From assembly GCA_017397935.1 (NCBI GenBank), contig JAFQHN010000015.1, positions 2,746 to 66,745 of the forward strand: a stretch of DNA of 64,000 nt. Direction: 5' to 3'. Position 1 is the first letter of the stretch; each line of letters opens with the position of its first letter. Both the position numbers and the translations under genes were made by a program. Below are positions 1 to 64,000 of the stretch, piece after piece. The notes beneath the pieces were generated by a model, which was given only the letters and a program-made list of their open reading frames with translations, ran no database searches and had not been told where the DNA came from. The stretch is from Bacillota bacterium (lineage in GTDB: Bacteria > Bacillota > Dehalobacteriia > UBA4068 > UBA4997).

Positions 1-2
1 TT

Positions 3-1466
3 GTGGCCGGTATTGTGGCCGAACACGGCATGGACGGTTTGATTATGGCCACCCTGCTGGCCGGTGTAATGCTGATTTTGATGGGCCTGTTCCGCTTTGG
101 CAGCATGATTAGGTTTATTCCTTATACCATTACCACCGGTTTTACCGCAGGTATTGCGGTGACCATTTTAATTGGCCAATTCAAGGATTTTTTCGGTGTT
201 ACTTATGCCAATGGCGAGGCGCCGGTGGAAACGCTGGAAAAGCTGTCGGCATTTTTCGGCAATATTGGCAGCGTAAACACCACGGCCGTGCTGGTGGGCT
301 TGGGCAGCCTGCTGATTATGACGGTTTGGCCGAAGTTGAACGATAAAATTCCGCCTTCCCTGATTGCTGTTATCGTTGGTAGTCTGGTGGTACAGGTGCT
401 GGATTTGAATGTGAATACTATCGGTGATTTGTATACCATTACCAACCAGCCGCCCACCTTCCATATGCCCAATTTAAGCCTGGATTTGGCAAAAACCGTC
501 AGCAAAGACGCCTTTACCATTGCGGTGCTGGCTGCCATTGAATCGCTGCTTTCCTGCGTGGTGGCCGACAGTATGACCAATACCAAGCACCGCCCCAATG
601 TAGAGCTTATGGGCCAGGGCCTGGGTAATATTGCCTCGGCGCTGTTTGGCGGTATCCCTGCCACCGGTGCCATTGCCCGTACCGCTGCCAATATTAAAAG
701 CGGCGGCAGAACTCCTGTTTCCGGTATGATTCACGCAGTTGTGCTGTTGTTGATTTTGGTAATCTTTATGCCTTATGCGGCGCTTATCCCCATGCCGGTT
801 ATTGCTTCTATCCTGTTTATCGTTGCGTATAATATGTGCCAATGGCGGCCTTTTCTGCACCTGCTTAAAACCGCAGGCCGCAGCGACGTTATTGTGCTGA
901 TTTTAACCTTTATTCTAACCATTGTCTTTGACCTGGTGGTGGCGATTGAAACCGGCGTTTTGATGGCTTGTCTGCTGTTTATGAAGCGCATGAGTGACGA
1001 GACCAATGTTCGCAGCTGGAAGTATATGAAGGACGATGAATGGGACGACAGCGATAAATTCACCGAGGTACCCCGCCACATCCGTGTTTATGAGGTGAAT
1101 GGGCCGCTGTTCTTTGGTGCGGCCGGCAGCGTGGCTGAGATTAACGTTAAACAGTTCACCCGCTGTCTGATTATCCGTATGCGTAGTGTGCCCGATTTGG
1201 ATGCCACCGGCTTGAATGCCTTGGAGGAGCTTTATGACCGCTGCGCCAAGAAGGGTATTATCGTGCTGTTCTCGCACGTTAACGCCCAGCCGATGTATGT
1301 GATGAAACGCGCCGGCTTTGACCAAAAAGTTGGCCTGGACCACTTCTGCCCGCACATTGAGAACGCGCTGGAACTGGCCAAGCAGTTGACCGCAGGTACC
1401 GAAACCGACAAACATGGCCGCCCGCTGAAACCCAAGCACCATAAGCCGGAAAACGTTACTGCTTAA
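3..1466 (+). CDS. SulP-family anion (sulfate) permease with C-terminal STAS domain; 5' end lies outside the window (partial)
   Basis: Long hydrophobic N-terminal region with SulP-like TM segments, then STAS-like C-terminus (…YEVNGPLFFGAA…LDATGLNALEEL…); ORF runs from window edge; terminator hairpin follows. Confidence 0.8.
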   Translation: MAGIVAEHGMDGLIMATLLAGVMLILMGLFRFGSMIRFIPYTITTGFTAGIAVTILIGQFKDFFGVTYANGEAPVETLEKLSAFFGNIGSVNTTAVLVGLGSLLIMTVWPKLNDKIPPSLIAVIVGSLVVQVLDLNVNTIGDLYTITNQPPTFHMPNLSLDLAKTVSKDAFTIAVLAAIESLLSCVVADSMTNTKHRPNVELMGQGLGNIASALFGGIPATGAIARTAANIKSGGRTPVSGMIHAVVLLLILVIFMPYAALIPMPVIASILFIVAYNMCQWRPFLHLLKTAGRSDVIVLILTFILTIVFDLVVAIETGVLMACLLFMKRMSDETNVRSWKYMKDDEWDDSDKFTEVPRHIRVYEVNGPLFFGAAGSVAEINVKQFTRCLIIRMRSVPDLDATGLNALEELYDRCAKKGIIVLFSHVNAQPMYVMKRAGFDQKVGLDHFCPHIENALELAKQLTAGTETDKHGRPLKPKHHKPENVTA

Positions 1467-1488
1467 TCAAGTTACATAATAAATAAAA

Positions 1489-1524
1489 CCTCGGAGAGCA
1501 AACTGACTTTCCGGGGTTTTTTTA
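1489..1524 (+). terminator. Rho-independent terminator after SulP gene
   Basis: CCTCGGAGAG…CTTTCCGGGG stem (2 G-U) followed by TTTTTTT. Confidence 0.5.
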
Positions 1525-1641
1525 TTTCGCCTGTTTGGCGTTATTTCAGGCGTTTTCAGGCGATTATCAGCAGATGTGAGCATCCCTGCCTGCTGCTGAG
1601 TTAAACAGCCCAGGGGGCTTATTTGTGGCTTTAATAGACAA

Positions 1642-1681
1642 TAAAAAAGTGCGTTACACATTAAAATGCAACGCACTTAAT
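1642..1681 (-). terminator. Rho-independent terminator downstream of small minus-strand gene (hairpin AAGTGCGTT/AACGCACTT plus T-run on minus strand)
   Basis: 9-bp perfect stem with 14-nt loop; minus strand reads hairpin then TTTTTTATT. Confidence 0.55.
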
Positions 1682-1690
1682 TGGAATTGC

Positions 1691-1921
1691 TCAGTTAATT
1701 TTTTCACCACAATTAGGACAATACGTTATCCAAAGTGGCCCCAGGAGATTATCACATTTCGGACAACGCCAAAATTTGTAAAGGAAAATACCGTACACAG
1801 CTATCAGTGCAAGAGCCATATATCCAAAAAATGGATTGAGTGTAAGTGCCATTAACAGCATAAGAACTACAAAAATGCCAAGAAGTAATAAACAGATTTG
1901 TTTAATTTGCTTCAAATTCAT
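1691..1921 (-). CDS. Small membrane protein (two TM helices) with C-terminal CPxC…CPxC zinc-ribbon
   Basis: 76-aa ORF, hydrophobic N-terminus, C-terminal CPKCDN…CPNCGEKIN; own terminator. Confidence 0.45.
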   Translation of the reverse strand: MNLKQIKQICLLLLGIFVVLMLLMALTLNPFFGYMALALIAVYGIFLYKFWRCPKCDNLLGPLWITYCPNCGEKIN

Positions 1922-1968
1922 ACAATCACACTTTCACACTCTGTCGGCAAATCGCAATCCGGATTGTA

Positions 1969-3012
1969 TTAGTTGGCCGGAGTAACCTCGGTATCTGCTG
2001 TGGTATCGCCGTCCTCAGCGTTGGTTTCGGTATCTGCGGGAGCCTTGGCAGCATCAATCATGCTCTGAACATACTTAATGCTGTTATCGACATTGGCAGC
2101 ATTGGTGTCATCGTTAGCCATGGTGGCGCGGTAATTTTGCAGCAAGGTCAAGGCTTCGTCATAGCGTTCGCTGTTCAGCAGGAAGCTGGCCAGGCCAACA
2201 TTGGTGTTGTAATCATTGGGGGTAAGTTCCAGAGCAGCTTTGTAATACTGCTCGGCCAAATCTTTTTTGTCAATATTGAAGGCATAAGCAGCAGCTTTCT
2301 GATAATAATTGGACTTGGTAACAGCAGCTACATCATCACCGCAGTTTTCCAATGCCTGCATATACAGGTCGATAGCGGCCTGATAATCGGGGGTTAAATC
2401 AAATTTGTCATTCAGTTCACGGTGATAATAAGCCAGCGCAGCCTTGGCATCAGCCAAATCGGCCAGGATAGTCGGGTTGTTGGCATCATTAGCCAGTTCC
2501 AGGCCCAGCTCGGTTACGCGATGGTTCAAGGCGGTAATCATCCACTCGGTGGATTTAAGAGAAACACCGGTGCTGTCCGTGTCCATCAAAGCCTGTGCCT
2601 GTGCGCGCTGTGCCAGATAAGAAGCTACAATGTAAGCGTTGGCATAGGTCTTGTTTGCGTTATAGGTTTCGGTGGCCTCCAAGACCATCAAACCGTAATA
2701 TTCATCATAATATTCCAGCGCTTCATTATCAATGGCCTCAAACTCTTCTTTGGGAGCACCATCGGAACTCAAAAAAGCGGCATATTCACCCAAAATGGCG
2801 GCCAAAGCCTGAACATTAGCAGGGTCGGTCGGGTCAGCCTCATAAGCCTCGCGGGCAGAAGCAACCATTTTCTCGTAATCGGAAGCAGTATAAGTGGCGC
2901 TGCTGCCGAAGTTGCCGTAAGACATCAGCAAACCAACCAACAGCAATACAAAAACCACCAGCATTGCTACCCTGTTATTGTGTAACCATTCACGCATACC
3001 CATAATAGACAT
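1969..3012 (-). CDS. Tetratricopeptide-repeat (TPR) protein with N-terminal membrane anchor
   Basis: TPR-like repeats (AYxxLG…YxxAxxxY) through body; start placed at MSIMGM preceded by GGAGGAA RBS. Confidence 0.7.
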   Translation of the reverse strand: MSIMGMREWLHNNRVAMLVVFVLLLVGLLMSYGNFGSSATYTASDYEKMVASAREAYEADPTDPANVQALAAILGEYAAFLSSDGAPKEEFEAIDNEALEYYDEYYGLMVLEATETYNANKTYANAYIVASYLAQRAQAQALMDTDSTGVSLKSTEWMITALNHRVTELGLELANDANNPTILADLADAKAALAYYHRELNDKFDLTPDYQAAIDLYMQALENCGDDVAAVTKSNYYQKAAAYAFNIDKKDLAEQYYKAALELTPNDYNTNVGLASFLLNSERYDEALTLLQNYRATMANDDTNAANVDNSIKYVQSMIDAAKAPADTETNAEDGDTTADTEVTPAN

Positions 3013-3052
3013 CGAAAATTTCCTCCAAACAAAAAATAATTTGATAACTGAT

Positions 3053-3505
3053 TTATTTCTGCGCCGGCTCCTCATTTGAGCTTTCGGCTAAGCAATCATG
3101 GCAGATACCGAAGAAATCGGTGCGCTGACTAAAAAGTGCCCCGGGAATTTGCTCCTGTAACTCAGCGGTAAGCGGCGCAGCATAAGACGGAATATCATAG
3201 ACTCTGCCGCAGCTTTGGCAGAAGAAATGACTGTGCGGCTGTAAATTGGCATCAAAACGCGCCCCGGAACGGGTACGGGCAATTTCTCTGACCAAATCCT
3301 CCGCCAACAGCATTTGCAAATTGCGATACACCGTGCCAATGCTGATTTCGGGCAGATCCTGCCGCACAACCTCAAAAATTTCCTCGGCCGAGGGGTGGTC
3401 TTTGGAGTTTAGCAGCATATTGATAATGGCCTGCCGCTGTTTGGTCATTCTCTGAACCGAATGCGGCTTTATCGGCGGTACAGTTGGGGTGTTGGTAATA
3501 TCCAT
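3053..3505 (-). CDS. Fur-family metal-responsive transcriptional regulator (Fur/Zur/PerR; subtype not resolved)
   Basis: N-terminal winged-helix (…RQAIINMLL…HPSAEEIF…), HHFFCQSCG…CHDC metal-site motifs; RBS GAGGGA upstream of ATG. Confidence 0.75.
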   Translation of the reverse strand: MDITNTPTVPPIKPHSVQRMTKQRQAIINMLLNSKDHPSAEEIFEVVRQDLPEISIGTVYRNLQMLLAEDLVREIARTRSGARFDANLQPHSHFFCQSCGRVYDIPSYAAPLTAELQEQIPGALFSQRTDFFGICHDCLAESSNEEPAQK

Positions 3506-3515
3506 AATTCATCCC

Positions 3516-3941
3516 TCAATTTATGTATGTCGGTTCCGGCGGAGCAGATTTCTCCGGTGGGGCATCATTGGCCTCCACGATTTCCTCCTCCCCTTCCATC
3601 ATCGGGTCATAGGGGAAGATTTGTTCAAAAATCATACTCAACTGTTCAATTATGCGGCCAAAATTATATTCGGCATTCAAAAAATCATTGACTACCGGAT
3701 TCATGGCCACCGACATCATCATATCGTTGATAAAATTTTCCTGCTTTTGCAGCTCATCATCATTTTGGCAGATTTCCTGTAAATTAAACTGTTTGCGGCG
3801 GATATCCTGCAATACCTGCCTGTTGATTGGGTCATTTAACAGTCGTTCCTTGGCATCAAGATACTGATTGTATTCCGGGCAGGCACGCAACAGCTCTGCC
3901 AGATGATTGGCAGTTTGATAAATGTTTTCATGCTTGTTCAT
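3516..3941 (-). CDS. YlbF/YmcA-family (UPF0342) regulatory protein
   Basis: ~140-aa helical protein; start at MNKHENIYQ… after GAGG RBS; family-level resemblance only. Confidence 0.5.
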   Translation of the reverse strand: MNKHENIYQTANHLAELLRACPEYNQYLDAKERLLNDPINRQVLQDIRRKQFNLQEICQNDDELQKQENFINDMMMSVAMNPVVNDFLNAEYNFGRIIEQLSMIFEQIFPYDPMMEGEEEIVEANDAPPEKSAPPEPTYIN

Positions 3942-4178
3942 GCTTAAAACCTCATCACCACTATCCATAAAATTAAAACACATCTGGTTATACCGATAAA
4001 TAGTGATAACCATACATCAAATATTATACAGCATATTACTTGGTTTTGCAAATAAATTTAGTATTTTACCAAAAATTTATAAAAAATTATTCAAAAAATT
4101 GCTGTTGGCTATGTAACCAAACCCTGCCCTGCCAGATAAAATACTATATATTAAGTAAACGGCAAAAGGAGGATAAGC

Positions 4179-4757
4179 ATGAATTATCACATAATCCAGC
4201 CGGGTGACAGCCTGTGGTCAATCGCCCAAAATCATGGTTGCAGTTTGCAGGAGCTGCTGGCCGCCAATCCCCAAATCACCAATCCCAATAATATCAGCGT
4301 GGGCACCAGAATAATGCTGCCGGAGGGATGCTCGCCCGAAACCGTACCGCAGCCCCCAATGCGCCCCAATCCCATGCCCAGGCCCAATCACCAGCACGGC
4401 GGGCAAATGGGCGGGCAAAGCGGTTCGTGGCCGGCTATGCCGATGCAGGTGGAGCCTAATCAGGGGTTGACCGATATGGATGAAGCCGAGCGTGAGGAAT
4501 TGTGCGCTGAGCTTAGGAAGCTTCCCCGCCCGCTGATTTACGTTGTGAAGAAAAATGACAACATTTATCAGCTGGCCAAGTGCTTTGATTTGAGCATGAA
4601 GGAGTTGTTGCAGGTAAATCCGCAGATCCAAAATCCGGATATGATTTATCCGGGTGATAAAATCTTTGTGCCGCGCTCCCGCAGCAGCATCAATATGCAC
4701 AACCTGAATGAAGGGGGAATACGGTTTTGCCCCACCTGTGGCAGCAGGTTGAATTAA
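4179..4757 (+). CDS. Secreted/cell-wall protein with two LysM peptidoglycan-binding domains and C-terminal zinc-ribbon (CPTCGSRL)
   Basis: Two LysM motifs (GDSLWSIAQ…; NDNIYQLAK…), strong AAAGGAGG RBS. Confidence 0.75.
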   Translation: MNYHIIQPGDSLWSIAQNHGCSLQELLAANPQITNPNNISVGTRIMLPEGCSPETVPQPPMRPNPMPRPNHQHGGQMGGQSGSWPAMPMQVEPNQGLTDMDEAEREELCAELRKLPRPLIYVVKKNDNIYQLAKCFDLSMKELLQVNPQIQNPDMIYPGDKIFVPRSRSSINMHNLNEGGIRFCPTCGSRLN

Positions 4758-4812
4758 CCCAACAATGCAAAAACAAGCCGAGTGGATTCATTCGACTTGT
4801 TTTTTGCTTATA

Positions 4813-6126
4813 TTAAATTTTTTGAGAGAACTTGGCACCGCCCTCGCCAAACAGACGGTCCAGAATAATCGAAACGGCACTGCGGACAGAAAGATGGTTG
4901 TAAGCACCTGCTCCGTAAATGGGACGCAGAACATGGTCTGCTCTTGCCATCATCTCATCGGTAAGGCCCCAGCCGGTGCCGAAAAGTAAGAGATAAGGAC
5001 GGTCACTTTCGGCAATTTGGCGGCGCATTTCCGGGTAATCCACCATTTTGGGGCCGGCTTGGGCCGATGTAGCCACCAACAGCGGTTTTTGGCCGGTCTG
5101 GCGCTCAATATCAGCAATGGCCTGTTCTACGCTGTCGCAAAGCTGAATATGCCCCAATGCTTCGTGGCGGTCGGGGTTATAGCGCGCACCAAAGCCGTAC
5201 TCCCAATGCTTGACCAGAGAGCCGATAAGCTCCTTCTGGGCGGCGGCAGGCTGTACCAGATAATAACCGTCCAGCCCGAAAGTGGTGGCGGCACGGGCAA
5301 TATCGTGGATATCCAAATTGGTGACCGAGGTATTGATGACCTCATGCTTTTTGTTATAAACGGGATAATGCACCAGCGCTACCCACACACGGCTGTGGCC
5401 AGCTTTTTCGGCCTTGATACTGTCCAAAATCCGCAAATCCTCCTGCGTAAGCGGTGCTTTGGCCAGCAGCTCGGGGCGTCGCTCATAGGTACGGCGCAGG
5501 CTTTGCTCCCGGCGCCAGCGGCGGATCTCCTCATGGTTGCCGCCCTGCAAAACCTCGGGTACGGTCAGGCCGGCAAACTCCGGCGGACGGGTATACTGGG
5601 GATATTCCAGCAGACCTTCGCTGAAACTCTCCTCCTCGCTGGATTCATCATGGCCCAGGGCACCGGGCAGCAGGCGAATAATGGAATCAGCCATCACCAT
5701 GGCAGGCAGTTCTCCGCCCGTCAGCACAAAATCACCGATGGAGAAAACATCGGTGGCCAGCTGGTCTTCCACACGCTGGTCAATACCCTCATAGTGCCCG
5801 CAGATGAAAATAACCTGCTCTGCTTTGCTCAATTCCTGGGCTGCCTGCTGGTCAAAAACACGGCCGGCCGGGCTGGTGATGATAACCCGGGCGTTTTCGG
5901 TCTGCCGCAGGTCGGCAATCGCCTCAAACAGCGGCTCAGGCTTCATCACCATACCTGCCCCGCCGCCATACAGCTTATCATCGGTCAAGCCGTGTTTGGG
6001 GCCGGTGTAATCACGGATATTTTTTACATTCAAATCAATCAGTTGATTTTTTACGGCTCTGCCCACAATGCTTTGCTGCAAGGGTGCAAACATCTCCGGG
6101 AAGAGCGTCAAGATGTCGATACGCAT
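4813..6126 (-). CDS. trmD: tRNA (guanine37-N1)-methyltransferase TrmD fused to a C-terminal SpoU/TrmH-like SPOUT methyltransferase-like domain (437 aa)
   Basis: N-terminal ~245 aa is canonical TrmD (MRIDILTLFPEMF…GGGAGMVM…); C-terminal ~190 aa shows SPOUT-like motifs (LLFGTGWGLTDE…, NHLSVRSAVSIILDRL). Overlaps rimM stop; classic position after rimM. Confidence 0.85.
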   Translation of the reverse strand: MRIDILTLFPEMFAPLQQSIVGRAVKNQLIDLNVKNIRDYTGPKHGLTDDKLYGGGAGMVMKPEPLFEAIADLRQTENARVIITSPAGRVFDQQAAQELSKAEQVIFICGHYEGIDQRVEDQLATDVFSIGDFVLTGGELPAMVMADSIIRLLPGALGHDESSEEESFSEGLLEYPQYTRPPEFAGLTVPEVLQGGNHEEIRRWRREQSLRRTYERRPELLAKAPLTQEDLRILDSIKAEKAGHSRVWVALVHYPVYNKKHEVINTSVTNLDIHDIARAATTFGLDGYYLVQPAAAQKELIGSLVKHWEYGFGARYNPDRHEALGHIQLCDSVEQAIADIERQTGQKPLLVATSAQAGPKMVDYPEMRRQIAESDRPYLLLFGTGWGLTDEMMARADHVLRPIYGAGAYNHLSVRSAVSIILDRLFGEGGAKFSQKI

Positions 6127-6674
6127 TAGTCCAGCAAGCCCTCCGGAATTTTTACATCCATACGGCCGGCGGCGATGTCTACATTTAAGATGCAGCTTTT
6201 TAACGCAGGCAGCAGAATTTCGGGATACTTGGCATCCTTGGCGCCCTCGATGATGTAGACATCATTGGCACCGGTTTGCATGATCTCTGTGATAGTGCCC
6301 AACAAAACATCGTTCTCATAAACCGAGAGACCAATCAACTGGAAGTGATAATATTCGCCCTCCGGCAGCTCCGGCAGGGTGTCACGGGACACCTGCAAAT
6401 AAGTGTGCAGCAGGCTTTGCGCGGTATCGCGGTCCTCGATGCCGGAAAGTGTCAGCAGATACAGGCCTTTATGCTGGCTGCTGGCCAGAACCTCGACGGT
6501 ACGGCGCTGCTTTTCCAGATACAGTTCGGCCCCTTTAACAAAACGGGTCTCGGGGAAGTCTGTAAGAGCTGCCACCTTTACTTGGCCTTTAATACCATGG
6601 GCACCGGTAATCTCACCGACATTGATCATATCCTGCGGGGCAAATTTTTGACGGGCCAGCACTTTAATAGTCAT
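6126..6674 (-). CDS. rimM: Ribosome maturation factor RimM
   Basis: RimM N-terminal barrel plus PRC domain; between KH-protein gene and trmD. Confidence 0.9.
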   Translation of the reverse strand: MTIKVLARQKFAPQDMINVGEITGAHGIKGQVKVAALTDFPETRFVKGAELYLEKQRRTVEVLASSQHKGLYLLTLSGIEDRDTAQSLLHTYLQVSRDTLPELPEGEYYHFQLIGLSVYENDVLLGTITEIMQTGANDVYIIEGAKDAKYPEILLPALKSCILNVDIAAGRMDVKIPEGLLD

Positions 6675-6782
6675 ATAACTGCTCCTTTTTTATTATAAAT
6701 CAGCTAAAAATACAAACAGGAGAGCCTTGCGGACTCCCCTGCATGAAAAATCAATTTGTAAAATCGTCAGGGACAAGCGGCC

Positions 6783-7013
6783 TCAGACAATATCCAGATT
6801 GGCTTTTTTGCCTTCGGTCATGGCGGCAGCCTTCAAAACTGTACGCATGGCCTTGGCAATACGGCCCTGTTTGCCGATAACCTTACCCATATCTTCCTTG
6901 GCAGTATGCAGTTCCAGGTTGACGGTTTTGTTATCCTTAACGGTTTCCACAACTTCGACTGAATCAGGTTGAGTCACAAGAGATTTGGCTATGTGTTCAA
7001 TCAGTTCTTTCAT
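6783..7013 (-). CDS. KH-domain RNA-binding protein (YlqC/UPF0109 family)
   Basis: 76 aa, GKQGRIAKA KH motif; conserved position between rpsP and rimM. Confidence 0.8.
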   Translation of the reverse strand: MKELIEHIAKSLVTQPDSVEVVETVKDNKTVNLELHTAKEDMGKVIGKQGRIAKAMRTVLKAAAMTEGKKANLDIV

Positions 7014-7081
7014 TATAGGTCATCTCCCTTTGATTAGACTTGACTTTATTCAGACTTTACGGTATTGGTTTTGTGGCCAAA

Positions 7082-7339
7082 TTATTTTGCACGCTTTGCC
7101 CAGATACCGGTAGTTTTCAGCAGCTGTTTAACGGTCTCGGACGGTTCAGCACCGGTTTGCAGCCATTTCAGAGCCTTTTCCTCGTTGATGCAAATTTCGG
7201 TGGGTTCAGCAATCGGATTGTAGTAACCGATTTCTTCGATAAAACGACCGTCACGAGGGCTGCGGGAGTCAGCTACGATAACACGGTAGAAAGGAGCCTT
7301 CTTGGCGCCCATGCGACGCAGACGAATTTTAGTTGCCAT
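7082..7339 (-). CDS. rpsP: 30S ribosomal protein S16
   Basis: [35 protein letters not shown]… canonical S16; AGGAGG RBS. Confidence 0.95.
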
Positions 7340-7407
7340 AATTTTTCACCTCCTAATTAATCTAAACTATATATAAATATCATTAAAAATGAAAATGTAA
7401 TACCTGC

Positions 7408-8823
7408 TTATCGGCCTAAAAACTTGGAGAATACGCTTTCAATGGTGGTGCGTCTGCTCTTGGTTTTGGTATTGCTTTTGCCCTTTTTATTGCGGGGCTT
7501 GTGGATGCGATCTGTTTTCATCATGCCGGAATCGGTCAGCTTCTTCATCACCTTGCGCATCTCATCAAACTGCTTTAACAGGCGGTTGATTTGCATAACC
7601 TGCATACCGCAGCCCTTGGCAATACGCTTTTTGCGGGAAGCATTGATGATGGAAGGATTCTGACGCTCTTCCTTGGTCATCGAGAGCACGATGGCTTCTA
7701 CACGGCGGATTTCCTTCTCGTCAATCTGCAAATCTTTCAGCTGCTTGCCCATACCGGGAATCAGCGAGAGCATTTCGCGCATATCACCCATCTTGCGGAT
7801 CTGCTGCATCTGGTCCAGAAAGTCATCCAGAGTGTAGCTGGCGGTACGCATTTTGTTTTCCAGCTCTCTGGCTTTCTGCTCATCAACACTGGCCTGAGCT
7901 TTCTCAATCAGCGTCAGCATATCACCCATGCCGAGGATTCGGGAAGCCATACGGTCGGGATAGAACAACTCCATAGCGTCCAGCTTCTCACCCATGCCGA
8001 CAAATTTAATCGGTTTGCCGGTGACGGATTTAGCCGAAAGTGCCGCGCCGCCTCGGGTATCGCCGTCCATTTTGGTCAGCACCAGGCCGTCAATCTCCAA
8101 CTGCTCGTTGAAGGTTTCGGCCACTTTAATGGCGTCCTGACCGGCCATGGCGTCAACCACCAGCAAAATTTCATGCGGCTGTACGGTTTCTTTGATGTCC
8201 TTCAATTCCTGCATCAAGGCTTCATCAATATGCAGACGGCCGGCGGTGTCGATAAGCACCATGTCATTGTTGTGGGCCTTGGCGTGTTCAACAGCCTGGC
8301 GGGCAATTTCCACGGGGCTTACCTTATCACCCAGCGAGAAAACTGCAATATCCAACTGCTCGCCCAGCACCTGCAACTGCTTGATGGCGGCCGGACGGTA
8401 AATATCGGCGGCAACCAACAGCGGACGTTTATGTTTATTCTTATAGATGTTAGCAATTTTAGCAACAGAAGTGGTCTTACCGGAGCCTTGCAAACCGGCC
8501 ATCATGATAATCGTGGGCGGCTTGCTGGCCATATTGATGGAGGATTGCTCCGAACCCATCAGGATGGTCAATTCCTCCTGCACAATTTTTACAACCTGCT
8601 GTCCGGGAGTAAGACTCTCCAAAATATCAGCGCCAAGTGCGCGCTCTTTAACGGTGGCCACAAAATCCTTAACAACTTTGTAGCTGACGTCGGCTTCCAG
8701 CAGAGCCATACGCACGGTTCGCATTGCCTCGTTAATATCTGCCTCGGTCAGCTTGCCCTTGCCGGTCAGCTTCTTAAAAGTGTCCTGCAATTTATCTGCC
8801 AAGCTGCTGAAAACTGCCATCAT
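7408..8823 (-). CDS. ffh: Signal recognition particle protein Ffh (SRP54)
   Basis: N, G (GLQGSGKTT, DTAGR) and M domains; C-terminal basic tail. Confidence 0.95.
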   Translation of the reverse strand: MMAVFSSLADKLQDTFKKLTGKGKLTEADINEAMRTVRMALLEADVSYKVVKDFVATVKERALGADILESLTPGQQVVKIVQEELTILMGSEQSSINMASKPPTIIMMAGLQGSGKTTSVAKIANIYKNKHKRPLLVAADIYRPAAIKQLQVLGEQLDIAVFSLGDKVSPVEIARQAVEHAKAHNNDMVLIDTAGRLHIDEALMQELKDIKETVQPHEILLVVDAMAGQDAIKVAETFNEQLEIDGLVLTKMDGDTRGGAALSAKSVTGKPIKFVGMGEKLDAMELFYPDRMASRILGMGDMLTLIEKAQASVDEQKARELENKMRTASYTLDDFLDQMQQIRKMGDMREMLSLIPGMGKQLKDLQIDEKEIRRVEAIVLSMTKEERQNPSIINASRKKRIAKGCGMQVMQINRLLKQFDEMRKVMKKLTDSGMMKTDRIHKPRNKKGKSNTKTKSRRTTIESVFSKFLGR

Positions 8824-8852
8824 CTCACCTCTTTCAAAAATTCTGTTATGTT

Positions 8853-9203
8853 TTATGCGTTTTGGGGTTCATTATTGCCGTTTATCAGTTGGCCCAATTC
8901 ATCGCAGGCAGCCTTAACCAGCGCCCAGCTTTGTTCGGCCTCGGCCTGCTGCAAGTTCTGCAATATCAGGCGCTCCCGGCGGTTTTTGGCAATCAGCCCC
9001 AACTTCTCGTCGTAGTTTTGCAGCAATTCTTCTCCACGGCGGATAGAATCGAAAACGGCCTGACGGCTGATATTAAGCATGGCGGCAATTTCACCCAGAG
9101 AATAATCCTCATTATAAGTAAGTGCCAAAGCCTGCTGCTGCTTATCCGTCAGCAAGCAGCCGTAAACATCAAACAGCAAAAGCTTTATGCCCAGCTTATC
9201 CAT
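8853..9203 (-). CDS. ylxM: YlxM/UPF0122 small helix-turn-helix protein (SRP-operon associated)
   Basis: Sigma-70 region-4-like HTH (…LSLGEIAAMLNISRQAV…); immediately upstream of ffh; start set at MDKLG with GAGGT RBS. Confidence 0.75.
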   Translation of the reverse strand: MDKLGIKLLLFDVYGCLLTDKQQQALALTYNEDYSLGEIAAMLNISRQAVFDSIRRGEELLQNYDEKLGLIAKNRRERLILQNLQQAEAEQSWALVKAACDELGQLINGNNEPQNA

Positions 9204-9321
9204 GGTTTCAACCTCATTCCGTGCTATCAAGTTTTTCAACTTGACACATTCAACTTGCTTATTATACAACAGCCTCCATGTTCTGTCAAGGGTTTTTGCT
9301 TAACATCCAACATTTTTTTTC

Positions 9322-9765
9322 TTAAACCAAACCTTGGCGCAGCCAGCGCACCAGCCGCAGCAGGATAACCGATAAGGCAACCCAAATCAGCGTGTAATAC
9401 AGGCAAATTTGCCCTAGAAAATTAAACGGCAGCGCAGAATAATCCCATACCCCGGCATCTGCATAAAAATTAAACGCCATGCCGAAAAGTAACTCTACTG
9501 TTGTGATAATCAGCCCGCATAACAGCGCCTTAGCCAAATCCGGCAAACCGCCTGCCCTTCTGTCCAGATAATCCACCGCCCAAACGCAGATCGCACCGGC
9601 CATCAGCATTGACCAATGAGTATGCCCCCGCCAGAAAATCTCAACCAGACCATAGCCCAGGGCACCGGCCAACAGCAGCAGTATGTGCCCAAAAAACCTG
9701 CTCTCGGCCAGACTTTGCCAGTTTTTGATATATGCCGTGTGGGATAAATTGTGCAAAATCAACAC
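9322..9765 (-). CDS. Integral membrane protein of unknown function (4 predicted TM helices)
   Basis: Hydrophobic 147-aa ORF; GTG/TTG start ambiguity; no family assignment possible by eye. Confidence 0.5.
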   Translation of the reverse strand: MLILHNLSHTAYIKNWQSLAESRFFGHILLLLAGALGYGLVEIFWRGHTHWSMLMAGAICVWAVDYLDRRAGGLPDLAKALLCGLIITTVELLFGMAFNFYADAGVWDYSALPFNFLGQICLYYTLIWVALSVILLRLVRWLRQGLV

Positions 9766-9850
9766 CGCCTTCTAATAAAAATTATTATAAAAATAAACCC
9801 CGCCAGCCTGGGTAAGCTGTACGGGGTTATTATGAGCCAAATATTAAATT

Positions 9851-11281
9851 TTAACGCAGTTTATTGTTGTCGAAAACTCCCAGCTTGAATACCTGCTTCA
9901 ATTTCTTCATCTTATCATCGGTATAAGGCGGGAAACGCAAAGGATTGGGCGTGGCGTGAGCCTTAAACACCGAACGCTGATTGGAAAATTCCAGGAAGCC
10001 GGCCTCACCGTGATAACGGCCCATGCCGCTGGCACCGTTGCCGCCAAAGGGCAAGCCGGGGTGCAGCATATGCGTCAGCGTGTCATTGATGCACAGACCG
10101 CCGCTGCGCAGCTTATATTGCACCATGCGGTTGGTTTCATCAGATTCATTGAAAACATAGCAGGCCAAAGGTGTGGGATGATTATTGATAAAACGAACGG
10201 CGTTGATAACCTTGTCATAAGTTAAAACCACCAAAATAGGGCCAAAAATCTCCTCCTGCATAACCGGGTCATCCAGATTAACATCGGTTAAGATGGTGGG
10301 GGCAATCTTCAAAGCCTGTTCAACAACCTGCCCGCCAAAGAACAAACGGGCGCTGTCACGGTAGCGGTTGATATAAGAGTTCAGGCGGTCAAAATGCTGC
10401 TTGTTGACAATACGGCCGTAATCAGCAGATTTAAGCGGATTTTCACCGTAAAGCTCACGGATGGCAAACACCAGCGAGGACATAAATGCTTCCTTCTGCT
10501 CCTCGCAAACCAGCACATAATCAGGGGCCACACAGGTCTGGCCGGCATTTAACAGCTTGGCAGAGGCGATACTTTTGGCAGCTTTGTAGATGTTGGCGGT
10601 GTTGGTTACGATGCAGGGAGATTTGCCGCCCAACTCCAAAGTAACCGAGGTCAGGTTCTTGGCAGCGGCAGTCATAACTTCTCTGCCGACAGCCGGGCTG
10701 CCGGTGAAGAAAATATGGTCAAATTTCTCAGCTACCAGGGCCTTGGCCACATCAGGGCCGCCGGTAACCACATGGACATAGTTTTCGGCAAAGGTGCTGT
10801 TGATCATTTTTTCCAGCACGGCAGAGGTGTGCGGTGCATGCTCAGACGGTTTTACCACGCAGGTATTGCCGGCCAAGATAGCGGAAATCAACGGAATAAT
10901 CGTCAACTGCACAGGATAGTTCCACGGCGAGAGAATAAGAACACAGCCCTTGGGGTCATATTGCACATGAGCTTTGCCGTGCATGGTCATCTTGGTGGGC
11001 AGTAAATTCTTGTTTTTCATCCAGCCGCCGCCTTTCTGGAAGGCAAGGTCAAACTCCTGCATAACGGGCAGCAGCTCGGTGGTATAGGCTTCGTATTCAG
11101 ATTTCCCCAAATCCTGCTGCAAGGCGTACAGCAGCTGGGATTCGTAATTTTTCATGGCGTCACGCAAATCGGCCAGCGCATTGGTGCGGAATATCTTGCC
11201 CGACATATCGTGAGTGGTCTGGCTGGTTAAAAAATAGGCTTTCTGGGCGGCAACCAGCTCAGAATAAGCAGTTTTGCTCAT
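9851..11281 (-). CDS. NAD(P)+-dependent aldehyde dehydrogenase family protein (class-3-like)
   Basis: ALDH motifs (ELGGKSP, catalytic Cys region …GQTCVAPDYVLV…, FGP…); start at MSKTAY after GGAGGA RBS. Confidence 0.85.
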   Translation of the reverse strand: MSKTAYSELVAAQKAYFLTSQTTHDMSGKIFRTNALADLRDAMKNYESQLLYALQQDLGKSEYEAYTTELLPVMQEFDLAFQKGGGWMKNKNLLPTKMTMHGKAHVQYDPKGCVLILSPWNYPVQLTIIPLISAILAGNTCVVKPSEHAPHTSAVLEKMINSTFAENYVHVVTGGPDVAKALVAEKFDHIFFTGSPAVGREVMTAAAKNLTSVTLELGGKSPCIVTNTANIYKAAKSIASAKLLNAGQTCVAPDYVLVCEEQKEAFMSSLVFAIRELYGENPLKSADYGRIVNKQHFDRLNSYINRYRDSARLFFGGQVVEQALKIAPTILTDVNLDDPVMQEEIFGPILVVLTYDKVINAVRFINNHPTPLACYVFNESDETNRMVQYKLRSGGLCINDTLTHMLHPGLPFGGNGASGMGRYHGEAGFLEFSNQRSVFKAHATPNPLRFPPYTDDKMKKLKQVFKLGVFDNNKLR

Positions 11282-11424
11282 ATTATCCTCCAAAATATAT
11301 AGTTAAATTTATCTGCAATTATAATATTACAGAGAATATTATAGCGAAAAACCGCTGGGAAATCAATGCGAAATTGGTAAAAGACAAAAAATCAGCATTA
11401 CCGTTTAAGTGATAACGCTGATTT

Positions 11425-12006
11425 TCAGATTTTAACATAGGTTTTGATAATTTCCTCGGCAATAGCCAGCTTGGTCTCGCGGCGGTCCATGGCCAACCGT
11501 TCAATATAAGAGTGTGCTTCCGGCTCGGTCCAGCTGCGCTCGGCAATCAACAGGCATTTGGCGCGGGATACCAAACGCAGTTCGTCCAGCTTTCGGGTCA
11601 GCTTGCGGTTTTCGGCCTGCAATTTGGCCAGCCGTTGGTTGGTGATTGTTACCATTGACAAGGTTTGCTCAAATGTTATGCGGTTAAGCGGCTTTTGCAG
11701 TACAATTACGCCGTTTTCCTCCAAATGCGGCTGCAATAAGTTCAGTAAATCGCTTTTATACAGCAGAATAACATAGGCTGAGCTTTGCTGGGCCGCCATC
11801 ATGGCCAAATCCTGCCCGTTCTCATCCAGCAGCGGCGCGTTAATGATAATCAGCTCAAAATCCTGCGATGACATAATGCGTCGTGCTTCGTTGGCGCTGG
11901 TTGCCATCGTAATTGCAGGGGTGGCAAAGTTAATATTTATCATTTGTACCAGGGATTGCTGCCCCTTTTCACCGGAGATAATCAATATCGAATCCAGAAA
12001 AACCAC
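11425..12006 (-). CDS. ANTAR-domain response regulator (receiver-like domain plus ANTAR RNA-binding antitermination domain)
   Basis: C-terminal ANTAR signature (…RAKCLLIAERSWTEPEAHSYIERLAMDRR…); located directly downstream of glnA; start codon (GTG) uncertain. Confidence 0.75.
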   Translation of the reverse strand: MVFLDSILIISGEKGQQSLVQMININFATPAITMATSANEARRIMSSQDFELIIINAPLLDENGQDLAMMAAQQSSAYVILLYKSDLLNLLQPHLEENGVIVLQKPLNRITFEQTLSMVTITNQRLAKLQAENRKLTRKLDELRLVSRAKCLLIAERSWTEPEAHSYIERLAMDRRETKLAIAEEIIKTYVKI

Positions 12007-12031
12007 CCCCCTTTCAATTTACTAAAAAACT

Positions 12032-13348
12032 TTAATATACACCCAGATACATCTTTTCCTCAGCCGCAGTTTTATCCTCGGCCGCACAGTAATACTGCCA
12101 TTCATCACGCTTGGCGCTGACGAATAACTCCAAAATCTCCTCCGAGATTACCGATTTTACAAAATCGCTGTTTTCGGCAGCCTTAATCGCCTCTCCCAAA
12201 TTGCGAGGCAGCTGGGCAAATTTAGCCTGCTCGGTCGGCACATCATCACCTTGCAGCGGCTCACTAAGCGGCAGCTGCTGCTCTACACCCTCCAAACCGG
12301 CATTAAGCAGCAGAGCAAACGCCAGATAAGGGTTCAGGCAGGAATCCGGAGAGCGCAGCTCCATGTGGACGGAATTGATGGTGGAAACCGGAAAGCTGAC
12401 CAGCTGGAAACGGCTGGTGTCCGACCAACTGATATACGCAGGGGCTTCAAAGCTGCCAAAACGCGCATAAGAATTGGTGAGCGAATTAAGAAACAAAGTG
12501 ATTTCGCTGATGCGGTTAAGGATGCCGGCAATAAAATGGCGCGCTGTTGTCTGATGAGGACTGTCGGCACCAAAAATATTCTCGCCGTTACGATACATAA
12601 AGAAGTGCGTGTGCAGGCCGCAGCCATATTGGTCCGGGAAAGGTTTGGGCAGCATGGAAGCGTGCAGGCCGTTATAATTGGCCACCGTTTTTACCACCGT
12701 CTTAAAGCTGAGGAAATCATCGGCAGCGGTCATAGGGTCGCTGGGCTTGAAATCAATCTCATTCTGGCCGGGGCCGCGTTCATGCTGAGATGTTTGCGGC
12801 TGAATACCCATTTCTTCCAGATACAGGCAAATCTGGCGGCGCACATCCTCGCCTTTATCCAGCGGCGCAACATCCAGATAACCGGCATAATCATTGGGGC
12901 GATGCGAAATGCTGCCGTCCTCATTGAGTTCCAGCAGATAAAATTCACATTCGGTACCCAGTTTGCATTGTAGGTTGGCAGCCTGCAAACGTTGAATGGC
13001 CTGATTGAGCATAAAACGCCCATCGCCCAAAAAAGGACGGCCATCAGCATAACAGATATTGCAGAAAACCCGCACCACCTTGCCGGTGGAGGGGCGCCAG
13101 GGCAGAAAAGCGATACTGTTGGGGTCCGGGAAAAGCAGCAGCTCGGCGGATTCGTTGCTCATAAAGCCTTTTACTGCCGATGCCTCGAAGGGAATACCGT
13201 AAAGAAAGGCATGGGGCAGCTCATTGGGCATAATGGAAATGGTTTTTTGCACGCCAAAAACATCGCAGAAAAGCAGGCGGATAAATTTGACATCATTATC
13301 TTCAACAAATTGCAGAGCTTCTTCAACTGTACGCAGCATTTGTAACAC
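12032..13348 (-). CDS. glnA: Glutamine synthetase, type I
   Basis: 438 aa, GS beta-grasp and catalytic domain motifs; GGAGGTG RBS. Confidence 0.9.
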   Translation of the reverse strand: MLQMLRTVEEALQFVEDNDVKFIRLLFCDVFGVQKTISIMPNELPHAFLYGIPFEASAVKGFMSNESAELLLFPDPNSIAFLPWRPSTGKVVRVFCNICYADGRPFLGDGRFMLNQAIQRLQAANLQCKLGTECEFYLLELNEDGSISHRPNDYAGYLDVAPLDKGEDVRRQICLYLEEMGIQPQTSQHERGPGQNEIDFKPSDPMTAADDFLSFKTVVKTVANYNGLHASMLPKPFPDQYGCGLHTHFFMYRNGENIFGADSPHQTTARHFIAGILNRISEITLFLNSLTNSYARFGSFEAPAYISWSDTSRFQLVSFPVSTINSVHMELRSPDSCLNPYLAFALLLNAGLEGVEQQLPLSEPLQGDDVPTEQAKFAQLPRNLGEAIKAAENSDFVKSVISEEILELFVSAKRDEWQYYCAAEDKTAAEEKMYLGVY

Positions 13349-13423
13349 CTCCGGAGAGTTTATAATACATCATATTATAACATAACGCTGAAAAAAAACC
13401 AAGGCTGACAAGCCAAAAAAGTG

Positions 13424-13452
13424 TTGACAATACCCCGCCCTAATCATATAAT
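13424..13452 (+). promoter_or_regulatory. Near-consensus sigma-70-like promoter (TTGACA-17 bp-TATAAT) for the type III GS gene
   Basis: Exact TTGACA at 13424-13429, 17-bp spacer, exact TATAAT at 13447-13452. Confidence 0.6.
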
Positions 13453-13470
13453 AGTAAGGTAATCGGCAAA

Positions 13471-13508
13471 GGCGCTGTGGTAATTATCCGCAGTGCCCTT
13501 TTTATTTT
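13471..13508 (+). terminator. Terminator-like hairpin plus U-run in the 5' leader of glnN, ~15 nt after the predicted TSS (candidate attenuator)
   Basis: GGCGCUG…CAGUGCC stem (one G-U) followed by CUUUUUAUUUU; lies between promoter and the ATG ~110 nt downstream. Confidence 0.4.
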
Positions 13509-13616
13509 AACAGACTAACAGATTAGTTTGTTGGTGTAATATCATAGCAGTATGCTAAAATATTGTTGTGTGGGCCGTTGAGTTTGTTTAATAACCAATT
13601 TATGGAGGTAATAAAA

Positions 13617-15707
13617 ATGACAAATGTTCCCGAATTATTTGGCAGCAACGTCTTTAATGAAAATGTAATGAAGGAAAGACTGCCCAAGGCGGTTTATAAG
13701 GCGCTGAAAAAGACTATTCAGTCCGGCAATCCGCTTGACCCTTCGCTGGCCGAATCTGTGGCCACCGCTATGAAGGATTGGGCAATCCAGAAAGGTGTGA
13801 CCCATTATACCCATTGGTTTCAGCCGCTGACCGGCATTACCGCCGAAAAACATGACAGCTTTATCGAACCGACCGAGGGTGGTAATGTAATTATGGAGTT
13901 CTCCGGCAAAAACCTTATCCAGGGTGAGCCTGACGCCTCCTCTTTCCCCTCCGGCGGTCTGCGCTCCACCTTTGAGGCACGCGGATACACCACCTGGGAC
14001 CCTACCTCTTACGCTTTTATCAAAAATAATACCCTGTGTATCCCCACCGCTTTTTGCTCTTATGGCGGCGAGGTGTTGGATAAAAAAATTCCCCTGCTGC
14101 GCTCGATGGAGGCCATCAATAAGCAGGCGCTGCGTATTCTGCGGCTTTTCGGCAACAATGATGCCAGCCGTGTAACCACCACGGTAGGCGCAGAACAGGA
14201 ATATTTTCTGGTTGATGCCGATATGTTCAAAAAGCGCAAGGATCTGCGTTTTGTCGGCCGCACCCTGTTTGGCGCCATGCCGCCCAAGGGGCAGGAAATG
14301 GAAGACCATTATTTTGGTGCCATTCGCTCTCAGGTAATGTCTTTTATGCAGGATTTGGATGAGGAATTGTGGAAACTGGGTGTGCTTTCCAAAACCCGCC
14401 ACAATGAGGCCGCACCGGCCCAGCATGAGTTGGCCCCTATTTTTTCCTCCACCAATATATCCACGGATAACAACCAGCTGGTTATGGAAATGATGAAGAA
14501 ATTGGCTCCCAAGCATGGCCTTACTTGCCTGCTGCATGAGAAGCCTTTCGAGGGTGTAAACGGCAGCGGCAAGCATAACAACTGGTCTATGGGCACCGAT
14601 TTGGGCGAAAACCTGCTGGAACCCGGCAAAACCCCGCGCGAGAACAGACAGTTCCTTACTTATCTTACTGCGGTTATCAAGGCAGTTGACGATTACCAGG
14701 ATTTGCTGCGTATCTCGGTGGCCAGCGCCGGTAATGACCACCGCCTGGGTGGGCATGAAGCACCGCCGGCTATTGTTTCCATCTTCCTGGGTGATGAGCT
14801 GGAAGCTGTGCTGGATTCTATCACCGGAGACAAAACTTATGAAGAAGTCGGGCAGAGCATTTTGGATTCGGGCGTTAGTGTATTGCCGAATCTGCCCAAA
14901 GACAGCACTGACCGCAACCGTACCTCTCCCTTCGCCTTCACCGGCAATAAGTTTGAGTTCCGTATGCTGGGTTCCGGTTTCTCTATTGCCTGCGCCAACA
15001 TTATTTTGAACGCTATTGTCGCTGATACGCTGGGCAAATTTGCCGATGAACTGGAAAATGTGCCGGCCGAACAGTTTGATTCGGCGCTGAACGCTCTGCT
15101 GAAACGCGAATTGAAGGAGCACAAGCGGATTATCTTCAACGGCAACAATTACTCCGAAGAATGGGTTATCGAGGCTGAAAAGCGTGGCTTGCTGAACCTG
15201 AAAACCACTCCGGATGCGCTGCCCCACTACACCGATGCCAAAAATGTAGCGATGTTTGAGCGTCAGGGCATTTATAATTTGAAGGAAATTGAGGCCCGTC
15301 AGGACAGCATTTTGGAGGAATACTATAAAATTATCCGTATCGAAGCTTTAACGATGCTGGATATGGCCAGAACGGAAATTTTCCCTGCCGTTCTCAATTA
15401 TTCCGAGGAATTGGCCCGTACGATTATCGCCAAACAAGCGGTTGCAGGTATCACCACCAAAGCTGAGGAAAGATTGCTGGCCAAAATTTCCGCATTGAAC
15501 GAGCATCTGGCTGACACCATTGATGAGTTGGATGCTGCCCTGAACGGTGCCGCAGCTTGCAATACAGCTACCGAAACAGCCGTATATTATCGTGATGCGG
15601 TGTTGAGCAAGATGAACGAAATGCGTGCGGTCTCCGATAAATTGGAGCCGATGATTGCCGCCAAATACTGGCCCTTCCCCACTTACAGCGACTTGTTGTT
15701 TTACTAA
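13617..15707 (+). CDS. glnN: Glutamine synthetase, type III (GlnN-like, ~700 aa)
   Basis: Length and N-terminal region typical of GSIII; start MTNVPELFG after GGAGG RBS. Confidence 0.88.
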
Positions 15708-15731
15708 AATTACATATAAATAACATACAAA

Positions 15732-15777
15732 CAGGGCGTGTTTCCACCAAAGATGGACGGCACGCCCTGATTTTTTG
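15732..15777 (+). terminator. Rho-independent terminator after glnN
   Basis: CAGGGCGTG…CACGCCCTG 9-bp stem then ATTTTTTG. Confidence 0.7.
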
Positions 15778-15780
15778 TAA

Positions 15781-15806
15781 AAAAAACCGCCTTGCGGCGG
15801 CTGATA
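15781..15806 (-). terminator. Terminator downstream of tRNA-Gly (GCCGCC-GCAA-GGCGGC hairpin plus T-run on minus strand)
   Basis: ccgccttgcggcgg palindrome flanked by A/T runs. Confidence 0.55.
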
Positions 15807-15880
15807 TGGAGCGGGTGAAGGGAATCGAACCCTCGCTAAAAGCTTGGGAAGCTCTTGTTCTGCCATTAAACTACACCCGC
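15807..15880 (-). tRNA. tRNA-Gly (anticodon CCC)
   Basis: Minus-strand sequence GCGGGTGTAGTTTAATGGCAGAACAAGAGCTTCCCAAGCTCTTAGCGAGGGTTCGATTCCCTTCACCCGCTCCA folds as a cloverleaf; anticodon loop TTCCCAA; GTTCGATTC T-loop; CCA end encoded. Confidence 0.85.
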
Positions 15881-15996
15881 AAAATGTTTTATTATTATAT
15901 CATTTTGCCGTGGTTTTGTAAAGGGTTTGCCGAGAATAATTTCCAAAAAAAATACCCGAAGCTGCAAACCTCGGGTATTTTAATATGGCAAAATTA

Positions 15997-16773
15997 TTAT
16001 TTATCCAGGAAATTTTTAAGCACATAAGCATTGGCCTGGCGGTTCATGGCCGCAATATGGGCAGTCAGGTTGATATGCTTGGGGCAAACCTGCTTGCAGT
16101 TCTGCGAGTTGCCGCAATCCTGAATACCACCTTTGGCGGTCAGCGCCTCCAAACGCTCATCGGCCTGCGTTCTGCCAATGGCGTGCATATTAAACATACG
16201 CACCTGGGCAATGGCATTGGGGCCGACAAAATCAGACTTGGAGTTATAATTGGGGCAAGCCTCCAAGCAACAGCCGCAAGTCATACAATGCGAGATTTCA
16301 TAAGCAATGCTCTGGTCTTTCTCCGACAGTCTGGGGCCGCGGCCGATTGCCCAGGAACCATCTACCCGTACCCAAGCATGAACGCGCTTCAAGTTATCAA
16401 ACATCTTGCTGCGGTCGATCATCAAGTCACGGATAACGGGGAATTTGGTCAGCGGCTCCAACTGAATGGGGCGGTCACCGTATTTTTCAATCAATTTATC
16501 GGTCAAAGCAGCGCAAGCCTGACGCGGTACGCCGTTGATCAGCATGGTGCAGGCGCCGCAAACTTCTTCCAGACAGTTACATTCCCAAACAACAGGGTTT
16601 ACCTGCTGGCCGTCAGCGGTAACAGGATTTTTACGAATTTCCATCAATGCCGAAACAATATTCATGTTCGGGCGATACGGAATATGAAATTCCTGCCAGT
16701 AAGACGGCGAGGAGGGATTGTCACGGCGTTTGATTTTCAGTTTAATATATTTTACATTCTTCAAGTCTACCAT
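15997..16773 (-). CDS. sdhB: Succinate dehydrogenase/fumarate reductase iron-sulfur subunit
   Basis: 2Fe-2S and 4Fe-4S/3Fe-4S cysteine clusters (CxxxxCxxC…, CxxCxxCxxxCP). Confidence 0.9.
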   Translation of the reverse strand: MVDLKNVKYIKLKIKRRDNPSSPSYWQEFHIPYRPNMNIVSALMEIRKNPVTADGQQVNPVVWECNCLEEVCGACTMLINGVPRQACAALTDKLIEKYGDRPIQLEPLTKFPVIRDLMIDRSKMFDNLKRVHAWVRVDGSWAIGRGPRLSEKDQSIAYEISHCMTCGCCLEACPNYNSKSDFVGPNAIAQVRMFNMHAIGRTQADERLEALTAKGGIQDCGNSQNCKQVCPKHINLTAHIAAMNRQANAYVLKNFLDK

Positions 16774-16786
16774 TATTGTCCCCTCC

Positions 16787-18520
16787 TTAATATTTTCTTT
16801 CCACGGGTTTCAGCAGGCTGATGTCAACCTCTTCCCAGCTGAATTCCGGCGCACCGTTTTTATAGGTGGCCAGCGTAGTCTTCAAGAAGTTCTCGTCATC
16901 ACGCTTTGGGAACTCCGGTTTATAGTGAGAACCGCGGCTCTCGTTACGGCGCAGGGCACCGCCAACGATAACACGGGCCAAATCCATCATACCGCGCAGC
17001 TGACGAACATACATAACCGTCTGGTTGGAGTAGCCGCCAAAGTCGGTGATATTGATGTTGTGCCAGCGCTCCTGGAACTCTTGCAGCTTAACATCGGTTT
17101 CTTCCAGATTTTTGTTAATACGCACAATGGTAGCGTTGCGATACATAATATCGCTCATCTCATCATGCAGTTTGTAGGGATTCTCCTTGCCTTCCATCTT
17201 TGTCAGCTTTTCATGCTCGGCCTGCTGCTTTTTAACGGTCAATTCAGCCAGATTGCCGATGGTTTCAGCAGCAGTAGCATTAAGTCCGCTGACATATTTA
17301 ACAACAGACGGGCCGCAAACAGTACCGCTGTACATAGCAGAAAGCAGAGAGTTGGCACCCAAACGGTTGGCGCCGTGGTACATATAATCACATTCGCCGG
17401 CTGCAAACAGACCGGGAATTTTGGTTTGATGATTCCAGTCAACATGGATACCGCCCATAAAATAATGTACGGCGGGGAAAATCTTCATCGGTACTTTGCG
17501 CGGGTCGTCGCCATAGAAGGTCTGGTAAATATCCATAATACCTTTTAAGCGGCGGTCCAGATATTCGGTGGGCAGGTGGCTCAAATCCAGGTAAACCTGG
17601 TTTTTGCCGTCAACACCCAAGCCCATATTTACGCAAACATCATAAATCTCACGCGCGGCAATATCACGGGGCACCAAGTTGCCGTAGGTGGGATATCTTT
17701 CTTCCAGGAAATACCACGGTTTGCCGTCCTTATAAGTCCATACGCGGGCACCGTCACCACGGGCAGATTCGGACATCAGACGCAGTTTATCATCACCGGG
17801 CATGGCGGTGGGATGAATTTGCACAAACTCACCGTTGGCATAAGGTATGCCGTGCTGATACAAAATAGCGGCAGCCGAACCAGTATTGATGATGGAGTTG
17901 GTAGAACGACCGTAAATCATGCCTGCGCCGCCGGTTGCAATAACCACAGCGTCAGCCACAAAATCCTTAATCTCCATGGTGGCCAGATTCTGGGCAACCA
18001 CGCCCTTGCAGACGCCGTTGTCATCAATCAGCAGGTCAATCATTTCCCAGTTTTCATATTTGGTAACCAGGCCCAAAACTTCTTTGTAACGCACCTGCTC
18101 ATCCAGCGCATACAGCAGCTGCTGACCGGTGGTGGCACCGGCAAACGCGGTACGGCGATTCTTTACACCGCCGAAACGACGCAAGTCCAGCAGACCCTCG
18201 CTGGTACGGGTAAACATTACGCCCATGCGGTCCATAGCATAGATGATGCCGGGGGCGTTTTCCACCAAACCCTTTACCGGGGTCTGGTTGGCCAAAAAGT
18301 CGCCGCCGTAAATGGTATCATAAAAATGCTGGTCAACGCTGTCATGCTCACCCTTGGTATCCAGAGCCGCATTTACGCCGCCCTGCGCACAAACCGAGTG
18401 AGAACGCTTCACCGGTACCAAGGAAATCAAATCAACATGAATATCTTTTTCGGTAATTTTTAAGGTGGACATCAAACCGGCCAAACCGCCGCCGACAACC
18501 ACAACTCTGGTTTTTTCCAT
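16787..18520 (-). CDS. sdhA: Succinate dehydrogenase/fumarate reductase flavoprotein subunit
   Basis: N-terminal FAD-binding GxGxAG, histidine FAD-attachment region, 577 aa. Confidence 0.9.
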   Translation of the reverse strand: MEKTRVVVVGGGLAGLMSTLKITEKDIHVDLISLVPVKRSHSVCAQGGVNAALDTKGEHDSVDQHFYDTIYGGDFLANQTPVKGLVENAPGIIYAMDRMGVMFTRTSEGLLDLRRFGGVKNRRTAFAGATTGQQLLYALDEQVRYKEVLGLVTKYENWEMIDLLIDDNGVCKGVVAQNLATMEIKDFVADAVVIATGGAGMIYGRSTNSIINTGSAAAILYQHGIPYANGEFVQIHPTAMPGDDKLRLMSESARGDGARVWTYKDGKPWYFLEERYPTYGNLVPRDIAAREIYDVCVNMGLGVDGKNQVYLDLSHLPTEYLDRRLKGIMDIYQTFYGDDPRKVPMKIFPAVHYFMGGIHVDWNHQTKIPGLFAAGECDYMYHGANRLGANSLLSAMYSGTVCGPSVVKYVSGLNATAAETIGNLAELTVKKQQAEHEKLTKMEGKENPYKLHDEMSDIMYRNATIVRINKNLEETDVKLQEFQERWHNINITDFGGYSNQTVMYVRQLRGMMDLARVIVGGALRRNESRGSHYKPEFPKRDDENFLKTTLATYKNGAPEFSWEEVDISLLKPVERKY

Positions 18521-18541
18521 AGCAAATAATCCCCCTTTACA

Positions 18542-19150
18542 CTATGCCACAGCCAAGGCCAGCAAAATGCCGACAGCCCAAATGGAAATTACGATGAACA
18601 GGGCGGTTGCACAGATAGCAAAAATCTTCTGGGCACGGTCACCAACGCAAATACCCCAGGTAATGCAGAAGGTGAAAAGGCCGTTGGTAAAATGATAAAC
18701 TGTGGCGACCACGCCGATAACATACAGCACAAAGGTCAGCGGGTTTTGCAGCATAGAAAGCAAGGCGGCAAAGGTACCCTCGGCCGAAACCGGTGCAATA
18801 CGCAGGGTATAAACATGCCAGATAATAAACGCCAGAACAATCAAAGAGGTAAATCTTTGCAGATAAAAGGCCAGATTACGATAATACTTATATTTAAGTA
18901 CATTATTCTTGGCCAAATATACTATGTAAATACCGTAAATGCCGTGGAAGATAATCGGAATGGCAATCAAACCAATCTCCAACAGCTCAATAAATGGGAA
19001 GCTCTTCATGAAATTTACCATGGTCATGTAGGCTTCGTTGCCCAGAAAGATAGAGCTGTTCAGCATAAAATGCACACAAATGAACAGACCAATCGGAATC
19101 AGAGCAATTAAGGAATGAAATCTTCTGATGAAAAAACTAAGTTTCGACAA
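18542..19150 (-). CDS. sdhC: Succinate dehydrogenase/fumarate reductase cytochrome b membrane subunit
   Basis: 202-aa polytopic membrane protein with conserved His; TTG start with AAGGGGGA RBS; first gene of sdhCAB. Confidence 0.75.
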   Translation of the reverse strand: MSKLSFFIRRFHSLIALIPIGLFICVHFMLNSSIFLGNEAYMTMVNFMKSFPFIELLEIGLIAIPIIFHGIYGIYIVYLAKNNVLKYKYYRNLAFYLQRFTSLIVLAFIIWHVYTLRIAPVSAEGTFAALLSMLQNPLTFVLYVIGVVATVYHFTNGLFTFCITWGICVGDRAQKIFAICATALFIVISIWAVGILLALAVA

Positions 19151-19389
19151 CGTTTAATCCCCCTTTTTTTGTTCTTGAAAAATCCCCAAGATAAAAAATT
19201 AAATATTAAAAAACACAAATCAAGCTTTTTTTGCAGATTAAAAGTTTTTAGTCAATGCAAGTAATAAAAAGTCGATTGGTGTCTTAAATAAATAATCCTT
19301 ATTAACTTTCTATTTTATCATGCAAATTCCTGCCGCAGATTCAAAAAATATCAAAAAAATTCAATAATTTTTTATGAATATGCGGTTTA

Positions 19390-20268
19390 TTATCGAACAT
19401 GGTCACGGCAGGCGGCATCATATATTTGCTGAAAAGTTACCGCGTCAACATCCTGAGTACCGGCACTTTCACAGATTACGGTCGGTTTCCAGCCTTGTTC
19501 CGCCAAAATATCAGCCAATAACTCAAAATCCGGGCCAAATTCCTTCTCTGCCAGGATTCGATGACGGCGCTCGCCTGCTTTCGTATATTCAATAGGAGAA
19601 AAATGAATATGCAGCCTGTCCACCACATCTTCGCCCAATCTGCGCTCAATTTTGTGCAGAATATGCTCAAAATCTTCCCGCCGCTGCAAGCCGCCGCCCG
19701 TCAGCGCATGAATATGCGCAAAATCCACTGTGGGGCGTACGCTTTCGGCCACCTCGCACAGACGCAGTACCTCGCCCAGCGTGCCCAGCTGCCCCTTTTT
19801 ACCCATGGTTTCGGGGCAAAGATAAACCGCATCCAGCAAACCCTCGCGGTCGGCCAGCGTTACAATATCCTCCAACAGCATGGCGGCACTCTCCAAAGCC
19901 TGTTCCCGCGGCAAATCACCAACCGCACCGGGATGAAAAACCACACGGTCGGCGCCCATTTTCTCAGCCGCACGCAGGGATTTAAGCAGATGCTGGACGG
20001 ATTTTTCGCGTATTGCCTCATCCTGGCTGGCCAAATTGATGTAATACGGTGCATGAATGCTCAGCCCCATATCCAGCGCTTGGGCGGTTTTGCGCATCGA
20101 GGCACAAAAGGCATCGCTGATACGCACTCCGTGTGTACACTCGTACTCATAAGCCGAAAGTCCCATGCGATAAAGGTACTCGCAAGCGTCCAGAGAGCTT
20201 TTATATCCGGCGGCATAAAAACCGTCACTATTGCCGCCGGCGCCAAAACGGGGGCGGTTCAGAGCCAT
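19390..20268 (-). CDS. AP-endonuclease family 2 / xylose-isomerase-like TIM-barrel protein (endonuclease IV-like fold; function not resolved)
   Basis: Motifs HAPYYINLAS, VVFHPG, DFAHIHA resembling Nfo/sugar-phosphate isomerase TIM barrels; start MALNRP after GGAGGA RBS. Confidence 0.55.
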   Translation of the reverse strand: MALNRPRFGAGGNSDGFYAAGYKSSLDACEYLYRMGLSAYEYECTHGVRISDAFCASMRKTAQALDMGLSIHAPYYINLASQDEAIREKSVQHLLKSLRAAEKMGADRVVFHPGAVGDLPREQALESAAMLLEDIVTLADREGLLDAVYLCPETMGKKGQLGTLGEVLRLCEVAESVRPTVDFAHIHALTGGGLQRREDFEHILHKIERRLGEDVVDRLHIHFSPIEYTKAGERRHRILAEKEFGPDFELLADILAEQGWKPTVICESAGTQDVDAVTFQQIYDAACRDHVR

Positions 20269-20389
20269 AAAACATTCCTCCATCGGCAGGATAACCCCTG
20301 CTGTAATAATTACGCAGACGACAGCTAAAAAATTGCTCGGGTTACACAGCAAATTACTGCTTTTTTATCCAAAATCTTCTATATAAATA

Positions 20390-21718
20390 TTAAAATGCTT
20401 CCAGATGCCAGGTCTTGGCAGCGGTAATCTCCAACTCCACAATTTGGTTTATCATTTGCGGTTCACCGTGGAAGATGACGATTTTATTGCTGTCGGTGCG
20501 GCCGGTGTAACAATCAGGGTTATTTTTGCTCTCCCCCTCTACCAGCACCTTAACCTTGCGGCCCACATAAGCCAGGTTTTTTTCCAAGCTGATCTGGTTT
20601 TGCAGATTAGTCAGCCGCTGCAAGCGCTCTTTCTTTACGGCCAGCGGCACCTGGCCCGGCATTGTGGCGGCCACAGTACCGGAGCGCGGCGAATACAGGA
20701 AGGTATAGGCGGCATCAAAACGGCACTCGGCAATAAAATCCAGACATTCCCGGAAGTCTTCCTCGGTCTCACCTGGGAAGCCGACAATCAAATCGGTCGT
20801 GATAGCGGCATCCGGTGTAGTCGTACGAATTTGGCGAATAATTTCGGCGTAACGGGCGCGGTCATAACCACGGTTCATAGCTTTCAGCGTTTTGTCACAG
20901 CCGGATTGCAGCGGCAGATGATAATAAGAGCAAACTTTGCTCAGCCGGCTGATAGTATCCACCAGCGCAGGTGAGAAATCACGGGGATGAGAGCTCATAT
21001 AGCGGATGCGTTCAATTCCCTCAACAGCGTTGGCCGCTTCCAATACCGCCGCAAAATCCGGGGCATTTTCCACGCCGGCCTTGGCCAAATCCTTGCCGTA
21101 GGAGTTAACATTCTGGCCCAGCAGCATAATCTCTTTAATCCCCTGCCCCGCTACCTGCCTGATCTCATCAATAATGGCGTTGAAATCGCGGCTCCGCTCA
21201 CGGCCGCGCACATAAGGCACAATGCAGTACGAACAGAAGTTGTTGCAGCCGTAAATAATATTGATTTGGGCAGTGTGTATCGGCCCATCTCCGCGGTCAG
21301 ACGGCAGAACATCGGGGAAATCACGGTTGTCCTCGGAAATATCAACAATTCGGCGCTCGCCGCCCAGCACACGGCTGATATATTCCGGCAAACGGTGCTG
21401 CTGATAAGTTCCCAGCACAATATCCAGATGCTTACCCATGCGGTTCAGCATATCGCCAATATTTTGCTGCTGCATCATGCAGCCCAGCACCGCGATAATA
21501 ACGCCCGGCTTTTTATATTTGGCATTTTTCAGGTTACCTATGTATCCCCAGATTTTATTTTCAGCACTCTCACGGATACAGCAGGTGTTGACCACGATGA
21601 TGTCGGCCTCATCCAACTCATCGCACGGCTGATAACCGGTAGATTCTAGCACACCGGCAATAATTTCCGAATCATGCTCATTCATCTGGCAGCCAAAGGT
21701 TTTAATATAGAATTTCAT
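20390..21718 (-). CDS. miaB: tRNA-i6A37 methylthiotransferase MiaB (radical SAM, TRAM domain)
   Basis: MKFYIKTFGCQMNEHDSE…, radical SAM CxxxCxxC (CNNFCSYC), C-terminal TRAM. Confidence 0.9.
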   Translation of the reverse strand: MKFYIKTFGCQMNEHDSEIIAGVLESTGYQPCDELDEADIIVVNTCCIRESAENKIWGYIGNLKNAKYKKPGVIIAVLGCMMQQQNIGDMLNRMGKHLDIVLGTYQQHRLPEYISRVLGGERRIVDISEDNRDFPDVLPSDRGDGPIHTAQINIIYGCNNFCSYCIVPYVRGRERSRDFNAIIDEIRQVAGQGIKEIMLLGQNVNSYGKDLAKAGVENAPDFAAVLEAANAVEGIERIRYMSSHPRDFSPALVDTISRLSKVCSYYHLPLQSGCDKTLKAMNRGYDRARYAEIIRQIRTTTPDAAITTDLIVGFPGETEEDFRECLDFIAECRFDAAYTFLYSPRSGTVAATMPGQVPLAVKKERLQRLTNLQNQISLEKNLAYVGRKVKVLVEGESKNNPDCYTGRTDSNKIVIFHGEPQMINQIVELEITAAKTWHLEAF

Positions 21719-21743
21719 ATTATCTTCCCGTTAATTATGTAGA

Positions 21744-23540
21744 TTATTGGTTCTGGTGCAGGCGCAGGTCTTTAATTTGCAGTTGAACGTTGCGGCTGCC
21801 CTTAAACTCGTTAATTTCAATGGAATATACAATGTCCAGCGAGAGGTTGACCGGCTGGCCTTTAAGCAGTCGCTGCCACATTTCCTCACCGCCCTGCCCG
21901 CGTACGATTTGCTCAAACTCGTCCTTTTTGCGGAAGGAAATAGCACTGCAAAGTCCCTGGCGTATACGGTCAGCAAAGAAAAAACGAATAATTTGCTTAT
22001 CTGCCCCCATAAGCTGTATGCGTTTTACCTGCAAATCACGGTCACCAAACAGCGGAGCAGCGTTGCCGTGACCAAAAGGTGCCATATTGGCGATGAACTG
22101 GGCAAAACCCATACCGGAAAGCGCCCTTTCTACCGGCAGCGACATATCAATATAGATCACCGGCAGCATATCATCAGTTTCCATCTTGCAGTTTTCGTTC
22201 AGGCGGCGGCGAAGCTCATCAATGTTAGCGGCCGGAATCGTCAGCCCTGTTGCCATAAAATGCCCACCGTACATATCCAGCAAATCGGCACACTCCACCA
22301 ACGCCTTAAACATATTAAAGCCTTCCACCGAGCGCCCGGAGCCTTTTACCTGCTCTTTATTCCCGGCCAGCACAAAAGTCGGGCGGTTATAAATTTCTTT
22401 AATGCGCCCGGCCACAATACCGGCCACACTCTCAGGCAGCAGTGGCTGATGCACCACAATTACTTTGTTTTGGGCGTAACCGTTGGCTTCAATTTCAGCG
22501 CGGATCTTCTCCACACCCTCGGTGGATAAATCCTTGCGGCAAATATTCAGCTCAAACAGATGACGTGCCAACTCCATGGCACGGTCACAGTCCTCGGTTA
22601 TGAACAGCTCAACAGCCTGCGCGGCATTTTCCAAACGGCCGCTGGCGTTGATGCACGGGCCAATGGTAAAGCCGATGTGATAAGAACTCAAACTCTGCGG
22701 TTCCAGCGAGTTGACCTCCAACAGCGCACGCAAACCAAGGTTGGGAGATTCGGCAATATGTTCCAGAGCGTATTTTACCAGCTCACGGTTCTCATCCGTC
22801 AAGTCCATAATATCGCAGACGGTGGCAATGGCGGCAAAAATCAGGTATTCCAAATGCTCGCTCTGCCAATCACGGCCGGCCAGCTCATACATTCTCTCGG
22901 CCAGCTTATAAGCCAGCATACCCGCACAAATAGATTTGAAGGGGTACGGGCAATCACGCTGTTTGGGGTCAATAACGGCATCGGCCACCGGCACCTTATA
23001 CACGCTGCCGGTATCGACAATATCAAACGGTACCTCATGGTGGTCGGCAATAATTACCGTCATGCCCAAATCCTTGGCCAGCTGTACCTGCTCAAACGCC
23101 GCAATACCGTTATCCAGCGTCAGCAGAATTTTAACGCCCTCGGCCGCCAATTTCTCCACCGCCGAGCAATTTAGGCCGTAGCCCTCGGTATCACGCCGCG
23201 GAATATAATAGCGCACATCACCGCCAAGCCGCCGCAGCACCAATGTCATAATGCTGGTGGAGGTGATACCGTCAGCGTCATAATCACCGAAAACAGCAAT
23301 TTTTTGGCCGTCTTTAATGCCCTGCCATAAAATATCGCAGCCTTTGTTCAAATCCTTTAACTCTCCCGGCAGGTGCAGCAAATCCAGCGAGGAAGCAAAG
23401 TAATCCTCAATATCCTGCGGCTCAACCAGGCCGCGCACCGCCAGCAATCTTGCCGCCGAAACAGATATGCCCAGCTTTCTGGCAGTTGCCGATATTTGCT
23501 CGGCGCTGACCTTGCAGCCGCGTAAAACCCATTTTTTCAT
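21744..23540 (-). CDS. recJ: Single-stranded-DNA-specific exonuclease RecJ
   Basis: DHH and DHHA1 motifs (GDYDADGITS, DHHEVP…); start ambiguous (GTG at 23594 vs ATG at 23540). Confidence 0.85.
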   Translation of the reverse strand: MKKWVLRGCKVSAEQISATARKLGISVSAARLLAVRGLVEPQDIEDYFASSLDLLHLPGELKDLNKGCDILWQGIKDGQKIAVFGDYDADGITSTSIMTLVLRRLGGDVRYYIPRRDTEGYGLNCSAVEKLAAEGVKILLTLDNGIAAFEQVQLAKDLGMTVIIADHHEVPFDIVDTGSVYKVPVADAVIDPKQRDCPYPFKSICAGMLAYKLAERMYELAGRDWQSEHLEYLIFAAIATVCDIMDLTDENRELVKYALEHIAESPNLGLRALLEVNSLEPQSLSSYHIGFTIGPCINASGRLENAAQAVELFITEDCDRAMELARHLFELNICRKDLSTEGVEKIRAEIEANGYAQNKVIVVHQPLLPESVAGIVAGRIKEIYNRPTFVLAGNKEQVKGSGRSVEGFNMFKALVECADLLDMYGGHFMATGLTIPAANIDELRRRLNENCKMETDDMLPVIYIDMSLPVERALSGMGFAQFIANMAPFGHGNAAPLFGDRDLQVKRIQLMGADKQIIRFFFADRIRQGLCSAISFRKKDEFEQIVRGQGGEEMWQRLLKGQPVNLSLDIVYSIEINEFKGSRNVQLQIKDLRLHQNQ

Positions 23541-23637
23541 GCTCAAAGCAACACAAAACCTTTCTGATATTAAATATGCCGATAGAGCTTTCACCTTTTT
23601 GGCGGCAAAAGCTCCGGCAGATTAGATTGCTATTAGG

Positions 23638-24555
23638 TTATACCAAAATTTTCGGGTCATCTTTTTTAGTTTTCTGGCGGAATTCGGTTTTATCCACACC
23701 ACGCACCCGGGTAACATCCGAGAGAATGGAGCCGGCGATAAATACCGAAGAATAACCGCCGGCAATCACACCGATAACCAATGCCAGCGAGAATGCACGG
23801 GTGGTATCTCCACCCAGCACAAACAGGGCCACCACCAGCAGCAGCACCGCCACCGAGGTGTTAATGGAGCGCCCCAATGTCTGATTGATACTGTTATTTA
23901 CCAGCGCATCAAATTCCTGCTCAGGGTGAAGCTCGCGGTTTTCTCGGATACGGTCAAAAATTACAATCGTACTGTTGATGGAGTAACCGAGAATGGTCAA
24001 AATGGCAGCCACAAAGGTACTGTCCACCTCAAACTGCAAGATGGAGAACAGGCCAATCATCACCAGCGTGTCATGCATCAGCGGAACGATAGCCGAAACC
24101 GCAAAATTAAAGCGGAAACGCACGGTAATGTAAATCAACATCAAAACCAAAGCCAGACTCAGCGCAATAAGGGCATTGGTAATCAACTCTTTACCGATAA
24201 CCGGGCCGATATGCTCGTTACGCAAAATATCAAATGCGCTGAGGTTTTGCTCAATATTGGTTAACAAAGCGGCACTTTCTTCTTCATTCATATCCTCGGT
24301 GCGGATAAGGAAGGTATTGCCTTCACTCTCCTGGATGGTGGGGGTCGCCTCAACATATTCCGATACGGCAGCACGCAATTCTTCGGCAGTTACAGTTTGC
24401 TCAAATTGCAGCTGGAAGATATTGCCGCCGGTAAAGTCAATGCCAAAATTTAGGCCCTGAATAAACAACGAAACAAAACCGGACAAAATAATAATAGTTG
24501 AAATGGCATACCAAATTTTGCGTTTGCTGATAAAATCAAAATGGAAATTAGCCAC
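23638..24555 (-). CDS. secF: Protein translocase subunit SecF
   Basis: SecF family; GTG start overlapping secD stop. Confidence 0.9.
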   Translation of the reverse strand: MANFHFDFISKRKIWYAISTIIILSGFVSLFIQGLNFGIDFTGGNIFQLQFEQTVTAEELRAAVSEYVEATPTIQESEGNTFLIRTEDMNEEESAALLTNIEQNLSAFDILRNEHIGPVIGKELITNALIALSLALVLMLIYITVRFRFNFAVSAIVPLMHDTLVMIGLFSILQFEVDSTFVAAILTILGYSINSTIVIFDRIRENRELHPEQEFDALVNNSINQTLGRSINTSVAVLLLVVALFVLGGDTTRAFSLALVIGVIAGGYSSVFIAGSILSDVTRVRGVDKTEFRQKTKKDDPKILV

Positions 24556-25792
24556 GGTTCACGCCTCCCTTCTTATTGGAGAAAAGTGCGGGATGCTTGG
24601 CAAAAGCAGGTACATCAACGCACCACTTCAACAGCCATTGGGTGATTACCAGCGCCGTAAACATACTTACGATAATGCCGACAGCCAAGGTTACCGCAAA
24701 ACCCTGTACCGAGCCTGTACCAAACTCAAACAGCACAAAGGTGGCCAGCAAGGTGGTAATATTAGAGTCCATAATCGTCAGCAGAGCACGCTTAAAGCCG
24801 GAGGCCACCGAGGCTGCCAACGATTTCTCATTAGCAATTTCCTCGCGCAGACGTTCATAGATAATAATGTTGGCGTCAACAGCCATACCGATACTCAGCA
24901 GGAAGCCGGCAATACCGGGCAGCGTCAGCGTAATGTTCAGCCAGCACATCAGCCACAGCAGCATCAGCGTATAAACCACAATGGAAATGCCGGCCACAAC
25001 ACCGGGCAAACGATAATAAACAATCAAAAAGGTCATCAGCAATGCCATACCGATAATACCGGCATTCAGGCTTTTTTCCAGAGAATCGGCACCCAAGGAG
25101 GGGCCAACGGTACGCTTGCTCATCACCTCTACATCAACAGGCAGGGCGCCGCCCTTCAAAATAGCAGCCTCGGCCACAGCTTCTTCCAGCGTATAGCCGC
25201 CGGTAATCTGTGCCTCGCCGTTGCTGATAACACTGTTAACGGTGGGCGACATAATCAGTTCGCCGTCAATGTAAATGGAAATATACTGATGCAGATATTT
25301 GCTGGTTGCCTCGGCAAATTTCTTGGTGCCCTCCTCGTTAAATTTCAAGGAAATCGCATTTTCCTGCGAGGGGTCCATGGCACCGGTATTGCGTACACCC
25401 TTGGCATCAACCAAATCCGCACCGGTCAGCACCACATTACCGCGTGGGTCTACAAATTCCAGCTTGGCGGTACGGCCCAAAATATCAATGGCGTCGTCGG
25501 GGTTATCCACGCCGGCCAACTGGATGATAATGCGGTCATCACCCTCCAACTGAATAATCGGTTCGGATACACCAATATTATCTACACGGTTACGCATAAT
25601 TTCTTTCAGCGCCTCCATGTCCTCAGGCGCAACTGTCTGTCCTTCCTCCGGTACAGCCTGCAAAACCACCTCGGCGCCGCCCTGCAAGTCCAGGCCCAGG
25701 TTGATGTTATCTTTCAGGTGCCCGAAGGAGCCGGCCACAGCGCCGGCCAGCAGCAGCACAAACAGGGTCAGCCATAACCCTCCCTTTTTCAT
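24548..25792 (-). CDS. secD: Protein translocase subunit SecD
   Basis: SecD periplasmic and TM domains; AAGGAGG RBS. Confidence 0.9.
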   Translation of the reverse strand: MKKGGLWLTLFVLLLAGAVAGSFGHLKDNINLGLDLQGGAEVVLQAVPEEGQTVAPEDMEALKEIMRNRVDNIGVSEPIIQLEGDDRIIIQLAGVDNPDDAIDILGRTAKLEFVDPRGNVVLTGADLVDAKGVRNTGAMDPSQENAISLKFNEEGTKKFAEATSKYLHQYISIYIDGELIMSPTVNSVISNGEAQITGGYTLEEAVAEAAILKGGALPVDVEVMSKRTVGPSLGADSLEKSLNAGIIGMALLMTFLIVYYRLPGVVAGISIVVYTLMLLWLMCWLNITLTLPGIAGFLLSIGMAVDANIIIYERLREEIANEKSLAASVASGFKRALLTIMDSNITTLLATFVLFEFGTGSVQGFAVTLAVGIIVSMFTALVITQWLLKWCVDVPAFAKHPALFSNKKGGVNRG

Positions 25793-25906
25793 CGGTAAAA
25801 AGCCTCCTTATTAAATATCACAAAAATTTCCAAAACACAAAAGCTGCTGTGGCAAATTTCGCAAGAAAATTCTTACAGAAAATCCCACAGTCAGCGTTAA
25901 ATTGCG

Positions 25907-26185
25907 TTATTTATCCCGGTTGTTATCTCTGGCCAAATCAGCAATGCCGGATTTTTTAACCTCAATTTCAATACCGTCACAAACTTCCAGCCAAACGCTG
26001 TTGTCCATAATCTCGGTAATGATGCCGACGATACCGCCGACAGTTACCACCTTATCATCAACTTTCAGCGAGTTCAGCATCTCGTTGCGTTTCTTCTGGA
26101 TTTTCTGCTGGGGACGGATAAGCAGAAAGTAAAACAACGCTACCATCATCACCAGATAACCGACAGTATACAGAGTTTCCATCAT
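25907..26185 (-). CDS. yajC: Preprotein translocase subunit YajC
   Basis: Single TM plus conserved …FLLIRPQQK…VVTVGGIVG…; start at MMETLY after AAAGGTGG RBS. Confidence 0.85.
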   Translation of the reverse strand: MMETLYTVGYLVMMVALFYFLLIRPQQKIQKKRNEMLNSLKVDDKVVTVGGIVGIITEIMDNSVWLEVCDGIEIEVKKSGIADLARDNNRDK

Positions 26186-26308
26186 CTCTAAAAAACCACC
26201 TTTTCTTAAAAAATTCATTAACGATTAAATTTGGTTTACATCCCGGCCCAAATGTCGGGATAACATCACAACCTATTTATTATTCGGCCTTAACAGAAAA
26301 ATTCCTGC

Positions 26309-27439
<1,131 letters not shown>

Positions 27440-28462
27440 TTATATAATCAACATGGCGTCACCAAAGCTGAAAAAGCGGTATTTCTCCTCAACAGCGGTG
27501 GCATAAGCCTGCATAATCTGCTCTCGTGTGGCAAAGGCCGACACCAACATCATCAGCGTACTGCCGGGCAGGTGGAAGTTGGTAATCAACGAATCCACTG
27601 CCTTATAATGATAACCGGGGTAGATGAATTTTTGCGTCCAACCGCTGCCGGCGTGCACGATGCCATCCTCGGTGCTGACGGTTTCCAGAGTGCGGGTGCT
27701 GGTGGTGCCCACGCTGATTATCCGCCCACCACGGGCACGGCAATCATTGATGATTTTAGCGGTTGCTTCGTCAATCTCATAATACTCCGAGTGCATCTCA
27801 TGGTCCTCGATATTTTCCACCTTAACGGGGCGGAAGGTGCCAAGGCCCACATTCAACAGTACCTCGGCCACCGTCACACCCTTGGCGCGGATTTTATCCA
27901 GCAATTCCTCGGTAAAATGCAGACCTGCGGTGGGGGCAGCAGCCGAGCCGGGGTCTTTGGCATAAACGCATTGGTAGCGGCTCTGGTCCTCCAATTTCTC
28001 GTGGATATAAGGCGGCAGCGGCATAGTGCCCAGCTCGTCCAAAATTGCCATAAAATTGCCCTTGTAATCAAAGCGGATAAGGCGCATACCCTCCTCCACC
28101 ACCTCCATCACTTCGGCAGTCAGCAGGCCCTCCTTAAAAATCAGCTTCTCGCCGGGGCGGGCCTTGCGGCCGGGGCGCACCAATGCCTTCCAATGGTGCA
28201 AATCCACCTGCTGTACCAGCAGCACCTCAATCACGGCGCCGCTTTCACGGTGGGCCCAAAGTCTGGCCGGCAACACCTTGGTATGGTTGATGACCAGCAC
28301 ATCACCGGCGTTCAGATAATCCACCACATCATAAAAATGCTTGTGCTCAATCGTGCCGTCGGCCCTGTTCAACACCAACAGACGAGAGGAATCACGCGGT
28401 TCCACCGGGGTTTGGGCAATCAATTCCTCGGGCAGGTCATAGACAAAATCTTCCAGTTTCAT
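27440..28462 (-). CDS. queA: S-adenosylmethionine:tRNA ribosyltransferase-isomerase QueA
   Basis: [19 protein letters not shown]… canonical QueA N-terminus. Confidence 0.95.
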
Positions 28463-28539
28463 CAGCAAAAACCTCAATACATCATAATTTATTTTATCAG
28501 CATATTTTTAACATAATATCAACAAAATTATTTATGAAC

Positions 28540-29937
28540 TTAATCTATAAAATCCAGTTCCAGCAGGCGCTCGTCGTCGCCGCCGTAATAGTGCGTCAGG
28601 ATTTCCTCGGCGGTATAGCCGTCCTCAGCCATACCAATGGCACCGTACTGGCTTAACCCCACGCCGTGGCCGTAGCCGTGGCCAGTCAGCGATACGCCTT
28701 CTCCCTGCACATCGGCAGCTGCACCGCCATTAAAGGCTTTGATTTCGGCTGCGCTGCGCATATAGGACGCGGCAAGCTCACCAAGCTGCTGCACCACGCC
28801 TCCTGCGCCCACCGCATAAAGCTCATACCACGGGCGCTCAACCAGATTACCGGCTGCGTTCAGCACATAAACCGTGTCTATATTTTCAGAAATTTCAACC
28901 TCATTTTCTTGTGTAAACAAGCTGCTCTTTATGCCCAGCAAGGTGCGTACGGCATCCCTTTCGGCGCTTACTGTGCAGCCCGTGCCGATAATTTTGGCCT
29001 CGGTTACCCGCCCTGATGCGGTTTTGCCGCCATCCTCAGCTTCATAAGATAATTCCAGCCGAACAAACCTGCCAAAGCTGTCATCCCGGCCCAGGCGCTC
29101 CATATAAGCCTCAGCCAAATCCTTCATCTGCTTGGGGGTATATGATACCGTCCACTCATAAAAGCTGTAATCCTCGTCATAGGGCGATTTTACACCGCGC
29201 AGATAGGGCAGCGCCTTTCCACCCCAGACATTCTCGTTATTCTCGGTGTGGCCGCCGGCGCTGCTGCAAAAAACAGCCTCCACCGGTTTGCCGTCATAAT
29301 ATAAAATCTGTCCTGCCGTATCGTCCACCGCACGGATGATCACATCGGCGCCGATTTCACTCTCAGCTGTGTAACCGCCGTAAACCTGGCTGGCTGTGCT
29401 GGCCGAAACATCATAATAGGTGCCGCCCATATTAAAATAAGCATAACTACGGGCCACAATAGCCTGCGCCCGCAAGGCCTCGGTCGGCGCTTTATAGCCG
29501 ATTTCCTCGCCCACCACGCCGTACAGGTAATACTCTAAATCCAGCACATTTACCACATAGCCGTTGGTGTAGACGGAAAAGCTGTCGCGGTATTTTTTGC
29601 CGCGGAACTCCACAATGCCTTCCTCGGAATCCTCAGCCACCAGCGAAATATTTGCCGCCGATGTACCGATTTTCTGCCCGTTAAGATAAGCCGTAAAGCT
29701 GCTGCTGCCCTTAACCAGCCGCACCACATCACCCTCGGTCGGCTCGGCCAGAGTTTCTGCCACCAGCTTGCCGCCGGACAATGTGTAATCACCCTGCATT
29801 ATCTCAAACTCAACCTCGGCTGCACCGGTTTGCAGACAAACACGAATATCGGTGGCCCAAGCTGCCGAGGGTACTGCCAGACACAGTACGGCCAGCATTA
29901 TCAGCACCAACCGCTTAAATTTATTACCCTTAAACAT
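28540..29937 (-). CDS. SpoIID/LytB-domain protein (secreted amidase-enhancer family)
   Basis: Signal peptide, SpoIID-family core (…ARSYAYFNMG…FCSSAGGHTEN…). Confidence 0.8.
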   Translation of the reverse strand: MFKGNKFKRLVLIMLAVLCLAVPSAAWATDIRVCLQTGAAEVEFEIMQGDYTLSGGKLVAETLAEPTEGDVVRLVKGSSSFTAYLNGQKIGTSAANISLVAEDSEEGIVEFRGKKYRDSFSVYTNGYVVNVLDLEYYLYGVVGEEIGYKAPTEALRAQAIVARSYAYFNMGGTYYDVSASTASQVYGGYTAESEIGADVIIRAVDDTAGQILYYDGKPVEAVFCSSAGGHTENNENVWGGKALPYLRGVKSPYDEDYSFYEWTVSYTPKQMKDLAEAYMERLGRDDSFGRFVRLELSYEAEDGGKTASGRVTEAKIIGTGCTVSAERDAVRTLLGIKSSLFTQENEVEISENIDTVYVLNAAGNLVERPWYELYAVGAGGVVQQLGELAASYMRSAAEIKAFNGGAAADVQGEGVSLTGHGYGHGVGLSQYGAIGMAEDGYTAEEILTHYYGGDDERLLELDFID

Positions 29938-29989
29938 ACTTAAAAACCCATTTTAATCTCATCTTACTGCCTATACCTATAACAAAAAT

Positions 29990-30598
29990 TTACTCAGCCT
30001 TTTTGGCCGCCTTTTGCCGCAGATTTTCGGCCTTCTGCCATTTGTTATCCAAAATCAACGGCTGTACCTTGGGCTTAAAATAACGGTCTTTTTCGCTGTA
30101 AACGCAGCCGCAATAACCCTGCATATACATTTCCAGCTCTCTCGCCCGTTCCTGCCCCTCCTGAAAATACGGCCGAAAATCACGGTAATAAAACTCAATG
30201 CCAAATTCGGCCGCAGCTTTCTCACCCTCATATTTAATCAGCTCATGCTTTTGATACGGACTGACTAAAAGGCTGGTCGAAATCGCATCAAACCCCTGCT
30301 CTGCCGCAAAACGCGCCACCTCTCGCAGGCGTATGCGATAACAAAAACCGCAGCGTGCAGCCGGCTGCCCGGCCACACCGGCCAGAAAACTCTCCATATC
30401 GTAGTCATCCAGCATGGCAAAGGAAAGATGCAGACTCTCCATATACTCACGGAAGGTGTTGCGGCGTTTCTTATATTCCCGGTACGGATGAATGTTGGGA
30501 TTATAAAAGAAGGTAGCCGGCTGAATCCCCTCATCTTGCAGCAAACGGATGGGCATAATGCTGCACGGGGCACAGCAACAATGCAGCAGCAGCTTCAT
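29990..30598 (-). CDS. queH: Epoxyqueuosine reductase QueH (DUF208)
   Basis: MKLLLHCCCAPCS… Cys-rich N-terminus and CGFCYRIRL…, C-terminal CGCVYSE typical of QueH. Confidence 0.8.
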   Translation of the reverse strand: MKLLLHCCCAPCSIMPIRLLQDEGIQPATFFYNPNIHPYREYKKRRNTFREYMESLHLSFAMLDDYDMESFLAGVAGQPAARCGFCYRIRLREVARFAAEQGFDAISTSLLVSPYQKHELIKYEGEKAAAEFGIEFYYRDFRPYFQEGQERARELEMYMQGYCGCVYSEKDRYFKPKVQPLILDNKWQKAENLRQKAAKKAE

Positions 30599-30645
30599 TA
30601 CAAATCCCTCCTTATAATCTATCAGAAAATAATCCCAAAGAAAAG

Positions 30646-31749
30646 TTACGTATTATTAAACAGGTTGCCCTCAAACGATTTGCCCTGCGGCGGCTCGATC
30701 CCCAAATACCGATATGCCTCGGCGGTGGCCATGCGTCCACGCGGAGTACGGTTTAAGAAGCCCAGCTGCAACAGATAAGGCTCGCACATATCATAAATAG
30801 TATCAACAGACTCGCTGATGGTGGCGGCAATAGTATCTAAGCCCACCGGCCCTCCGCCAAAAGTTTCAATCAGCGTGGTCAGCACCTTTTGGTCGGTTTT
30901 ATCCAGCCCGCGGCCGTCAATTTCCAGCAGTTCCAGCGCATACCGGGCCATATCACGGTCAATAATGCCGTTGCCTTTTACACAGGCAAAATCTCGCACA
31001 CGCCGCAGCAGGCGGTTGGCAATACGCGGCGTACCACGGCTGCGGCCGGCAATCTCCGCCGCCCCCTCATCGGTAATGTCGATTTTCAGCAGCACGGCAC
31101 TGCGTTTTACAATCTTAAAAAGCTCATCGGGGTTATAATATTCCAGCCGGCTGATAACACCAAAACGGTCACGGAGAGGTGCCGTCAGCATACCCACACG
31201 GGTGGTGGCGCCGACCAGCGTAAACGGCGCCAGCGGCAGATGAATAGTCTGCGCACCCGGTCCTTTGCCCATCATAATGTCGATATGAAAATCCTCCATC
31301 GCCGGGTACAATACTTCCTCTACCGCCCGGTTCAGACGATGAATTTCGTCGATAAACAGCACATCATTGGGGGCCAGGCTGGTAAGGATAGATGCCAGAT
31401 CACCGGCGTGTTCAATGGCCGGGCCGGAGGTAACTTTTAAGGAAACTCCCAGCTCATTGGCAATAATGTTGGCCAGCGTGGTTTTGCCGAGACCGGGCGG
31501 CCCGTACAGCAGAATATGGTCCAGCGCCTCTCCGCGGGCCTTGGCAGCCTGAATAAAAATCTCCATATTATCCTTCACACGCTGCTGGCCAATATAATCA
31601 GCAAAGGTTTGCGGCCGAAAGGTCGGCTCTGCGGCAGCGTCCTCAATGTTGGAGCGTGCCGAAACCACCCGCTGTGCCGCAAAATCATCATTATTGGGTT
31701 TTAACAGCTGTTTATTAGAAAAAACATTTTTACCGATTTCCTTTTCCAA
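30646..31749 (-). CDS. ruvB: Holliday junction branch-migration helicase RuvB
   Basis: AAA+ Walker [10 protein letters not shown], sensor regions; TTG start with AAGGAGG RBS. Confidence 0.95.
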
Positions 31750-31788
31750 GCCTCAAAACCTCCTTAAATATCAAATCAAAATATAATC

Positions 31789-32415
31789 TCAGCCTTTGGC
31801 GGCCAATTTCAGCGCTGCGGTGATAATATCCTCCAATGCGGTATCGTCGGGCAAATCCTCACAAACCGCGTCCACATATTGCTGAGCCACGGCCTGCGGA
31901 TAACCAAGCTGCGAGAGTGCCAGCGCCGCCGTGCGTTTCAGGTTATCAGCCAGCGAATTTTGCCTGGGCTGCGGTGTGGGGGCAACAAATTCAGGCTCCA
32001 GCTTCATAATCTTATCTTTCAACTCCAACAAAATGCGTTCGGCTGATTTTTTGCCCACTCCCGGTATGCGTGTTAATGCAGCGGCATTACCCATCTGCAC
32101 CGCCGACACCAAATCGGCATAGCCAACGCTGTTAAGTGCGGCCAGAGCTGTTTTGGCGCCAATGCTGCTGACACCCAGCAACAACGTAAAAAGCTGCAAA
32201 TCCCGCTTATCGGCAAAACCAAACAGGGCCAGAGCCTCGGCACGGGGTTGGGTATTGATTTGCAGATAAGTGTAAAGGGCCAGCTCATCGCCCGGCTGCG
32301 GCAGAGAGGTAAAGCTGTTAAACGGTACATAAACCTGATAGCCTACACCGCCCACCAATAATATCAGCGAGTCCTCGGTTAACTCCAAAACCTCGCCTTT
32401 AAGATATGCAATCAT
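31789..32415 (-). CDS. ruvA: Holliday junction DNA-binding protein RuvA
   Basis: OB-fold N-terminus, HhH motifs (GIGKKTAERI). Confidence 0.9.
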   Translation of the reverse strand: MIAYLKGEVLELTEDSLILLVGGVGYQVYVPFNSFTSLPQPGDELALYTYLQINTQPRAEALALFGFADKRDLQLFTLLLGVSSIGAKTALAALNSVGYADLVSAVQMGNAAALTRIPGVGKKSAERILLELKDKIMKLEPEFVAPTPQPRQNSLADNLKRTAALALSQLGYPQAVAQQYVDAVCEDLPDDTALEDIITAALKLAAKG

Positions 32416-32451
32416 CAAATTCCCTCCTAAACAGCCTCATTAGCCTCAATA

Positions 32452-32961
32452 TCACACCAGGTTGTCATCAGAATTTTTCTGCCAATGGTTGGCCTGCTGC
32501 CAGTTGCTGTGGCACACCGCCACCGCCAGGGCATCGGCCGCATCATCGGGTTTGGGCACCGCCTCCAAATTCAGCAGATTTTTTATCATATACTGCACCT
32601 GTTTTTTCTCGGCACGGCCATAACCGGTTACCGCCTGTTTTATTTGCAGCGGTGTATACTCAAAAACCGGCACACCTCGCTGGGCCGCCGCCAAAATCAA
32701 CACACCCCTGGCCTGCCCCACGCTGATAACCGTGGTGCTGTTGCGATTGAAAAATAACTCCTCAATGGCCATCACATCGGGTTCAAACTCTTGCAGCAGC
32801 AGTTGTATGCCGTCATAAATCTCACACAAACGCTTTTGGTTAAGCTGGTGGGCAGGTGTGCGGATGCAGCCGTAATCAACCACGGTAAGCTGATTGTAAT
32901 TTTTATCAATCACGCCCCAGCCGGTAATCCCGGTGCCGGGGTCAATGCCCAAAATACGCAC
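32452..32961 (-). CDS. ruvC: Holliday junction resolvase RuvC
   Basis: MRILGIDPGTGITGWG…, GTG start with GGGAGGA RBS. Confidence 0.9.
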   Translation of the reverse strand: MRILGIDPGTGITGWGVIDKNYNQLTVVDYGCIRTPAHQLNQKRLCEIYDGIQLLLQEFEPDVMAIEELFFNRNSTTVISVGQARGVLILAAAQRGVPVFEYTPLQIKQAVTGYGRAEKKQVQYMIKNLLNLEAVPKPDDAADALAVAVCHSNWQQANHWQKNSDDNLV

Positions 32962-33325
32962 TCTGCTTTATCCTCCCACCCAAATTTCTGCCATAAAGCA
33001 CAAATATTCAACTTTATAAAATTCTCCGCCTAATTGCTTTTCCCTGCCGTTATTTACAGTATAAAATATAAAAATAGCATTTAATATCACACAGATTATT
33101 TTTACGCAAAATTATCGCCATTTTCCATCAAAACAGTTTTATTATAGCATATCGGCCCGGACTTGCCAATAAAAAAGCATATAGTGTTTTGTACTGCCAT
33201 CTTCCACACCTTTTTATATAAAGAATATAAATTATTGCAGGTTTTTTGCCCATAAATGCAGAAATACAATATATGCCAATAATAGCCTTAAACAGGCAGC
33301 AATAATATCAAAGGAGCGAGAAATA

Positions 33326-34006
33326 ATGGAAGCATACAAACAAGAGTTTATTGAATTTATGGTTGAGTGCGATGTTCTGAAATTTGGTGAATTTACCCTG
33401 AAAAGCGGCCGCAAATCGCCGTTTTTTATGAACGCCGGCGGTTATGTTACCGGTTATCAGCTTAAAAAACTGGGCGAATATTACGCCAAAGCCATCCATG
33501 ACAAATACGGTGATGATTTCGATGTTCTGTTCGGCCCTGCCTACAAGGGTATCCCGATTGCGGTGGTAACTGCGCTGGCATACAGCGAGCTTTACGGCAA
33601 AGAGATTCGTTATTGCTCTGACCGCAAAGAAGAAAAAGACCATGGCGCCGATAAGGGCAGCTTCCTGGGCAGCACCTTACAGGACGGTGACCGTGTAATT
33701 ATGATTGAGGACGTAACCACCTCCGGCAAATCTATGGAAGAAACCGTACCCAAGGTAAAAGGCGCTGCCGATGTTACCATTGTCGGCCTGATGGTTTCTC
33801 TGGACCGTATGGAGGTTGGCAAGGGCGGCGAAAAATGCGCTCTGGATGAGGTTAAAGACCTGTACGGCTTTGATACCAACGCCATCGTAACCATGGGCGA
33901 GGTTACCGAACATCTTTATAATAAGGAATGTAACGGCAGGGTGGTTATTGATGACACCATTAAAGCCGCCATTGATGCCTACTATGAGCAGTACGGCGCC
34001 AAATAA
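33326..34006 (+). CDS. pyrE: Orotate phosphoribosyltransferase
   Basis: PRPP-binding motif VIMIEDVTTSG; OPRTase N-terminus. Confidence 0.9.
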   Translation: MEAYKQEFIEFMVECDVLKFGEFTLKSGRKSPFFMNAGGYVTGYQLKKLGEYYAKAIHDKYGDDFDVLFGPAYKGIPIAVVTALAYSELYGKEIRYCSDRKEEKDHGADKGSFLGSTLQDGDRVIMIEDVTTSGKSMEETVPKVKGAADVTIVGLMVSLDRMEVGKGGEKCALDEVKDLYGFDTNAIVTMGEVTEHLYNKECNGRVVIDDTIKAAIDAYYEQYGAK

Positions 34007-34018
34007 ATTGTTAACAGC

Positions 34019-34045
34019 ATAATAATAAATAATAATAATAATAAT
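34019..34045. repeat. Trinucleotide microsatellite (AAT)3-A-(AAT)5
   Basis: ataataataaataataataataataat read directly after pyrE stop. Confidence 0.8.
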
Positions 34046-34085
34046 CGGAGTACACAGTTGGCCGTGCGCTCCGGTTATTTTTTTG
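34046..34085 (+). terminator. Weak terminator candidate after pyrE (CGGAG…CTCCG stem plus TTATTTTTTT)
   Basis: Short stem, long loop, strong T-run. Confidence 0.35.
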
Positions 34086-34141
34086 CCTATTCTGTTTGTT
34101 ATCTGGCCTGCTGCCGGTACATTTCCACCGTAACAAGCCTT

Positions 34142-35089
34142 CTATAATTCCGGCAGCATCTGCACCAAAAGCTCCTTATCCTCCTGCTGACTGACGATGA
34201 TACGGGGCGGATTCGCCAATGCCCACTCCGGATCCACTGTCGCCAGCACCGCATATCGCTCATAGAATTTCGCCGCTTGCTCAAAAAGCACACTCTCTGC
34301 CCGCTGCCGAGCTTCCACCGCCTGCTCCATAGTATCAAAACTTCCCAACTCAAATGTCCGCTTCTGAAAAGTTATCTTTGCAACATACCGTCCGCGTATC
34401 AAATACACTCCACGCGTTCCGGTAGTGCTGTTCTTGGGCACCTTACGGCTGCGTATCCTTTCCAAAGAGGTTCCGTCTACATGCGTCAGGTAAGTATGCA
34501 AACTTTGTTCATGTTCCCTCTTGCGGCATCCACAGCTCTGCATAGCACTATACATCAGGTTATTATAACTGACATCTGCTTCATTCCCACAATCACAAAC
34601 GCAGTGCCATATTACTGATCCTCGCTCACCTCGCTTATCTGTTGCAAAAAGTGCCGTCAGCCGTCCAAACCTCTGCCCGGTAATATCCGTATGCGCATAG
34701 TGTCCACCATGCACCTTAGACGCACAATGAGTCCGTTTGCCGGTCAGCAGCAGCGTAGCCGGCACCTCATACTCCCCACCGCAGGCACACCGGCAACGCC
34801 ACCAGACCCCACCGTTTCTATCCTGTCGCTCTGCCCGGCTAAGCACTGTCAATTCTCCGAAAACCTGTCCGGTCAGTTCACGTGTATTTACCGCTGCAAC
34901 ATTATCCCGCCGCAGGCAGCCGCAGCTAAGTGAGCCTCCATACAGCAAACTACGCTCCAATACCGCACGCTCGGTACCACATTCACAGCGGCACCACCAT
35001 TTCCGTTCGCCCTTATCTGTCAAAATGCTGTCATCCAGCACTGTCCACCGTCCAAAGGTCTTACCTTTCAAATCATGCTTTGCCGCCAC
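34142..35089 (-). CDS. Protein with three tandem Cys-rich zinc-ribbon-like repeats and a C-terminal AP2-like DNA-binding domain (315 aa)
   Basis: Repeats at aa ~9-60, ~73-130, ~139-195 share G-x-x-FG-x-(L/W)T-(V/A)L…W-(W/H)-C-x-C-x-CG-x-E…(S/H)C(G/A)(C/S); C-terminus …TTGTRGVYLIRGRYVAKITFQKRTFELGSFDTMEQAVEARQRAE resembles AP2/HNH-associated DNA-binding domain. GTG start, weak RBS. Confidence 0.6.
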   Translation of the reverse strand: MAAKHDLKGKTFGRWTVLDDSILTDKGERKWWCRCECGTERAVLERSLLYGGSLSCGCLRRDNVAAVNTRELTGQVFGELTVLSRAERQDRNGGVWWRCRCACGGEYEVPATLLLTGKRTHCASKVHGGHYAHTDITGQRFGRLTALFATDKRGERGSVIWHCVCDCGNEADVSYNNLMYSAMQSCGCRKREHEQSLHTYLTHVDGTSLERIRSRKVPKNSTTGTRGVYLIRGRYVAKITFQKRTFELGSFDTMEQAVEARQRAESVLFEQAAKFYERYAVLATVDPEWALANPPRIIVSQQEDKELLVQMLPEL

Positions 35090-35195
35090 TAAACATCACC
35101 GCCTGTCGGTACGGCCTTATAATCTGCCAATCGTTTATTTCTGTACTGCAATCACAGTTATGATTTTGCTCTGCCGGGTGTGTCGCAGCTTTTTG

Positions 35196-35215
35196 TGACA
35201 TAATTCATATTATGT
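35196..35215. repeat. Inverted repeat, left arm (tgacataattcatattatgt); perfect reverse complement of 35459-35478
   Basis: Read directly; each arm is itself an imperfect palindrome (acataat-N-attatgt) with an asymmetric core that is inverted between the two copies. Confidence 0.9.
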
Positions 35216-35380
35216 TGTATTTTTATATCATAGCCCAAAACCCGACCGATTTTTGAACATACCAAAACACACCCTCCTAACAATTACTTAAAAAATTGTC
35301 CAGAGGGTGTTATTGTGCTGCCTGCCTATAAGAGTGCAGTCATAAGAGAACATAAAATATGCTTATGCTTATATTATAAG

Positions 35381-35409
35381 TTGATTTTTTTTGCTATGCT
35401 TGCTACAAT
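35381..35409 (+). promoter_or_regulatory. Sigma-70-like promoter inside the IR-bounded segment (TTGATT-17 bp-TACAAT), currently pointing away from the AP2-like gene and into the 3' end of the recombinase gene
   Basis: -35 TTGATT 35381-35386, 17-bp spacer containing T8 tract, -10 TACAAT 35404-35409. Confidence 0.5.
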
Positions 35410-35458
35410 AGAGATGGTTAAAACTCGATAAACATACATACTGATAGTGTGCACCTTG

Positions 35459-35478
35459 ACATAATATGAATTATGTCA
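35459..35478. repeat. Inverted repeat, right arm (acataatatgaattatgtca); 15 bp from recombinase stop codon
   Basis: Exact reverse complement of 35196-35215. Confidence 0.9.
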
Positions 35479-35493
35479 TGATTTTTTTGCTGC

Positions 35494-36333
35494 CTATATC
35501 ACCAATCCCAGGCGCTCAATTTTTCTGCGGTGCTCCACGCCGGTGGTCATAATATAAATGCGGGTGGTGTTAATGCTGCTGTGCCCCAAAATATCGGCCA
35601 GCTTGGCAATATCCTTTTCGATACCGTAGAAGGTGCGGGCAAACAGTTTGCGCAGGTTGTGCGGAAATACCTTGCCGGCCTCAACACCGGCTTGCTCGCA
35701 CAAAGCCTTCATCTGCGCCCAGATACGGCTTCTGTTCAAGGGTTTTCCGCTTCGGGTGAGAAATATCACGCCGGAGCGGATTTTTTCTTTTCGGGCATAA
35801 TCCAACAGCAGCTTTCTAAGTTTTCCCGGTATCAAGACGGTTCGGGTTTTGCCTTTACAGTTAACCGTCACCTCACCGCGGGCCACATTTTCCACCGTGA
35901 AACAGCGCAGTTCTGAAACACGAATGCCCGTACCGCAAATCGTTTTCATCACCAGTTGCAGCTGCGGTTTTCTTTTGGCTGCGTCCAGCAAGCGCATATA
36001 TTCCGCCTTGGTCAGCTCCTGTTCCTCAGCACAATATACCTGCTTCTGCTGTTTAATAGCTTTTACCCTGCAATCCGCCCAGCCGAGAAAGTCCAGCAGA
36101 CTATTCAAGCTGGCCAGCATGGAGTTGATTGAACGCACCGCATACTCTCTCATCTGCAAATACTTTTTGTAGGCCATCACTATCTCCTTCGTAACAACCT
36201 CATTACCAACATAAACTACAAAAGCACGGACATCACGGAGATATTTCTCCACAGTTGCCGTGCTTTTTTCTTCCCTTATTAAATATTGGCGATATGATAA
36301 AATCTGGTTTTGTGTGATTTTCCTTTCTTCCAT
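35494..36333 (-). CDS. Tyrosine-type site-specific recombinase (phage-integrase/XerC-D family, 279 aa, no N-terminal arm-binding domain)
   Basis: Catalytic-domain signature R…HxLR…(H/Y)…Y: …TGIRVSEL…, …HNLRKLFA…, …GHSSINTTRIY…. Confidence 0.85.
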   Translation of the reverse strand: MEERKITQNQILSYRQYLIREEKSTATVEKYLRDVRAFVVYVGNEVVTKEIVMAYKKYLQMREYAVRSINSMLASLNSLLDFLGWADCRVKAIKQQKQVYCAEEQELTKAEYMRLLDAAKRKPQLQLVMKTICGTGIRVSELRCFTVENVARGEVTVNCKGKTRTVLIPGKLRKLLLDYARKEKIRSGVIFLTRSGKPLNRSRIWAQMKALCEQAGVEAGKVFPHNLRKLFARTFYGIEKDIAKLADILGHSSINTTRIYIMTTGVEHRRKIERLGLVI

Positions 36334-36457
36334 TTTGGGTACCCTCCTGATGGTTATAAGCTGATTTGTGTTGTATCATTATTGTACCCATTTTCCAAAT
36401 AAAATTTGCTGCAAATCACCAAAAAGCAGTTTTTTAGCTGTTTGTGGCATAAAAAAA

Positions 36458-36493
36458 CACCCTGTTCTCATTACAAACAGGGTGCTTTTATTC
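36458..36493 (-). terminator. Terminator downstream of tRNA-Thr (GCACCCTGTT/AACAGGGTG hairpin plus T-run on minus strand; also hairpin plus U-rich on plus strand)
   Basis: aacaccctgttctcattacaaacagggtgc flanked by A7 and TTTTATT. Confidence 0.6.
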
Positions 36494-36569
36494 TGGAGCT
36501 GGAGACGTGACTTGAACACGCGACCTGCTGATTACGAATCAGCTGCTCTACCAACTGAGCTACACCAGC
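36494..36569 (-). tRNA. tRNA-Thr (anticodon CGU)
   Basis: Minus strand GCTGGTGTAGCTCAGTTGGTAGAGCAGCTGATTCGTAATCAGCAGGTCGCGTGTTCAAGTCACGTCTCCAGCTCCA; anticodon loop TTCGTAA; one U-U mismatch in acceptor stem. Confidence 0.8.
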
Positions 36570-36656
36570 AAGACGGCCTTGATATTGTTATCAAAACCGA
36601 CTATGACATTTTAACATAAATTTACTTTATCTGCAAGACCTTGCTCAAAATTTATT

Positions 36657-38354
36657 TTATTCCCGGGCAGGCGTATTGTTACTCTCCACCACCATATCAT
36701 CAAGGCCATGGCCGCTTAAAACCATCGGGTAAACCATTTCCTCCTTGGGGATAATACATTCCACCAGCGTCAGCCGCCCGTTTGCCAGCGCATCTGCCAG
36801 CACGGCATCAATGTCTTGCGGATTTTCCAGACGGTAATAGGCCATATCATAGGCCTCGGCAATTTTCTCAAAGTTCGGGTTGCCTTCCAAATCAATGCCA
36901 AAATAATTGTTATCCACATAATATTTTTGCAGCTGGCGTACCATGCCCAAATTGCTGTTGTTGGAGAGGATAACCTTAATCGGCAGATTATGCGCCTTGG
37001 CCGTGGCCAGTTCATTCATCGTCATCTGGAAGCTGCCGTCGCCGGTAACGCAGACCACCAATTCATCGGGTGCAGCCAACTGTGCACCCACCGCCGAGGG
37101 AAGACCGTAGCCCATGGTGCCCAAACCGCCGCTGCTGATAAACCCACGCCTGCGATGAGAATTAAAAAACTGTGCCGCTACCATTTGGTGCTGGCCAACG
37201 TCGGTGGTGACAACTACCTTGCCGCGGGTGAGGCTGTTCAGCCTGCCAATAACATCACGGAACCGTAAACTGTCAGTTATCTCTCCGTAAGCGTCGCTGG
37301 TCAGCGGACGCCAGCTTTCAATGCGGGCCCGCCATGCCTCATGCTCGGCCGGCTGCAAAAATTCCAGCATATCCCGGATAATTGCCGCTGCATCACCAAC
37401 GATCGGTACATCGCTGGGCACATTCTTGCCGATTTCCGCCGGGTCAACATCCACATGGATAATGGTCGCCTCCTGCGCAAACTTAGCCACATTAGCCGTT
37501 ACGCGGTCATCAAAACGCGCACCAATGGCCAGCAGCACATCACACTCCGTCACCGCCAGGTTGGCAGCCGGCGCACCGTGAATACCCAGCATACCGATGA
37601 AATAACCGTCACGGAAGGGATAAGCAGACTTGCCCATAAGTGTTACCGCCACCGGTGCATCTAAACGGTGGGCCAGCTCATGCAGCAGCTCCTCGGCGCC
37701 GGCACTTACCACACCGCCGCCGGCATAGATAAGCGGCTTTTTGGCCTCTTGCAGCACCTTGCAGGCGTTTTTGATCTTCAATTTATGCCCCTTAAAGGTC
37801 GGCTTATAACCTGGCAGATTGATGGTACCGGGGATTTCCGCCGTACACTCCATGTCGCTGATGTTTTTGGGCACATCAATCAACACGGGGCCGGGGCGGC
37901 CGGTGGTGGCCAGATAAAAGGCCTCTTTAATAACCTGCGGCAGCTCGTTTACATCCGTCACCAAATAGCTGTGCTTGACAATGGGGCGGGTAATGCCGGT
38001 AATGTCGATCTCCTGGAAGGCATCGGTGCCGATCATCGTGCTGGCAACCTGCCCCGTAATGGCAATAACCGGCAGAGAATCCATATAAGCAGTCGCCAGA
38101 CCCGTCACCAGGTTGGTTGCACCGGGGCCGGAGGTAGCAATACAAACGCCGGCCTTGCCGCTGACTCTGGCATAACCGCTGGCCGCATGGGTAGCACCCT
38201 GCTCAGTACGCGTAAGCACATTTTTTATTTGCTTGGAGTTTCGCAGAGCCTCAAAAATTCCCAGCACAGCGCCGCCCGGATAACTGAAAACTGTATCACA
38301 GCCGGCCTCCTCCAAACAGGCAATAATTGCCTCTGCACCATTCATTTTAGCCAT
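36657..38354 (-). CDS. ilvB: Acetolactate synthase large (catalytic) subunit
   Basis: ThDP-enzyme domains, GDGSFQM ThDP motif, 565 aa. Confidence 0.9.
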   Translation of the reverse strand: MAKMNGAEAIIACLEEAGCDTVFSYPGGAVLGIFEALRNSKQIKNVLTRTEQGATHAASGYARVSGKAGVCIATSGPGATNLVTGLATAYMDSLPVIAITGQVASTMIGTDAFQEIDITGITRPIVKHSYLVTDVNELPQVIKEAFYLATTGRPGPVLIDVPKNISDMECTAEIPGTINLPGYKPTFKGHKLKIKNACKVLQEAKKPLIYAGGGVVSAGAEELLHELAHRLDAPVAVTLMGKSAYPFRDGYFIGMLGIHGAPAANLAVTECDVLLAIGARFDDRVTANVAKFAQEATIIHVDVDPAEIGKNVPSDVPIVGDAAAIIRDMLEFLQPAEHEAWRARIESWRPLTSDAYGEITDSLRFRDVIGRLNSLTRGKVVVTTDVGQHQMVAAQFFNSHRRRGFISSGGLGTMGYGLPSAVGAQLAAPDELVVCVTGDGSFQMTMNELATAKAHNLPIKVILSNNSNLGMVRQLQKYYVDNNYFGIDLEGNPNFEKIAEAYDMAYYRLENPQDIDAVLADALANGRLTLVECIIPKEEMVYPMVLSGHGLDDMVVESNNTPARE

Positions 38355-38369
38355 TTCTGCTCACTCCCT

Positions 38370-38864
38370 TCAATCTTTTCTCGGTAATTTCTCGCCGCGG
38401 GTCATGGCGATAAGACCGGTTCTCTTCATTTCCTGGATACCAAAAGGACGGAAGGCCTCCTCAATGGCGGCCAGCTTGCTGTGTGTACCGGTGGCTTCGA
38501 TAACAAAGCTCTTGCGCTGAATATCCACAATTTTAATGCGGAAGATCTCACAAAGGTGCATAATTTCCAGTCTGTCCTCTTTGTTGGCCTGCACCCGCAG
38601 CATCAGCAGCTCTCTCCCCACAAACTCATCGTTGGTAACATCCTGAATTTTCAGCACCTCCACAATTTTGTAAAGCTGTTTGGTTACCTGCTCGATAACA
38701 CGGTCATCGCCCTCCACCACAATGGTCATGCTGGAAATCCCGGGAGTTTCGGTAGCGCCCACCGTCAGCGTGTCAATGTTGTAACCGCGGCGGCTGAAAA
38801 GACCTGCCACCCGCACCAGAACACCGGAATGGTCCTGTACCTGCACATTCAAGATATGTTTCAT
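38370..38864 (-). CDS. ilvN: Acetolactate synthase small (regulatory) subunit
   Basis: ACT domain N-terminus MKHILNVQVQDHSGVLVRVAGLFSRRGYNI…. Confidence 0.9.
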   Translation of the reverse strand: MKHILNVQVQDHSGVLVRVAGLFSRRGYNIDTLTVGATETPGISSMTIVVEGDDRVIEQVTKQLYKIVEVLKIQDVTNDEFVGRELLMLRVQANKEDRLEIMHLCEIFRIKIVDIQRKSFVIEATGTHSKLAAIEEAFRPFGIQEMKRTGLIAMTRGEKLPRKD

Positions 38865-38905
38865 ATTGACCTCCGTCCACCCAAAATTTTATTATCTAAA
38901 TTTTA

Positions 38906-40588
38906 TTATCTAACGGTTACTGCGCCGGTAGATGCCGAGGTTACGCGCTTGGCGTATTTGGCCAGATAACCCTTTTTAATCTTCGGCTCCGGCTGGTTCC
39001 AGGCAGCTTTGCGCTCGGCCAGCACTTCATCAGCCACCGCCAAATTCAAACGGCCCTCGTTAATGTCGATTTCAATGATGTCGCCATCCTCAACCAGACC
39101 AATCAGACCACCCTCGGCAGCCTCAGGCGAAACATGGCCAATGGCCGCACCGCGGGTCGCACCGGAGAAGCGGCCGTCAGTAATAAGTGCCACACACTCA
39201 CCCAGGCCCATGCCCTGAATTGCCGAGGTGGGAGTCAGCATCTCACGCATACCGGGGCCGCCCTTGGGGCCTTCATAACGGATAACCACCACATCACCGG
39301 CCTTGATCTGCCCGCCGGTAATTGCTTCAACTGCCTCTTCCTCGCCGTCAAACACACGGGCAGGGCCGCTGTGCACCATCATCTCGAGCGCTACGGCAGC
39401 ACGCTTAACCACCGCGCCGTCTACTGCCAGATTACCCTTCAAAATCTTCAAGCCACCCTTTTGGCTGTAAGCGGTTTCCTTGTTGCGGATAACATTACCG
39501 TCCAGCACACAGGCGCCCTTAATATTCTCACCCAGAGTTTTGCCGGTAACCGTCATAGCGGTGGTGTCCAGCAAATCCAGCTTGGCCAACTCAGCCATCA
39601 GCGCTCTCATGCCGCCTGCTGCGTGCAAATCTTCAATATGATGTTCACCGGCAGGAGCCAGCTTGCACAGGTGCGGAGTAACCTCGCTCAGCTCGTTGAT
39701 CATATCCAAATTCAGTTCAACGCCTGCTTCATGGGCGATGGCCGGCAAATGCAGTACCGTGTTGGTGGAACAGCCCATCGCCATATCAGCAATCAGAGCA
39801 TTCTTAAAGGCAGCCGCAGTCATAATATCATGCGGGCGAATATCCTCGGCCAGCAGCTGCATAACCTGCATACCTGCCTGCTTGGCCAAACGCAAACGGC
39901 CGCTGTCCACCGCAGCCACCGTGCCGTTACCGGCCAGGCCCATACCCAAAACCTCGGTCAGACAGTTCATGGAGTTGGCAGTAAACATACCAGAGCAAGA
40001 ACCGCAGGTGGGACAAGCGTGCTGTTCAATAGCCTCCAAAGCTGCGGCATCCAGTTTACCGGCCGCATAAGCACCGCTGGCCTCAAAATTAGAGTTCAAA
40101 TCCAGCACCTTGCCGTTCAGTTTGCCGGCCAGCATGGGGCCGCCGCTGACAAAAACACAGGGCAGATCCAGACGGGCTGCTGCCATCAGCATACCGGGTA
40201 CAACCTTATCACAGTTGGGAATAAACACCAGTGCGTCAAAAGCGTGTGCCAAGGCCATTGTCTCGGCCGAATCAGCAATCAACTCACGGCTGGCCAGAGA
40301 ATATTTCATACCAACGTGGCCCATGGCAATACCGTCACAAACTGCAATCGCCGGGAATTCCAGCGGAGTACCGCCGGCCAGACGCACACCGGCCTTTACA
40401 GCCTCGGTAACAGTGCGCAGGTGCATATGCCCGGGCACAACCTCATTAAAAGAGTTTACAATACCAATCAGCGGGCGCTCAATTTCCTCTTTGGTAAGGC
40501 CCAGCGCATACAGCAGAGAACGCTGCGGAGAACGCATATAACCTTCCTTCATAACTTTACTTTTGCAATCAATATTTTTTTCCGTCAT
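38906..40588 (-). CDS. ilvD: Dihydroxy-acid dehydratase
   Basis: IlvD/EDD family motifs ([19 protein letters not shown]); start MTEKNI after GGAGTGA RBS. Confidence 0.9.
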
Positions 40589-40660
40589 TTTTATCACTCC
40601 AAATATTATGCTGTATATAATATTTCAACAAAAAATATTAACCAATATTATAACATAAAA

Positions 40661-40691
40661 CGGCTGATAACACCAGCCGTTTTGTTAAATT
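40661..40691. terminator. Bidirectional terminator hairpin (AAAA-CGGCTG-ATAACAC-CAGCCG-TTTT)
   Basis: Perfect 6-bp stem flanked by A4 and T4; sits between the orphan gene 40727-41389 and ilvD. Confidence 0.5.
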
Positions 40692-40726
40692 TCACACAAT
40701 GATATTGTATACATTTTTAATCACAC

Positions 40727-41389
40727 TTACCAAGGCATAACAACAGCACCCCAGGCATTACGCTGAAAAGGAGGAAGCGGCGTCAGATGATTCAGCATTT
40801 TTACCTGCTCATCAGAGCCAAAATACAACAACACCGTTTGGTCCGGTGCAGATAAGAAAAATGACCCCGAACGTTTTGCTGCATGAATGACCGTATTAAG
40901 GTGTGAGATAAGCCATGGGTAAAACCAGCCATCACTTTTATAAATCATATGCTCCTCATGCTTTCCCCAAATATCATAGCTAATACCAACACCATTTTTG
41001 ATTTTCTTGTGCTTTACATCCCAGTTGATTTGCAAGTTTTGCAGCGGAAAACCACCGTAGGCAATACGCGACAAATCAGCCAACAGCTCTTCATATCGTT
41101 CTGCACATTCAAAATCCTCAGTATCAATAAGCAAAAGAAGATCTGAACATGGCTGCCATTCATCCAATATTTTCCTTTTGCCACCAAGGGCTGTAAGGAT
41201 AACGTTATACGGGTTAGCCTCAACATATTCCCGGCCAAATTCCCGGCAAAGATAGTCAACGAAGTCCGGGAAATTAGGATGAATACCATGCTTTTCGGCC
41301 AGCACACGCAGTTGTTCCTCAACAGAAATTGGGCCTGCCGGCGCTGCTGGATATGCCGGCCGCTGGGAAATATATCCATAATCCCACAT
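40727..41389 (-). CDS. Hypothetical protein (220 aa), no recognisable domain
   Basis: Clean ORF between priA and ilvD; Trp/Tyr-rich, no TM; cannot assign family by inspection. Confidence 0.5.
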   Translation of the reverse strand: MWDYGYISQRPAYPAAPAGPISVEEQLRVLAEKHGIHPNFPDFVDYLCREFGREYVEANPYNVILTALGGKRKILDEWQPCSDLLLLIDTEDFECAERYEELLADLSRIAYGGFPLQNLQINWDVKHKKIKNGVGISYDIWGKHEEHMIYKSDGWFYPWLISHLNTVIHAAKRSGSFFLSAPDQTVLLYFGSDEQVKMLNHLTPLPPFQRNAWGAVVMPW

Positions 41390-41404
41390 AGCGATTCTCC
41401 TCTA

Positions 41405-43600
41405 TCAAATCAAATTCAGAGGCTCCACATCTATGGCCAAATTGGTGTCCGGCGGCAGACGCAAGCTCTCCGTAGCACGGCTAAGCACCGTCCGCAGCAG
41501 CGCCAAATCCCGGCCTTTCAGCATAATTTGCAGGCGATAACGGTTTTTAATTTTAACCCTGGGGCAAGGTTTGGGGCCAAAATAACGCATTTTATCCTCT
41601 GCCTGCATATTTTCCAGTGTGCGTTGCAGGTTTATGGCCAGCTTGCGCCCCACCTCCACCGCCGAATCCATACTGCCGGCGCTGATAACCACCCGTATCA
41701 TCGAAGAAAACGGCGGATATTCAGCCAACCTGCGCTGCAAAATCTCTCGGCGATAGAAAGACTGATAATCATTCCGTACGGCCGCCTGCAAGATCTCGGA
41801 AGTCGGCTGGTAGGTCTGCACGATAACCTCGCCGCTTTGATGCCGGCCTGCCCTGCCTGCCACCTGCGTGGTCAGCTGAAAGGCCCTCTCGCCGCTGCGT
41901 AAATCCGGCACATTCAATGCCAAATCAGCCGCCACCACGCCCACCAGTGTCAGATTAGGGAAGTCCAACCCCTTGGCAATCATCTGTGTGCCCACCAGAA
42001 TGTCCACATCTCCGCGCCGCATGGCTTGGTAAATCTGCTCAAAGCTGCCGCGTTCGGTGGCTGTATCCCTGTCCATACGGGCAATTCGGGCCTCGGGCAG
42101 CAAGTTTTGCACCGCCTCCACGATTTTCTGCGTACCGGCGCCAAAGTAGCGGATAGCGTGAGAGCCACATTCCGGGCAGAGCTGTGGCAAGGGTGCTGTC
42201 TGGCCGCAATAATGGCATTTCAGCACATTCTCCCCCTGATGATAAGCCATGGCCACCGAACAATGCGGGCACTGTACCACAAACCCACAATGGCGGCAGG
42301 ACACAAACGATTCATAGCCGCGGCGGTTAAGGAACAGCAGACTTTGGTGCCCTGCCTGCCAATTCTCACGCAGTTTTTGCTGCAACAGGCGGCTGAGGAC
42401 GCTGTTATTGCCCTCCTTAAACTCGCGGCTCATATCCACCAGCCGCATTTTGGCCTGCTCCCGGCCGCCAATACGCTTGGGCATCTCACACAGCAGATAC
42501 TCCCCCTGCTCCGCCTTATAATAGCTCTCTATATCGGGGGTGGCGCTGCCCAGCAGCAGGCTTGCCCCCGTCAAACGGCAGCGCTCCTGCGCCAGCACAC
42601 GGGTATGGAAGCGCGGCGCATTATCCTGTTTATAGGTCGATTCGTGCTCCTCGTCAATCACGATCAAACCCAAATTGGGTGTCGGGGCAAAAATGGCAGA
42701 GCGCGCACCGATAACCAAATCATAATGGCCGGAGGCTATCCCCAGCCAGGCCGCCCGCCGTTCTGCGCCCGTTAAGCCGGAATGTAAAACCGCCACACCG
42801 CCGCCCAGCCGCTGCCGAAAAATCCATACCGTCTGCGGCGTCAACGCAATCTCCGGCACCAGAATAATCACCTGCTGCCCTTGCCTCCGAAATTCCTCGG
42901 CTAGCCGCAGGTAAATTTCCGTTTTGCCGCTGCCGGTTACGCCATGCAGCAGCACGGGTTTGTTATCGCCCTCAAAATTCTCTTTTATCTTCGCCAAAAC
43001 CTGCCGCTGTGCCGCCGATAACTCACGGTTGTCTGCTTCGGGCTGCAAATTCTGCCCATCCCAAATTTCTTCCTCAATTATCGCCACAATACCCTGCTCT
43101 TGCAGGCGTTTTACGGTGGGCAGCTGTGCTTCCGCCAGGGCCAGCAGCTCATGCAAAGGCAGCTCACCCTGAGCTTTCAGCAAATCAATTACACGCCGCT
43201 GCTTGGCACCGGTCGGCTTGGCTTCATTATTCAACAGCTGCACCACACGGCGAATCTGCGAGCGCGGCATGGTGCCCGTCAAATGCATTCCGCTGGGCAG
43301 CATGGCCTGCAATACGCTGGCCCGGCTGCACAAATAATAATCGGCCGCAAATTGAGAAAGCGCCAGCAAATCCGCACCAAAAAGCTGCTGCGGATTCACC
43401 AGACGCTTAATCGACTTCAACTTTTCCGGCAGTATTTGAGCGTTATCGGTCAGCTCCACCACGATGGCCTCCAATGTCTGGCGGCCAAATTCCACCTCCA
43501 CAATCTGCCCGGGCAGAACCGGCAAATCAGCAGGCACAATATAATGAAAAATGCGGTTTAATGCTGCCGTTTTCTTGTTAATGATAACGCCGGCCAGCAT
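41405..43600 (-). CDS. priA: Primosomal protein N' (replication-restart helicase PriA)
   Basis: Walker A GVTGSGKT, DEEH box, Cys-rich zinc-binding insertion (CRHCG…CPHC…CHYCG…CPECG). Confidence 0.9.
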   Translation of the reverse strand: MLAGVIINKKTAALNRIFHYIVPADLPVLPGQIVEVEFGRQTLEAIVVELTDNAQILPEKLKSIKRLVNPQQLFGADLLALSQFAADYYLCSRASVLQAMLPSGMHLTGTMPRSQIRRVVQLLNNEAKPTGAKQRRVIDLLKAQGELPLHELLALAEAQLPTVKRLQEQGIVAIIEEEIWDGQNLQPEADNRELSAAQRQVLAKIKENFEGDNKPVLLHGVTGSGKTEIYLRLAEEFRRQGQQVIILVPEIALTPQTVWIFRQRLGGGVAVLHSGLTGAERRAAWLGIASGHYDLVIGARSAIFAPTPNLGLIVIDEEHESTYKQDNAPRFHTRVLAQERCRLTGASLLLGSATPDIESYYKAEQGEYLLCEMPKRIGGREQAKMRLVDMSREFKEGNNSVLSRLLQQKLRENWQAGHQSLLFLNRRGYESFVSCRHCGFVVQCPHCSVAMAYHQGENVLKCHYCGQTAPLPQLCPECGSHAIRYFGAGTQKIVEAVQNLLPEARIARMDRDTATERGSFEQIYQAMRRGDVDILVGTQMIAKGLDFPNLTLVGVVAADLALNVPDLRSGERAFQLTTQVAGRAGRHQSGEVIVQTYQPTSEILQAAVRNDYQSFYRREILQRRLAEYPPFSSMIRVVISAGSMDSAVEVGRKLAINLQRTLENMQAEDKMRYFGPKPCPRVKIKNRYRLQIMLKGRDLALLRTVLSRATESLRLPPDTNLAIDVEPLNLI

Positions 43601-43601
43601 C

Positions 43602-44768
43602 TTACAACGCCAACCGATACACGGCTTCTACATCGGCAGGGGTCAGCTTCTTAAAGTAGCCGATGGTGCTGCCGCCGGGTGCAAAGGCCAGCTCAACCAA
43701 CTGCGGGATAGCCTCCTCCGGCACATCCAGCTGCGCCAGATTGGTGGGCATACCAATGCCGCGCAGGAACTTCTCATAAGCGGCAATACCGTCCAGCGCC
43801 ATCTGCTTCTTATCGTCACTCATCGCCACACCCCAAACATTATGGGCAATACGGGCGAACAGCTCCACATCCTCATCAACCACATACTTCATCCAGGCCG
43901 GGAACACAACAGCCAGCGCCGCACCGTGTGCCGCATCAAACAGGGCAGAAAGCTGATGTGCCAGGGCATGGCTGCCCCAATCCTGCTCACGGCCCACACC
44001 GCAGATATTGTTATGTGCCAGCATACCTGCCCACATAATTGCCGCCTGTGCCTCGTAATCCTCGCGGTCGATAATAACATCCATGGCCTTCTCCGTGATA
44101 GCCAGCAGCAGGCCCTCGCAAATGCGGTCAGTTACGGCATTATCCTTGGTCTTGGTAAAATATCTCTCAAAAATATGCGCCATCATATCAGAAATACCAC
44201 AGGCACTCTGATAAGCGCTCAGCGTGAAGGTCAGCTCAGGGTTCAAAATTGCAAACTGCGGACGCAGACATTCACCGGTTGCACCTTTTTTAATCTTGGT
44301 TTCCTCATCGGTGATAACCGTGTTGGGAGAACCTTCGCTGCCGGCTGCGGCAATCGTCAGCACCACGCCCACGGGCAGAGCCTCTTTGACACCTTTGCCG
44401 CGGTAGAAGTCCAGAAAATCGCCGTCATAAGGCACACCGGCCGCCACTGCCTTGGCAGTATCAATTACCGAGCCGCCGCCAACGGCCAGCATAAAGTCCA
44501 CCTTCTCCTCGCGGGCAGCTTCAATGGCCTGATAAACATAAGAGCTTACGGGGTTGGGCTGCACACCGCCGGCCACAATAAAATCCAAACCGGCTGCATC
44601 CAAAGATTCTACCACCGTCTGCAAAACGCCATTGGTAATAACCGAACCGCCTCCGTAAAGCACCATAACCTTCTTGGCGCCGCAGCGTGCGGCATATTTG
44701 CCGGCCTGGGCATGGGTGCCGCGGCCAAAAATAAACTGAGTCGGGCTCTTAAAAGTAAAATTATCCAT
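43602..44768 (-). CDS. Iron-containing (group III) alcohol dehydrogenase
   Basis: Fe-ADH signatures (GGGSVIDTAK, His-rich metal site); AAAGGAG RBS. Confidence 0.85.
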   Translation of the reverse strand: MDNFTFKSPTQFIFGRGTHAQAGKYAARCGAKKVMVLYGGGSVITNGVLQTVVESLDAAGLDFIVAGGVQPNPVSSYVYQAIEAAREEKVDFMLAVGGGSVIDTAKAVAAGVPYDGDFLDFYRGKGVKEALPVGVVLTIAAAGSEGSPNTVITDEETKIKKGATGECLRPQFAILNPELTFTLSAYQSACGISDMMAHIFERYFTKTKDNAVTDRICEGLLLAITEKAMDVIIDREDYEAQAAIMWAGMLAHNNICGVGREQDWGSHALAHQLSALFDAAHGAALAVVFPAWMKYVVDEDVELFARIAHNVWGVAMSDDKKQMALDGIAAYEKFLRGIGMPTNLAQLDVPEEAIPQLVELAFAPGGSTIGYFKKLTPADVEAVYRLAL

Positions 44769-44795
44769 ATTATTTGCTCCTTTGCAATTTTTTCA

Positions 44796-46412
44796 TTATT
44801 CTGTCATGTAAGCGTCTGCATAAGCAGCGCTGTTCAGCCAACGATAAATAATTGCCGCACCCTCGCCGCGTGTCATCAGCTGCTCCGGTGCAAAAACAGC
44901 ATCAGCCACACCGCGCATGATTTGTTTATCACGCAGGTTGGCAATAGCCGGTACCGCCCAGGCATACTGCTCCGGGCCCACATCATCATAAGACGAAACC
45001 GCAGTTATATCCTCGCCGCCGATAATTCGGCTGAGCATAACCGCTGCTTCGGCACGGCTGATTTTGGCATTGGGGTGCACGCCGCCGTCGGGATACCCCT
45101 TCAACAAGCCGCGGGAAACGCCCTTGATGATTTCATTGTACGCCCAATGGTCAGGCGATAAGTCATTATAAGCAATACTGCCGGTCTGGCCGTCACTCAG
45201 AGGCTGAGAAATATCCAGCACACGGTTCAGCAAGGTCACCATCTCGGCTCTGGTCAGGTATTCATTAACACCGAAATATTTATCGGATACCCCCTGCACC
45301 AGCCGCGGTGTTTGATAATACAGGTGAAGCACCTCATCGGCCGCCCAATGATTTACCACATCCGCAAAAGGCGAAATCAATGAGTACAAAGCCAACTCCG
45401 AGCTGTAAGAAATTATCGGCGCCGGTCCCTGATAGCTGTATTTAATGCTGTTGTTGTTCGCCCAATAATCACCGGTATAAATCAGCCGGTTATCCTCGTC
45501 TATGTGGGCAAAACGGCTCCAATCCGCCAGTCCGTCAGCATTTTTATCCTCGCCGGAGGTAGGGTCAGCCACCACCCAGCCAACGCTGTCAATATAAAAC
45601 ATCGCCCAGCTATGCCGGATTTTATCCGCATTGATATGGCCGGCAGGGCTTAGATAAGTGCTGTCAGTCTGGGCGTCCTGCCCGTAAAGATAACCGCTGC
45701 AAACCCGCGCCGGTATCCCCAAAGAACGCAGGCAGGCAACATACAGGTTGGCGTAATCCTCGCAGTTGCCGCGCTGTGTATAATAAGCGGTGGCAGCAGA
45801 ATGACTTGCCCGTTCATCGTTGTCATAAGTCATGTAACTGCTTACCGCCGCAAAAAGCAGGCGTGCCTTCAAATAATTGTTGGCAGTTGATGAGGTAGCC
45901 TGGGCGGCAAAATCAACAATCTCCGGCATATCCGAGTTTATATCCTCGGTCGGCTGCAAATACTGCGCCAAATCCTCCGTCGGCTCTCCCCCTGCCATAC
46001 CGGAGACATCATAGGTAATGCAGAAGTTATTTATCGCAGTTTTATGTATAAGCTGTATTTTCTCGCCCACATCCAGCCGCTTGATAAAATAATGTGCAGT
46101 TCGGCGGCCGGACTCATCCTCGGTGATCTTCTGCGGCTGTGGAGAAAACTCCTCATCCAGATGATCCTGCCAAACCGTACTTTCATTAGCTGCCAGCGGT
46201 ACCGCCACATTGATGTTATAAATGGGGTTTAAGCTGCGGTTTTGCAAATTTACGGTGTTTAGAACCGTGTAAATGTCACCGTTATCTCTGGTTATTGCTT
46301 CGTGCCGCTTCAACACATCATCAGCCAATGCCATTCCCGCCCCCAAAGCAATAAACAGCACAGCCAGCAGCCACATCGCCAACCAACGCTTTCCGGTTAC
46401 AGCATTTCTCAT
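44796..46412 (-). CDS. Secreted transglutaminase-like cysteine-protease-fold protein with three C-terminal S-layer-homology (SLH) domains
   Basis: Signal peptide; transglutaminase core Cys (…GNCEDYANLYVACLRSLGIP…); three SLH-like repeats in last ~170 aa. Confidence 0.75.
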   Translation of the reverse strand: MRNAVTGKRWLAMWLLAVLFIALGAGMALADDVLKRHEAITRDNGDIYTVLNTVNLQNRSLNPIYNINVAVPLAANESTVWQDHLDEEFSPQPQKITEDESGRRTAHYFIKRLDVGEKIQLIHKTAINNFCITYDVSGMAGGEPTEDLAQYLQPTEDINSDMPEIVDFAAQATSSTANNYLKARLLFAAVSSYMTYDNDERASHSAATAYYTQRGNCEDYANLYVACLRSLGIPARVCSGYLYGQDAQTDSTYLSPAGHINADKIRHSWAMFYIDSVGWVVADPTSGEDKNADGLADWSRFAHIDEDNRLIYTGDYWANNNSIKYSYQGPAPIISYSSELALYSLISPFADVVNHWAADEVLHLYYQTPRLVQGVSDKYFGVNEYLTRAEMVTLLNRVLDISQPLSDGQTGSIAYNDLSPDHWAYNEIIKGVSRGLLKGYPDGGVHPNAKISRAEAAVMLSRIIGGEDITAVSSYDDVGPEQYAWAVPAIANLRDKQIMRGVADAVFAPEQLMTRGEGAAIIYRWLNSAAYADAYMTE

Positions 46413-46550
46413 AAAATTCCTTCTCTCACTACAATTTGCCACAAATATACATCACAAAAACATCAATATACACTTTGTTTTATTATAACATATCTTAATA
46501 AGAAATTCAATCTCTCCAAGGCGTTCTGCCGTTTATCGTTTTTATGGCCT

Positions 46551-46600
46551 TGTAGTAAAAATAACCTCCCTTCGTAGAAATTACGGAGAGAGGTTATAAT
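46551..46600 (-). terminator. Terminator downstream of 46639-47049 gene (long imperfect hairpin plus T-run on minus strand)
   Basis: ataacctcccttcgtagaaattacggagagaggttat; minus strand followed by TTTTTAC. Confidence 0.5.
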
Positions 46601-46638
46601 CAAGCCGGCAGCAGTCCGGAAAATTGGAGTATACCGGC

Positions 46639-47049
46639 TTACTCAGCAGGCCGTTTCCATTCGCCGGTATCAATGTTTTTTTGCAAAACAAGTGCATATC
46701 CACCATTTGGACGATTGAAATATATCTCTGTATCATTTTCGCCCAAGTCCAATTCATATTCATATTTTGCCCCGAACGAACTATTGAGACCACCAAAGGT
46801 AGAATAAAATGTAAGGTAATGGGGCTTCACTCCGCCACCTTTATCATCAAAGCCTCGAATATATCCCATAGAGGTCGGAATAGATGTTGTAAATGTCAGC
46901 TTTGTGCCATCCTCTGAAACAGAATAGTCAACCAAAACCACATCTGTTCTTTCGACAAAACCTGTTCCAATTAAAAAGAACATAATCAAAGACGCAATCA
47001 GTACAGCTATAATTGAAATCCAAGTTACAACCGTGCGTTTTGTCTTCAT
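46639..47049 (-). CDS. Hypothetical membrane-anchored secreted protein (136 aa)
   Basis: N-terminal TM/signal anchor, start MKTKRT after AAAGGAG RBS; lower GC than neighbours. Confidence 0.5.
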   Translation of the reverse strand: MKTKRTVVTWISIIAVLIASLIMFFLIGTGFVERTDVVLVDYSVSEDGTKLTFTTSIPTSMGYIRGFDDKGGGVKPHYLTFYSTFGGLNSSFGAKYEYELDLGENDTEIYFNRPNGGYALVLQKNIDTGEWKRPAE

Positions 47050-47249
47050 GGTCCGGCACTCCTTTCTGTTCTTAAATATCACTTCTTATTTATAGTTGCA
47101 TTTATTGTATCATATTTTTCTTCCTACTTCAACTCATGCAGTAAAAAGCCGCATTATTTACCCAAAAACAGGCTGGATTTTACTGCCAAAATGTGTTATG
47201 CTGTTATCTGATTAAAAAATGTAAACTATAAATACAGGAGCATAACCCC

Positions 47250-47474
47250 ATGAGCAGAAAAAATAAAGAGAAACGCCTGCGGCAAGCTGCCGGCACCCCC
47301 AAAAAAACCAATAATAAGCATAAGGAAGAAACCGCCTGGGATGTCATCAAAGATCTTTTTACCAACCCCTTTGAGTATCGCAGTAAAAATCCTTATCTCG
47401 GAAAAATTTTGGGTGGTTTGTGTTTGTTTGCGGCACTTTGCCTGCTGTTTTACATCACCGGTCATAATATGTAG
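47250..47474 (+). CDS. Small basic protein with C-terminal TM helix (74 aa), hypothetical
   Basis: ORF with AGGAG RBS; Lys-rich N-terminus, hydrophobic C-terminus. Confidence 0.4.
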   Translation: MSRKNKEKRLRQAAGTPKKTNNKHKEETAWDVIKDLFTNPFEYRSKNPYLGKILGGLCLFAALCLLFYITGHNM

Positions 47475-47560
47475 AAAATAAATTTTCTCCCCTTACATAC
47501 CAACAGCGAGACGCTTTCGGCAATCCACCAAAGCTTCCCGCTGTTTTTTCTTTTTATTTC

Positions 47561-49438
47561 TTATTCCAGCTCAAACAGACCGTTATAAAGCTGATAATAA
47601 CGCCCCTTCTGCCGCAGCAAATCGGCGTGGTCGCCGCGCTCCACCACCCGGCCGTTTTCCAGCACCAAAATAGCGTTGGCATTACGCACGGTGGATAATC
47701 GGTGGGCAATCACAAACACAGTGCGGTTATCCATCAGGCGGTCCATCGCCTTTTCAATCAACTGCTCTGTTCTGGTGTCCACCGAACTGGTCGCCTCATC
47801 CAACACAATCACCGGCGTATCGGCCAACATCGCACGGGCAATCGTCAAAAGCTGCCGCTGACCCTGGGATAAATTGCCGCCGTTTCCGCTGATAACAGTA
47901 TCATAACCCTGCGGCAGGTGGCGGATAAACCCATCAGCATTGGCCAGCTTGGCCGCCGCCTCCACCTCGGCATCGGTGGCATTTAAGCGGCCGTAACGGA
48001 TATTCTCCCTGACAGTACCGCTGAACAGGTGGCTGTCTTGCAGGACAAATGCCATAGAACGGCGTAAATCCGTCTTGCTTATCTGCTTAATATCAATGCC
48101 GTCATAAATAATCTGCCCATTTTCCACCTCATAAAAGCGGTTGATGAGATTGGTAATGGTGGTCTTGCCGGACCCCGTACTGCCCACCAGCGCAATTTTC
48201 TGGCCGGGCTTGGCATAAAAACTGACATTATGCAGCACGGTTTTCTCCGGCAGGTAACCAAAGCTGACATTCTCCAACCGCACATCGCCTTTAACCTCGG
48301 TGTAGATAACGCCGTCAGCAGCCTGCCGCTTCCACAGCCAATATTTGCCGTTTGCCGCTTCCTGCCAGCCGTCGGCGGTTTTTTCCGCCCTCACCAGCTT
48401 AACCTCGCCCTCATCATTCTCCGGCATTTCATCCAACACGGCAAAAATACGCTCCGCACCGGCCAGGGCCAGCAGCACACCGTTAAATTGCTGCGAAATC
48501 TGGCTTATCGGTTGGCCAAACTGCCGTGTAAGCTGCAAAAATGAGGCCAAAGACCCCAAATCCAGCAGGCCGCCAACCCCCAAAATGGCGCCCAGCACCG
48601 CCGTCAGCGCATAATTAACATAAGACAAATTCATCATCACCGGCATCATAATATTGGCAAAGGTATTGGCATTGGTGGCCGCCGCACACAAATCATCATT
48701 GATGGTGGTAAAATCACGGGCCGCCTGCTGTTCACGGCCAAAAACCCGTACCACCTTCTGTCCCTCAATCATCTCCTCCAAATAGCCGTTTACCCTGCCG
48801 ATGGCCTGCTGCTGTTTTTTGAAGTAAAAACCGCTTTTTCGGCCAATCAGCTTGACAGATAGGAACATTACCCCCAGCATCACCACAATCAGCAGAGTAA
48901 GCAGCGGGCTTAACACCAGCATGGCACCAAACACGCCGATTACCGTCATCGAGCAGGAAAGCAGCGTGGGCAAACCCATACCCAGCGCATCGTGCAATGC
49001 GTCGGTATCGCTGGTATAGCGGCTCATCAACTCTCCGTGGGGGTGTTTATCAAAGTAAGACAAGGGCAGCTTTTCCATGTGGGCAAACATATCCTTGCGG
49101 ATAACCGCCAGCGTTTTGCTGGATATCACCACCATCAGCCTGTTATAAATATAAGTTGCGGCCACGCCCACCAGATAAATCACCGCCATCACCGCTATCA
49201 ATGAGATAAAACCGGAGAGGTCGGGGTTTTGCTGCCCGATAAACGGCACCACATAATCATTAAACAAGGGTTTAAGAAACAAACTGCCTGCTACCGCCGC
49301 CGCAGAGGATAACATAATCATCGGCAGCACAATCAACAGCAGCATTTTTTGCGGCGCCAGATATGCCAACAGGCGTTTCAGAGTTTGGCGCACATTTTGT
49401 GGGCGGGCAGGCATTCGTCCCATACCGTGCTTAGGCAT
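47561..49438 (-). CDS. ABC exporter fused permease/ATPase subunit (heterodimer partner B)
   Basis: Six-TM region plus NBD with Walker A GSTGSGKTT, signature LSQGQRQ; start MPKHG after AAGGGAGG RBS, overlapping upstream stop (ATGCCTAA). Confidence 0.85.
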   Translation of the reverse strand: MPKHGMGRMPARPQNVRQTLKRLLAYLAPQKMLLLIVLPMIMLSSAAAVAGSLFLKPLFNDYVVPFIGQQNPDLSGFISLIAVMAVIYLVGVAATYIYNRLMVVISSKTLAVIRKDMFAHMEKLPLSYFDKHPHGELMSRYTSDTDALHDALGMGLPTLLSCSMTVIGVFGAMLVLSPLLTLLIVVMLGVMFLSVKLIGRKSGFYFKKQQQAIGRVNGYLEEMIEGQKVVRVFGREQQAARDFTTINDDLCAAATNANTFANIMMPVMMNLSYVNYALTAVLGAILGVGGLLDLGSLASFLQLTRQFGQPISQISQQFNGVLLALAGAERIFAVLDEMPENDEGEVKLVRAEKTADGWQEAANGKYWLWKRQAADGVIYTEVKGDVRLENVSFGYLPEKTVLHNVSFYAKPGQKIALVGSTGSGKTTITNLINRFYEVENGQIIYDGIDIKQISKTDLRRSMAFVLQDSHLFSGTVRENIRYGRLNATDAEVEAAAKLANADGFIRHLPQGYDTVISGNGGNLSQGQRQLLTIARAMLADTPVIVLDEATSSVDTRTEQLIEKAMDRLMDNRTVFVIAHRLSTVRNANAILVLENGRVVERGDHADLLRQKGRYYQLYNGLFELE

Positions 49439-51209
49439 CAGCCTCGCCTCCCTTCTGCTGAGAATAATAAATCTCACGGTAAATTGCACAGCTCTCCAAC
49501 AGCTCGTCATGCTTGCCGCAATCTATCAGCCGGCCGTCATCCAGCACCGCAATTTTGTCGGCATCCATCACCGAGGTTATACGCTGGGCCACAATAATGG
49601 TGGTGATGCCGTGCAAATCCTCACGCAGAGTTTTGCGGATAGCCTTATCCGTGGCGGTATCCACCGCGCTGGTGCTGTCATCCAGAATAATAATGTCCGG
49701 CCTTTTCAGCAAGGCACGGGCAATACAAAGCCGCTGGCGTTGACCGCCGGAAAGGTTGACACCACCCTGCCCCAGCACCGTATCATAGCCTTGGGGGAGG
49801 GTGCTGATGAAGTCATGGGCGGCGGCAGCACGGCAGGCAGCTTCAATTTCCGCCTGAGTGGCATTGGCATTACCCCAACGCAGGTTATCTGCCACCGTAC
49901 CGGAGAATAACAGGTTTTTTTGCAGAACCATCGCCACTTTGTTGCGCAAATCGGCCAGATTTTGTTCTCTTACATCCACTCCGCCCACCAGCACACGGCC
50001 GGAGGTCACATCATAAAGCCTGGGGATCAGCTGCACCAGCGTGGATTTTCCGCTGCCGGTACCGCCGATAATGCCAACTGTTTCCCCGACCTTTATGCTC
50101 AGGTTAACATTTGACAGAACATCGGCCCGCTTTTCCTGCCCGTTTTGGCTGTTATCATAAGCAAAACATACATCCTCAAAAACAATGTCGGCCTTGCCCG
50201 TTTCCTTGGTGTTTTGCGGTTCGGTCAAATCAATTTCCTCATCCAGCACCTCGCCGATACGGTTGATAGAAGCCTTGGACAAAATAAGGTTGACCGAAAT
50301 CATCGCAATCATCATTACCGACATTAAAATCTGCGAGATATAGCTGATAAAGCTCATCAAATCACCCACCAGCATTTCTCCGGCAATAATCGTGTTGCCG
50401 CCAAACCAGGCCACCGCCAGCATACAGGTATACATCCCCAGCTGCATGATCGGCATGGTCGTGGCCATCAGGCTCTCGGCACGGAAGGCAGCCTGCTGCA
50501 TCTCATCCACACTGTTGTTGAACAGGTCGGTTTCGTAATCACCGCGCACAAAGGCCTTAACCACACGGATAGCCGTCAAATTCTCCTGCGTGCGGGTATT
50601 CAGCGAGTCATATTTGCTCATAAGCTGACGAAAACGCGGAAAAGCCATAATAAAAATGCCGAAAATAACCACGCTGAGCAGCGGTAATGCCACCAGCAAA
50701 ATCATGGCCAGATTGCTGTTGATATAAAAAGCCATGGCCGCACCGCACAGCAGCATTAACGGCGCACGGAACAGCATTCTCAGCCCCATCATCAGCGCCA
50801 TCTGGGTGTTGGTGACATCGGTGGTCAGTCTGGTTATCAATGATGCGGTACTGAATTTGTCCAGCGAGCGAAAGGAAAACTGCTGAATTTTATCAAACAG
50901 CGCCGCCCGCAGGTTTTTGGCAAAGCCCACACCCGCCACCGATGATGAACGCCCGGCCAGCACGCCCAAAGCCAGCGAGCAAAGCGCCATCAGCAGCATG
51001 AGCGCACCAAGCTTACAAATATACGGAACATCCTGCTGAGCCAGGCCCACATTGATGATTGAGGCCATAACCAGCGGTATACCAATATCCAGGGCAACCT
51101 CTCCCACAATGAACAACGGCGTTAATACCGCAGGCAGCCTGTACCCCTGCATACAGGCCGCAACTTTTTTGGATACCAATATCAACACTCCCCCAGGCAA
51201 TATACACAA
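49431..51209 (-). CDS. ABC exporter fused permease/ATPase subunit (heterodimer partner A)
   Basis: TM domain plus NBD (GGTGSGKST, LSGGQRQ); true start uncertain (weak RBS at annotated ATG; internal TTG/ATG alternatives). Confidence 0.8.
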   Translation of the reverse strand: MCILPGGVLILVSKKVAACMQGYRLPAVLTPLFIVGEVALDIGIPLVMASIINVGLAQQDVPYICKLGALMLLMALCSLALGVLAGRSSSVAGVGFAKNLRAALFDKIQQFSFRSLDKFSTASLITRLTTDVTNTQMALMMGLRMLFRAPLMLLCGAAMAFYINSNLAMILLVALPLLSVVIFGIFIMAFPRFRQLMSKYDSLNTRTQENLTAIRVVKAFVRGDYETDLFNNSVDEMQQAAFRAESLMATTMPIMQLGMYTCMLAVAWFGGNTIIAGEMLVGDLMSFISYISQILMSVMMIAMISVNLILSKASINRIGEVLDEEIDLTEPQNTKETGKADIVFEDVCFAYDNSQNGQEKRADVLSNVNLSIKVGETVGIIGGTGSGKSTLVQLIPRLYDVTSGRVLVGGVDVREQNLADLRNKVAMVLQKNLLFSGTVADNLRWGNANATQAEIEAACRAAAAHDFISTLPQGYDTVLGQGGVNLSGGQRQRLCIARALLKRPDIIILDDSTSAVDTATDKAIRKTLREDLHGITTIIVAQRITSVMDADKIAVLDDGRLIDCGKHDELLESCAIYREIYYSQQKGGEADA

Positions 51210-51366
51210 ATTTTATATCATCCAATTTTATATCATCTTCGTAATATCATTCAAACCAAAAACACCGGCAAACATTGACAAATGCCGCTGTTTTATATTA
51301 TTATAAAATAATTATACCATAAAAAATAAAATCATAGCAAGCAATAAGCCAAGGAGGTTTTGACTT

Positions 51367-52281
51367 ATGCCGATTAAAATTCCCAATGATTTACCTGCCC
51401 GTCCCGTGTTGGAGAATGAGCATATCTTTGTGATGACCGAAACCCGTGCGCTGTCGCAGGATATTCGTCCGCTGAAAATCGGTCTGGTTAATCTTATGCC
51501 CACCAAAATTGCCACCGAAACGCAAATTCTGCGCTGTTTGGCCAACACGCCCCTGCAAATTGAGATTGACCTTATCCACACCCAAAGTTATCACTCCAAA
51601 AACACCTCGGATGAACACCTTTCGGCCTTTTACCAAACCGTGGATGATGTTATGGATGTAAACTATGACGGCATCATCATCACCGGCGCACCGGTGGAGA
51701 ATATGGCTTTTGAAGAAGTGGAATATTGGCCGGAGCTTTGCCGCATTATGGAATGGACCAAAACCCACGCCCACAGCACCATGCACATCTGCTGGGCGGC
51801 GCAGGCAGGTCTTTATTATCATTACGGCGTGCCTAAGCGGCAGTTGGCCGGTAAATTAAGCGGCGTTTATCATCACTATATGTTAAACCCCAAGGCCCGT
51901 TTGTTCCGCGGCTTTGATGAGAATTACTGTGCGCCGCACTCCCGTCACACCGAGTCTGACCCTGAGGCGATTGCCAAGGTGCCGGAGCTTCGGGTGCTTT
52001 CCTGTTCGCCGCAGGCCGGTATTCACATCGTCAGCGACAATGACAGCAAGATGTTTTTTGTCAGCGGCCATTCGGAGTATGACCTGTATACCCTTAGTGA
52101 TGAATATTACCGTGATTTGAACAAAGGCCTGGATGTAAAAGTCCCCTTCAATTACTTCCCCGGGGATGACCCGCAGCAAAAGCCGGTAAATAATTGGCGG
52201 GCACACGGACAGCTGCTGTTTACCAACTGGCTTAACTATTATGTTTACCAGACCACGCCTTATGATTTGCAGCAGCTTTAA
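51367..52281 (+). CDS. metA: Homoserine O-acyltransferase MetA (MetAA-type)
   Basis: MPIKIPNDLPAR…LKIGLVNLMP… canonical MetA; catalytic Cys region present. Confidence 0.9.
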   Translation: MPIKIPNDLPARPVLENEHIFVMTETRALSQDIRPLKIGLVNLMPTKIATETQILRCLANTPLQIEIDLIHTQSYHSKNTSDEHLSAFYQTVDDVMDVNYDGIIITGAPVENMAFEEVEYWPELCRIMEWTKTHAHSTMHICWAAQAGLYYHYGVPKRQLAGKLSGVYHHYMLNPKARLFRGFDENYCAPHSRHTESDPEAIAKVPELRVLSCSPQAGIHIVSDNDSKMFFVSGHSEYDLYTLSDEYYRDLNKGLDVKVPFNYFPGDDPQQKPVNNWRAHGQLLFTNWLNYYVYQTTPYDLQQL

Positions 52282-52326
52282 GGCACTAAATTTAACACAG
52301 TAATATAAACCTAATATTAAACAGCA

Positions 52327-52368
52327 AAAGCTCTCACCCTGCCGCCGTGGCTGATGAGAGCTTTTTAC
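52327..52368. terminator. Bidirectional terminator between metA and the convergent minus-strand gene
   Basis: AGCTCTCA…TGAGAGCT 8-bp stem flanked by AAA and TTTT. Confidence 0.65.
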
Positions 52369-52369
52369 T

Positions 52370-52747
52370 TTAATTATTCTCGCCTTCGCCGGCGTTATAC
52401 ACGGCCTCGGCACCGAAAATTTCAATGCGGTTTACCATCTCGGGCGTCACTTTGTTGATTTCGGCAGCGCTGTCACTCATCGGCATCTGCGGTGCGGCTG
52501 CCGTAGTCTGCTGGTTAGTCTTGGGCTGTGTCCGGGCAATAATCGGCTGAGGCTGCTGCAATTTCTCCGGCTTATGCGGCCTGGTGGCATTGGATGTGGC
52601 GTTGCCGCCGTTTTGGGTGGGCGGATTAACCGTCATATCCGGCAAACCCGGCTTTAAGGGGCGGCCGTCCGGCAAATAATCAGGGTTGCCTGCGGCGGTG
52701 GCCTGCTCCAAATTACGCATCAAAGCGTTTTCTGCATTGGTATCCAT
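52370..52747 (-). CDS. Hypothetical low-complexity (Pro/Gln/Thr-rich) protein, 125 aa
   Basis: ORF with terminator; no domain recognised. Confidence 0.4.
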   Translation of the reverse strand: MDTNAENALMRNLEQATAAGNPDYLPDGRPLKPGLPDMTVNPPTQNGGNATSNATRPHKPEKLQQPQPIIARTQPKTNQQTTAAAPQMPMSDSAAEINKVTPEMVNRIEIFGAEAVYNAGEGENN

Positions 52748-52978
52748 AATTTATCCTCCAAATATCTGTTTATAACCGTTGCTTGGTTTAATTAACTGTT
52801 ACAAGCATAGTTTGGGCGCTTACACATAAGCTTATGCAGCCATTTTATACCGCCGCAAAATATAGATAATCCGTAGATAATCAATGGATAAAAAAGGATT
52901 TTGCCGTATTATGTAGAAATATATTTTTTCGGATAAAATAAAGTGAATAGTTGTGCAGAATTTTGTGAGGAGTTAAAA

Positions 52979-54121
52979 ATGAGATTAAAATGTAATGCAA
53001 AAAAACACTTATGCCGTAAAATTGCCGCAGCCCTGCTGCTGGTTTTGCCCTGCGCCCTGCCGGCTTATGCCGATGATATTCAAATCATGGTGAACGGTCA
53101 GCCCCTAAACAGCGATGTTGCCCCCATTATCCGTGACAGCCGTGTGCTGCTGCCAATACGCGCCTGTGCCGAAGCGCTTGACGCGGCCGTGAATTATGAG
53201 CCGGGTACCGGGCAAATCACCATTTTGCGTGGTGATGACACCGTGCTGCTGACGCTTAACTCCACCGAGGCTGTTATCAATGAGCAAACCAGACAGCTGG
53301 ATGTGGTACCCCAGGTTATCAACAGCCGTACTCTTGCGCCGCTGCGTTTTGTGGGCGAAGCGCTGAATTGTCAGGTTAATTGGCAGTCTGAAACGCAAAC
53401 CGTAACCATCCAGACCAACAGCCAAACCGAGGCCGAAAGTTATGAGCCGGTAACCGTGCCCGCTGTTGAAACCATTGTCAACCAGGCTTTACAGCAGCTT
53501 AACAGTATTCGCCTGCAAAAACAGCTGGACACCTTGATCAGCGCCGAAGAATTAAACCGTTTGGCCGCTGAACATAGCCGTGATATGGCCGAAAACGGCT
53601 TTTTAAGCAATATTTCACCCACTTTGGGCAGTATAGGGCACCGCGCTGCTGCTGAAAATCTACCTACCCCATCGGAAATTATCGCCAAAATTGATTACCG
53701 CCAGGCCAATGTTTATCAGGCTGTCACCGCCTGGTTCAGCAACGAGGAAACACGCAGGCTGCTGCTTGACCCCTCGGCCGGTTATATCGGACTAAGTGCT
53801 CATTATCTGCCTGACAGCACCGAGGTTTATCTGACAGCGGAGATTATGCCGTCTCACGCTTATTTTACCGATTTGCCGGATAATTCTACGGTACACATCG
53901 CCGGCATGGCCCTGCGCGGCCGCAGCCAGAATATCCCGGAAACTGTTACGGTTTATAAGGTTTCGGACATAAACCCGCAGATGTATAGCAGCAAGCAAAC
54001 TTATACCGCTGCCGGTGACGGCGTTTACTTCTTTACCAACATTGAGTTTGCCGAGCCGGGCACTTATGTGTTGCAAGTGGGCAGCTGTATGGTGCGTGTA
54101 AAATACATCCCGGGGGCATAA
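52979..54121 (+). CDS. Secreted protein with copper-amine-oxidase-like N-terminal (stalk) domain and CAP (SCP/PR-1, YkwD-like) domain
   Basis: Signal peptide after MRLK; …DSRVLLPIRACAEAL…LAPLRFVGEAL… stalk motif; CAP-like …GYIGLSAHY…. Confidence 0.65.
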   Translation: MRLKCNAKKHLCRKIAAALLLVLPCALPAYADDIQIMVNGQPLNSDVAPIIRDSRVLLPIRACAEALDAAVNYEPGTGQITILRGDDTVLLTLNSTEAVINEQTRQLDVVPQVINSRTLAPLRFVGEALNCQVNWQSETQTVTIQTNSQTEAESYEPVTVPAVETIVNQALQQLNSIRLQKQLDTLISAEELNRLAAEHSRDMAENGFLSNISPTLGSIGHRAAAENLPTPSEIIAKIDYRQANVYQAVTAWFSNEETRRLLLDPSAGYIGLSAHYLPDSTEVYLTAEIMPSHAYFTDLPDNSTVHIAGMALRGRSQNIPETVTVYKVSDINPQMYSSKQTYTAAGDGVYFFTNIEFAEPGTYVLQVGSCMVRVKYIPGA

Positions 54122-54151
54122 AATCATCTCCACCAAAGGAGGCAGCCAGCC

Positions 54152-54673
54152 TTGTTGACATCTTTTTGGAATTTTTTGGTCAGATTGGACACTTTCTTTT
54201 TTAATATCTTCAACCAGAGTATCAAATGCCGTTTTCTGGATATTCTTATGCAGCTTTTTACCCATCTGGCGGGGTTTTCCTCGGTGGTTGGCATCTGCCT
54301 GTTTTTAACGCTGTTTTTGCCCGACATCCCCGGCCCCAATGTGCTGGGTGCGGTATTTTTTGCCCAACTGGCGGCGCAGAGCATTAAGTTTATCATCCGC
54401 AGAATCCGTCCGCACATCAAGCTGCCCAATGTTAATATTTTTGCCAAGCTGATGCAGTATGACCCGTCCTTCCCCAGCGCCCATACGGCTACTATTACGG
54501 CACTTGGCGGCGTTATTGCCATTATGGAACCAAGCACCGAGGATGTGATGGCGGCGATTTGTACCTGCGTGGGAATTTCTCGCATTTATTTGGGCCAGCA
54601 TTATCCCAGCGATGTTTTGGTGGGTGCGGTTATCGGTATACTCTCGGCCAAGCTGTCCTGTATGATTTTCTAA
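54152..54673 (+). CDS. PAP2-family membrane phosphatase (undecaprenyl-diphosphatase/PA-phosphatase-like)
   Basis: KxxxxxxRP (KFIIRRIRP), PSAH (PSGH-like), SRIYLGQHYPSD motifs; TTG start after AAGGAGG RBS. Confidence 0.75.
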   Translation: MLTSFWNFLVRLDTFFFNIFNQSIKCRFLDILMQLFTHLAGFSSVVGICLFLTLFLPDIPGPNVLGAVFFAQLAAQSIKFIIRRIRPHIKLPNVNIFAKLMQYDPSFPSAHTATITALGGVIAIMEPSTEDVMAAICTCVGISRIYLGQHYPSDVLVGAVIGILSAKLSCMIF

Positions 54674-54753
54674 AAAAAACGGAAAATAACTTGCATTGGC
54701 CGGTTTAATGTGCTACAATTTTTATATTGTGGCAGATATGTCACTATATATGT

Positions 54754-54842
54754 GGAGCGGTATCGAAGTGGTCATAACGAGCCTGACTCGAAATCAGGTG
54801 TACCTCACGGTACCGTGGGTTCGAATCCCACCCGCTCCGCCA
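54754..54842 (+). tRNA. tRNA-Ser (anticodon CGA), long variable arm, encoded CCA
   Basis: GGAGCGG…anticodon loop CTCGAAA…long variable arm GTACCTCACGGTACCGT…GTTCGAATC…CCGCTCCGCCA. Confidence 0.85.
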
Positions 54843-54846
54843 TGGT

Positions 54847-54888
54847 AGCGTGATGATATTACTGTCAGTAGTGTCATCACGCTTTTTC
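54847..54888 (+). terminator. Terminator after tRNA-Ser (10-bp stem AGCGTGATGA/TCATCACGCT plus TTTTT)
   Basis: Read directly. Confidence 0.65.
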
Positions 54889-54991
54889 ATGCGGTTTTTC
54901 AGGATCAAAAAAAGGGTTACTCTGATGACTGACCAATGCCCTCTATAAGCTATATCAGAGATTTGATGCTAACTATATAAGGAGAAGGCTT

Positions 54992-55384
54992 ATGAAAAGA
55001 GTATGTGAATTTTTGAAAAATGCAGAGGTATATTATTTGGCAACGGTTGAGGGAGATCAGCCGAGAGTGCGTCCGTTAAGAACGGTAAACGAGTTCGATG
55101 GAAAACTCTACATACAGACCGGCAAGGTTAAGCCAACGAGCCGGCAGCTTGCAGCTAACCCCAAAGCTGAGATTTGTGCATTTAAGGACGGTGCGTGGAT
55201 TAGGATCGCTTGCGAGCTTATTGAAGATGACCGCTTTGAAGCAAAAAAATCCATGCTTGATGCGTATCCCAATCTTCGAAATATGTATGATGAAAACGAT
55301 GGTAATACGCAGGTGTTTTATATGAAAAATGCTGCCGCAACTATCAATTCCTTTGGCGGCGAACCTGTTGTTATTGAGTTTTAA
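54992..55384 (+). CDS. Pyridoxamine-5'-phosphate-oxidase-like FMN-binding split-barrel protein (130 aa)
   Basis: …YLATVEGDQPRVRPL… pattern typical of PNPOx-like family; AAGGAGAAGG RBS; low-GC codon usage. Confidence 0.55.
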   Translation: MKRVCEFLKNAEVYYLATVEGDQPRVRPLRTVNEFDGKLYIQTGKVKPTSRQLAANPKAEICAFKDGAWIRIACELIEDDRFEAKKSMLDAYPNLRNMYDENDGNTQVFYMKNAAATINSFGGEPVVIEF

Positions 55385-55467
55385 TGAATATACATAAAAA
55401 ATTAAAGCCGAATTTTCGTGGTTTTCAGAATTCTAAAAAAGAAAAATATAAAATTTATCCAAAATTA

Positions 55468-55496
55468 TTGACTTTTTTCTTAATAAGTGATATAAC
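55468..55496 (+). promoter_or_regulatory. Promoter for T-box leader (TTGACT-17 bp-TATAAC)
   Basis: Read directly upstream of structured leader. Confidence 0.45.
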
Positions 55497-55519
55497 ATAC
55501 AACATAAATTGAATATCAT

Positions 55520-55801
55520 CTGACTAAATGCGGTGAGCAGAACTAAGTAAGCTTGGAAAGAGCTTGAAGAGAGTTGCCGGATGGTGCAAGGCAATGGCGA
55601 TGACCATGACGAATTCCTTCTGTTAGCAGTGCGCTGAACAAGAGAAATCTTAAGTAGGAGGCAACGGGAGTTCCCGTTACAGAACTAGGGTATGTTAGTA
55701 CCTGATAAGGTTGCTGTCGTGAGGTAGTGACAAACTGAGGTGGTACCACGGAAATGTTTTTTCGTCCTCTGTATCTTGTTTAAGATGCAGAGGATTTTTT
55801 T
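55520..55801 (+). promoter_or_regulatory. T-box-like riboswitch (tRNA-sensing leader) ending in intrinsic terminator
   Basis: AGAGAG stem-I-like element at 55566-55573; T-box-like box AAACUGAGGUGGUACCACGG at 55731-55750 (consensus AAUUAGGGUGGNACCGCGG); terminator CCUCUG…CAGAGG plus U7 at 55765-55801 overlapping the box. Confidence 0.6.
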
Positions 55802-55954
55802 ATCCGCAAATAAAGCGAAAGTATTAAATGTTAGGCTTATACATAGGTATGCTGTTCAAAAAAGAATTCCCGAAAAATTAACATGACTGCGTAAGCACTT
55901 AATTATCAGAGATTTATGCTCTGCGGAGCATGAATAAATAAATTATTAAAGGAG

Positions 55955-56893
55955 TTGTACACTATGAAAAAAATGTTATCCATCGTACTTGCACTTACCC
56001 TTTGCGTAAGCACATGTCTCTCGCTCTCAGGCTGCGGGGGCAAAAATTACAGCTATCAGGTAGGCATTTGTCAGCTTATGGTCCATGATTCACTGGATCA
56101 GGCAACACAAGGTTTTCAGGATGGTTTGAAAGCCGCTCTTGAAAAAGAAGGCAAAACAGTAGAGTTTGATACACAGGTTGCAGGCGAAGCAAACCTTTGC
56201 ACAACTGTTATCAACACATTCACAGCAAAGAATGTTGACCTTATTATGGCTAACGCAACCCCTGCACTTTTGGCTGCTGCTAATGCAACAACAAAGATTC
56301 CTGTGCTCGGTACTTCTGTAACAGACTATGCTGATACATTCTCCGGTAATATTCCTGAAAATGTAACAGGTACATCTGATGCGGTTCCTTTCGATGAACA
56401 GGCAAAAATGATGATTGAAAGCCTCAACCTTGTTGAAGGCGATAAAGTTGGCGTTATTTACTGCACAAACGAATCCAACTCTCTTATCCAGTATAACGCT
56501 GTAAAAGAACTCTTTGAAGCAGAAGGTATCGTAGTAACAGCATACACATTCTCTGAAACAACAGAGCTTCAAGCACTCGTTACAAAGGCTGCATCTGAAT
56601 CAAAGGCAATCTATGTTCCTTCTGATAACACAGTTGCACAGAACGATACAGTAGTTGGAACAATCTGCACAGATAAGAATGTTCCTGTATTCACAAGTTA
56701 TGGCGGTGGAATCTGCTATGCAAGCCTTGCAATCGACTACTATCAGCTTGGCCACAGAACAGGTGAACAGGCTGCCGAAATCCTTCTTGGCAACAAGAAA
56801 CCTTCTGACATTAAGGTAGAAACCCTTACACCTTCTGTTATTTACAACGAAGAACTTTGCGCGCAACTTGGAATCGAGGTTCCGCAGAACTAA
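55955..56893 (+). CDS. ABC transporter substrate-binding lipoprotein, PF04392 (ABC_sub_bind) family (TrpX-like, putative aromatic amino acid/tryptophan uptake)
   Basis: Lipoprotein signal (…LSGCGG), family resemblance; T-box leader upstream. Confidence 0.7.
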   Translation: MYTMKKMLSIVLALTLCVSTCLSLSGCGGKNYSYQVGICQLMVHDSLDQATQGFQDGLKAALEKEGKTVEFDTQVAGEANLCTTVINTFTAKNVDLIMANATPALLAAANATTKIPVLGTSVTDYADTFSGNIPENVTGTSDAVPFDEQAKMMIESLNLVEGDKVGVIYCTNESNSLIQYNAVKELFEAEGIVVTAYTFSETTELQALVTKAASESKAIYVPSDNTVAQNDTVVGTICTDKNVPVFTSYGGGICYASLAIDYYQLGHRTGEQAAEILLGNKKPSDIKVETLTPSVIYNEELCAQLGIEVPQN

Positions 56894-56917
56894 TCAAAAA
56901 ATACGAGGTACTGCAAA

Positions 56918-57838
56918 ATGGCTTTTTTGAATGTTTTACCCGGAGCAATCGCGGAAGGGCTGATATGGGGACTTATGGCAATCGGTGTCTATATCTCCTA
57001 TAAGATTTTAGATATTGCAGACCTATCGGTAGATGGCTCTATTTGCACAGGTGCGTGTGTATGCGTTGTGATGCTTGCCGCAGGAAATCCGATTTGGCTT
57101 TGTATGCTCGCGTCGGTTATTGCCGGTGCTTTGGCAGGTGTATTGACGGGACTGTTTCATACTGCACTTGGAATACCGGCTATTCTTGCAGGTATCCTGA
57201 CTCAGCTTATTCTCTATTCGGTAAATCTGTCTATACTTGGCGGTAAATCCTTAATCGCTATTGATATTCGTTCAACGAACCTTATTATGCACATGAGCGA
57301 TAACCCAATGGCGATTGTATCGGCAGGATTGATTATTGTGGCAACTATTATTGGGCTTTGGTTGTTCTTCTATACAGAGACAGGATTGACCATTAAATCG
57401 ACAGGTGATAATCCGCATATGAGCCGCGCACAAGGTGTCAATGTTGATCTTAACAAGGTTATCGGTCTTGCAATATCAAACGGTATTGTAGCTTTGGCAG
57501 GCTCTCTTTTAGCTCAGTACAAAGGTTCTGCCAATATCAATGACGGCAGAGGTGCTATCGTAATCGGACTTGCAGCTATATTTATCGGTCTTTCGGTATC
57601 ACTTAAAATCAAACCGAATTTTGTTTGCAGTTTGATAGGCGTAATCGGCGGCGGTATTGTGTATTACATAATCTATAACTTTGTAATTCTTTTGGGACTT
57701 AAAACCGATTATCTTAAAATGCTGTCGGCAATTATAGTTGCTTTATTCATTGCTGTGCCATATCTAAAAACAAAATATTTCACAAAGCAAAAGCCTATAC
57801 CGATAGTGCAAAATAATGGAGGTGATGAAGATGCTTAA
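56918..57838 (+). CDS. ABC transporter permease (TrpY-like)
   Basis: Polytopic membrane protein with branched-chain-type permease fold; operon position. Confidence 0.75.
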   Translation: MAFLNVLPGAIAEGLIWGLMAIGVYISYKILDIADLSVDGSICTGACVCVVMLAAGNPIWLCMLASVIAGALAGVLTGLFHTALGIPAILAGILTQLILYSVNLSILGGKSLIAIDIRSTNLIMHMSDNPMAIVSAGLIIVATIIGLWLFFYTETGLTIKSTGDNPHMSRAQGVNVDLNKVIGLAISNGIVALAGSLLAQYKGSANINDGRGAIVIGLAAIFIGLSVSLKIKPNFVCSLIGVIGGGIVYYIIYNFVILLGLKTDYLKMLSAIIVALFIAVPYLKTKYFTKQKPIPIVQNNGGDEDA

Positions 57839-58628
57839 AATTAAAAACCTCCAAAAAACATTTAATCCCGGAACAGTTAATGCAAAAACTGCTTTGGCAG
57901 GTCTTAATTTAACTCTTAACAACGGAGATTTTGTTACCGTTATAGGCGGTAACGGTGCAGGTAAATCCACTATGCTCAATGCTATATCAGGTGTGTGGAA
58001 GCCTGACTACGGCACAATCGAAATTGACGGTGTGGATGTAACCAATATGCCCGAATACAAAAGAGCAAAGTTTTTGGGCAGAGTTTTTCAGGACCCGATG
58101 ATGGGAACTGCACCTGATATGGAAATTGCCGAGAATTTGGGAATTGCCAGAAGACGTGGCACAAAGCGTAGACTTCGCTGGGGTATCAGAAAGGCGGAGC
58201 GGCAGGAATATAAGGAACTGCTTGCTACATTAGAGCTTGGTCTGGAAAACAGACTTTCAAGCAAGGTCGGTCTTTTGTCCGGCGGACAAAGACAGGCGGT
58301 AACGCTTCTTATGGCAACGCTTAACCGTCCGAAGCTTCTTCTCCTGGATGAACACACTGCTGCACTTGATCCGAAAACTGCGGCAAAGGTGCTTGAAATA
58401 ACTAATAAAATAGTTACGGAAAATAACCTGACAACACTTATGATTACTCATAATATGCATGATGCAATCGAATACGGCAACCGCCTCATTATGATGCACG
58501 AAGGCAAAGTGATTGTTGACGTCTCCGGCGAAGAAAAGAAAAAACTGACAATTTCTCAGCTTCTTGAATTGTTTGAAAAAGCAAGCGGAAGCGAATTCGC
58601 AAACGATAAGGTTATGTTATCTAAATAA
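57831..58628 (+). CDS. ABC transporter ATP-binding protein (TrpZ-like)
   Basis: Walker A GGNGAGKST, signature LSGGQRQ, Walker B LLLDEHTAALD; start MLKIKN after GGAGGTG RBS. Confidence 0.85.
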   Translation: MLKIKNLQKTFNPGTVNAKTALAGLNLTLNNGDFVTVIGGNGAGKSTMLNAISGVWKPDYGTIEIDGVDVTNMPEYKRAKFLGRVFQDPMMGTAPDMEIAENLGIARRRGTKRRLRWGIRKAERQEYKELLATLELGLENRLSSKVGLLSGGQRQAVTLLMATLNRPKLLLLDEHTAALDPKTAAKVLEITNKIVTENNLTTLMITHNMHDAIEYGNRLIMMHEGKVIVDVSGEEKKKLTISQLLELFEKASGSEFANDKVMLSK

Positions 58629-58636
58629 GAATTATT

Positions 58637-58677
58637 GTTAAGTGGCTGCCAAATGACAGCCACTTAACTTGTTTTAT
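58637..58677 (+). terminator. Strong terminator after ABC operon (12-bp perfect stem GTTAAGTGGCTG/CAGCCACTTAAC plus TTGTTTTAT)
   Basis: Read directly. Confidence 0.7.
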
Positions 58678-58907
58678 AAAAATACATTCCCAAATTCCTG
58701 CATAAAATATGATATACAGTAAACCAGACAAGAATTATCAAAAGGAAAATTAAAAATTTGGGGAGAAAAATTGTATAACAAAATAGACCGGCAAGCAGAA
58801 AAATTTTTTGTCGCCCGGTGAAAAAGATTAAAAGTTAAATTTAATTATCCGAATTTAATTGTTCTTCATTTAGCAAAATATGAAATATGGAAGCTGAGGT
58901 GTGAATA

Positions 58908-59966
58908 ATGCCATTACAAATAGTAAGAAATGACATCACAAAAATGAAAGTAGACGCCATCGTTAACGCTGCCAACACATCGCTTCTCGGCGGCGGCGGT
59001 GTTGACGGCTGTATCCACCGTGCCGCCGGCCCGTCTCTTCTTACCGAGTGCAAAATGCTTGGCGGCTGTGAAACCGGCAGTGCCAAAATTACCGGTGCAG
59101 GAAATCTGCCTTGTAAACATGTTATTCATGCCGTGGGGCCCCGGTGGCTGGGAGGCGGTCACGGAGAGCGAGAACAGCTCATTTCCTGTTATCGGACGAG
59201 TCTGGCGCTGGCCGGGGATAAGGAATGTGAGACAGTTGCTTTTCCGCTGTTTTCTTCCGGTATCTACGGCTACCCCAAGGATAAAGCGTTGAGAATAGCC
59301 ATAGATACGATAAGTGAGTTTTTGCTTGATAACGATATGACCGTCTATATTGTTATCTTTGATAAAACAGCATACCAAATCAGCGAAAAACTGTTTGCAG
59401 ATATTACCGAATACATTGATGACAACTATGTGAATGAACATACTGGTACCTGCCCTAACCGTCTGTGCAGAAATGACAGAATGTACGAAGAAGACATTAT
59501 TTACAGGGCAAACATCGAAGTAGCTATTGATGATGATACCGATGACTTGATTCCGGTTTGTGCATCGGCAGCAAAAGCGGAATACAAATCAAATAAGGAC
59601 TCATTGGAATATATCCTTAAACAGATTGATGAGAGTTTTTCTGAAATGCTGCTGCGCAAGATTGACGAGTGCGGTATTACAGATGCTGAATGCTACAAGA
59701 AAGCAAACATTGACCGCAAGCTGTTCTCCAAAATCCGCAGTGATAAGCTGTATAAGCCGAGCAAACCTACTGTTATTGCCTTTGCTATCGCCCTTAAACT
59801 GTCTTTGGAGGAAACGAAGGATATGCTGATGAAGGCCGGTTTTGCACTCTCCCACTCCAATAAATTCGACATAATTATTGAGTATTTTATCGAAAACGAA
59901 AATTACAATGTCTTTGAAATAAATGAGGCCCTGTTTGCCTTTGACCAAAGTTTGCTGGGAGCATAA
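58908..59966 (+). CDS. Macro-domain (MacroD/YmdB-like ADP-ribose-binding/hydrolase) protein fused to a C-terminal extension containing an XRE-like helix-turn-helix (352 aa)
   Basis: N-terminal ~175 aa: …[27 protein letters not shown]…VIHAVGPRW…[13 protein letters not shown]…; C-terminal region …[19 protein letters not shown]…[28 protein letters not shown] resembles Cro/C1-type HTH. Confidence 0.7.
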
Positions 59967-60010
59967 AACTGTTGATATTCTCACAATAAAAGGATTGATT
60001 AAGCCAACCG

Positions 60011-60034
60011 GATTTGTCGCCTGCCATGCGACCA
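60011..60034 (+). repeat. Direct repeat copy 1 (ATTTGTCGCCTGCCATGCGACCA), 80 bp upstream of the HD-domain gene
   Basis: Shares 19/23 positions, including 14-bp perfect core CTGCCATGCGACCA, with 61438-61460. Confidence 0.6.
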
Positions 60035-60113
60035 AAACAAATATCTCTGACTGTATAATGATAGTGTCAGTTAAATCGGGCAGATGTCAGCAAGCTATCA
60101 GGAGGGATAAATT

Positions 60114-61433
60114 ATGAATCAACAATTTACTGCTGAGGATATTCTTAATGCGAAACAAATTTATTTCTATAACAACGAAACACTTTACATCATAGACCAT
60201 GATGATGAGGCATACGGATACAGCAAAGGATGTTCCGGCTGGTATCATAAAGAAAACTTCTGGGATTATTTTGAGTCTGAGCTGATGATGACCTACTTTA
60301 CCCACATCACCAAAGAAGAAGCCGTTCAGCTTTATCTTGGCTGGGCAGATGATTACAACGCTGATAATTGCCGGCTTGACAAAGCAATTATTTTTGCTGT
60401 GGAACATCATGCCGGCCAGTTCCGTAAAAGTACGGTACTCCCCTACATCACCCACCCTATTGAAACAATGCAGATTCTTTATTCCATGAGAGCAGACATC
60501 AACCTGCTGATAGCCGGTGTGCTTCATGACACGATTGAGGACACCGAAGCAACAGAGCAAGACATTCGGGAACTGTTTGGAGATGATGTTGCAGGGCTTG
60601 TTACTGCCCACAGCGAGGACAAAAGCAAAACATGGCAGGAACGCAAAACCCACGCCATTGAAGAACTGGCGAAGGCTGACAAGCGTTTGAAGATGCTGAT
60701 TATGGCTGATAAAGTATCTAACCTTAGAAACATGGTATCCGATTACTCTCTGGTTGGTGATGAGCTATGGAACAGATTTAACGCACCGGTCAACAAGCAA
60801 TCCCGGTATTACAGCGACATTCAGGATGCGCTCTGTGATATGCAAAAATATCCGGAATGTGCTGCCGTGTATTGGGAAATGGTTGGTCTGTATAAAGACT
60901 TGTTCGTAAGATACTATCTCGATAAAAGAACAAATACGCTGTACCGGTTCTGCTTAGGTATTGCTATCTATGCTCTGCAAAAAGGAACTCCCCAATGGAC
61001 GGAGTACCAAGAAAAGCATATTCCTGAAAATGCAGAACCCATAGAGCGCTTAGCAGCTGAACACATGGAAGATGATTGGAAATCTGCTTTTCAGCATCAA
61101 CATGAAATGGATATTTCCAATGCGTCATATTCTGTATATGGCTCAATAAGACGCTGCATTGACTTTCGCATTTCCGATGGAAAGCTGACAGTCGCTTGTG
61201 AGGACTTCGGGCCTGAATGTCAAAATATGACCGGCAATAATATGTACGAGTTCTTTTATCAGTTGGATGAGGACAATACCCTTCGCTTGTTAACCGGACT
61301 CCGCATCGAATACGGACTTGAAACCGATTTGATTGATTTGCTTAAAGAGGCTTTTGGCTCGGATGACGGAACAACCCTGTTCACAAATTTCTGCAAGAAA
61401 AATCGCATTAAATACAAGTTTTTCTCAATGTAA
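60114..61433 (+). CDS. 439-aa protein with central RelA/SpoT-type HD domain (small alarmone hydrolase-like) flanked by uncharacterised N- and C-terminal regions
   Basis: HD motif set …AVEHHAGQFRKS…PYITHPIE…AGVLHDTIEDT… as in SpoT/Mesh1 hydrolase domains; no synthetase domain; ~220-aa C-terminal part unassignable. Confidence 0.65.
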   Translation: MNQQFTAEDILNAKQIYFYNNETLYIIDHDDEAYGYSKGCSGWYHKENFWDYFESELMMTYFTHITKEEAVQLYLGWADDYNADNCRLDKAIIFAVEHHAGQFRKSTVLPYITHPIETMQILYSMRADINLLIAGVLHDTIEDTEATEQDIRELFGDDVAGLVTAHSEDKSKTWQERKTHAIEELAKADKRLKMLIMADKVSNLRNMVSDYSLVGDELWNRFNAPVNKQSRYYSDIQDALCDMQKYPECAAVYWEMVGLYKDLFVRYYLDKRTNTLYRFCLGIAIYALQKGTPQWTEYQEKHIPENAEPIERLAAEHMEDDWKSAFQHQHEMDISNASYSVYGSIRRCIDFRISDGKLTVACEDFGPECQNMTGNNMYEFFYQLDEDNTLRLLTGLRIEYGLETDLIDLLKEAFGSDDGTTLFTNFCKKNRIKYKFFSM

Positions 61434-61437
61434 TATA

Positions 61438-61460
61438 AATTTAGTGTCTGCCATGCGACC
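61438..61460 (+). repeat. Direct repeat copy 2 (ATTTAGTGTCTGCCATGCGACCA), 5 bp after the HD-domain gene stop
   Basis: See copy 1. Confidence 0.6.
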
Positions 61461-61543
61461 ATGCAAAGTGCAATTTAAGATACAATATGACTGTAAGGTA
61501 AAAACCGAGCAGTCATATTTCTATTTGCGTTGGTATATAAAAA

Positions 61544-61580
61544 GGAGCAAGGCATATTTCAGTCTTGCTCCTATTATAAT
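61544..61580 (+). terminator. Terminator after HD-domain gene (GGAGCAAG…CTTGCTCC plus U-rich tail)
   Basis: 8-bp perfect stem, 12-nt loop. Confidence 0.5.
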
Positions 61581-61877
61581 TTATATGCTGCTTAGTTTAA
61601 CAAATCAGCAATTTGATTACTTGTCTCTTGCCAGGCAGCCAACAATGGCCAAAATTAAACCAATAAGCGCGCTGCCTGCTGCAAACAGATCATTTGTCGA
61701 TAGAGCGATACCGAGTAAACTTACACATACACCAACAATACTTATTTTAATCCCCTTCATACAATCGTACTACTTCGGCCCATTTAAGAAGCAACTCTTA
61801 AACTGTCTGCATAGTTTGGTTTATTTGTCCAAATCAGTAAACAAATCTGCCTGGTTATAAAATTTTTTATGCGATTT

Positions 61878-62951
61878 TTACAGCCATGCCTGGCCTTCGG
61901 TTAATTTTTGAGTAAAAATACGGTTTTCATCCTTGACATCTTTGGCCTGATGATACTTAAACAGAAACTCCCCATTGGCCAGCTCACCGATAATTTCAAT
62001 CTTGCCGGTATAGTGCGACATCGCATAGCGAATACATTTGCCCTGCCCGTTTTGCAGAGCCTTGGCACCGTCCACAATTTTGTAACCCTCGGCCAGCGGT
62101 ACCTGAAAATGATTAAGAACACCGCGCACCGGACGGCATTGAAAAACATAATACGGCACCACACCGCAGGCTGTAAGCTTGTCCAGCAGCTCGCCCAGCA
62201 CCTCGGCCGAATCATTGATACCGCGCAACAGCACGGTTTGATTTTTAACCAGCAGACCGCAATTCATCAACGCCTTTACCGCTTTGATAGCCTCCGGCGT
62301 AACTTCTCTGGGGTGGTTAAATTGGGTGATAATGTAAAGCTGTTTCTTTTGACAATATTCACGCAGCATATCCAACAGTTCGGCATCATCGTAAATGCGC
62401 TGCGGATAAACCACCGGCACACGGGTGCCAAAACGAATCAAATCCAACTGCTGCATATCCGCAAAATGGTCAAGATATTGACGGATAATGGCATTACTGT
62501 TGGCAAAAGAATCGCCGCCGGTAATCAAAATATTGTTGATCTCCGGGTGTTCCTGCACATAGACAGTCATCAATTCCAGACGCTTGGCGGTTTCTTCATC
62601 GGTGATACCCACCATACGCTTGCGAAAACAATGCCGACAATACATATAGCAGGCATTGGAGGATAAAATGAGTGCAGTTTGTCTGTATTTGTGCTGCATA
62701 CCGGGCACAACGGTGTTATCACCCTCGCCGCTGGTATCCACATCGCCGCCCTCCTCAATCTCCCACGCCGAGGGAATGGAAAGCTTGCGTATTGGGTCAT
62801 CCGGGTCAGTTGGGTCAATCAATGATAGATAATAATCATTGGTCAGCATGGGGTATTGTTCGGCAATTTTGTCCATTACCTCTGCTTCATCACCATGCAG
62901 CTGCAAATAATCTTTAACTTGATGTCCGTTAGCATAAAATTTAACAGTCAT
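61878..62951 (-). CDS. KamA-family radical SAM aminomutase (lysine 2,3-aminomutase-like; EpmB/KamA type not resolved)
   Basis: CxxxCxxC cluster (CYMYCRHC) plus PLP-binding-region resemblance; GGGAGGA RBS. Confidence 0.75.
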   Translation of the reverse strand: MTVKFYANGHQVKDYLQLHGDEAEVMDKIAEQYPMLTNDYYLSLIDPTDPDDPIRKLSIPSAWEIEEGGDVDTSGEGDNTVVPGMQHKYRQTALILSSNACYMYCRHCFRKRMVGITDEETAKRLELMTVYVQEHPEINNILITGGDSFANSNAIIRQYLDHFADMQQLDLIRFGTRVPVVYPQRIYDDAELLDMLREYCQKKQLYIITQFNHPREVTPEAIKAVKALMNCGLLVKNQTVLLRGINDSAEVLGELLDKLTACGVVPYYVFQCRPVRGVLNHFQVPLAEGYKIVDGAKALQNGQGKCIRYAMSHYTGKIEIIGELANGEFLFKYHQAKDVKDENRIFTQKLTEGQAWL

Positions 62952-63063
62952 TATTATCCTCCCTTCAAATTCAGAATGGTTAATTATATTAAAAGATGTA
63001 ATTAGCCCTTACATCCTATTACAAATAACATATAAATATTAACTGCTGATTAACAGCCATAAC

Positions 63064-63621
63064 CTATTCCACCGGGTTGCCATGGCCGTCAAACAGCGGC
63101 AGCTTACCCAGCACAATATAATCGGGATTATCGGCAGCAGCGCCCTCGGCCAAAATAGCCATCCGGGCCACCACAATGCCCCCTGCCTGCTCCACCAGAT
63201 TACCCACAGCTTTAATTGAGCCGCCGGTGGAGATTACATCATCCAGAATAACCACGCGTTTGCCCTTAATTTTGGCGGCATCATCACCGTCCATATACAG
63301 TTTTTGGTCACCAATGGTGGTAATGGAACGGTCCTGGGTTTCCAGCACATTTTTCATATACAGTTTGTGGCCTTTGCGCACCAAAATATACTCGTTGCGG
63401 CCACTTTGGCGTGCCATCTCATGCACCAGCGGGATAGCCTTGGCCTCGGGTGCCACCATATAATCAAACTCGGGCAATTTCTCCACCAGCGCGGCAGCGC
63501 AGGCACAGGTCAGCTCCACATCACCGAAAATCACAAAAGCGGCAATCATGGCATCATCATTCAGCGGGCACAGCGGCAAATCACGGGTTACACCGGCCAC
63601 CGTCATCGGATATGTATTCAT
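63064..63621 (-). CDS. Type I phosphoribosyltransferase (adenine/purine PRTase-like)
   Basis: PRPP-binding motif VVILDDVISTGGS; 185 aa. Confidence 0.65.
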   Translation of the reverse strand: MNTYPMTVAGVTRDLPLCPLNDDAMIAAFVIFGDVELTCACAAALVEKLPEFDYMVAPEAKAIPLVHEMARQSGRNEYILVRKGHKLYMKNVLETQDRSITTIGDQKLYMDGDDAAKIKGKRVVILDDVISTGGSIKAVGNLVEQAGGIVVARMAILAEGAAADNPDYIVLGKLPLFDGHGNPVE

Positions 63622-63648
63622 AGATTCTCCTTAAATATATCTTAGCAA

Positions 63649-64000
63649 TTATTTAATCACTTTCAGCGAGGCATACTTCTGGATAAGCACTTTAATGCCC
63701 TGACCGGGGAAGGCAATAGAAAGAGCCGTTTCCTCGCCGGTTCCCTCTACCTTAACCACCATGCCCTGGCCAAACTTGGCGTGCTGCACCTTATCACCAA
63801 CATTGATAAGCTGGCGTCCGCTGTTCGGCTGCGGCTCAAAGCTGCGCTTGGGGCGGCTGACAAACAGAGATGTCGGCCTGGGGGCAGCCTCCTGTTTAAC
63901 CTCCGGTCTGCGATAGCTGAGGGTATGGGCGTTGATCAGCTCCACCGGCACCTCACCGATAAAACGGCTGGGCGGCAGGCTGACATATTGACCAAACAGA
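63649..64000 (-). CDS. C-terminal end of a UvrD/PcrA-type DNA helicase (gene continues beyond window end)
   Basis: Reading frame open to the window edge (…LFGQYVSLPPSRFIGEVP…); terminal Tudor-like motif …GDKVQHAKFGQGMVVKVEG…IAFPGQGIKVLIQKYASL… typical of PcrA/UvrD C-termini. Confidence 0.6.
   Translation of the reverse strand, partial: LFGQYVSLPPSRFIGEVPVELINAHTLSYRRPEVKQEAAPRPTSLFVSRPKRSFEPQPNSGRQLINVGDKVQHAKFGQGMVVKVEGTGEETALSIAFPGQGIKVLIQKYASLKVIK

Follow-up and report, generated by a model that had tools for sequence, protein, structure and literature searches.

A gene for tRNA-Ser(CGA) (54754..54842, + strand; ARAGORN; Rfam tRNA, 59 bits) forms the left anchor, and a gene for a KamA-family radical SAM protein (61878..62951, − strand; NCBIfam TIGR00238, 230.5 bits, cutoff 199) the right anchor, of a variable site in a 64,000-nt stretch from a Bacillota bacterium (GCA_017397935.1 JAFQHN010000015.1:2746-66745; hereafter the window). 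Encoded between them are a PNPOx-like protein, an ABC transporter (ABC_sub_bind, BPD_transp_2 and ABC_tran) behind a T-box leader, a Macro domain protein and an HD_4 protein. This gene content agrees with a preliminary description of the region, which had also noted a shift to AT-rich sequence over about 7 kb after the tRNA.

The shift is readily recovered. The islet (positions 54843-61877 or 54844-61862) has a GC content of 0.410, compared with 0.496 over the remainder of the window, and is the lowest of the 7-kb windows; all others fall between 0.476 and 0.536 (sd 0.013), with none below 0.476. The flanking GC content is about 50%, not 55-58% as first estimated. GC3 in the six island genes is 0.355-0.473 (z = −1.8 to −3.8), relative to 0.581 ± 0.060 in the 49 remaining genes (Mann-Whitney p 4e-6). 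The islet also stands apart in its dinucleotide signature, with a distance of 90.8 where values elsewhere have a mean of 28.7 (sd 8.5, maximum 46.9). As an internal control, the only other window genes with GC3 z below −2.8 are those at 40727-41389 and 46639-47082, and each of these is likewise an insertion/deletion difference relative to the sister lineage L094. The islet is heterogeneous, with strongly deviant codon usage in its left part, module A (GC3 0.36-0.41, codon-bias z +1.7 to +4.3), and ordinary codon usage in its right part, module B (GC3 0.46-0.47). The ordinary codon usage of module B counts against an acquired origin.

Three alleles were identified between the tRNA-Ser and KamA-like genes of relatives, all of which are represented by metagenome assemblies. 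The site is empty in the sister lineage L094 (~91% nucleotide identity; MetA and PcrA 96% and 98% identical at the amino-acid level), where the order is PAP2, tRNA-Ser, a 55-bp spacer, the KamA-like gene, PRTase and PcrA. Alignment to this empty site sets the islet limits at 54844-61862, so the region previously delimited as 54754-61870 stands with adjusted ends. The site is half-filled in the same-species strains L101/L102 (97.7-99% identity), which carry module A without module B (blastn). The window and L081-L083 have the full allele, which is seen in at least three independent assemblies. Module A (~4.0 kb, 54844..58853; blastn with L094 and L101 as queries) therefore occurs in the window and L101/L102 and is lacking in L094. 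Module B (~2.7 kb, 58854..61522; blastn with L101 as query) is carried by the window and L081-L083 and is lacking in L101/L102 and L094. The AT-rich stretch of ~7 kb is genuine accessory DNA, missing wholly or partly from close relatives. All of these sequences are metagenome-derived and contigs L103 and L104 terminate within the tRNA-Ser gene, as might occur if foreign low-GC DNA had been misjoined to the genome during assembly or binning. This explanation is extremely improbable, however, given that both junctions are 99.8-100% identical in L081, L082 and L083 (assembled independently, from different samples and with different assemblers) and that the half-filled allele is also found in several assemblies (L101, L102).

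At the left junction, a promoter-like sequence (TTGCAT-17-TACAAT) lies upstream of the tRNA-Ser(CGA) gene, and homology with L094 stops 1 nt past the CCA end. Only 4 bases of the tRNA differ between the window and L094, all in the variable arm and 3' of the anticodon. Directly 3' of the tRNA is a terminator hairpin supplied by the islet (54847..54883, + strand; a 17-pair stem, then a T run). Among the four junctions compared, a different hairpin occupies this position in each of L094, L098 and L146.

The first gene of module A encodes a 130-aa PNPOx-like FMN-binding split-barrel protein (54992..55384, + strand; Pfam PNPOx_N, 33.4 bits, cutoff 28.1) and shares ~70% nucleotide identity with Lachnospira eligens genes. 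A T-box leader follows (55524..55772, + strand; Rfam RF00230, 104.1 bits, cutoff 93; also supported by alignment), with a terminator at 55764-55795 (terminator scan). Its specifier loop reads GAA-UUC, with UUC (Phe) as the specifier, a triplet that 9 homologous leaders have in the same place, and its antiterminator bulge is UGGU, with GGUGGUACC in the bulge. Together, the UUC specifier and the UGGU bulge point to tRNA-Phe. Also encoded are a TrpX-like ABC substrate-binding protein (55964..56893, + strand; Pfam ABC_sub_bind, 143.6 bits; 309 aa in the gene calls of metagenome contigs), an ABC permease (56918..57838, + strand; Pfam BPD_transp_2, 97.4 bits) and an ABC ATPase (57831..58628, + strand; called as 265 aa; Pfam ABC_tran, 101 bits), after which a two-way terminator hairpin was located (58637-58668; terminator scan). 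Module A would serve to raise phenylalanine uptake once uncharged tRNA-Phe builds up.

The operon resembles that of the streptococcal tryptophan ABC importer TrpXYZ, which is under T-box control (PMC9382623), in that a T-box leader and its terminator/antiterminator switch precede genes for a PF04392 binding protein, a BPD_transp_2 permease and an ATPase. It differs in the specifier and bulge, which are UUC/UGGU in the window and UGG/UGGC in S. suis; UUC is also used in 9 homologous operons. The importer also departs from TrpXYZ in its binding protein, which scores 183 bits to NCBIfam ABC_SBP_TrpX, under the equivalog cutoff of 390. Module A has 8 differences in 4011 bp (0.2%) between the window and L101, a divergence equal to that of the least-diverged flank stretches and uninformative on recent spread.

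Module B encodes a MacroD-type macrodomain protein (58908..59966, + strand; Pfam Macro, 148 bits, cutoff 22) with the macrodomain at residues 1-165, then a helical C-terminal domain of ~185 aa; residues 193-346 match phrog_4031. The gene had been described as macro-HTH, of which the Macro part is confirmed and the HTH part finds no support in Pfam, NCBIfam or PDB sequence searches. The best PDB matches are MACROD2 (4e-47), MACROD1 and YmdB-type proteins, and the score to the NCBIfam O-acetyl-ADP-ribose deacetylase family, 197 bits, is just below the cutoff of 200. By its domain and best matches, this is a predicted hydrolase of the MacroD-type macrodomain class. Next is a palindrome (60016..60058, + strand; GTCGC-N7-GCGAC, with TGTATAAT ~20 nt later) upstream of a gene for a 439-aa HD_4 protein (RelA/SpoT-type hydrolase, small-alarmone-hydrolase-like; 60114..61433, + strand; Pfam HD_4, 66.6 bits, cutoff 27.2). 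PDB matches to the latter include Lmo0812 (1.5e-31), small alarmone hydrolases and MESH1. Its HD_4 domain assigns it, as a prediction, to the small alarmone hydrolase/RelA-SpoT hydrolase domain class; it has N- and C-terminal extensions, and 60% of its length is without a known domain. Also present is a degenerate second palindrome/promoter/hairpin cassette (61444..61530, + strand) with no gene behind it and 77-80% nucleotide identity to L106, L135, L137, L138 and L140.

Outside the species, the next-best homologs of the HD protein are only 78-79% identical and occur on short contigs. Some HD homologs are fused to Macro, and in L144 an HD homolog adjoins a Macro homolog, next to an Anti-Pycsar Apyc1 gene. 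The Macro and HD genes are thus neighbours both in the window and in L144, and the two are fused in other proteins. Full-length Macro homologs with 72-80% amino-acid identity, accompanied by the same cassette, are found in conjugative/mobilizable arrays of gut Clostridia (Vescimonas fastidiosa pMM35_01 and IMG/VR contigs L132-L140), in relaxase-bearing elements where they sit beside a relaxase, MobC and a Y-family polymerase. The cassette common to module B and these elements is a conserved 100-nt sequence. Unlike in the window, the palindrome/promoter/hairpin cassette of the related elements precedes a vWA gene, relaxase and MobC are encoded, and no HD gene lies beside macro; the window keeps just a 2.7-kb fragment of this type of array. 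Module B looks like a fragment of an accessory-gene array from conjugative or mobilizable elements of gut Clostridia. Judging from the domains, module B probably acts on ADP-ribose and alarmone-type nucleotide modifications or signals by removing them. A more specific role is conceivable, although we consider it doubtful: module B could derive from an 'establishment' or counter-defence array of conjugative elements, a piece of which the chromosome captured. The MacroD-type protein, with its helical C-terminal domain, and the HD protein would then work as a pair against toxins or defences that ADP-ribosylate or that produce alarmones, neutralizing them. Each gene would be driven by the conserved palindrome (GTCGC-N7-GCGACC) and promoter cassette, which might serve a common regulator as its operator.

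To the right of module B is a 257-bp cassette (61523..61779, − strand) that is in the opposite orientation and ~8% diverged in L101/L102 (L101 17512-17767 matches window 61779-61523 at 91.8%). Simple insertion does not account for this inverted, 8%-diverged cassette. It contains a terminator hairpin (61543-61572) and a 47-aa hydrophobic ORF (61617-61760), listed earlier as a possible peptide gene. The coding status of the ORF is doubtful because the other allele lacks its ATG, which is ATT in L101/L102. Identification as a type I toxin is not supported: coding capacity is not conserved between the alleles, which differ by 5 non-synonymous and 4 synonymous changes in addition to the altered start, and family searches returned no match.

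A spacer unique to the full-island allele (61780..61862) ends where homology to L094 and L101 resumes. The right junction differs among alleles, lying within ~16-25 bp of the stop codon of the KamA-like gene, and the 3' ~340 bp of this gene lie within a tract that is diverged from L101. For this one strain pair, window and L101, there are 19 differences in 338 bp at 61863-62200 (5.6%) versus 3 in 1817 bp at 62201-64000 (0.17%), a sharp step at ~62200 inside the KamA-like gene. The presence or absence of module B coincides with this divergence step inside the KamA-like gene, which indicates exchange between strains by homologous recombination.

The distribution of alleles might instead reflect an ancestral region subject to differential loss, in which L094 deleted all of it, L101/L102 deleted module B, and the low GC is a local bias or has a functional basis. 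No more distant relative was found that keeps tRNA-Ser beside the KamA-like gene, so the direction of change is not fixed by any outgroup, and the gain of module A (rather than its loss in L094) is read from composition, not from parsimony. The ordinary codon usage of module B and a between-strain similarity of module A that is the same as that of the clonal frame would also fit with loss. Other features do not: GC3 in module A is 0.36-0.41 versus 0.58 at synonymous sites, the dinucleotide signature is 7 sd out, and on its left the islet begins precisely where the tRNA ends. Furthermore, a simple deletion does not yield the 55-bp spacer of L094, because this spacer is not a subset of the islet sequence. 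HD homologs of at most 78-79% identity outside the species, on short contigs, and Macro homologs in relaxase-bearing elements also argue against ancestry. Overall, we regard differential loss as unlikely.

In L098 and L146 (MetA 81-82% identical), a tyrosine integrase gene directly follows the same tRNA-Ser(CGA). The two integrases share a mere 27% identity, and one of them is accompanied by HTH_17 and a type I restriction-modification system. These two unrelated tyrosine-integrase elements, together with the varied occupants, identify tRNA-Ser(CGA) as a hotspot of repeated integration. In more distant relatives the right flank is no longer conserved, and thus the site is also a synteny breakpoint.

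The islet itself lacks recognizable signatures of mobility; the missing integrase and att repeat had been pointed out in the preliminary description. No integrase was identified by Pfam in any of the six island genes, and the intergenic gaps are too short to leave room for an integrase remnant. Relaxase, type IV secretion and transposase genes are absent from the islet; a relaxase occurs in the related elements L133 and L106 alone. The preliminary description had suggested a search for a copy of the tRNA 3' end; using the last 17 or 34 nt and up to 3 mismatches, we found no second copy in the islet or anywhere in the 64 kb, and a repeat search gave only chance-level pairs. These results bear on whether the islet is still a mobile minimal island, excising and integrating at tRNA-Ser through integrase or conjugation machinery encoded elsewhere. 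It occupies the 3' end of a tRNA used by two different integrases in relatives, supplies a terminator hairpin just 3' of the tRNA, like the integrase elements, and is bordered by a tRNA that differs from that of L094 exclusively 3' of the anticodon. Such mobility in trans nonetheless appears improbable, given the lack of a direct repeat of the tRNA 3' end, the lack of any similarity (tblastx) to the L098 or L146 elements, and a right junction that varies by allele.

Classical tRNA-linked genomic islands share with the islet a position at a tRNA 3' end, deviant GC and codon usage and a patchy distribution, and real integrase elements occur at the same tRNA in relatives of the window. The islet differs from them in having no integrase and no direct repeat, in its small size (7 kb) and in its two nested modules. 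A general pattern has been described in which chromosomal hotspots receive horizontally transferred genes, carry no recognizable mobile element and are flanked by core genes that recombine frequently (Oliveira, Touchon & Rocha, 2017; PMC5635113). The site studied here is similar in that an interval with the same flanks holds differing gene sets in close relatives, the window allele has no integrase or mobile element, a flanking gene has signs of homologous recombination, and a tRNA lies at the border. The basis of the two differs, as we compared a handful of metagenome contigs rather than a pan-genome, and the right flank here is not conserved farther out.

Taken together, the compositional outliers, the empty site in L094, the half-filled site in L101/L102, the hotspot, the recombination step and the link to mobile elements make it likely that the islet is horizontally acquired accessory DNA in a hotspot between tRNA-Ser(CGA) and the KamA-family gene of a spore-forming, uncultured Bacillota species. 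The islet would be a composite whose two cargo modules were acquired on separate occasions and whose alleles are exchanged by homologous recombination. Horizontal acquisition, put forward in the preliminary description, is thus supported, and neither of the two checks proposed there refuted it: the compositional deviation is large and significant, and the region is not conserved among relatives. New here are the division into two nested modules, each with its own history, the integrase elements that relatives carry at this tRNA and the recombination breakpoint in the KamA-like gene. Module A, common to the strains examined (window/L081-L083 and L101/L102) and missing from the sister lineage, would have arrived apart from module B, which occurs in some strains only and may have been taken as a fragment from mobile elements. 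The occupant may have lost its own mobility genes or may never have had any. Within the species, alleles would be swapped by homologous recombination via the conserved flanks, a step for which the module B polymorphism provides the example. The first entry could have involved a tRNA-Ser-targeting integrase element that inserted and later decayed, comparable to those of the two relatives, or foreign DNA could have been patched in through recombination at the hotspot. The islet represents ordinary flexible-genome biology, at a tRNA-linked hotspot of gene gain.

The region between tRNA-Ser(CGA) (54754–54842) and the gene for a KamA-like protein (61878–62951, minus strand) has a GC content of 41.0% (54843–61877), compared with 49.6% in the rest of the window. 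The lowest value among all other 7-kb windows is 47.6%, with a standard deviation of 1.3 points. Thus the low-GC stretch reported after tRNA-Ser in the preliminary description is real, but the 55–58% GC given there for the flanks is too high. GC at third codon positions (GC3) is 0.355–0.473 in the six island genes versus 0.581 ± 0.060 in 49 others (Mann-Whitney p 4e-6), and the contrast with the flanks is sharper at such synonymous sites than in overall GC. The dinucleotide signature distance to the rest of the window is 90.8 for the island and 28.7 ± 8.5 (maximum 46.9) for the other 7-kb windows. GC skew goes positive within the island, matching the plus-strand orientation of its genes, as most genes of the window are on the minus strand. 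All of the cargo described previously was found: a PNPOx-like gene, a T-box (55524–55772) with genes for an ABC binding protein, permease and ATPase, and Macro and HD_4 genes. Composition varies within the island: GC3 is 0.36–0.41 in the left four genes, with strongly deviant codon usage, and 0.46–0.47 in the right two, with ordinary codon usage.

The organism is an uncultured Bacillota bacterium known from metagenomes only. Exact-protein look-ups recovered the same locus, at 99.8–100% identity, in independent assemblies (L081–L083); the junctions are seen there too and are therefore not assembly artefacts. To the right of the window these contigs encode PRTase, PcrA, a TrpR-like protein and a GerA operon. 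Relatives were reached via homologs of PcrA and MetA, which gave a graded series at 96–98%, 79–88% and 60–69% identity. An empty site was identified in the sister lineage L094 (GCA_054291485.1; ~91% nucleotide identity to the window on both flanks), where the order is PAP2, tRNA-Ser(CGA), a 55-bp spacer, KamA-like gene, PRTase and PcrA. Homology between L094 and the window stops 1 nt past the CCA end of the tRNA and restarts at ~61855–61863, 16–24 nt past the KamA-like stop codon, and the island is thus delimited to 54844–61862. A half-filled site is present in L101 and L102 (GCA_017409985.1 and a separate metagenome), which are 97.7–99% identical to the window and therefore belong to the same species. 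These contigs carry only the left part of the island, up to window position 58853 (PNPOx-like gene, T-box and three ABC genes), followed by a 257-bp cassette that corresponds to window 61523–61779 in inverted orientation (91.8% identity), and then the KamA-like gene. The full site of the window has in addition 58854–61522, with the Macro and HD genes. Given these empty, half-filled and full alleles, the compositional halves correspond to two modules with separate inheritance, A (54844–58853) and B (58854–61522), and the earlier reading of the island as acquired DNA is supported.

Two other observations concern contigs of this species. L103 and L104, both from metagenomes, end (13440) inside tRNA-Ser, just past the anticodon loop, as would be expected from samples with coexisting strains whose sequences diverge from the variable arm onward. 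In L082, the binding-protein gene (6457–7134) is called at only 225 aa on a contig that is otherwise 99.8% identical; this could mean that module A is decaying through a frameshift in that strain, or that the assembly is wrong there.

The window has three low-GC3 patches, all of which are insertion/deletion differences, and low GC3 marks accessory DNA in this genome. Outside the island, the only strong GC3 outliers are 40727–41389 (220 aa; region 40722–41402) and 46639–47082 (147 aa; region 46520–47138). Both are missing from L094 and the latter was found in L101; their products are without a Pfam or PHROG match.

The MetA-to-tRNA-Ser block is kept in two further relatives (MetA 81–82% identical), in which a tyrosine integrase gene directly follows the tRNA. 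One integrase (L098/L099) is 394 aa long and is accompanied by an HTH_17 protein, T5orf172 and a type I restriction-modification system. The other (L146) is 420 aa long, with an arm-binding domain, and the two are only 27% identical. The terminator hairpin directly 3′ of the tRNA differs in every occupant compared. In another relative (L095) the tRNA is missing and PAP2 is followed by ribosomal protein L32. Relatives at 79–85% identity, anchored on PcrA, keep GerA-TrpR-PcrA and then diverge into three different neighbourhoods, none of which contains PRTase, the KamA-like gene or the island. From the integrase occupants and the changing PcrA neighbourhoods we conclude that, in this lineage, integration has occurred repeatedly at the 3′ flank of tRNA-Ser, which is a synteny breakpoint as well. 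PcrA-anchored synteny was rejected as a test of the island, as the locus is itself a synteny breakpoint. The KamA-like gene (stretch 61878–63621) and PRTase lie beside PcrA only in this species and L094, and no outgroup among the relatives compared keeps tRNA-Ser next to the KamA-like gene. A genome-representative scan with the KamA-like protein returned, as best matches, 65–67% identical Lachnospiraceae MAGs with no neighbours in common. Since the best homologs elsewhere are only this similar, the whole stretch from tRNA-Ser to PcrA may be older accessory DNA.

Module A appears to have been gained here rather than lost in L094, because its composition is deviant and the 55-bp spacer of L094 is no subset of the island sequence. 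Two routes could account for the initial arrival of foreign DNA in the spacer. It was previously stated that no integrase or att repeat is evident, and this holds: no integrase, transposase or relaxase gene was identified in the island. A partial copy of the tRNA-Ser 3′ end, proposed as something to look for near 61450–61870, was not found there or anywhere in the 64 kb by repeat search and mismatch-tolerant searches allowing up to three mismatches. One option is entry of an integrase element at the tRNA, comparable to those of L098 and L146, with later loss of the integrase and right end. This would fit the island-borne terminator that abuts the tRNA end and the four tRNA differences from L094, all of which lie 3′ of the anticodon. 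It would also require an internal deletion, as the integrases of the relatives occupy the place of the PNPOx-like gene, and neither an integrase remnant nor likeness of the island to the L098 and L146 elements was found. A whole-island nucleotide search of plasmids and phages gave single-gene matches only, at 64–74% identity. The other option is that foreign DNA was patched in at the hotspot by recombination. In either case the island is a composite islet that lacks an integrase and occupies a hotspot linked to a tRNA; it represents ordinary flexible-genome biology. Elsewhere in the window, a 279-aa tyrosine recombinase (Phage_integrase and SAM_1 domains, Xer-like; 35494–36333, minus strand) adjoins tRNA-Thr(CGU) (36494–36569, minus strand). 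With its normal GC3, it is probably a housekeeping enzyme of the Xer type that does not belong to an island.

The window and L101 diverge in a mosaic fashion, with long stretches at ~0.2% and patches at 2–11%. Module A, with 8 differences in 4011 bp, falls in the low-divergence class and thus was probably already present in the common ancestor of the strains. Its 99.8% identity was considered as a sign of recent spread; this was rejected, as the least-diverged flank stretches are equally similar. The module B polymorphism is set in one of the more divergent patches: between the alleles, the 257-bp cassette is inverted and differs by 8%, and the 338 bp of the KamA-like gene next to it are 5.6% diverged from L101, near the 7–9% distance to the sister lineage there. 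Over the next 1817 bp divergence is 0.17%, and this step marks where recombination broke off within the KamA-like gene. Homologous recombination with a diverged donor brought in one allele of the pair; the second crossover lies at 58853 or to the left of it. The same pattern has been described for hotspots without mobile elements (PMC5635113), and the locus shows that strains can exchange islets devoid of an integrase via flanking recombination. A separate interval, 46400–49400, which includes the first ABC exporter gene (47561–49510) and surroundings, is 5–11% diverged from L101 versus ~0.2–2% around it, and is probably another imported tract.

A possible gene for a 47-aa hydrophobic peptide had been proposed within the island. 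This ORF lies in the 257-bp cassette, which has a good terminator, and should not be annotated as a gene: its ATG start is ATT in the other allele, and non-synonymous changes outnumber synonymous ones. The third copy of a 23-nt repeat family (D1) sits inside the ORF, probably by chance.

Module A most likely encodes phenylalanine uptake that is turned on by uncharged tRNA-Phe, as predicted from its leader. In the alignment of the T-box, the specifier loop contains GAA-UUC, and the antiterminator bulge (UGGU) pairs with a discriminator base that is A. In the characterized TrpXYZ leader of S. suis the corresponding sequences are UGG and UGGC (PMC9382623), in contrast to UUC and UGGU here. Nine homologous metagenome operons, from hosts of 42–63% GC, encode a binding protein, permease and ATPase 74–80% identical to those of the window, and their T-boxes have UUC at the same position. 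In the stretch 55610–55625, the base after the specifier is C in the window; it is A, the usual purine, in the nine homologous leaders. The binding protein is TrpX-like, but scores 183 bits against an equivalog cutoff of 390; no relatives of it were found in viral contigs. The PNPOx-like gene is its own transcription unit and is unlinked to the transporter in other loci.

Module B encodes a protein that is MacroD-type over residues 1–165, with an all-helical C-terminal domain whose sole family match is phrog_4031. The HTH part previously proposed for this protein found no support in Pfam, NCBIfam or PDB sequence searches, and single-sequence structure prediction gave a mean pLDDT of 38.6, too low to be of use. 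The second protein has an HD hydrolase domain of RelA/SpoT type, closest to Lmo0812 and small alarmone hydrolases, flanked by N- and C-terminal parts with no assigned family. Its best homologs outside this species are 78–79% identical; viral contigs contain no relatives, and plasmid and phage records give domain-level matches only (42% or less). No island protein matched the defence-system models of PADLOC. Some homologs are HD_4-Macro fusions (P0385, P0388 and P0396), and in locus L144 (6304–11350), within a same-strand array of small genes, a Macro homolog (69%) is followed two genes later by an HD homolog (53%), with an Anti-Pycsar Apyc1 gene alongside. The fusions and this proximity suggest a joint function of the pair, perhaps directed against defence systems; a counter-defence role for module B is a guess from context. 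Full-length Macro homologs (72–80% identity) occur in IMG/VR contigs and a Vescimonas megaplasmid, where they sit in same-strand arrays of small genes beside relaxase, MobC and Y-family polymerase genes. Based on these contexts and a shared cassette, module B looks like a fragment of such an array that has lost the last gene.

The shared cassette consists of ~100 nt just past the HD gene (61444–61530) and is 77–80% identical to sequence ahead of a vWA gene in relaxase-bearing elements. Its palindrome, GTCGC-N7-GCGACC, is followed at a distance of ~20 nt by a −10-like box, and a second hairpin and a run of Ts complete the unit. Palindrome and −10 box occur again, in a better copy, ahead of the HD gene (60016–60058). 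The palindrome was found in 16 of 149 fetched loci, all but one of which (15/16) are Macro, HD or vWA loci; occurrences include L144 (9932 and 11355), L106 (11120), L107 (7039) and L132–L140. The cassette recurs ahead of HD or vWA genes in elements of 33–49% GC. The palindrome stem is invariant and its loop variable, and between element types the second hairpin shows compensatory changes in two pairs. A search of module B, cassette included, against Rfam with a permissive threshold gave no match. The cassette resembles a combined operator and promoter for accessory genes of mobile elements.

These results leave the current understanding of island formation unchanged. They provide a worked example in which a tRNA-adjacent compositional anomaly was checked against empty, half-filled and two integrase-occupied versions of the site. 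Both the palindrome-promoter cassette and the pairing of Macro with HD offer small leads for the study of accessory genes of conjugative elements. For this uncultured Bacillota lineage, the findings identify a putative phenylalanine-responsive importer and a macrodomain/HD pair as strain-variable traits.

Follow-up and report, generated by a model that had tools for sequence, protein, structure and literature searches.

The window analyzed here is a stretch of 64,000 nucleotides from contig JAFQHN010000015.1 of a Bacillota bacterium. It carries two consecutive plus-strand genes separated by 147 bp (Table 1). The upstream gene encodes a macrodomain protein with a C-terminal HTH module, termed Macro-HTH, and the downstream gene a multidomain protein with an HD hydrolase core, termed HD protein. 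Both open reading frames were found exactly as given in a preliminary description of this DNA, with identical coordinates, strand and lengths. Two terminator-like hairpins bound the two-gene unit, the first of which closes an upstream ABC-transporter operon (ABC_sub_bind, BPD_transp_2 and ABC_tran). The flanks are of housekeeping character (ABC transporter and radical-SAM gene) and contain no mobile-element genes. The pair had been described as part of a low-GC island. Its GC content of 0.43–0.44 is below the 0.487 of the whole window, but the neighboring T-box/ABC-transporter operon is equally low (0.42), and neither an integrase nor an att-like repeat bounding the region was found. No ART, DarT or SAS gene was detected in the flanks examined, in agreement with the earlier remark that no cognate toxin is visible, and PADLOC models matched neither protein. 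The window holds no vWA, ARH or SseB gene and no Nudix or WYL domain.

Table 1. Features of the Macro-HTH/HD locus, in positions of the window.
Feature	Position	Strand	Basis or remark
Terminator-like hairpin, 5' boundary of the two-gene unit	58637..58668	+	12–14 bp stem, then T-run
Macro-HTH gene	58908-59966	+	352 aa
MacroD-type macrodomain, aa 1–165	58908..59402	+	Pfam Macro; alignment to MACROD2 4iqy with catalytic motifs
Linker, aa 166–228, poorly conserved	59403..59591	+	conservation begins at ~aa 230
XRE-type HTH module and C-terminal helical extension, aa 229–352 plus stop	59592..59966	+	AF2, Foldseek
Operator-promoter T-GTCGC-CTGCCAT-GCGAC-C, 20 nt, TATAAT	60015..60059	+	palindrome 60016-60032; TATAAT 60054-60059
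HD-protein gene	60114-61433	+	439 aa
N-terminal small beta-meander/helix domain, aa 1–66	60114..60311	+	family alignment, Pfam, AF2
SAH-type HD hydrolase core, aa 88–265, MixSpo/RelH-like	60375..60908	+	
Family-specific C-terminal alpha/beta region, aa 266–439 plus stop	60909..61433	+	two beta-sheet/helix units
Degenerate second operator-promoter CTGCCAT-GCGAC-C, 20 nt, TACAAT	61448..61486	+	23-nt direct repeat of first site
Terminator-like hairpin, 3' boundary of the two-gene unit	61543..61572	+	

The N-terminal part of Macro-HTH is a macrodomain of the MacroD/YmdB type, as had been proposed. The Pfam model Macro (PF01661) covers residues 19–131 with an E value of 1.5e-43. The nearest relatives are MACROD2 (4iqy, E = 4e-47), DR_2288 and YmdB (1spv, E = 8e-44). 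The catalytic loops N-x6-GGG-[VLI]-D..H and G-[VIA]-[YF]-G are intact, the latter reading SSGIYGYP, and both can be aligned to MACROD2 residue for residue. The domain is predicted to be an ADP-ribosyl hydrolase and/or a sensor of ADP-ribose (ADPr).

The C-terminus of Macro-HTH was matched by no Pfam or NCBIfam model, and only a weak in-register profile match to XRE-type HTHs was obtained (E about 0.5). Structure prediction confirmed the XRE-like HTH that had been suggested for this region. The AF2 model of residues 228–352 (pLDDT 91) shows the five-helix XRE fold and matched C.Esp1396I, DdrO, SinR, CapH-N and 434 Cro with a Foldseek probability of 1.0, the target-normalised TM scores against XRE folds being 0.7–0.8 over the first ~65–70 residues. 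The module is found in 6534 clusters at 50% identity, is 65–87% identical and is C-terminal without exception. Its recognition helix DRKLFSKIR is almost invariant; the N-terminal parts of the proteins that contain it are variable or of low complexity. Proteins with the HTH module only were also found paired with genes of the small alarmone hydrolase (SAH) type (L132, L111). For a transcription factor this much conservation is out of the ordinary, and some other conserved partner could lie behind it.

In the HD protein the Pfam domain HD_4 covers residues 91–207 (E = 2.8e-18). The motifs HHAGQFRK, PYITHP, LHDTIEDT, SEDK and ADKVSNLRN are present, corresponding to an RSH hydrolase domain with motifs HD1–HD6, and a family alignment of 19 sequences shows no variation at H99, H114, P115, H138, D139, E142, D143, N203 and R205. 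The earlier claim of a full RelA/SpoT hydrolase motif set is thus borne out. The core has an SAH fold of the RelH/Lmo0812/Mesh1 kind, and its closest structural neighbors are RelH, Lmo0812 and a (p)ppApp hydrolase. Lmo0812 aligns at profile positions 90–270. The SAH core extends to about residue 265–270, so the unmatched C-terminal part comprises ~170 aa and not the ~220 aa stated before. A RelA_SpoT synthetase domain was found neither by Pfam nor by NCBIfam, and the extensions adopt other folds in the AF2 model; the PGAP name "bifunctional (p)ppGpp synthetase/hydrolase" is, judged by these predictions, misleading. SAHs are single-domain proteins of about 150–200 aa, whereas the HD protein has 439 aa with a conserved N-terminal domain and the long C-terminal region, and is best called an SAH-fold multidomain protein. 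The N-terminal slot is filled by SseB, Macro or DUF6508 in paralogous architectures. The domain found there in the HD protein weakly resembles the first C-terminal subdomain (hhalign P = 4.5e-4). The C-terminal region yielded a confident AF2 model and is conserved among family members, with no Pfam or PDB sequence match; it is possibly chaperone-like or substrate-binding. The full SAH motif set and an identity of 28–36% to proven (p)ppGpp hydrolases keep alarmone hydrolysis the simplest biochemical reading of the HD protein.

A palindrome combined with a promoter element precedes the HD gene. The window contains one match to this composite motif, where 0.06 are expected. The same design, a 17-bp palindrome of the consensus GTCGC-yTGnCAr-GCGAC lying 21 nt upstream of a -10 box (frequently an extended one), is common to HD, vWA and ARH genes and was found at 43 distinct sites upstream of such genes. 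The -10 box emerged in the position matrix built from these 43 sites although the search had not demanded one. In every relevant locus the motif lies on the gene strand with the fixed 21-nt spacing, and at 18 of 19 sites the following gene encodes an HD, vWA or ARH protein. In many loci an exact palindrome is found just past the stop codon of a Macro-HTH or HD gene, and its center is located ~42 nt upstream of the inferred transcription start. Viral contigs of IMG/VR, scanned by DNA pattern alone, gave 77 hits, 36 of them directly upstream of a vWA or ARH gene; most of these 36 loci also hold Macro-HTH. Half-site variants (GTCTC, GTCAC) are uncompensated, and the inner TGnCA is itself palindromic, which leaves a "loop" of 1 nt. 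Both features speak for an operator acting as DNA and against an RNA hairpin. The GTCGC-N7-GCGAC operator-promoter is newly identified here. The motif is absent from the promoter of Macro-HTH itself.

A second, degenerate copy lies 3' of the HD gene; it has lost the left half-site and has no gene behind it. In relatives the order is HD, operator, vWA (L081, L006, L270), with vWA at the position of the second site. A gene-less operator at this place suggests that the window has lost its vWA partner and retained a remnant of the promoter. With its housekeeping flanks and missing vWA gene, the window copy could be decaying.

The neighborhoods of homologues link the HD protein to ADP-ribosyl hydrolases. 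We found a Macro::HD fusion (P0103), SseB::Macro::HD fusions (P0114 and P0106; L001, L090-L096) and an ARH::HD fusion of 652 aa (L124). The same-strand neighborhood of Macro-HTH, HD, vWA and sometimes ARH is conserved across several genera, including a Clostridia MAG (L081), Flemingiibacterium (L006), Sedimentibacter (L009), Faecousia (L001), L270 and others. In the minimal loci (window, L081, L189) no protein other than Macro-HTH has an HTH; one relative (L084) encodes a WYL regulator. Homologues are often co-located, but not universally; this co-location and the conserved HD motifs run counter to the outcomes that the preliminary description had named as refuting. On ICE-like islands, most of the sampled close homologues of Macro-HTH lack an HD neighbor, and some full-length HD homologues are solitary among housekeeping genes, without an operator (P0013, P0050). 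More distant SAHs have a macro neighbor in 3 of 114 loci and an ARH neighbor in 6 of 114. Among the neighbor families of about 46 related loci no toxin, whether ART or SAS, recurs. The module is carried by mobile elements in a patchy distribution: Macro-HTH occurs on ICE-like islands and, in one mobilisable region, next to MobC and a relaxase; a Heliusvirales phage carries Macro-HTH, vWA and an HD_4 protein; and relatives are present on plasmids and other viral contigs. Gut Firmicutes commonly carry the module, as do their phages and their conjugative elements. Its toxin-less arrangement is conserved and widespread and is consequently the native state.

The fusions to Macro and ARH domains, the adjacency in several genera and the operator-promoter before the HD gene argue for a functional link between Macro-HTH and HD. 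Together with the relatives on mobile elements they support, at the level of sequence, the regulated module that had been proposed, and not a chance neighborhood. We assign roughly even confidence to the reading that this gene pair represents a reduced version of a mobile, toxin-less module linked to ADPr metabolism, a regulated module that would erase ADPr attached by foreign enzymes.

In the mechanism that we propose, the near-invariant HTH of Macro-HTH would bind the 17-bp palindrome as a dimer. A site centered near -42 without a -35 box would suit a class-II activator or a C-protein-like controller. The activity of the HTH would depend on whether the macrodomain binds or turns over ADPr, so that the onset of ADP-ribosylation, or of free ADPr, in the cell would switch the HD gene (elsewhere vWA and ARH). 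The module would then strip ADPr put on macromolecules of the cell or element by a foreign ADP-ribosyltransferase (ART), which may be a phage ART, a defence or toxin-antitoxin toxin such as DarT or CmdT, or an interbacterial toxin. The HD protein would clear a phosphorylated nucleotide linked to ADPr erasure; our preferred guess is an ADPr-type nucleotide with an extra ribose phosphate or pyrophosphate. Comparable chemistry is performed by Mesh1 on NADPH. Housekeeping (p)ppGpp turnover by the HD protein is less likely. The role of an alarmone or toxSAS antidote, suggested in the preliminary description, stands as one possibility, but the repeated fusion of this HD to ADP-ribosyl hydrolases of two unrelated kinds agrees no less well with an ADPr-linked substrate. 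Macro-HTH is probably both eraser and regulator. Its assignment as the regulator is circumstantial, as operator-bearing HD loci without Macro-HTH within 6 kb (L003/L004) and one set of ICE loci with Macro-HTH and no operator within about 11 kb (L185-L187) are known, and its own promoter lacks the motif. In a bolder form, which we hold with less than even confidence, Macro-HTH could be the first macrodomain transcription factor, reading ADP-ribosylation or free ADPr and switching on vWA, ARH and the SAH-fold hydrolase via the operator, and the SAH-fold enzyme could act on a phosphorylated ADPr-type nucleotide and not on alarmones.

The closest precedent is the class of "ARG-centric" systems, which are predicted to counter viral ADP-ribosylation (Iyer, Burroughs, Anantharaman & Aravind 2022, Viruses 14:1977, section 3.8; PMC9503650). 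They were described around ARG from actinobacteria, planctomycetes and proteobacteria, where the regulators are of the Nudix-HTH or WYL-HTH type. By its predicted domain composition, the module is a Firmicutes/mobile-element variant of these systems. Both have an ADPr-deconjugating enzyme without a coupled ART or sirtuin (in the window Macro, not ARG), a coupled or fused phosphatase (here the downstream alarmone-type HD, with fusions in relatives), partners of the "chaperone" kind (vWA, SseB) with Macro domains as an option (in relatives of the module), a one-component HTH regulator with an ADPr-sensing domain (for Macro-HTH a proposed role), restriction-type neighbors and variable accretion of modules. 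The missing toxin, regarded as unusual in the preliminary description, is the defining property of this computationally predicted class (Iyer et al.). In contrast to the described systems, the core of the module is a MacroD macrodomain fused to an XRE HTH, which would place sensor, enzyme and regulator in one protein; Macro-HTH takes the place of the Nudix-HTH or WYL-HTH regulator. The module resides in gut Firmicutes and in their phages and ICE-like islands, its HD protein is extended by N- and C-terminal domains, and a defined operator-promoter is present. The window copy lacks ARG and vWA, whereas ARG/ARH occurs in relatives. Of the chaperone partners (vWA, SseB, TY-Chap) the window holds neither a vWA nor an SseB gene, and the extra domains of the HD protein might fill the peptide-binding role. 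A text search of Iyer et al. 2022 found neither a Macro-HTH fusion nor such an operator.

The HD protein differs from the MixSpo/RelH SAHs (C. glutamicum RelH 7QOD, L. levettii RelH 7QOE and L. monocytogenes Lmo0812 4YF1) and Mesh1, which are single-domain proteins of about 180–200 aa, by its ~66-aa N-terminal domain and ~170-aa C-terminal alpha/beta region. In relatives, SseB, Macro, ARH or DUF6508 stands in place of the N-terminal domain, and genome context links the HD protein to ADPr hydrolases and not to stringent-response genes. A toxSAS-SAH identity was rejected, since no small alarmone synthetase is found in the window flanks or among the recurrent neighbors of the 46 loci.

NrtR-type Nudix-HTH regulators respond to ADP-ribose and control neighboring NAD/ADPr genes via palindromic operators. 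Macro-HTH would resemble them, by analogy and with no homology claimed, in the fusion of an ADPr-binding or -processing domain to a DNA-binding domain. Its sensor would be Macro and not Nudix, its DNA-binding domain is XRE-type, and an operator predicted to lie near -42 hints at activation, or at control in the manner of C proteins, more than at plain repression. The restriction-modification controller (C) proteins, C.Esp1396I among them, are small dimeric XRE proteins; they recognise palindromic boxes that overlap the -35 region and turn a downstream gene on or off. In structure the HTH module matches these proteins best. In Macro-HTH, however, it follows an enzyme domain and has about 45 aa of additional helical sequence, the operator bears no relation in sequence to theirs, and the window offers no restriction-modification context. 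DarG, the antitoxin of DarTG2, consists of a TARG1-like macrodomain and a DarT-binding domain and is always found beside DarT. Macro-HTH is proposed to share with DarG and AdfN the hydrolytic reversal of a toxin's ADP-ribosylation, but differs from DarG in its MacroD-type macrodomain and HTH C-terminus and has neither a PADLOC match nor a DarT gene nearby. AdfN, a NADAR protein, is an eraser without a cognate toxin that acts as counter-defence on mobile elements (PMC11825919). A DarTG identity was rejected because the flanks contain no DarT, the macrodomain is MacroD-type and the C-terminus is an XRE HTH.

Among the other explanations the best placed, with a modest but appreciable probability, is that two independent erasers are kept together as a poly-immunity or poly-antidote locus and co-regulated solely because both threats arrive together. 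The macrodomain would act against ART toxins and the HD protein against products of RelA/SpoT-like toxins, degrading (pp)pApp or (p)ppGpp or removing a 3'-pyrophosphate from tRNA (toxSAS, CapRel, Tas1-type). The full motif set and the structural neighbors of the HD core agree with this, and SAHs of neighboring families act on both (pp)pGpp and (p)ppApp (PMC10434055). RelA/SpoT-like toxin domains occur in Gram-positive polymorphic toxins, Imm-ARG and poly-immunity fusions exist (PMC3482391), and on ICE-like islands Macro-HTH lies beside other protective genes (WapI, ClbS, an orphan methylase and GNAT). However, fusion of HD to ADPr hydrolases of two unrelated folds and an operator common to vWA and ARH fit one pathway better than two, and no SAS toxin is present in any neighborhood examined. 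In the related systems of proteobacteria and actinobacteria, phosphatases of the rhodanese-type, calcineurin-like and HAD classes can take the place of HD (PMC9503650), which argues for generic phosphoester processing of an ADPr product.

It is unlikely that Macro-HTH is instead a DNA-tethered repair enzyme whose HTH brings the macrodomain to DNA, for example incoming single-stranded ICE or phage DNA, to strip DarT-type ADPr, with the palindrome bound by another regulator. Macro-HTH adjoins a Y-family polymerase gene in 16 of 46 loci, a YolD-like gene in 13 of 46 and also Exo_endo_phos nucleases; it is found on ICE-like islands and phages, its very high HTH conservation suits a generic, non-co-evolving target, and orphan DNA-ADPr glycohydrolases have a precedent as phage counter-defence (AdfN, PMC11825919). 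Against this, the XRE fold, the invariant recognition helix and an equally invariant 17-bp palindrome, at a fixed promoter position next to the gene, form a classic signature of a specific operator/regulator pair, no other HTH gene is conserved in minimal loci, and the macrodomain is MacroD-type and not of the DarG/TARG1 type known to remove thymidine-linked ADPr.

A pure housekeeping function is less probable still. Here a YmdB-like O-acetyl-ADP-ribose deacetylase and a (p)ppGpp-trimming SAH would be adjacent by chance or through loose metabolic coupling. The top NCBIfam match of Macro-HTH is indeed an O-acetyl-ADP-ribose deacetylase model (197 bits against a cutoff of 200 bits), the window flanks are housekeeping without mobile-element genes, and some HD homologues are solitary chromosomal genes; but fusions, synteny across genera, a dedicated shared operator, frequent carriage on ICE-like islands, plasmids and phages and a patchy distribution speak against it, as do the extra domains of the HD protein, which are absent from every characterised SAH. 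Finally, a decayed DarTG-like or toxSAS-like toxin-antitoxin or defence system with a lost toxin gene is very improbable: Macro and SAH domains are both antitoxins elsewhere and the window copy is partly decayed (vWA lost, degenerate operator), but neither protein has a PADLOC match, no toxin gene recurs in the related loci, and the toxin-less arrangement is itself conserved.

ADP-ribosylation is a major weapon in phage-bacteria and interbacterial conflict (DarT, CmdT, Tre1, RhsP2, T4 Alt/Mod). To our knowledge, toxin-less eraser systems have been described solely in one computational prediction from 2022. The locus and its relatives provide a compact and testable system of this kind with a defined operator and a regulon of two to four genes, abundant in human-gut Firmicutes, their phages and ICE-like islands, in which Macro-HTH appears to unite eraser, sensor and regulator. 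If the proposed reading is true, gut Firmicutes, phages and conjugative elements would possess an inducible erasure of ADP-ribose-based attacks without a toxin gene of their own. SAH-fold chemistry in bacteria would extend to a phosphorylated ADPr-type nucleotide. The locus and its relatives also hint that some members of the "small alarmone hydrolase" superfamily serve ADPr biology and not the stringent response. The HTH module, with more than 6500 clusters at 50% identity, is a very common domain matched by no Pfam or NCBIfam model.

The two adjacent plus-strand open reading frames of the preliminary description were confirmed exactly. They encode proteins of 352 aa (Macro-HTH) and 439 aa (HD protein). 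The pair is bracketed by terminator-like hairpins and flanked by housekeeping genes. The upstream ABC-transporter operon (ABC_sub_bind, BPD_transp_2, ABC_tran) has a T-box leader (Rfam RF00230, 104 bits), which suggests a tRNA-sensed uptake system for amino acids or related compounds. Downstream, a radical-SAM gene and a phosphoribosyltransferase gene are located on the opposite strand. Between the HD terminator and the radical-SAM gene we found a hydrophobic 47-aa ORF (MKGIKISIVGVCVSLLGIALSTNDLFAAGSALIGLILAIVGCLARDK) with apparently two transmembrane helices. It could encode a small membrane protein; there is no evidence for a toxin role or for membership in the module. The pair had also been assigned to a low-GC island. 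Its GC content (0.43–0.44) is indeed below that of the window (0.487), but the adjoining ABC operon is just as low (0.42) and no marker of an island boundary was seen around the pair. The low-GC stretch (~54.5–62 kb) opens with a tRNA-Ser(CGA) gene. A genomic island using this tRNA gene as att site is unsupported, since there is neither an integrase nor a flanking repeat of the tRNA end and the low GC spans the housekeeping ABC operon. A PADLOC scan of Macro-HTH and the HD protein gave no match.

Positions of the gene pair, its control elements and neighboring features in the window
Feature	Position	Strand	Remarks
tRNA-Ser(CGA)	54754–54842		
T-box leader	55524–55772	+	
ABC-transporter operon	55955–58628		
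Terminator-like hairpin	58637–58668		5' bracket of the gene pair
Macro-HTH gene	58908–59966	+	
HTH module of Macro-HTH	59592–59963		
Intact palindrome	60016–60032		TATAAT at 60054–60059, AGGAGGG ribosome-binding site, HD ATG at 60114
HD gene	60114–61433	+	
Second copy of the element	61448–61486		spacer, right half-site and TACAAT at the same spacing kept; left half-site lost; followed only by a terminator
Terminator-like hairpin	61543–61572		3' bracket of the gene pair
47-aa ORF	61617–61760	−	

Residues 19–131 of Macro-HTH correspond to the Pfam Macro domain (E = 1.5e-43). The top NCBIfam match was an O-acetyl-ADP-ribose deacetylase model, slightly below cutoff. The nearest solved structures are MACROD2, DR_2288 and YmdB, and the catalytic loops match residue for residue. 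For the last ~125 aa no Pfam or NCBIfam model matched and a PDB sequence search revealed nothing significant. The confident AF2 model of this C-terminus (pLDDT 91) exhibited an eight-helix domain. With a Foldseek probability of 1.0 and a target TM of 0.7–0.8, its first ~65–70 residues superpose on the XRE-type HTHs of C.Esp1396I, DdrO, SinR, CapH-N and 434 Cro. A weak profile match in register agrees with this fold, and the suspected XRE-like HTH is thus borne out. An exhaustive HMMER search with the HTH module retrieved 6534 clusters at 50% identity, in which the module is always C-terminal and 65–87% identical. Despite this abundance the ~120-aa unit of XRE-HTH plus extension (sequences P0241–P0390) was matched by no Pfam or NCBIfam model. 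In PHROGs it corresponds to the functionally unannotated family phrog_4031, and the small vWA protein encoded near Macro-HTH and HD genes in related loci likewise falls into a functionally unannotated family. The commonest N-terminal partner of the module is a macrodomain (32/79 by Pfam, 64/136 by clustering). Full-length Macro-HTH proteins are very abundant and strongly conserved: more than 8000 matches were obtained, and the best 120 are 72–100% identical. One close homologue, P0121 (549 aa, 72% identity), carries two tandem macrodomains before the HTH module.

Residues 91–207 of the HD protein correspond to Pfam HD_4. The family profile matches Lmo0812 (E = 7e-47, alignment to profile position 270) and also RelH of Leptospira and Corynebacterium, Mesh1 and the hydrolase domains of Rel/SpoT. 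The claim of a full HD motif set of the small alarmone hydrolase (SAH) type holds: all catalytic residues are invariant among 19 diverse family members. Outside the HD core the protein contains a small N-terminal beta/helix domain (aa 1–66) and a C-terminal alpha/beta region of ~170 aa, which is kept across the family. Searches of Pfam, NCBIfam and PDB sequences gave nothing significant for either part. Between the N-terminal domain and the first C-terminal subdomain, hhalign indicated a weak similarity (P = 4.5e-4). With the C-terminal region alone as query, a word-indexed homologue search yielded just 2 fragments, and an IMG/VR search with the C-terminal profile of the family gave matches at the level of the HD core only, with no full-length family member. 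In GenBank the protein (MBQ3199393.1) is labelled 'bifunctional (p)ppGpp synthetase/guanosine-3',5'-bis(diphosphate) 3'-pyrophosphohydrolase'. This label is misleading because no synthetase domain was detected.

The proposed linkage of the two genes proved largely right and is based on three lines of evidence, namely fusions, synteny across loci and a shared cis element, a common operator-promoter. The N-terminal slot of the HD family is variable. It is occupied by a ~85-aa domain in the window, and elsewhere by SseB, DUF6508, a macrodomain (P0103) or SseB plus Macro (P0114, P0106; loci L001, L090–L096). Locus L124 encodes a 652-aa fusion of an ADP-ribosylglycohydrolase (ARH) with HD. Macro-HTH is encoded directly 5' of HD on the same strand in a Clostridia MAG (L081–83), whose HD is 45% identical to that of the window, in Flemingiibacterium (L006) and in L270. 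The distance is 1–3 kb in Sedimentibacter (L009), Faecousia (L001), L102 and L124. The same clusters repeatedly hold ARH genes and the small vWA gene (~215 aa, MIDAS motif DRSGSM). For comparison, loci of more distant SAHs showed a macro neighbor in only 3/114 and an ARH neighbor in only 6/114 cases. The two genes are not always found together. On ICE-like islands, three sets of close homologues of Macro-HTH are without an HD neighbor, and the HD homologues P0013 and P0050 are solitary.

In P0106 (717 aa, SseB::Macro::HD) a long acidic insert (DGDDGEDDEDDEDGFDNLDDEDFD...) at residues ~200–240 takes the place of the macro catalytic loop; this macrodomain is likely to be inactive or restricted to ligand binding. 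Just 3' of the L270 cluster, ordered Fic, Macro-HTH, HD and vWA, an unusual 806-aa eraser-methylase is encoded (6333–8753), in which ADP_ribosyl_GH is fused to an N6 DNA methyltransferase (HsdM_N, N6_Mtase, Eco57I). In L084 a 274-aa protein (5165–5989) located 5' of the HD homologue P0026 combines a canonical HTH_3 with a second HD_4 domain. Its neighbors are a WYL regulator, DUF1810, radical-SAM, NadR-like, PnuC and McrBC genes beside an integrase/PemK island. L084 shows the same HD family with another type of regulation, in a NAD-salvage context.

The HD gene in the window is flanked by a 23-nt direct repeat. Its core, GTCGC-N7-GCGAC, occurs once in the window compared to 0.06 expected matches, and the same palindrome follows right after the Macro-HTH or HD stop codon in many related loci. 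In the extended motif T-GTCGC-N7-GCGAC-C-N20-TAnnnT the spacing is exactly 21 nt with rare exceptions, and in all relevant loci the motif has the same orientation as the gene; the following ORF is HD in 6 loci and vWA in 11, with one case each of ARH and an unknown gene. We also collected palindromes with at most one mismatch 30–330 nt upstream of module genes, where a −10 box was not required. This yielded 43 distinct sites (30 before vWA, 8 before HD, 4 before ARH and 1 before a macro gene), among which the −10 box emerged unprompted (T 40/43, A 41/43, T 40/43). TGn extensions are common, the upstream region includes an A-rich stretch and the inner spacer forms a palindrome of its own (yTGnCAr). 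An RNA hairpin or terminator was rejected as an explanation. The half-sites are invariant, the variants GTCTC and GTCAC are not compensated in the other arm, the 17-mer is wholly palindromic with a 1-nt loop, and no T-run follows. Thus, the element is a 17-bp DNA palindrome. It would be centered ~42 nt upstream of the inferred transcription start, in a predicted promoter lacking a −35 box. As an independent test, IMG/VR was scanned with the DNA pattern alone. This gave 77 matches, roughly as many as we would expect by chance; in 36 of them a vWA or ARH gene follows the motif directly, and a Macro-HTH gene on the same strand is present in the majority of these loci.

The position of the second, degenerate copy in the window is occupied by the vWA gene in L081, L006 and L270, and neither a vWA nor an ARH gene was found within the window. 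With its lost half-site and missing vWA gene, the window therefore contains a reduced version of the module. Interpretation of a 14-nt repeat flanking HD as cassette or insertion scars was dropped, since the same palindrome in related loci points to an operator-promoter and its remnant.

We infer that Macro-HTH binds the palindrome as a dimer. No other HTH protein is encoded in the minimal loci (the window, L081, L189), and Macro-HTH accompanies the motif in nearly all loci of sufficient length. Its recognition helix DRKLFSKIR is nearly invariant, in line with the invariant half-sites. Structurally, its HTH comes closest to controller C-proteins, whose palindromic binding sites overlap the −35 region. 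HTH-module proteins without a macrodomain also pair with SAH genes (L132, L111). In L003 and L004 the operator is present and Macro-HTH is absent within 6 kb; in L185–L187 Macro-HTH is present and the operator is absent within ~11 kb.

Macro-HTH is carried by several kinds of mobile elements. On ICE-like islands it is found in long co-directional arrays behind ImmR/ImmA, together with WapI, GNAT, flavodoxin-like proteins, Y-family polymerase and YolD-like proteins, Exo_endo_phos nucleases and group II introns. On pMM35_01 of Vescimonas fastidiosa it belongs to an array that includes ClbS and an orphan DNA methylase and is located upstream of the MobC and relaxase genes. In Peptoclostridium a vWA gene comes after Macro-HTH. 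A Heliusvirales phage of 64 kb, from human faeces, has genes for a ResIII helicase and an N6-methyltransferase that enclose Macro-HTH, a 151-aa ORF, the operator, a vWA gene (51% identity to that of L081) and a gene for an SAH-like HD_4 protein. Clustering of the neighbors of 46 HTH-module loci revealed Macro-HTH in 45, vWA in 28, Y-family polymerase in 16, YolD-like in 13, ImmA in 10 and ImmR in 9. No recurrent ADP-ribosyltransferase (ART) or small alarmone synthetase (SAS) toxin was observed among them.

The absence of a toxin had been regarded as unusual. Indeed none was found in the flanks of the pair, but the toxin-less state is native to an already predicted class of systems. Iyer et al. 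2022 (PMC9503650, section 3.8) predicted 'ARG-centric' host systems against viral ADP-ribosylation. As outlined in that section, they consist of the core enzyme ARG without a coupled ART, a phosphatase of the rhodanese, calcineurin-like, alarmone-type HD or HAD kind that is closely linked or fused to it, chaperone-like proteins (vWA, SseB or TY-Chap), one-component regulators with a Nudix-HTH or WYL-HTH architecture, and optional Macro/NADAR domains and restriction nucleases. The parts list is close to ours, including a WYL regulator with McrBC (L084) and a LlaJI-type nuclease (L001). In contrast to the systems described there, core enzyme and regulator are merged here in one Macro-HTH protein, HD carries extra domains and an operator is defined. 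The hosts are Firmicutes, their phages and ICE-like islands instead of actinobacteria, planctomycetes and proteobacteria. Text searches of PMC9503650 for the Macro-HTH merger, Firmicutes or mobile hosts, the HD extra domains and the operator gave no result, and literature searches for an experimental paper tying SAHs to macrodomains found none. Enzymatic immunity (Imm-ARG, PMC3482391) is a related concept, as are the orphan antitoxin-like erasers carried by phages (AdfN, PMC11825919). The system class is already known, so far from computational prediction only; new are the regulator-enzyme fusion, the conserved operator with its small regulon, the multidomain SAH-fold member and the abundance in mobile elements of gut Firmicutes.

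The module may erase ADP-ribosylation imposed by a foreign ART. Binding or turnover of ADP-ribose (ADPr) in the macrodomain of the DNA-bound regulator would then tune how strongly the HD gene is expressed and, in other loci, the vWA and ARH genes. For HD, the least certain step, we favor an ADPr-derived phosphorylated nucleotide as substrate because HD is fused to two unrelated ADPr hydrolases and because Mesh1, a close structural neighbor, handles NADPH, which it binds and dephosphorylates. The same substrate is favored by the unrelated phosphatases that stand in for HD in the predicted systems, as outlined in PMC9503650. A serious alternative is hydrolysis of (pp)pGpp, (pp)pApp or 3'-pyrophosphorylated tRNA, with which the intact SAH motif set of HD is consistent. 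The carriage on both chromosomes and mobile elements suggests that the module serves whichever side is attacked, in host defence against phage ARTs or in phage/ICE counter-defence against host ART systems.

In several ICE-like and prophage-like loci (L180–L188, L217, L218, L234 and others) Macro-HTH, behind ImmR/ImmA, is often followed by Y-family polymerase/YolD-like and Exo_endo_phos genes, and an operator-controlled vWA gene is located 3–5 kb further downstream. This arrangement hints at a link to DNA-lesion tolerance, perhaps to DNA ADP-ribosylation.
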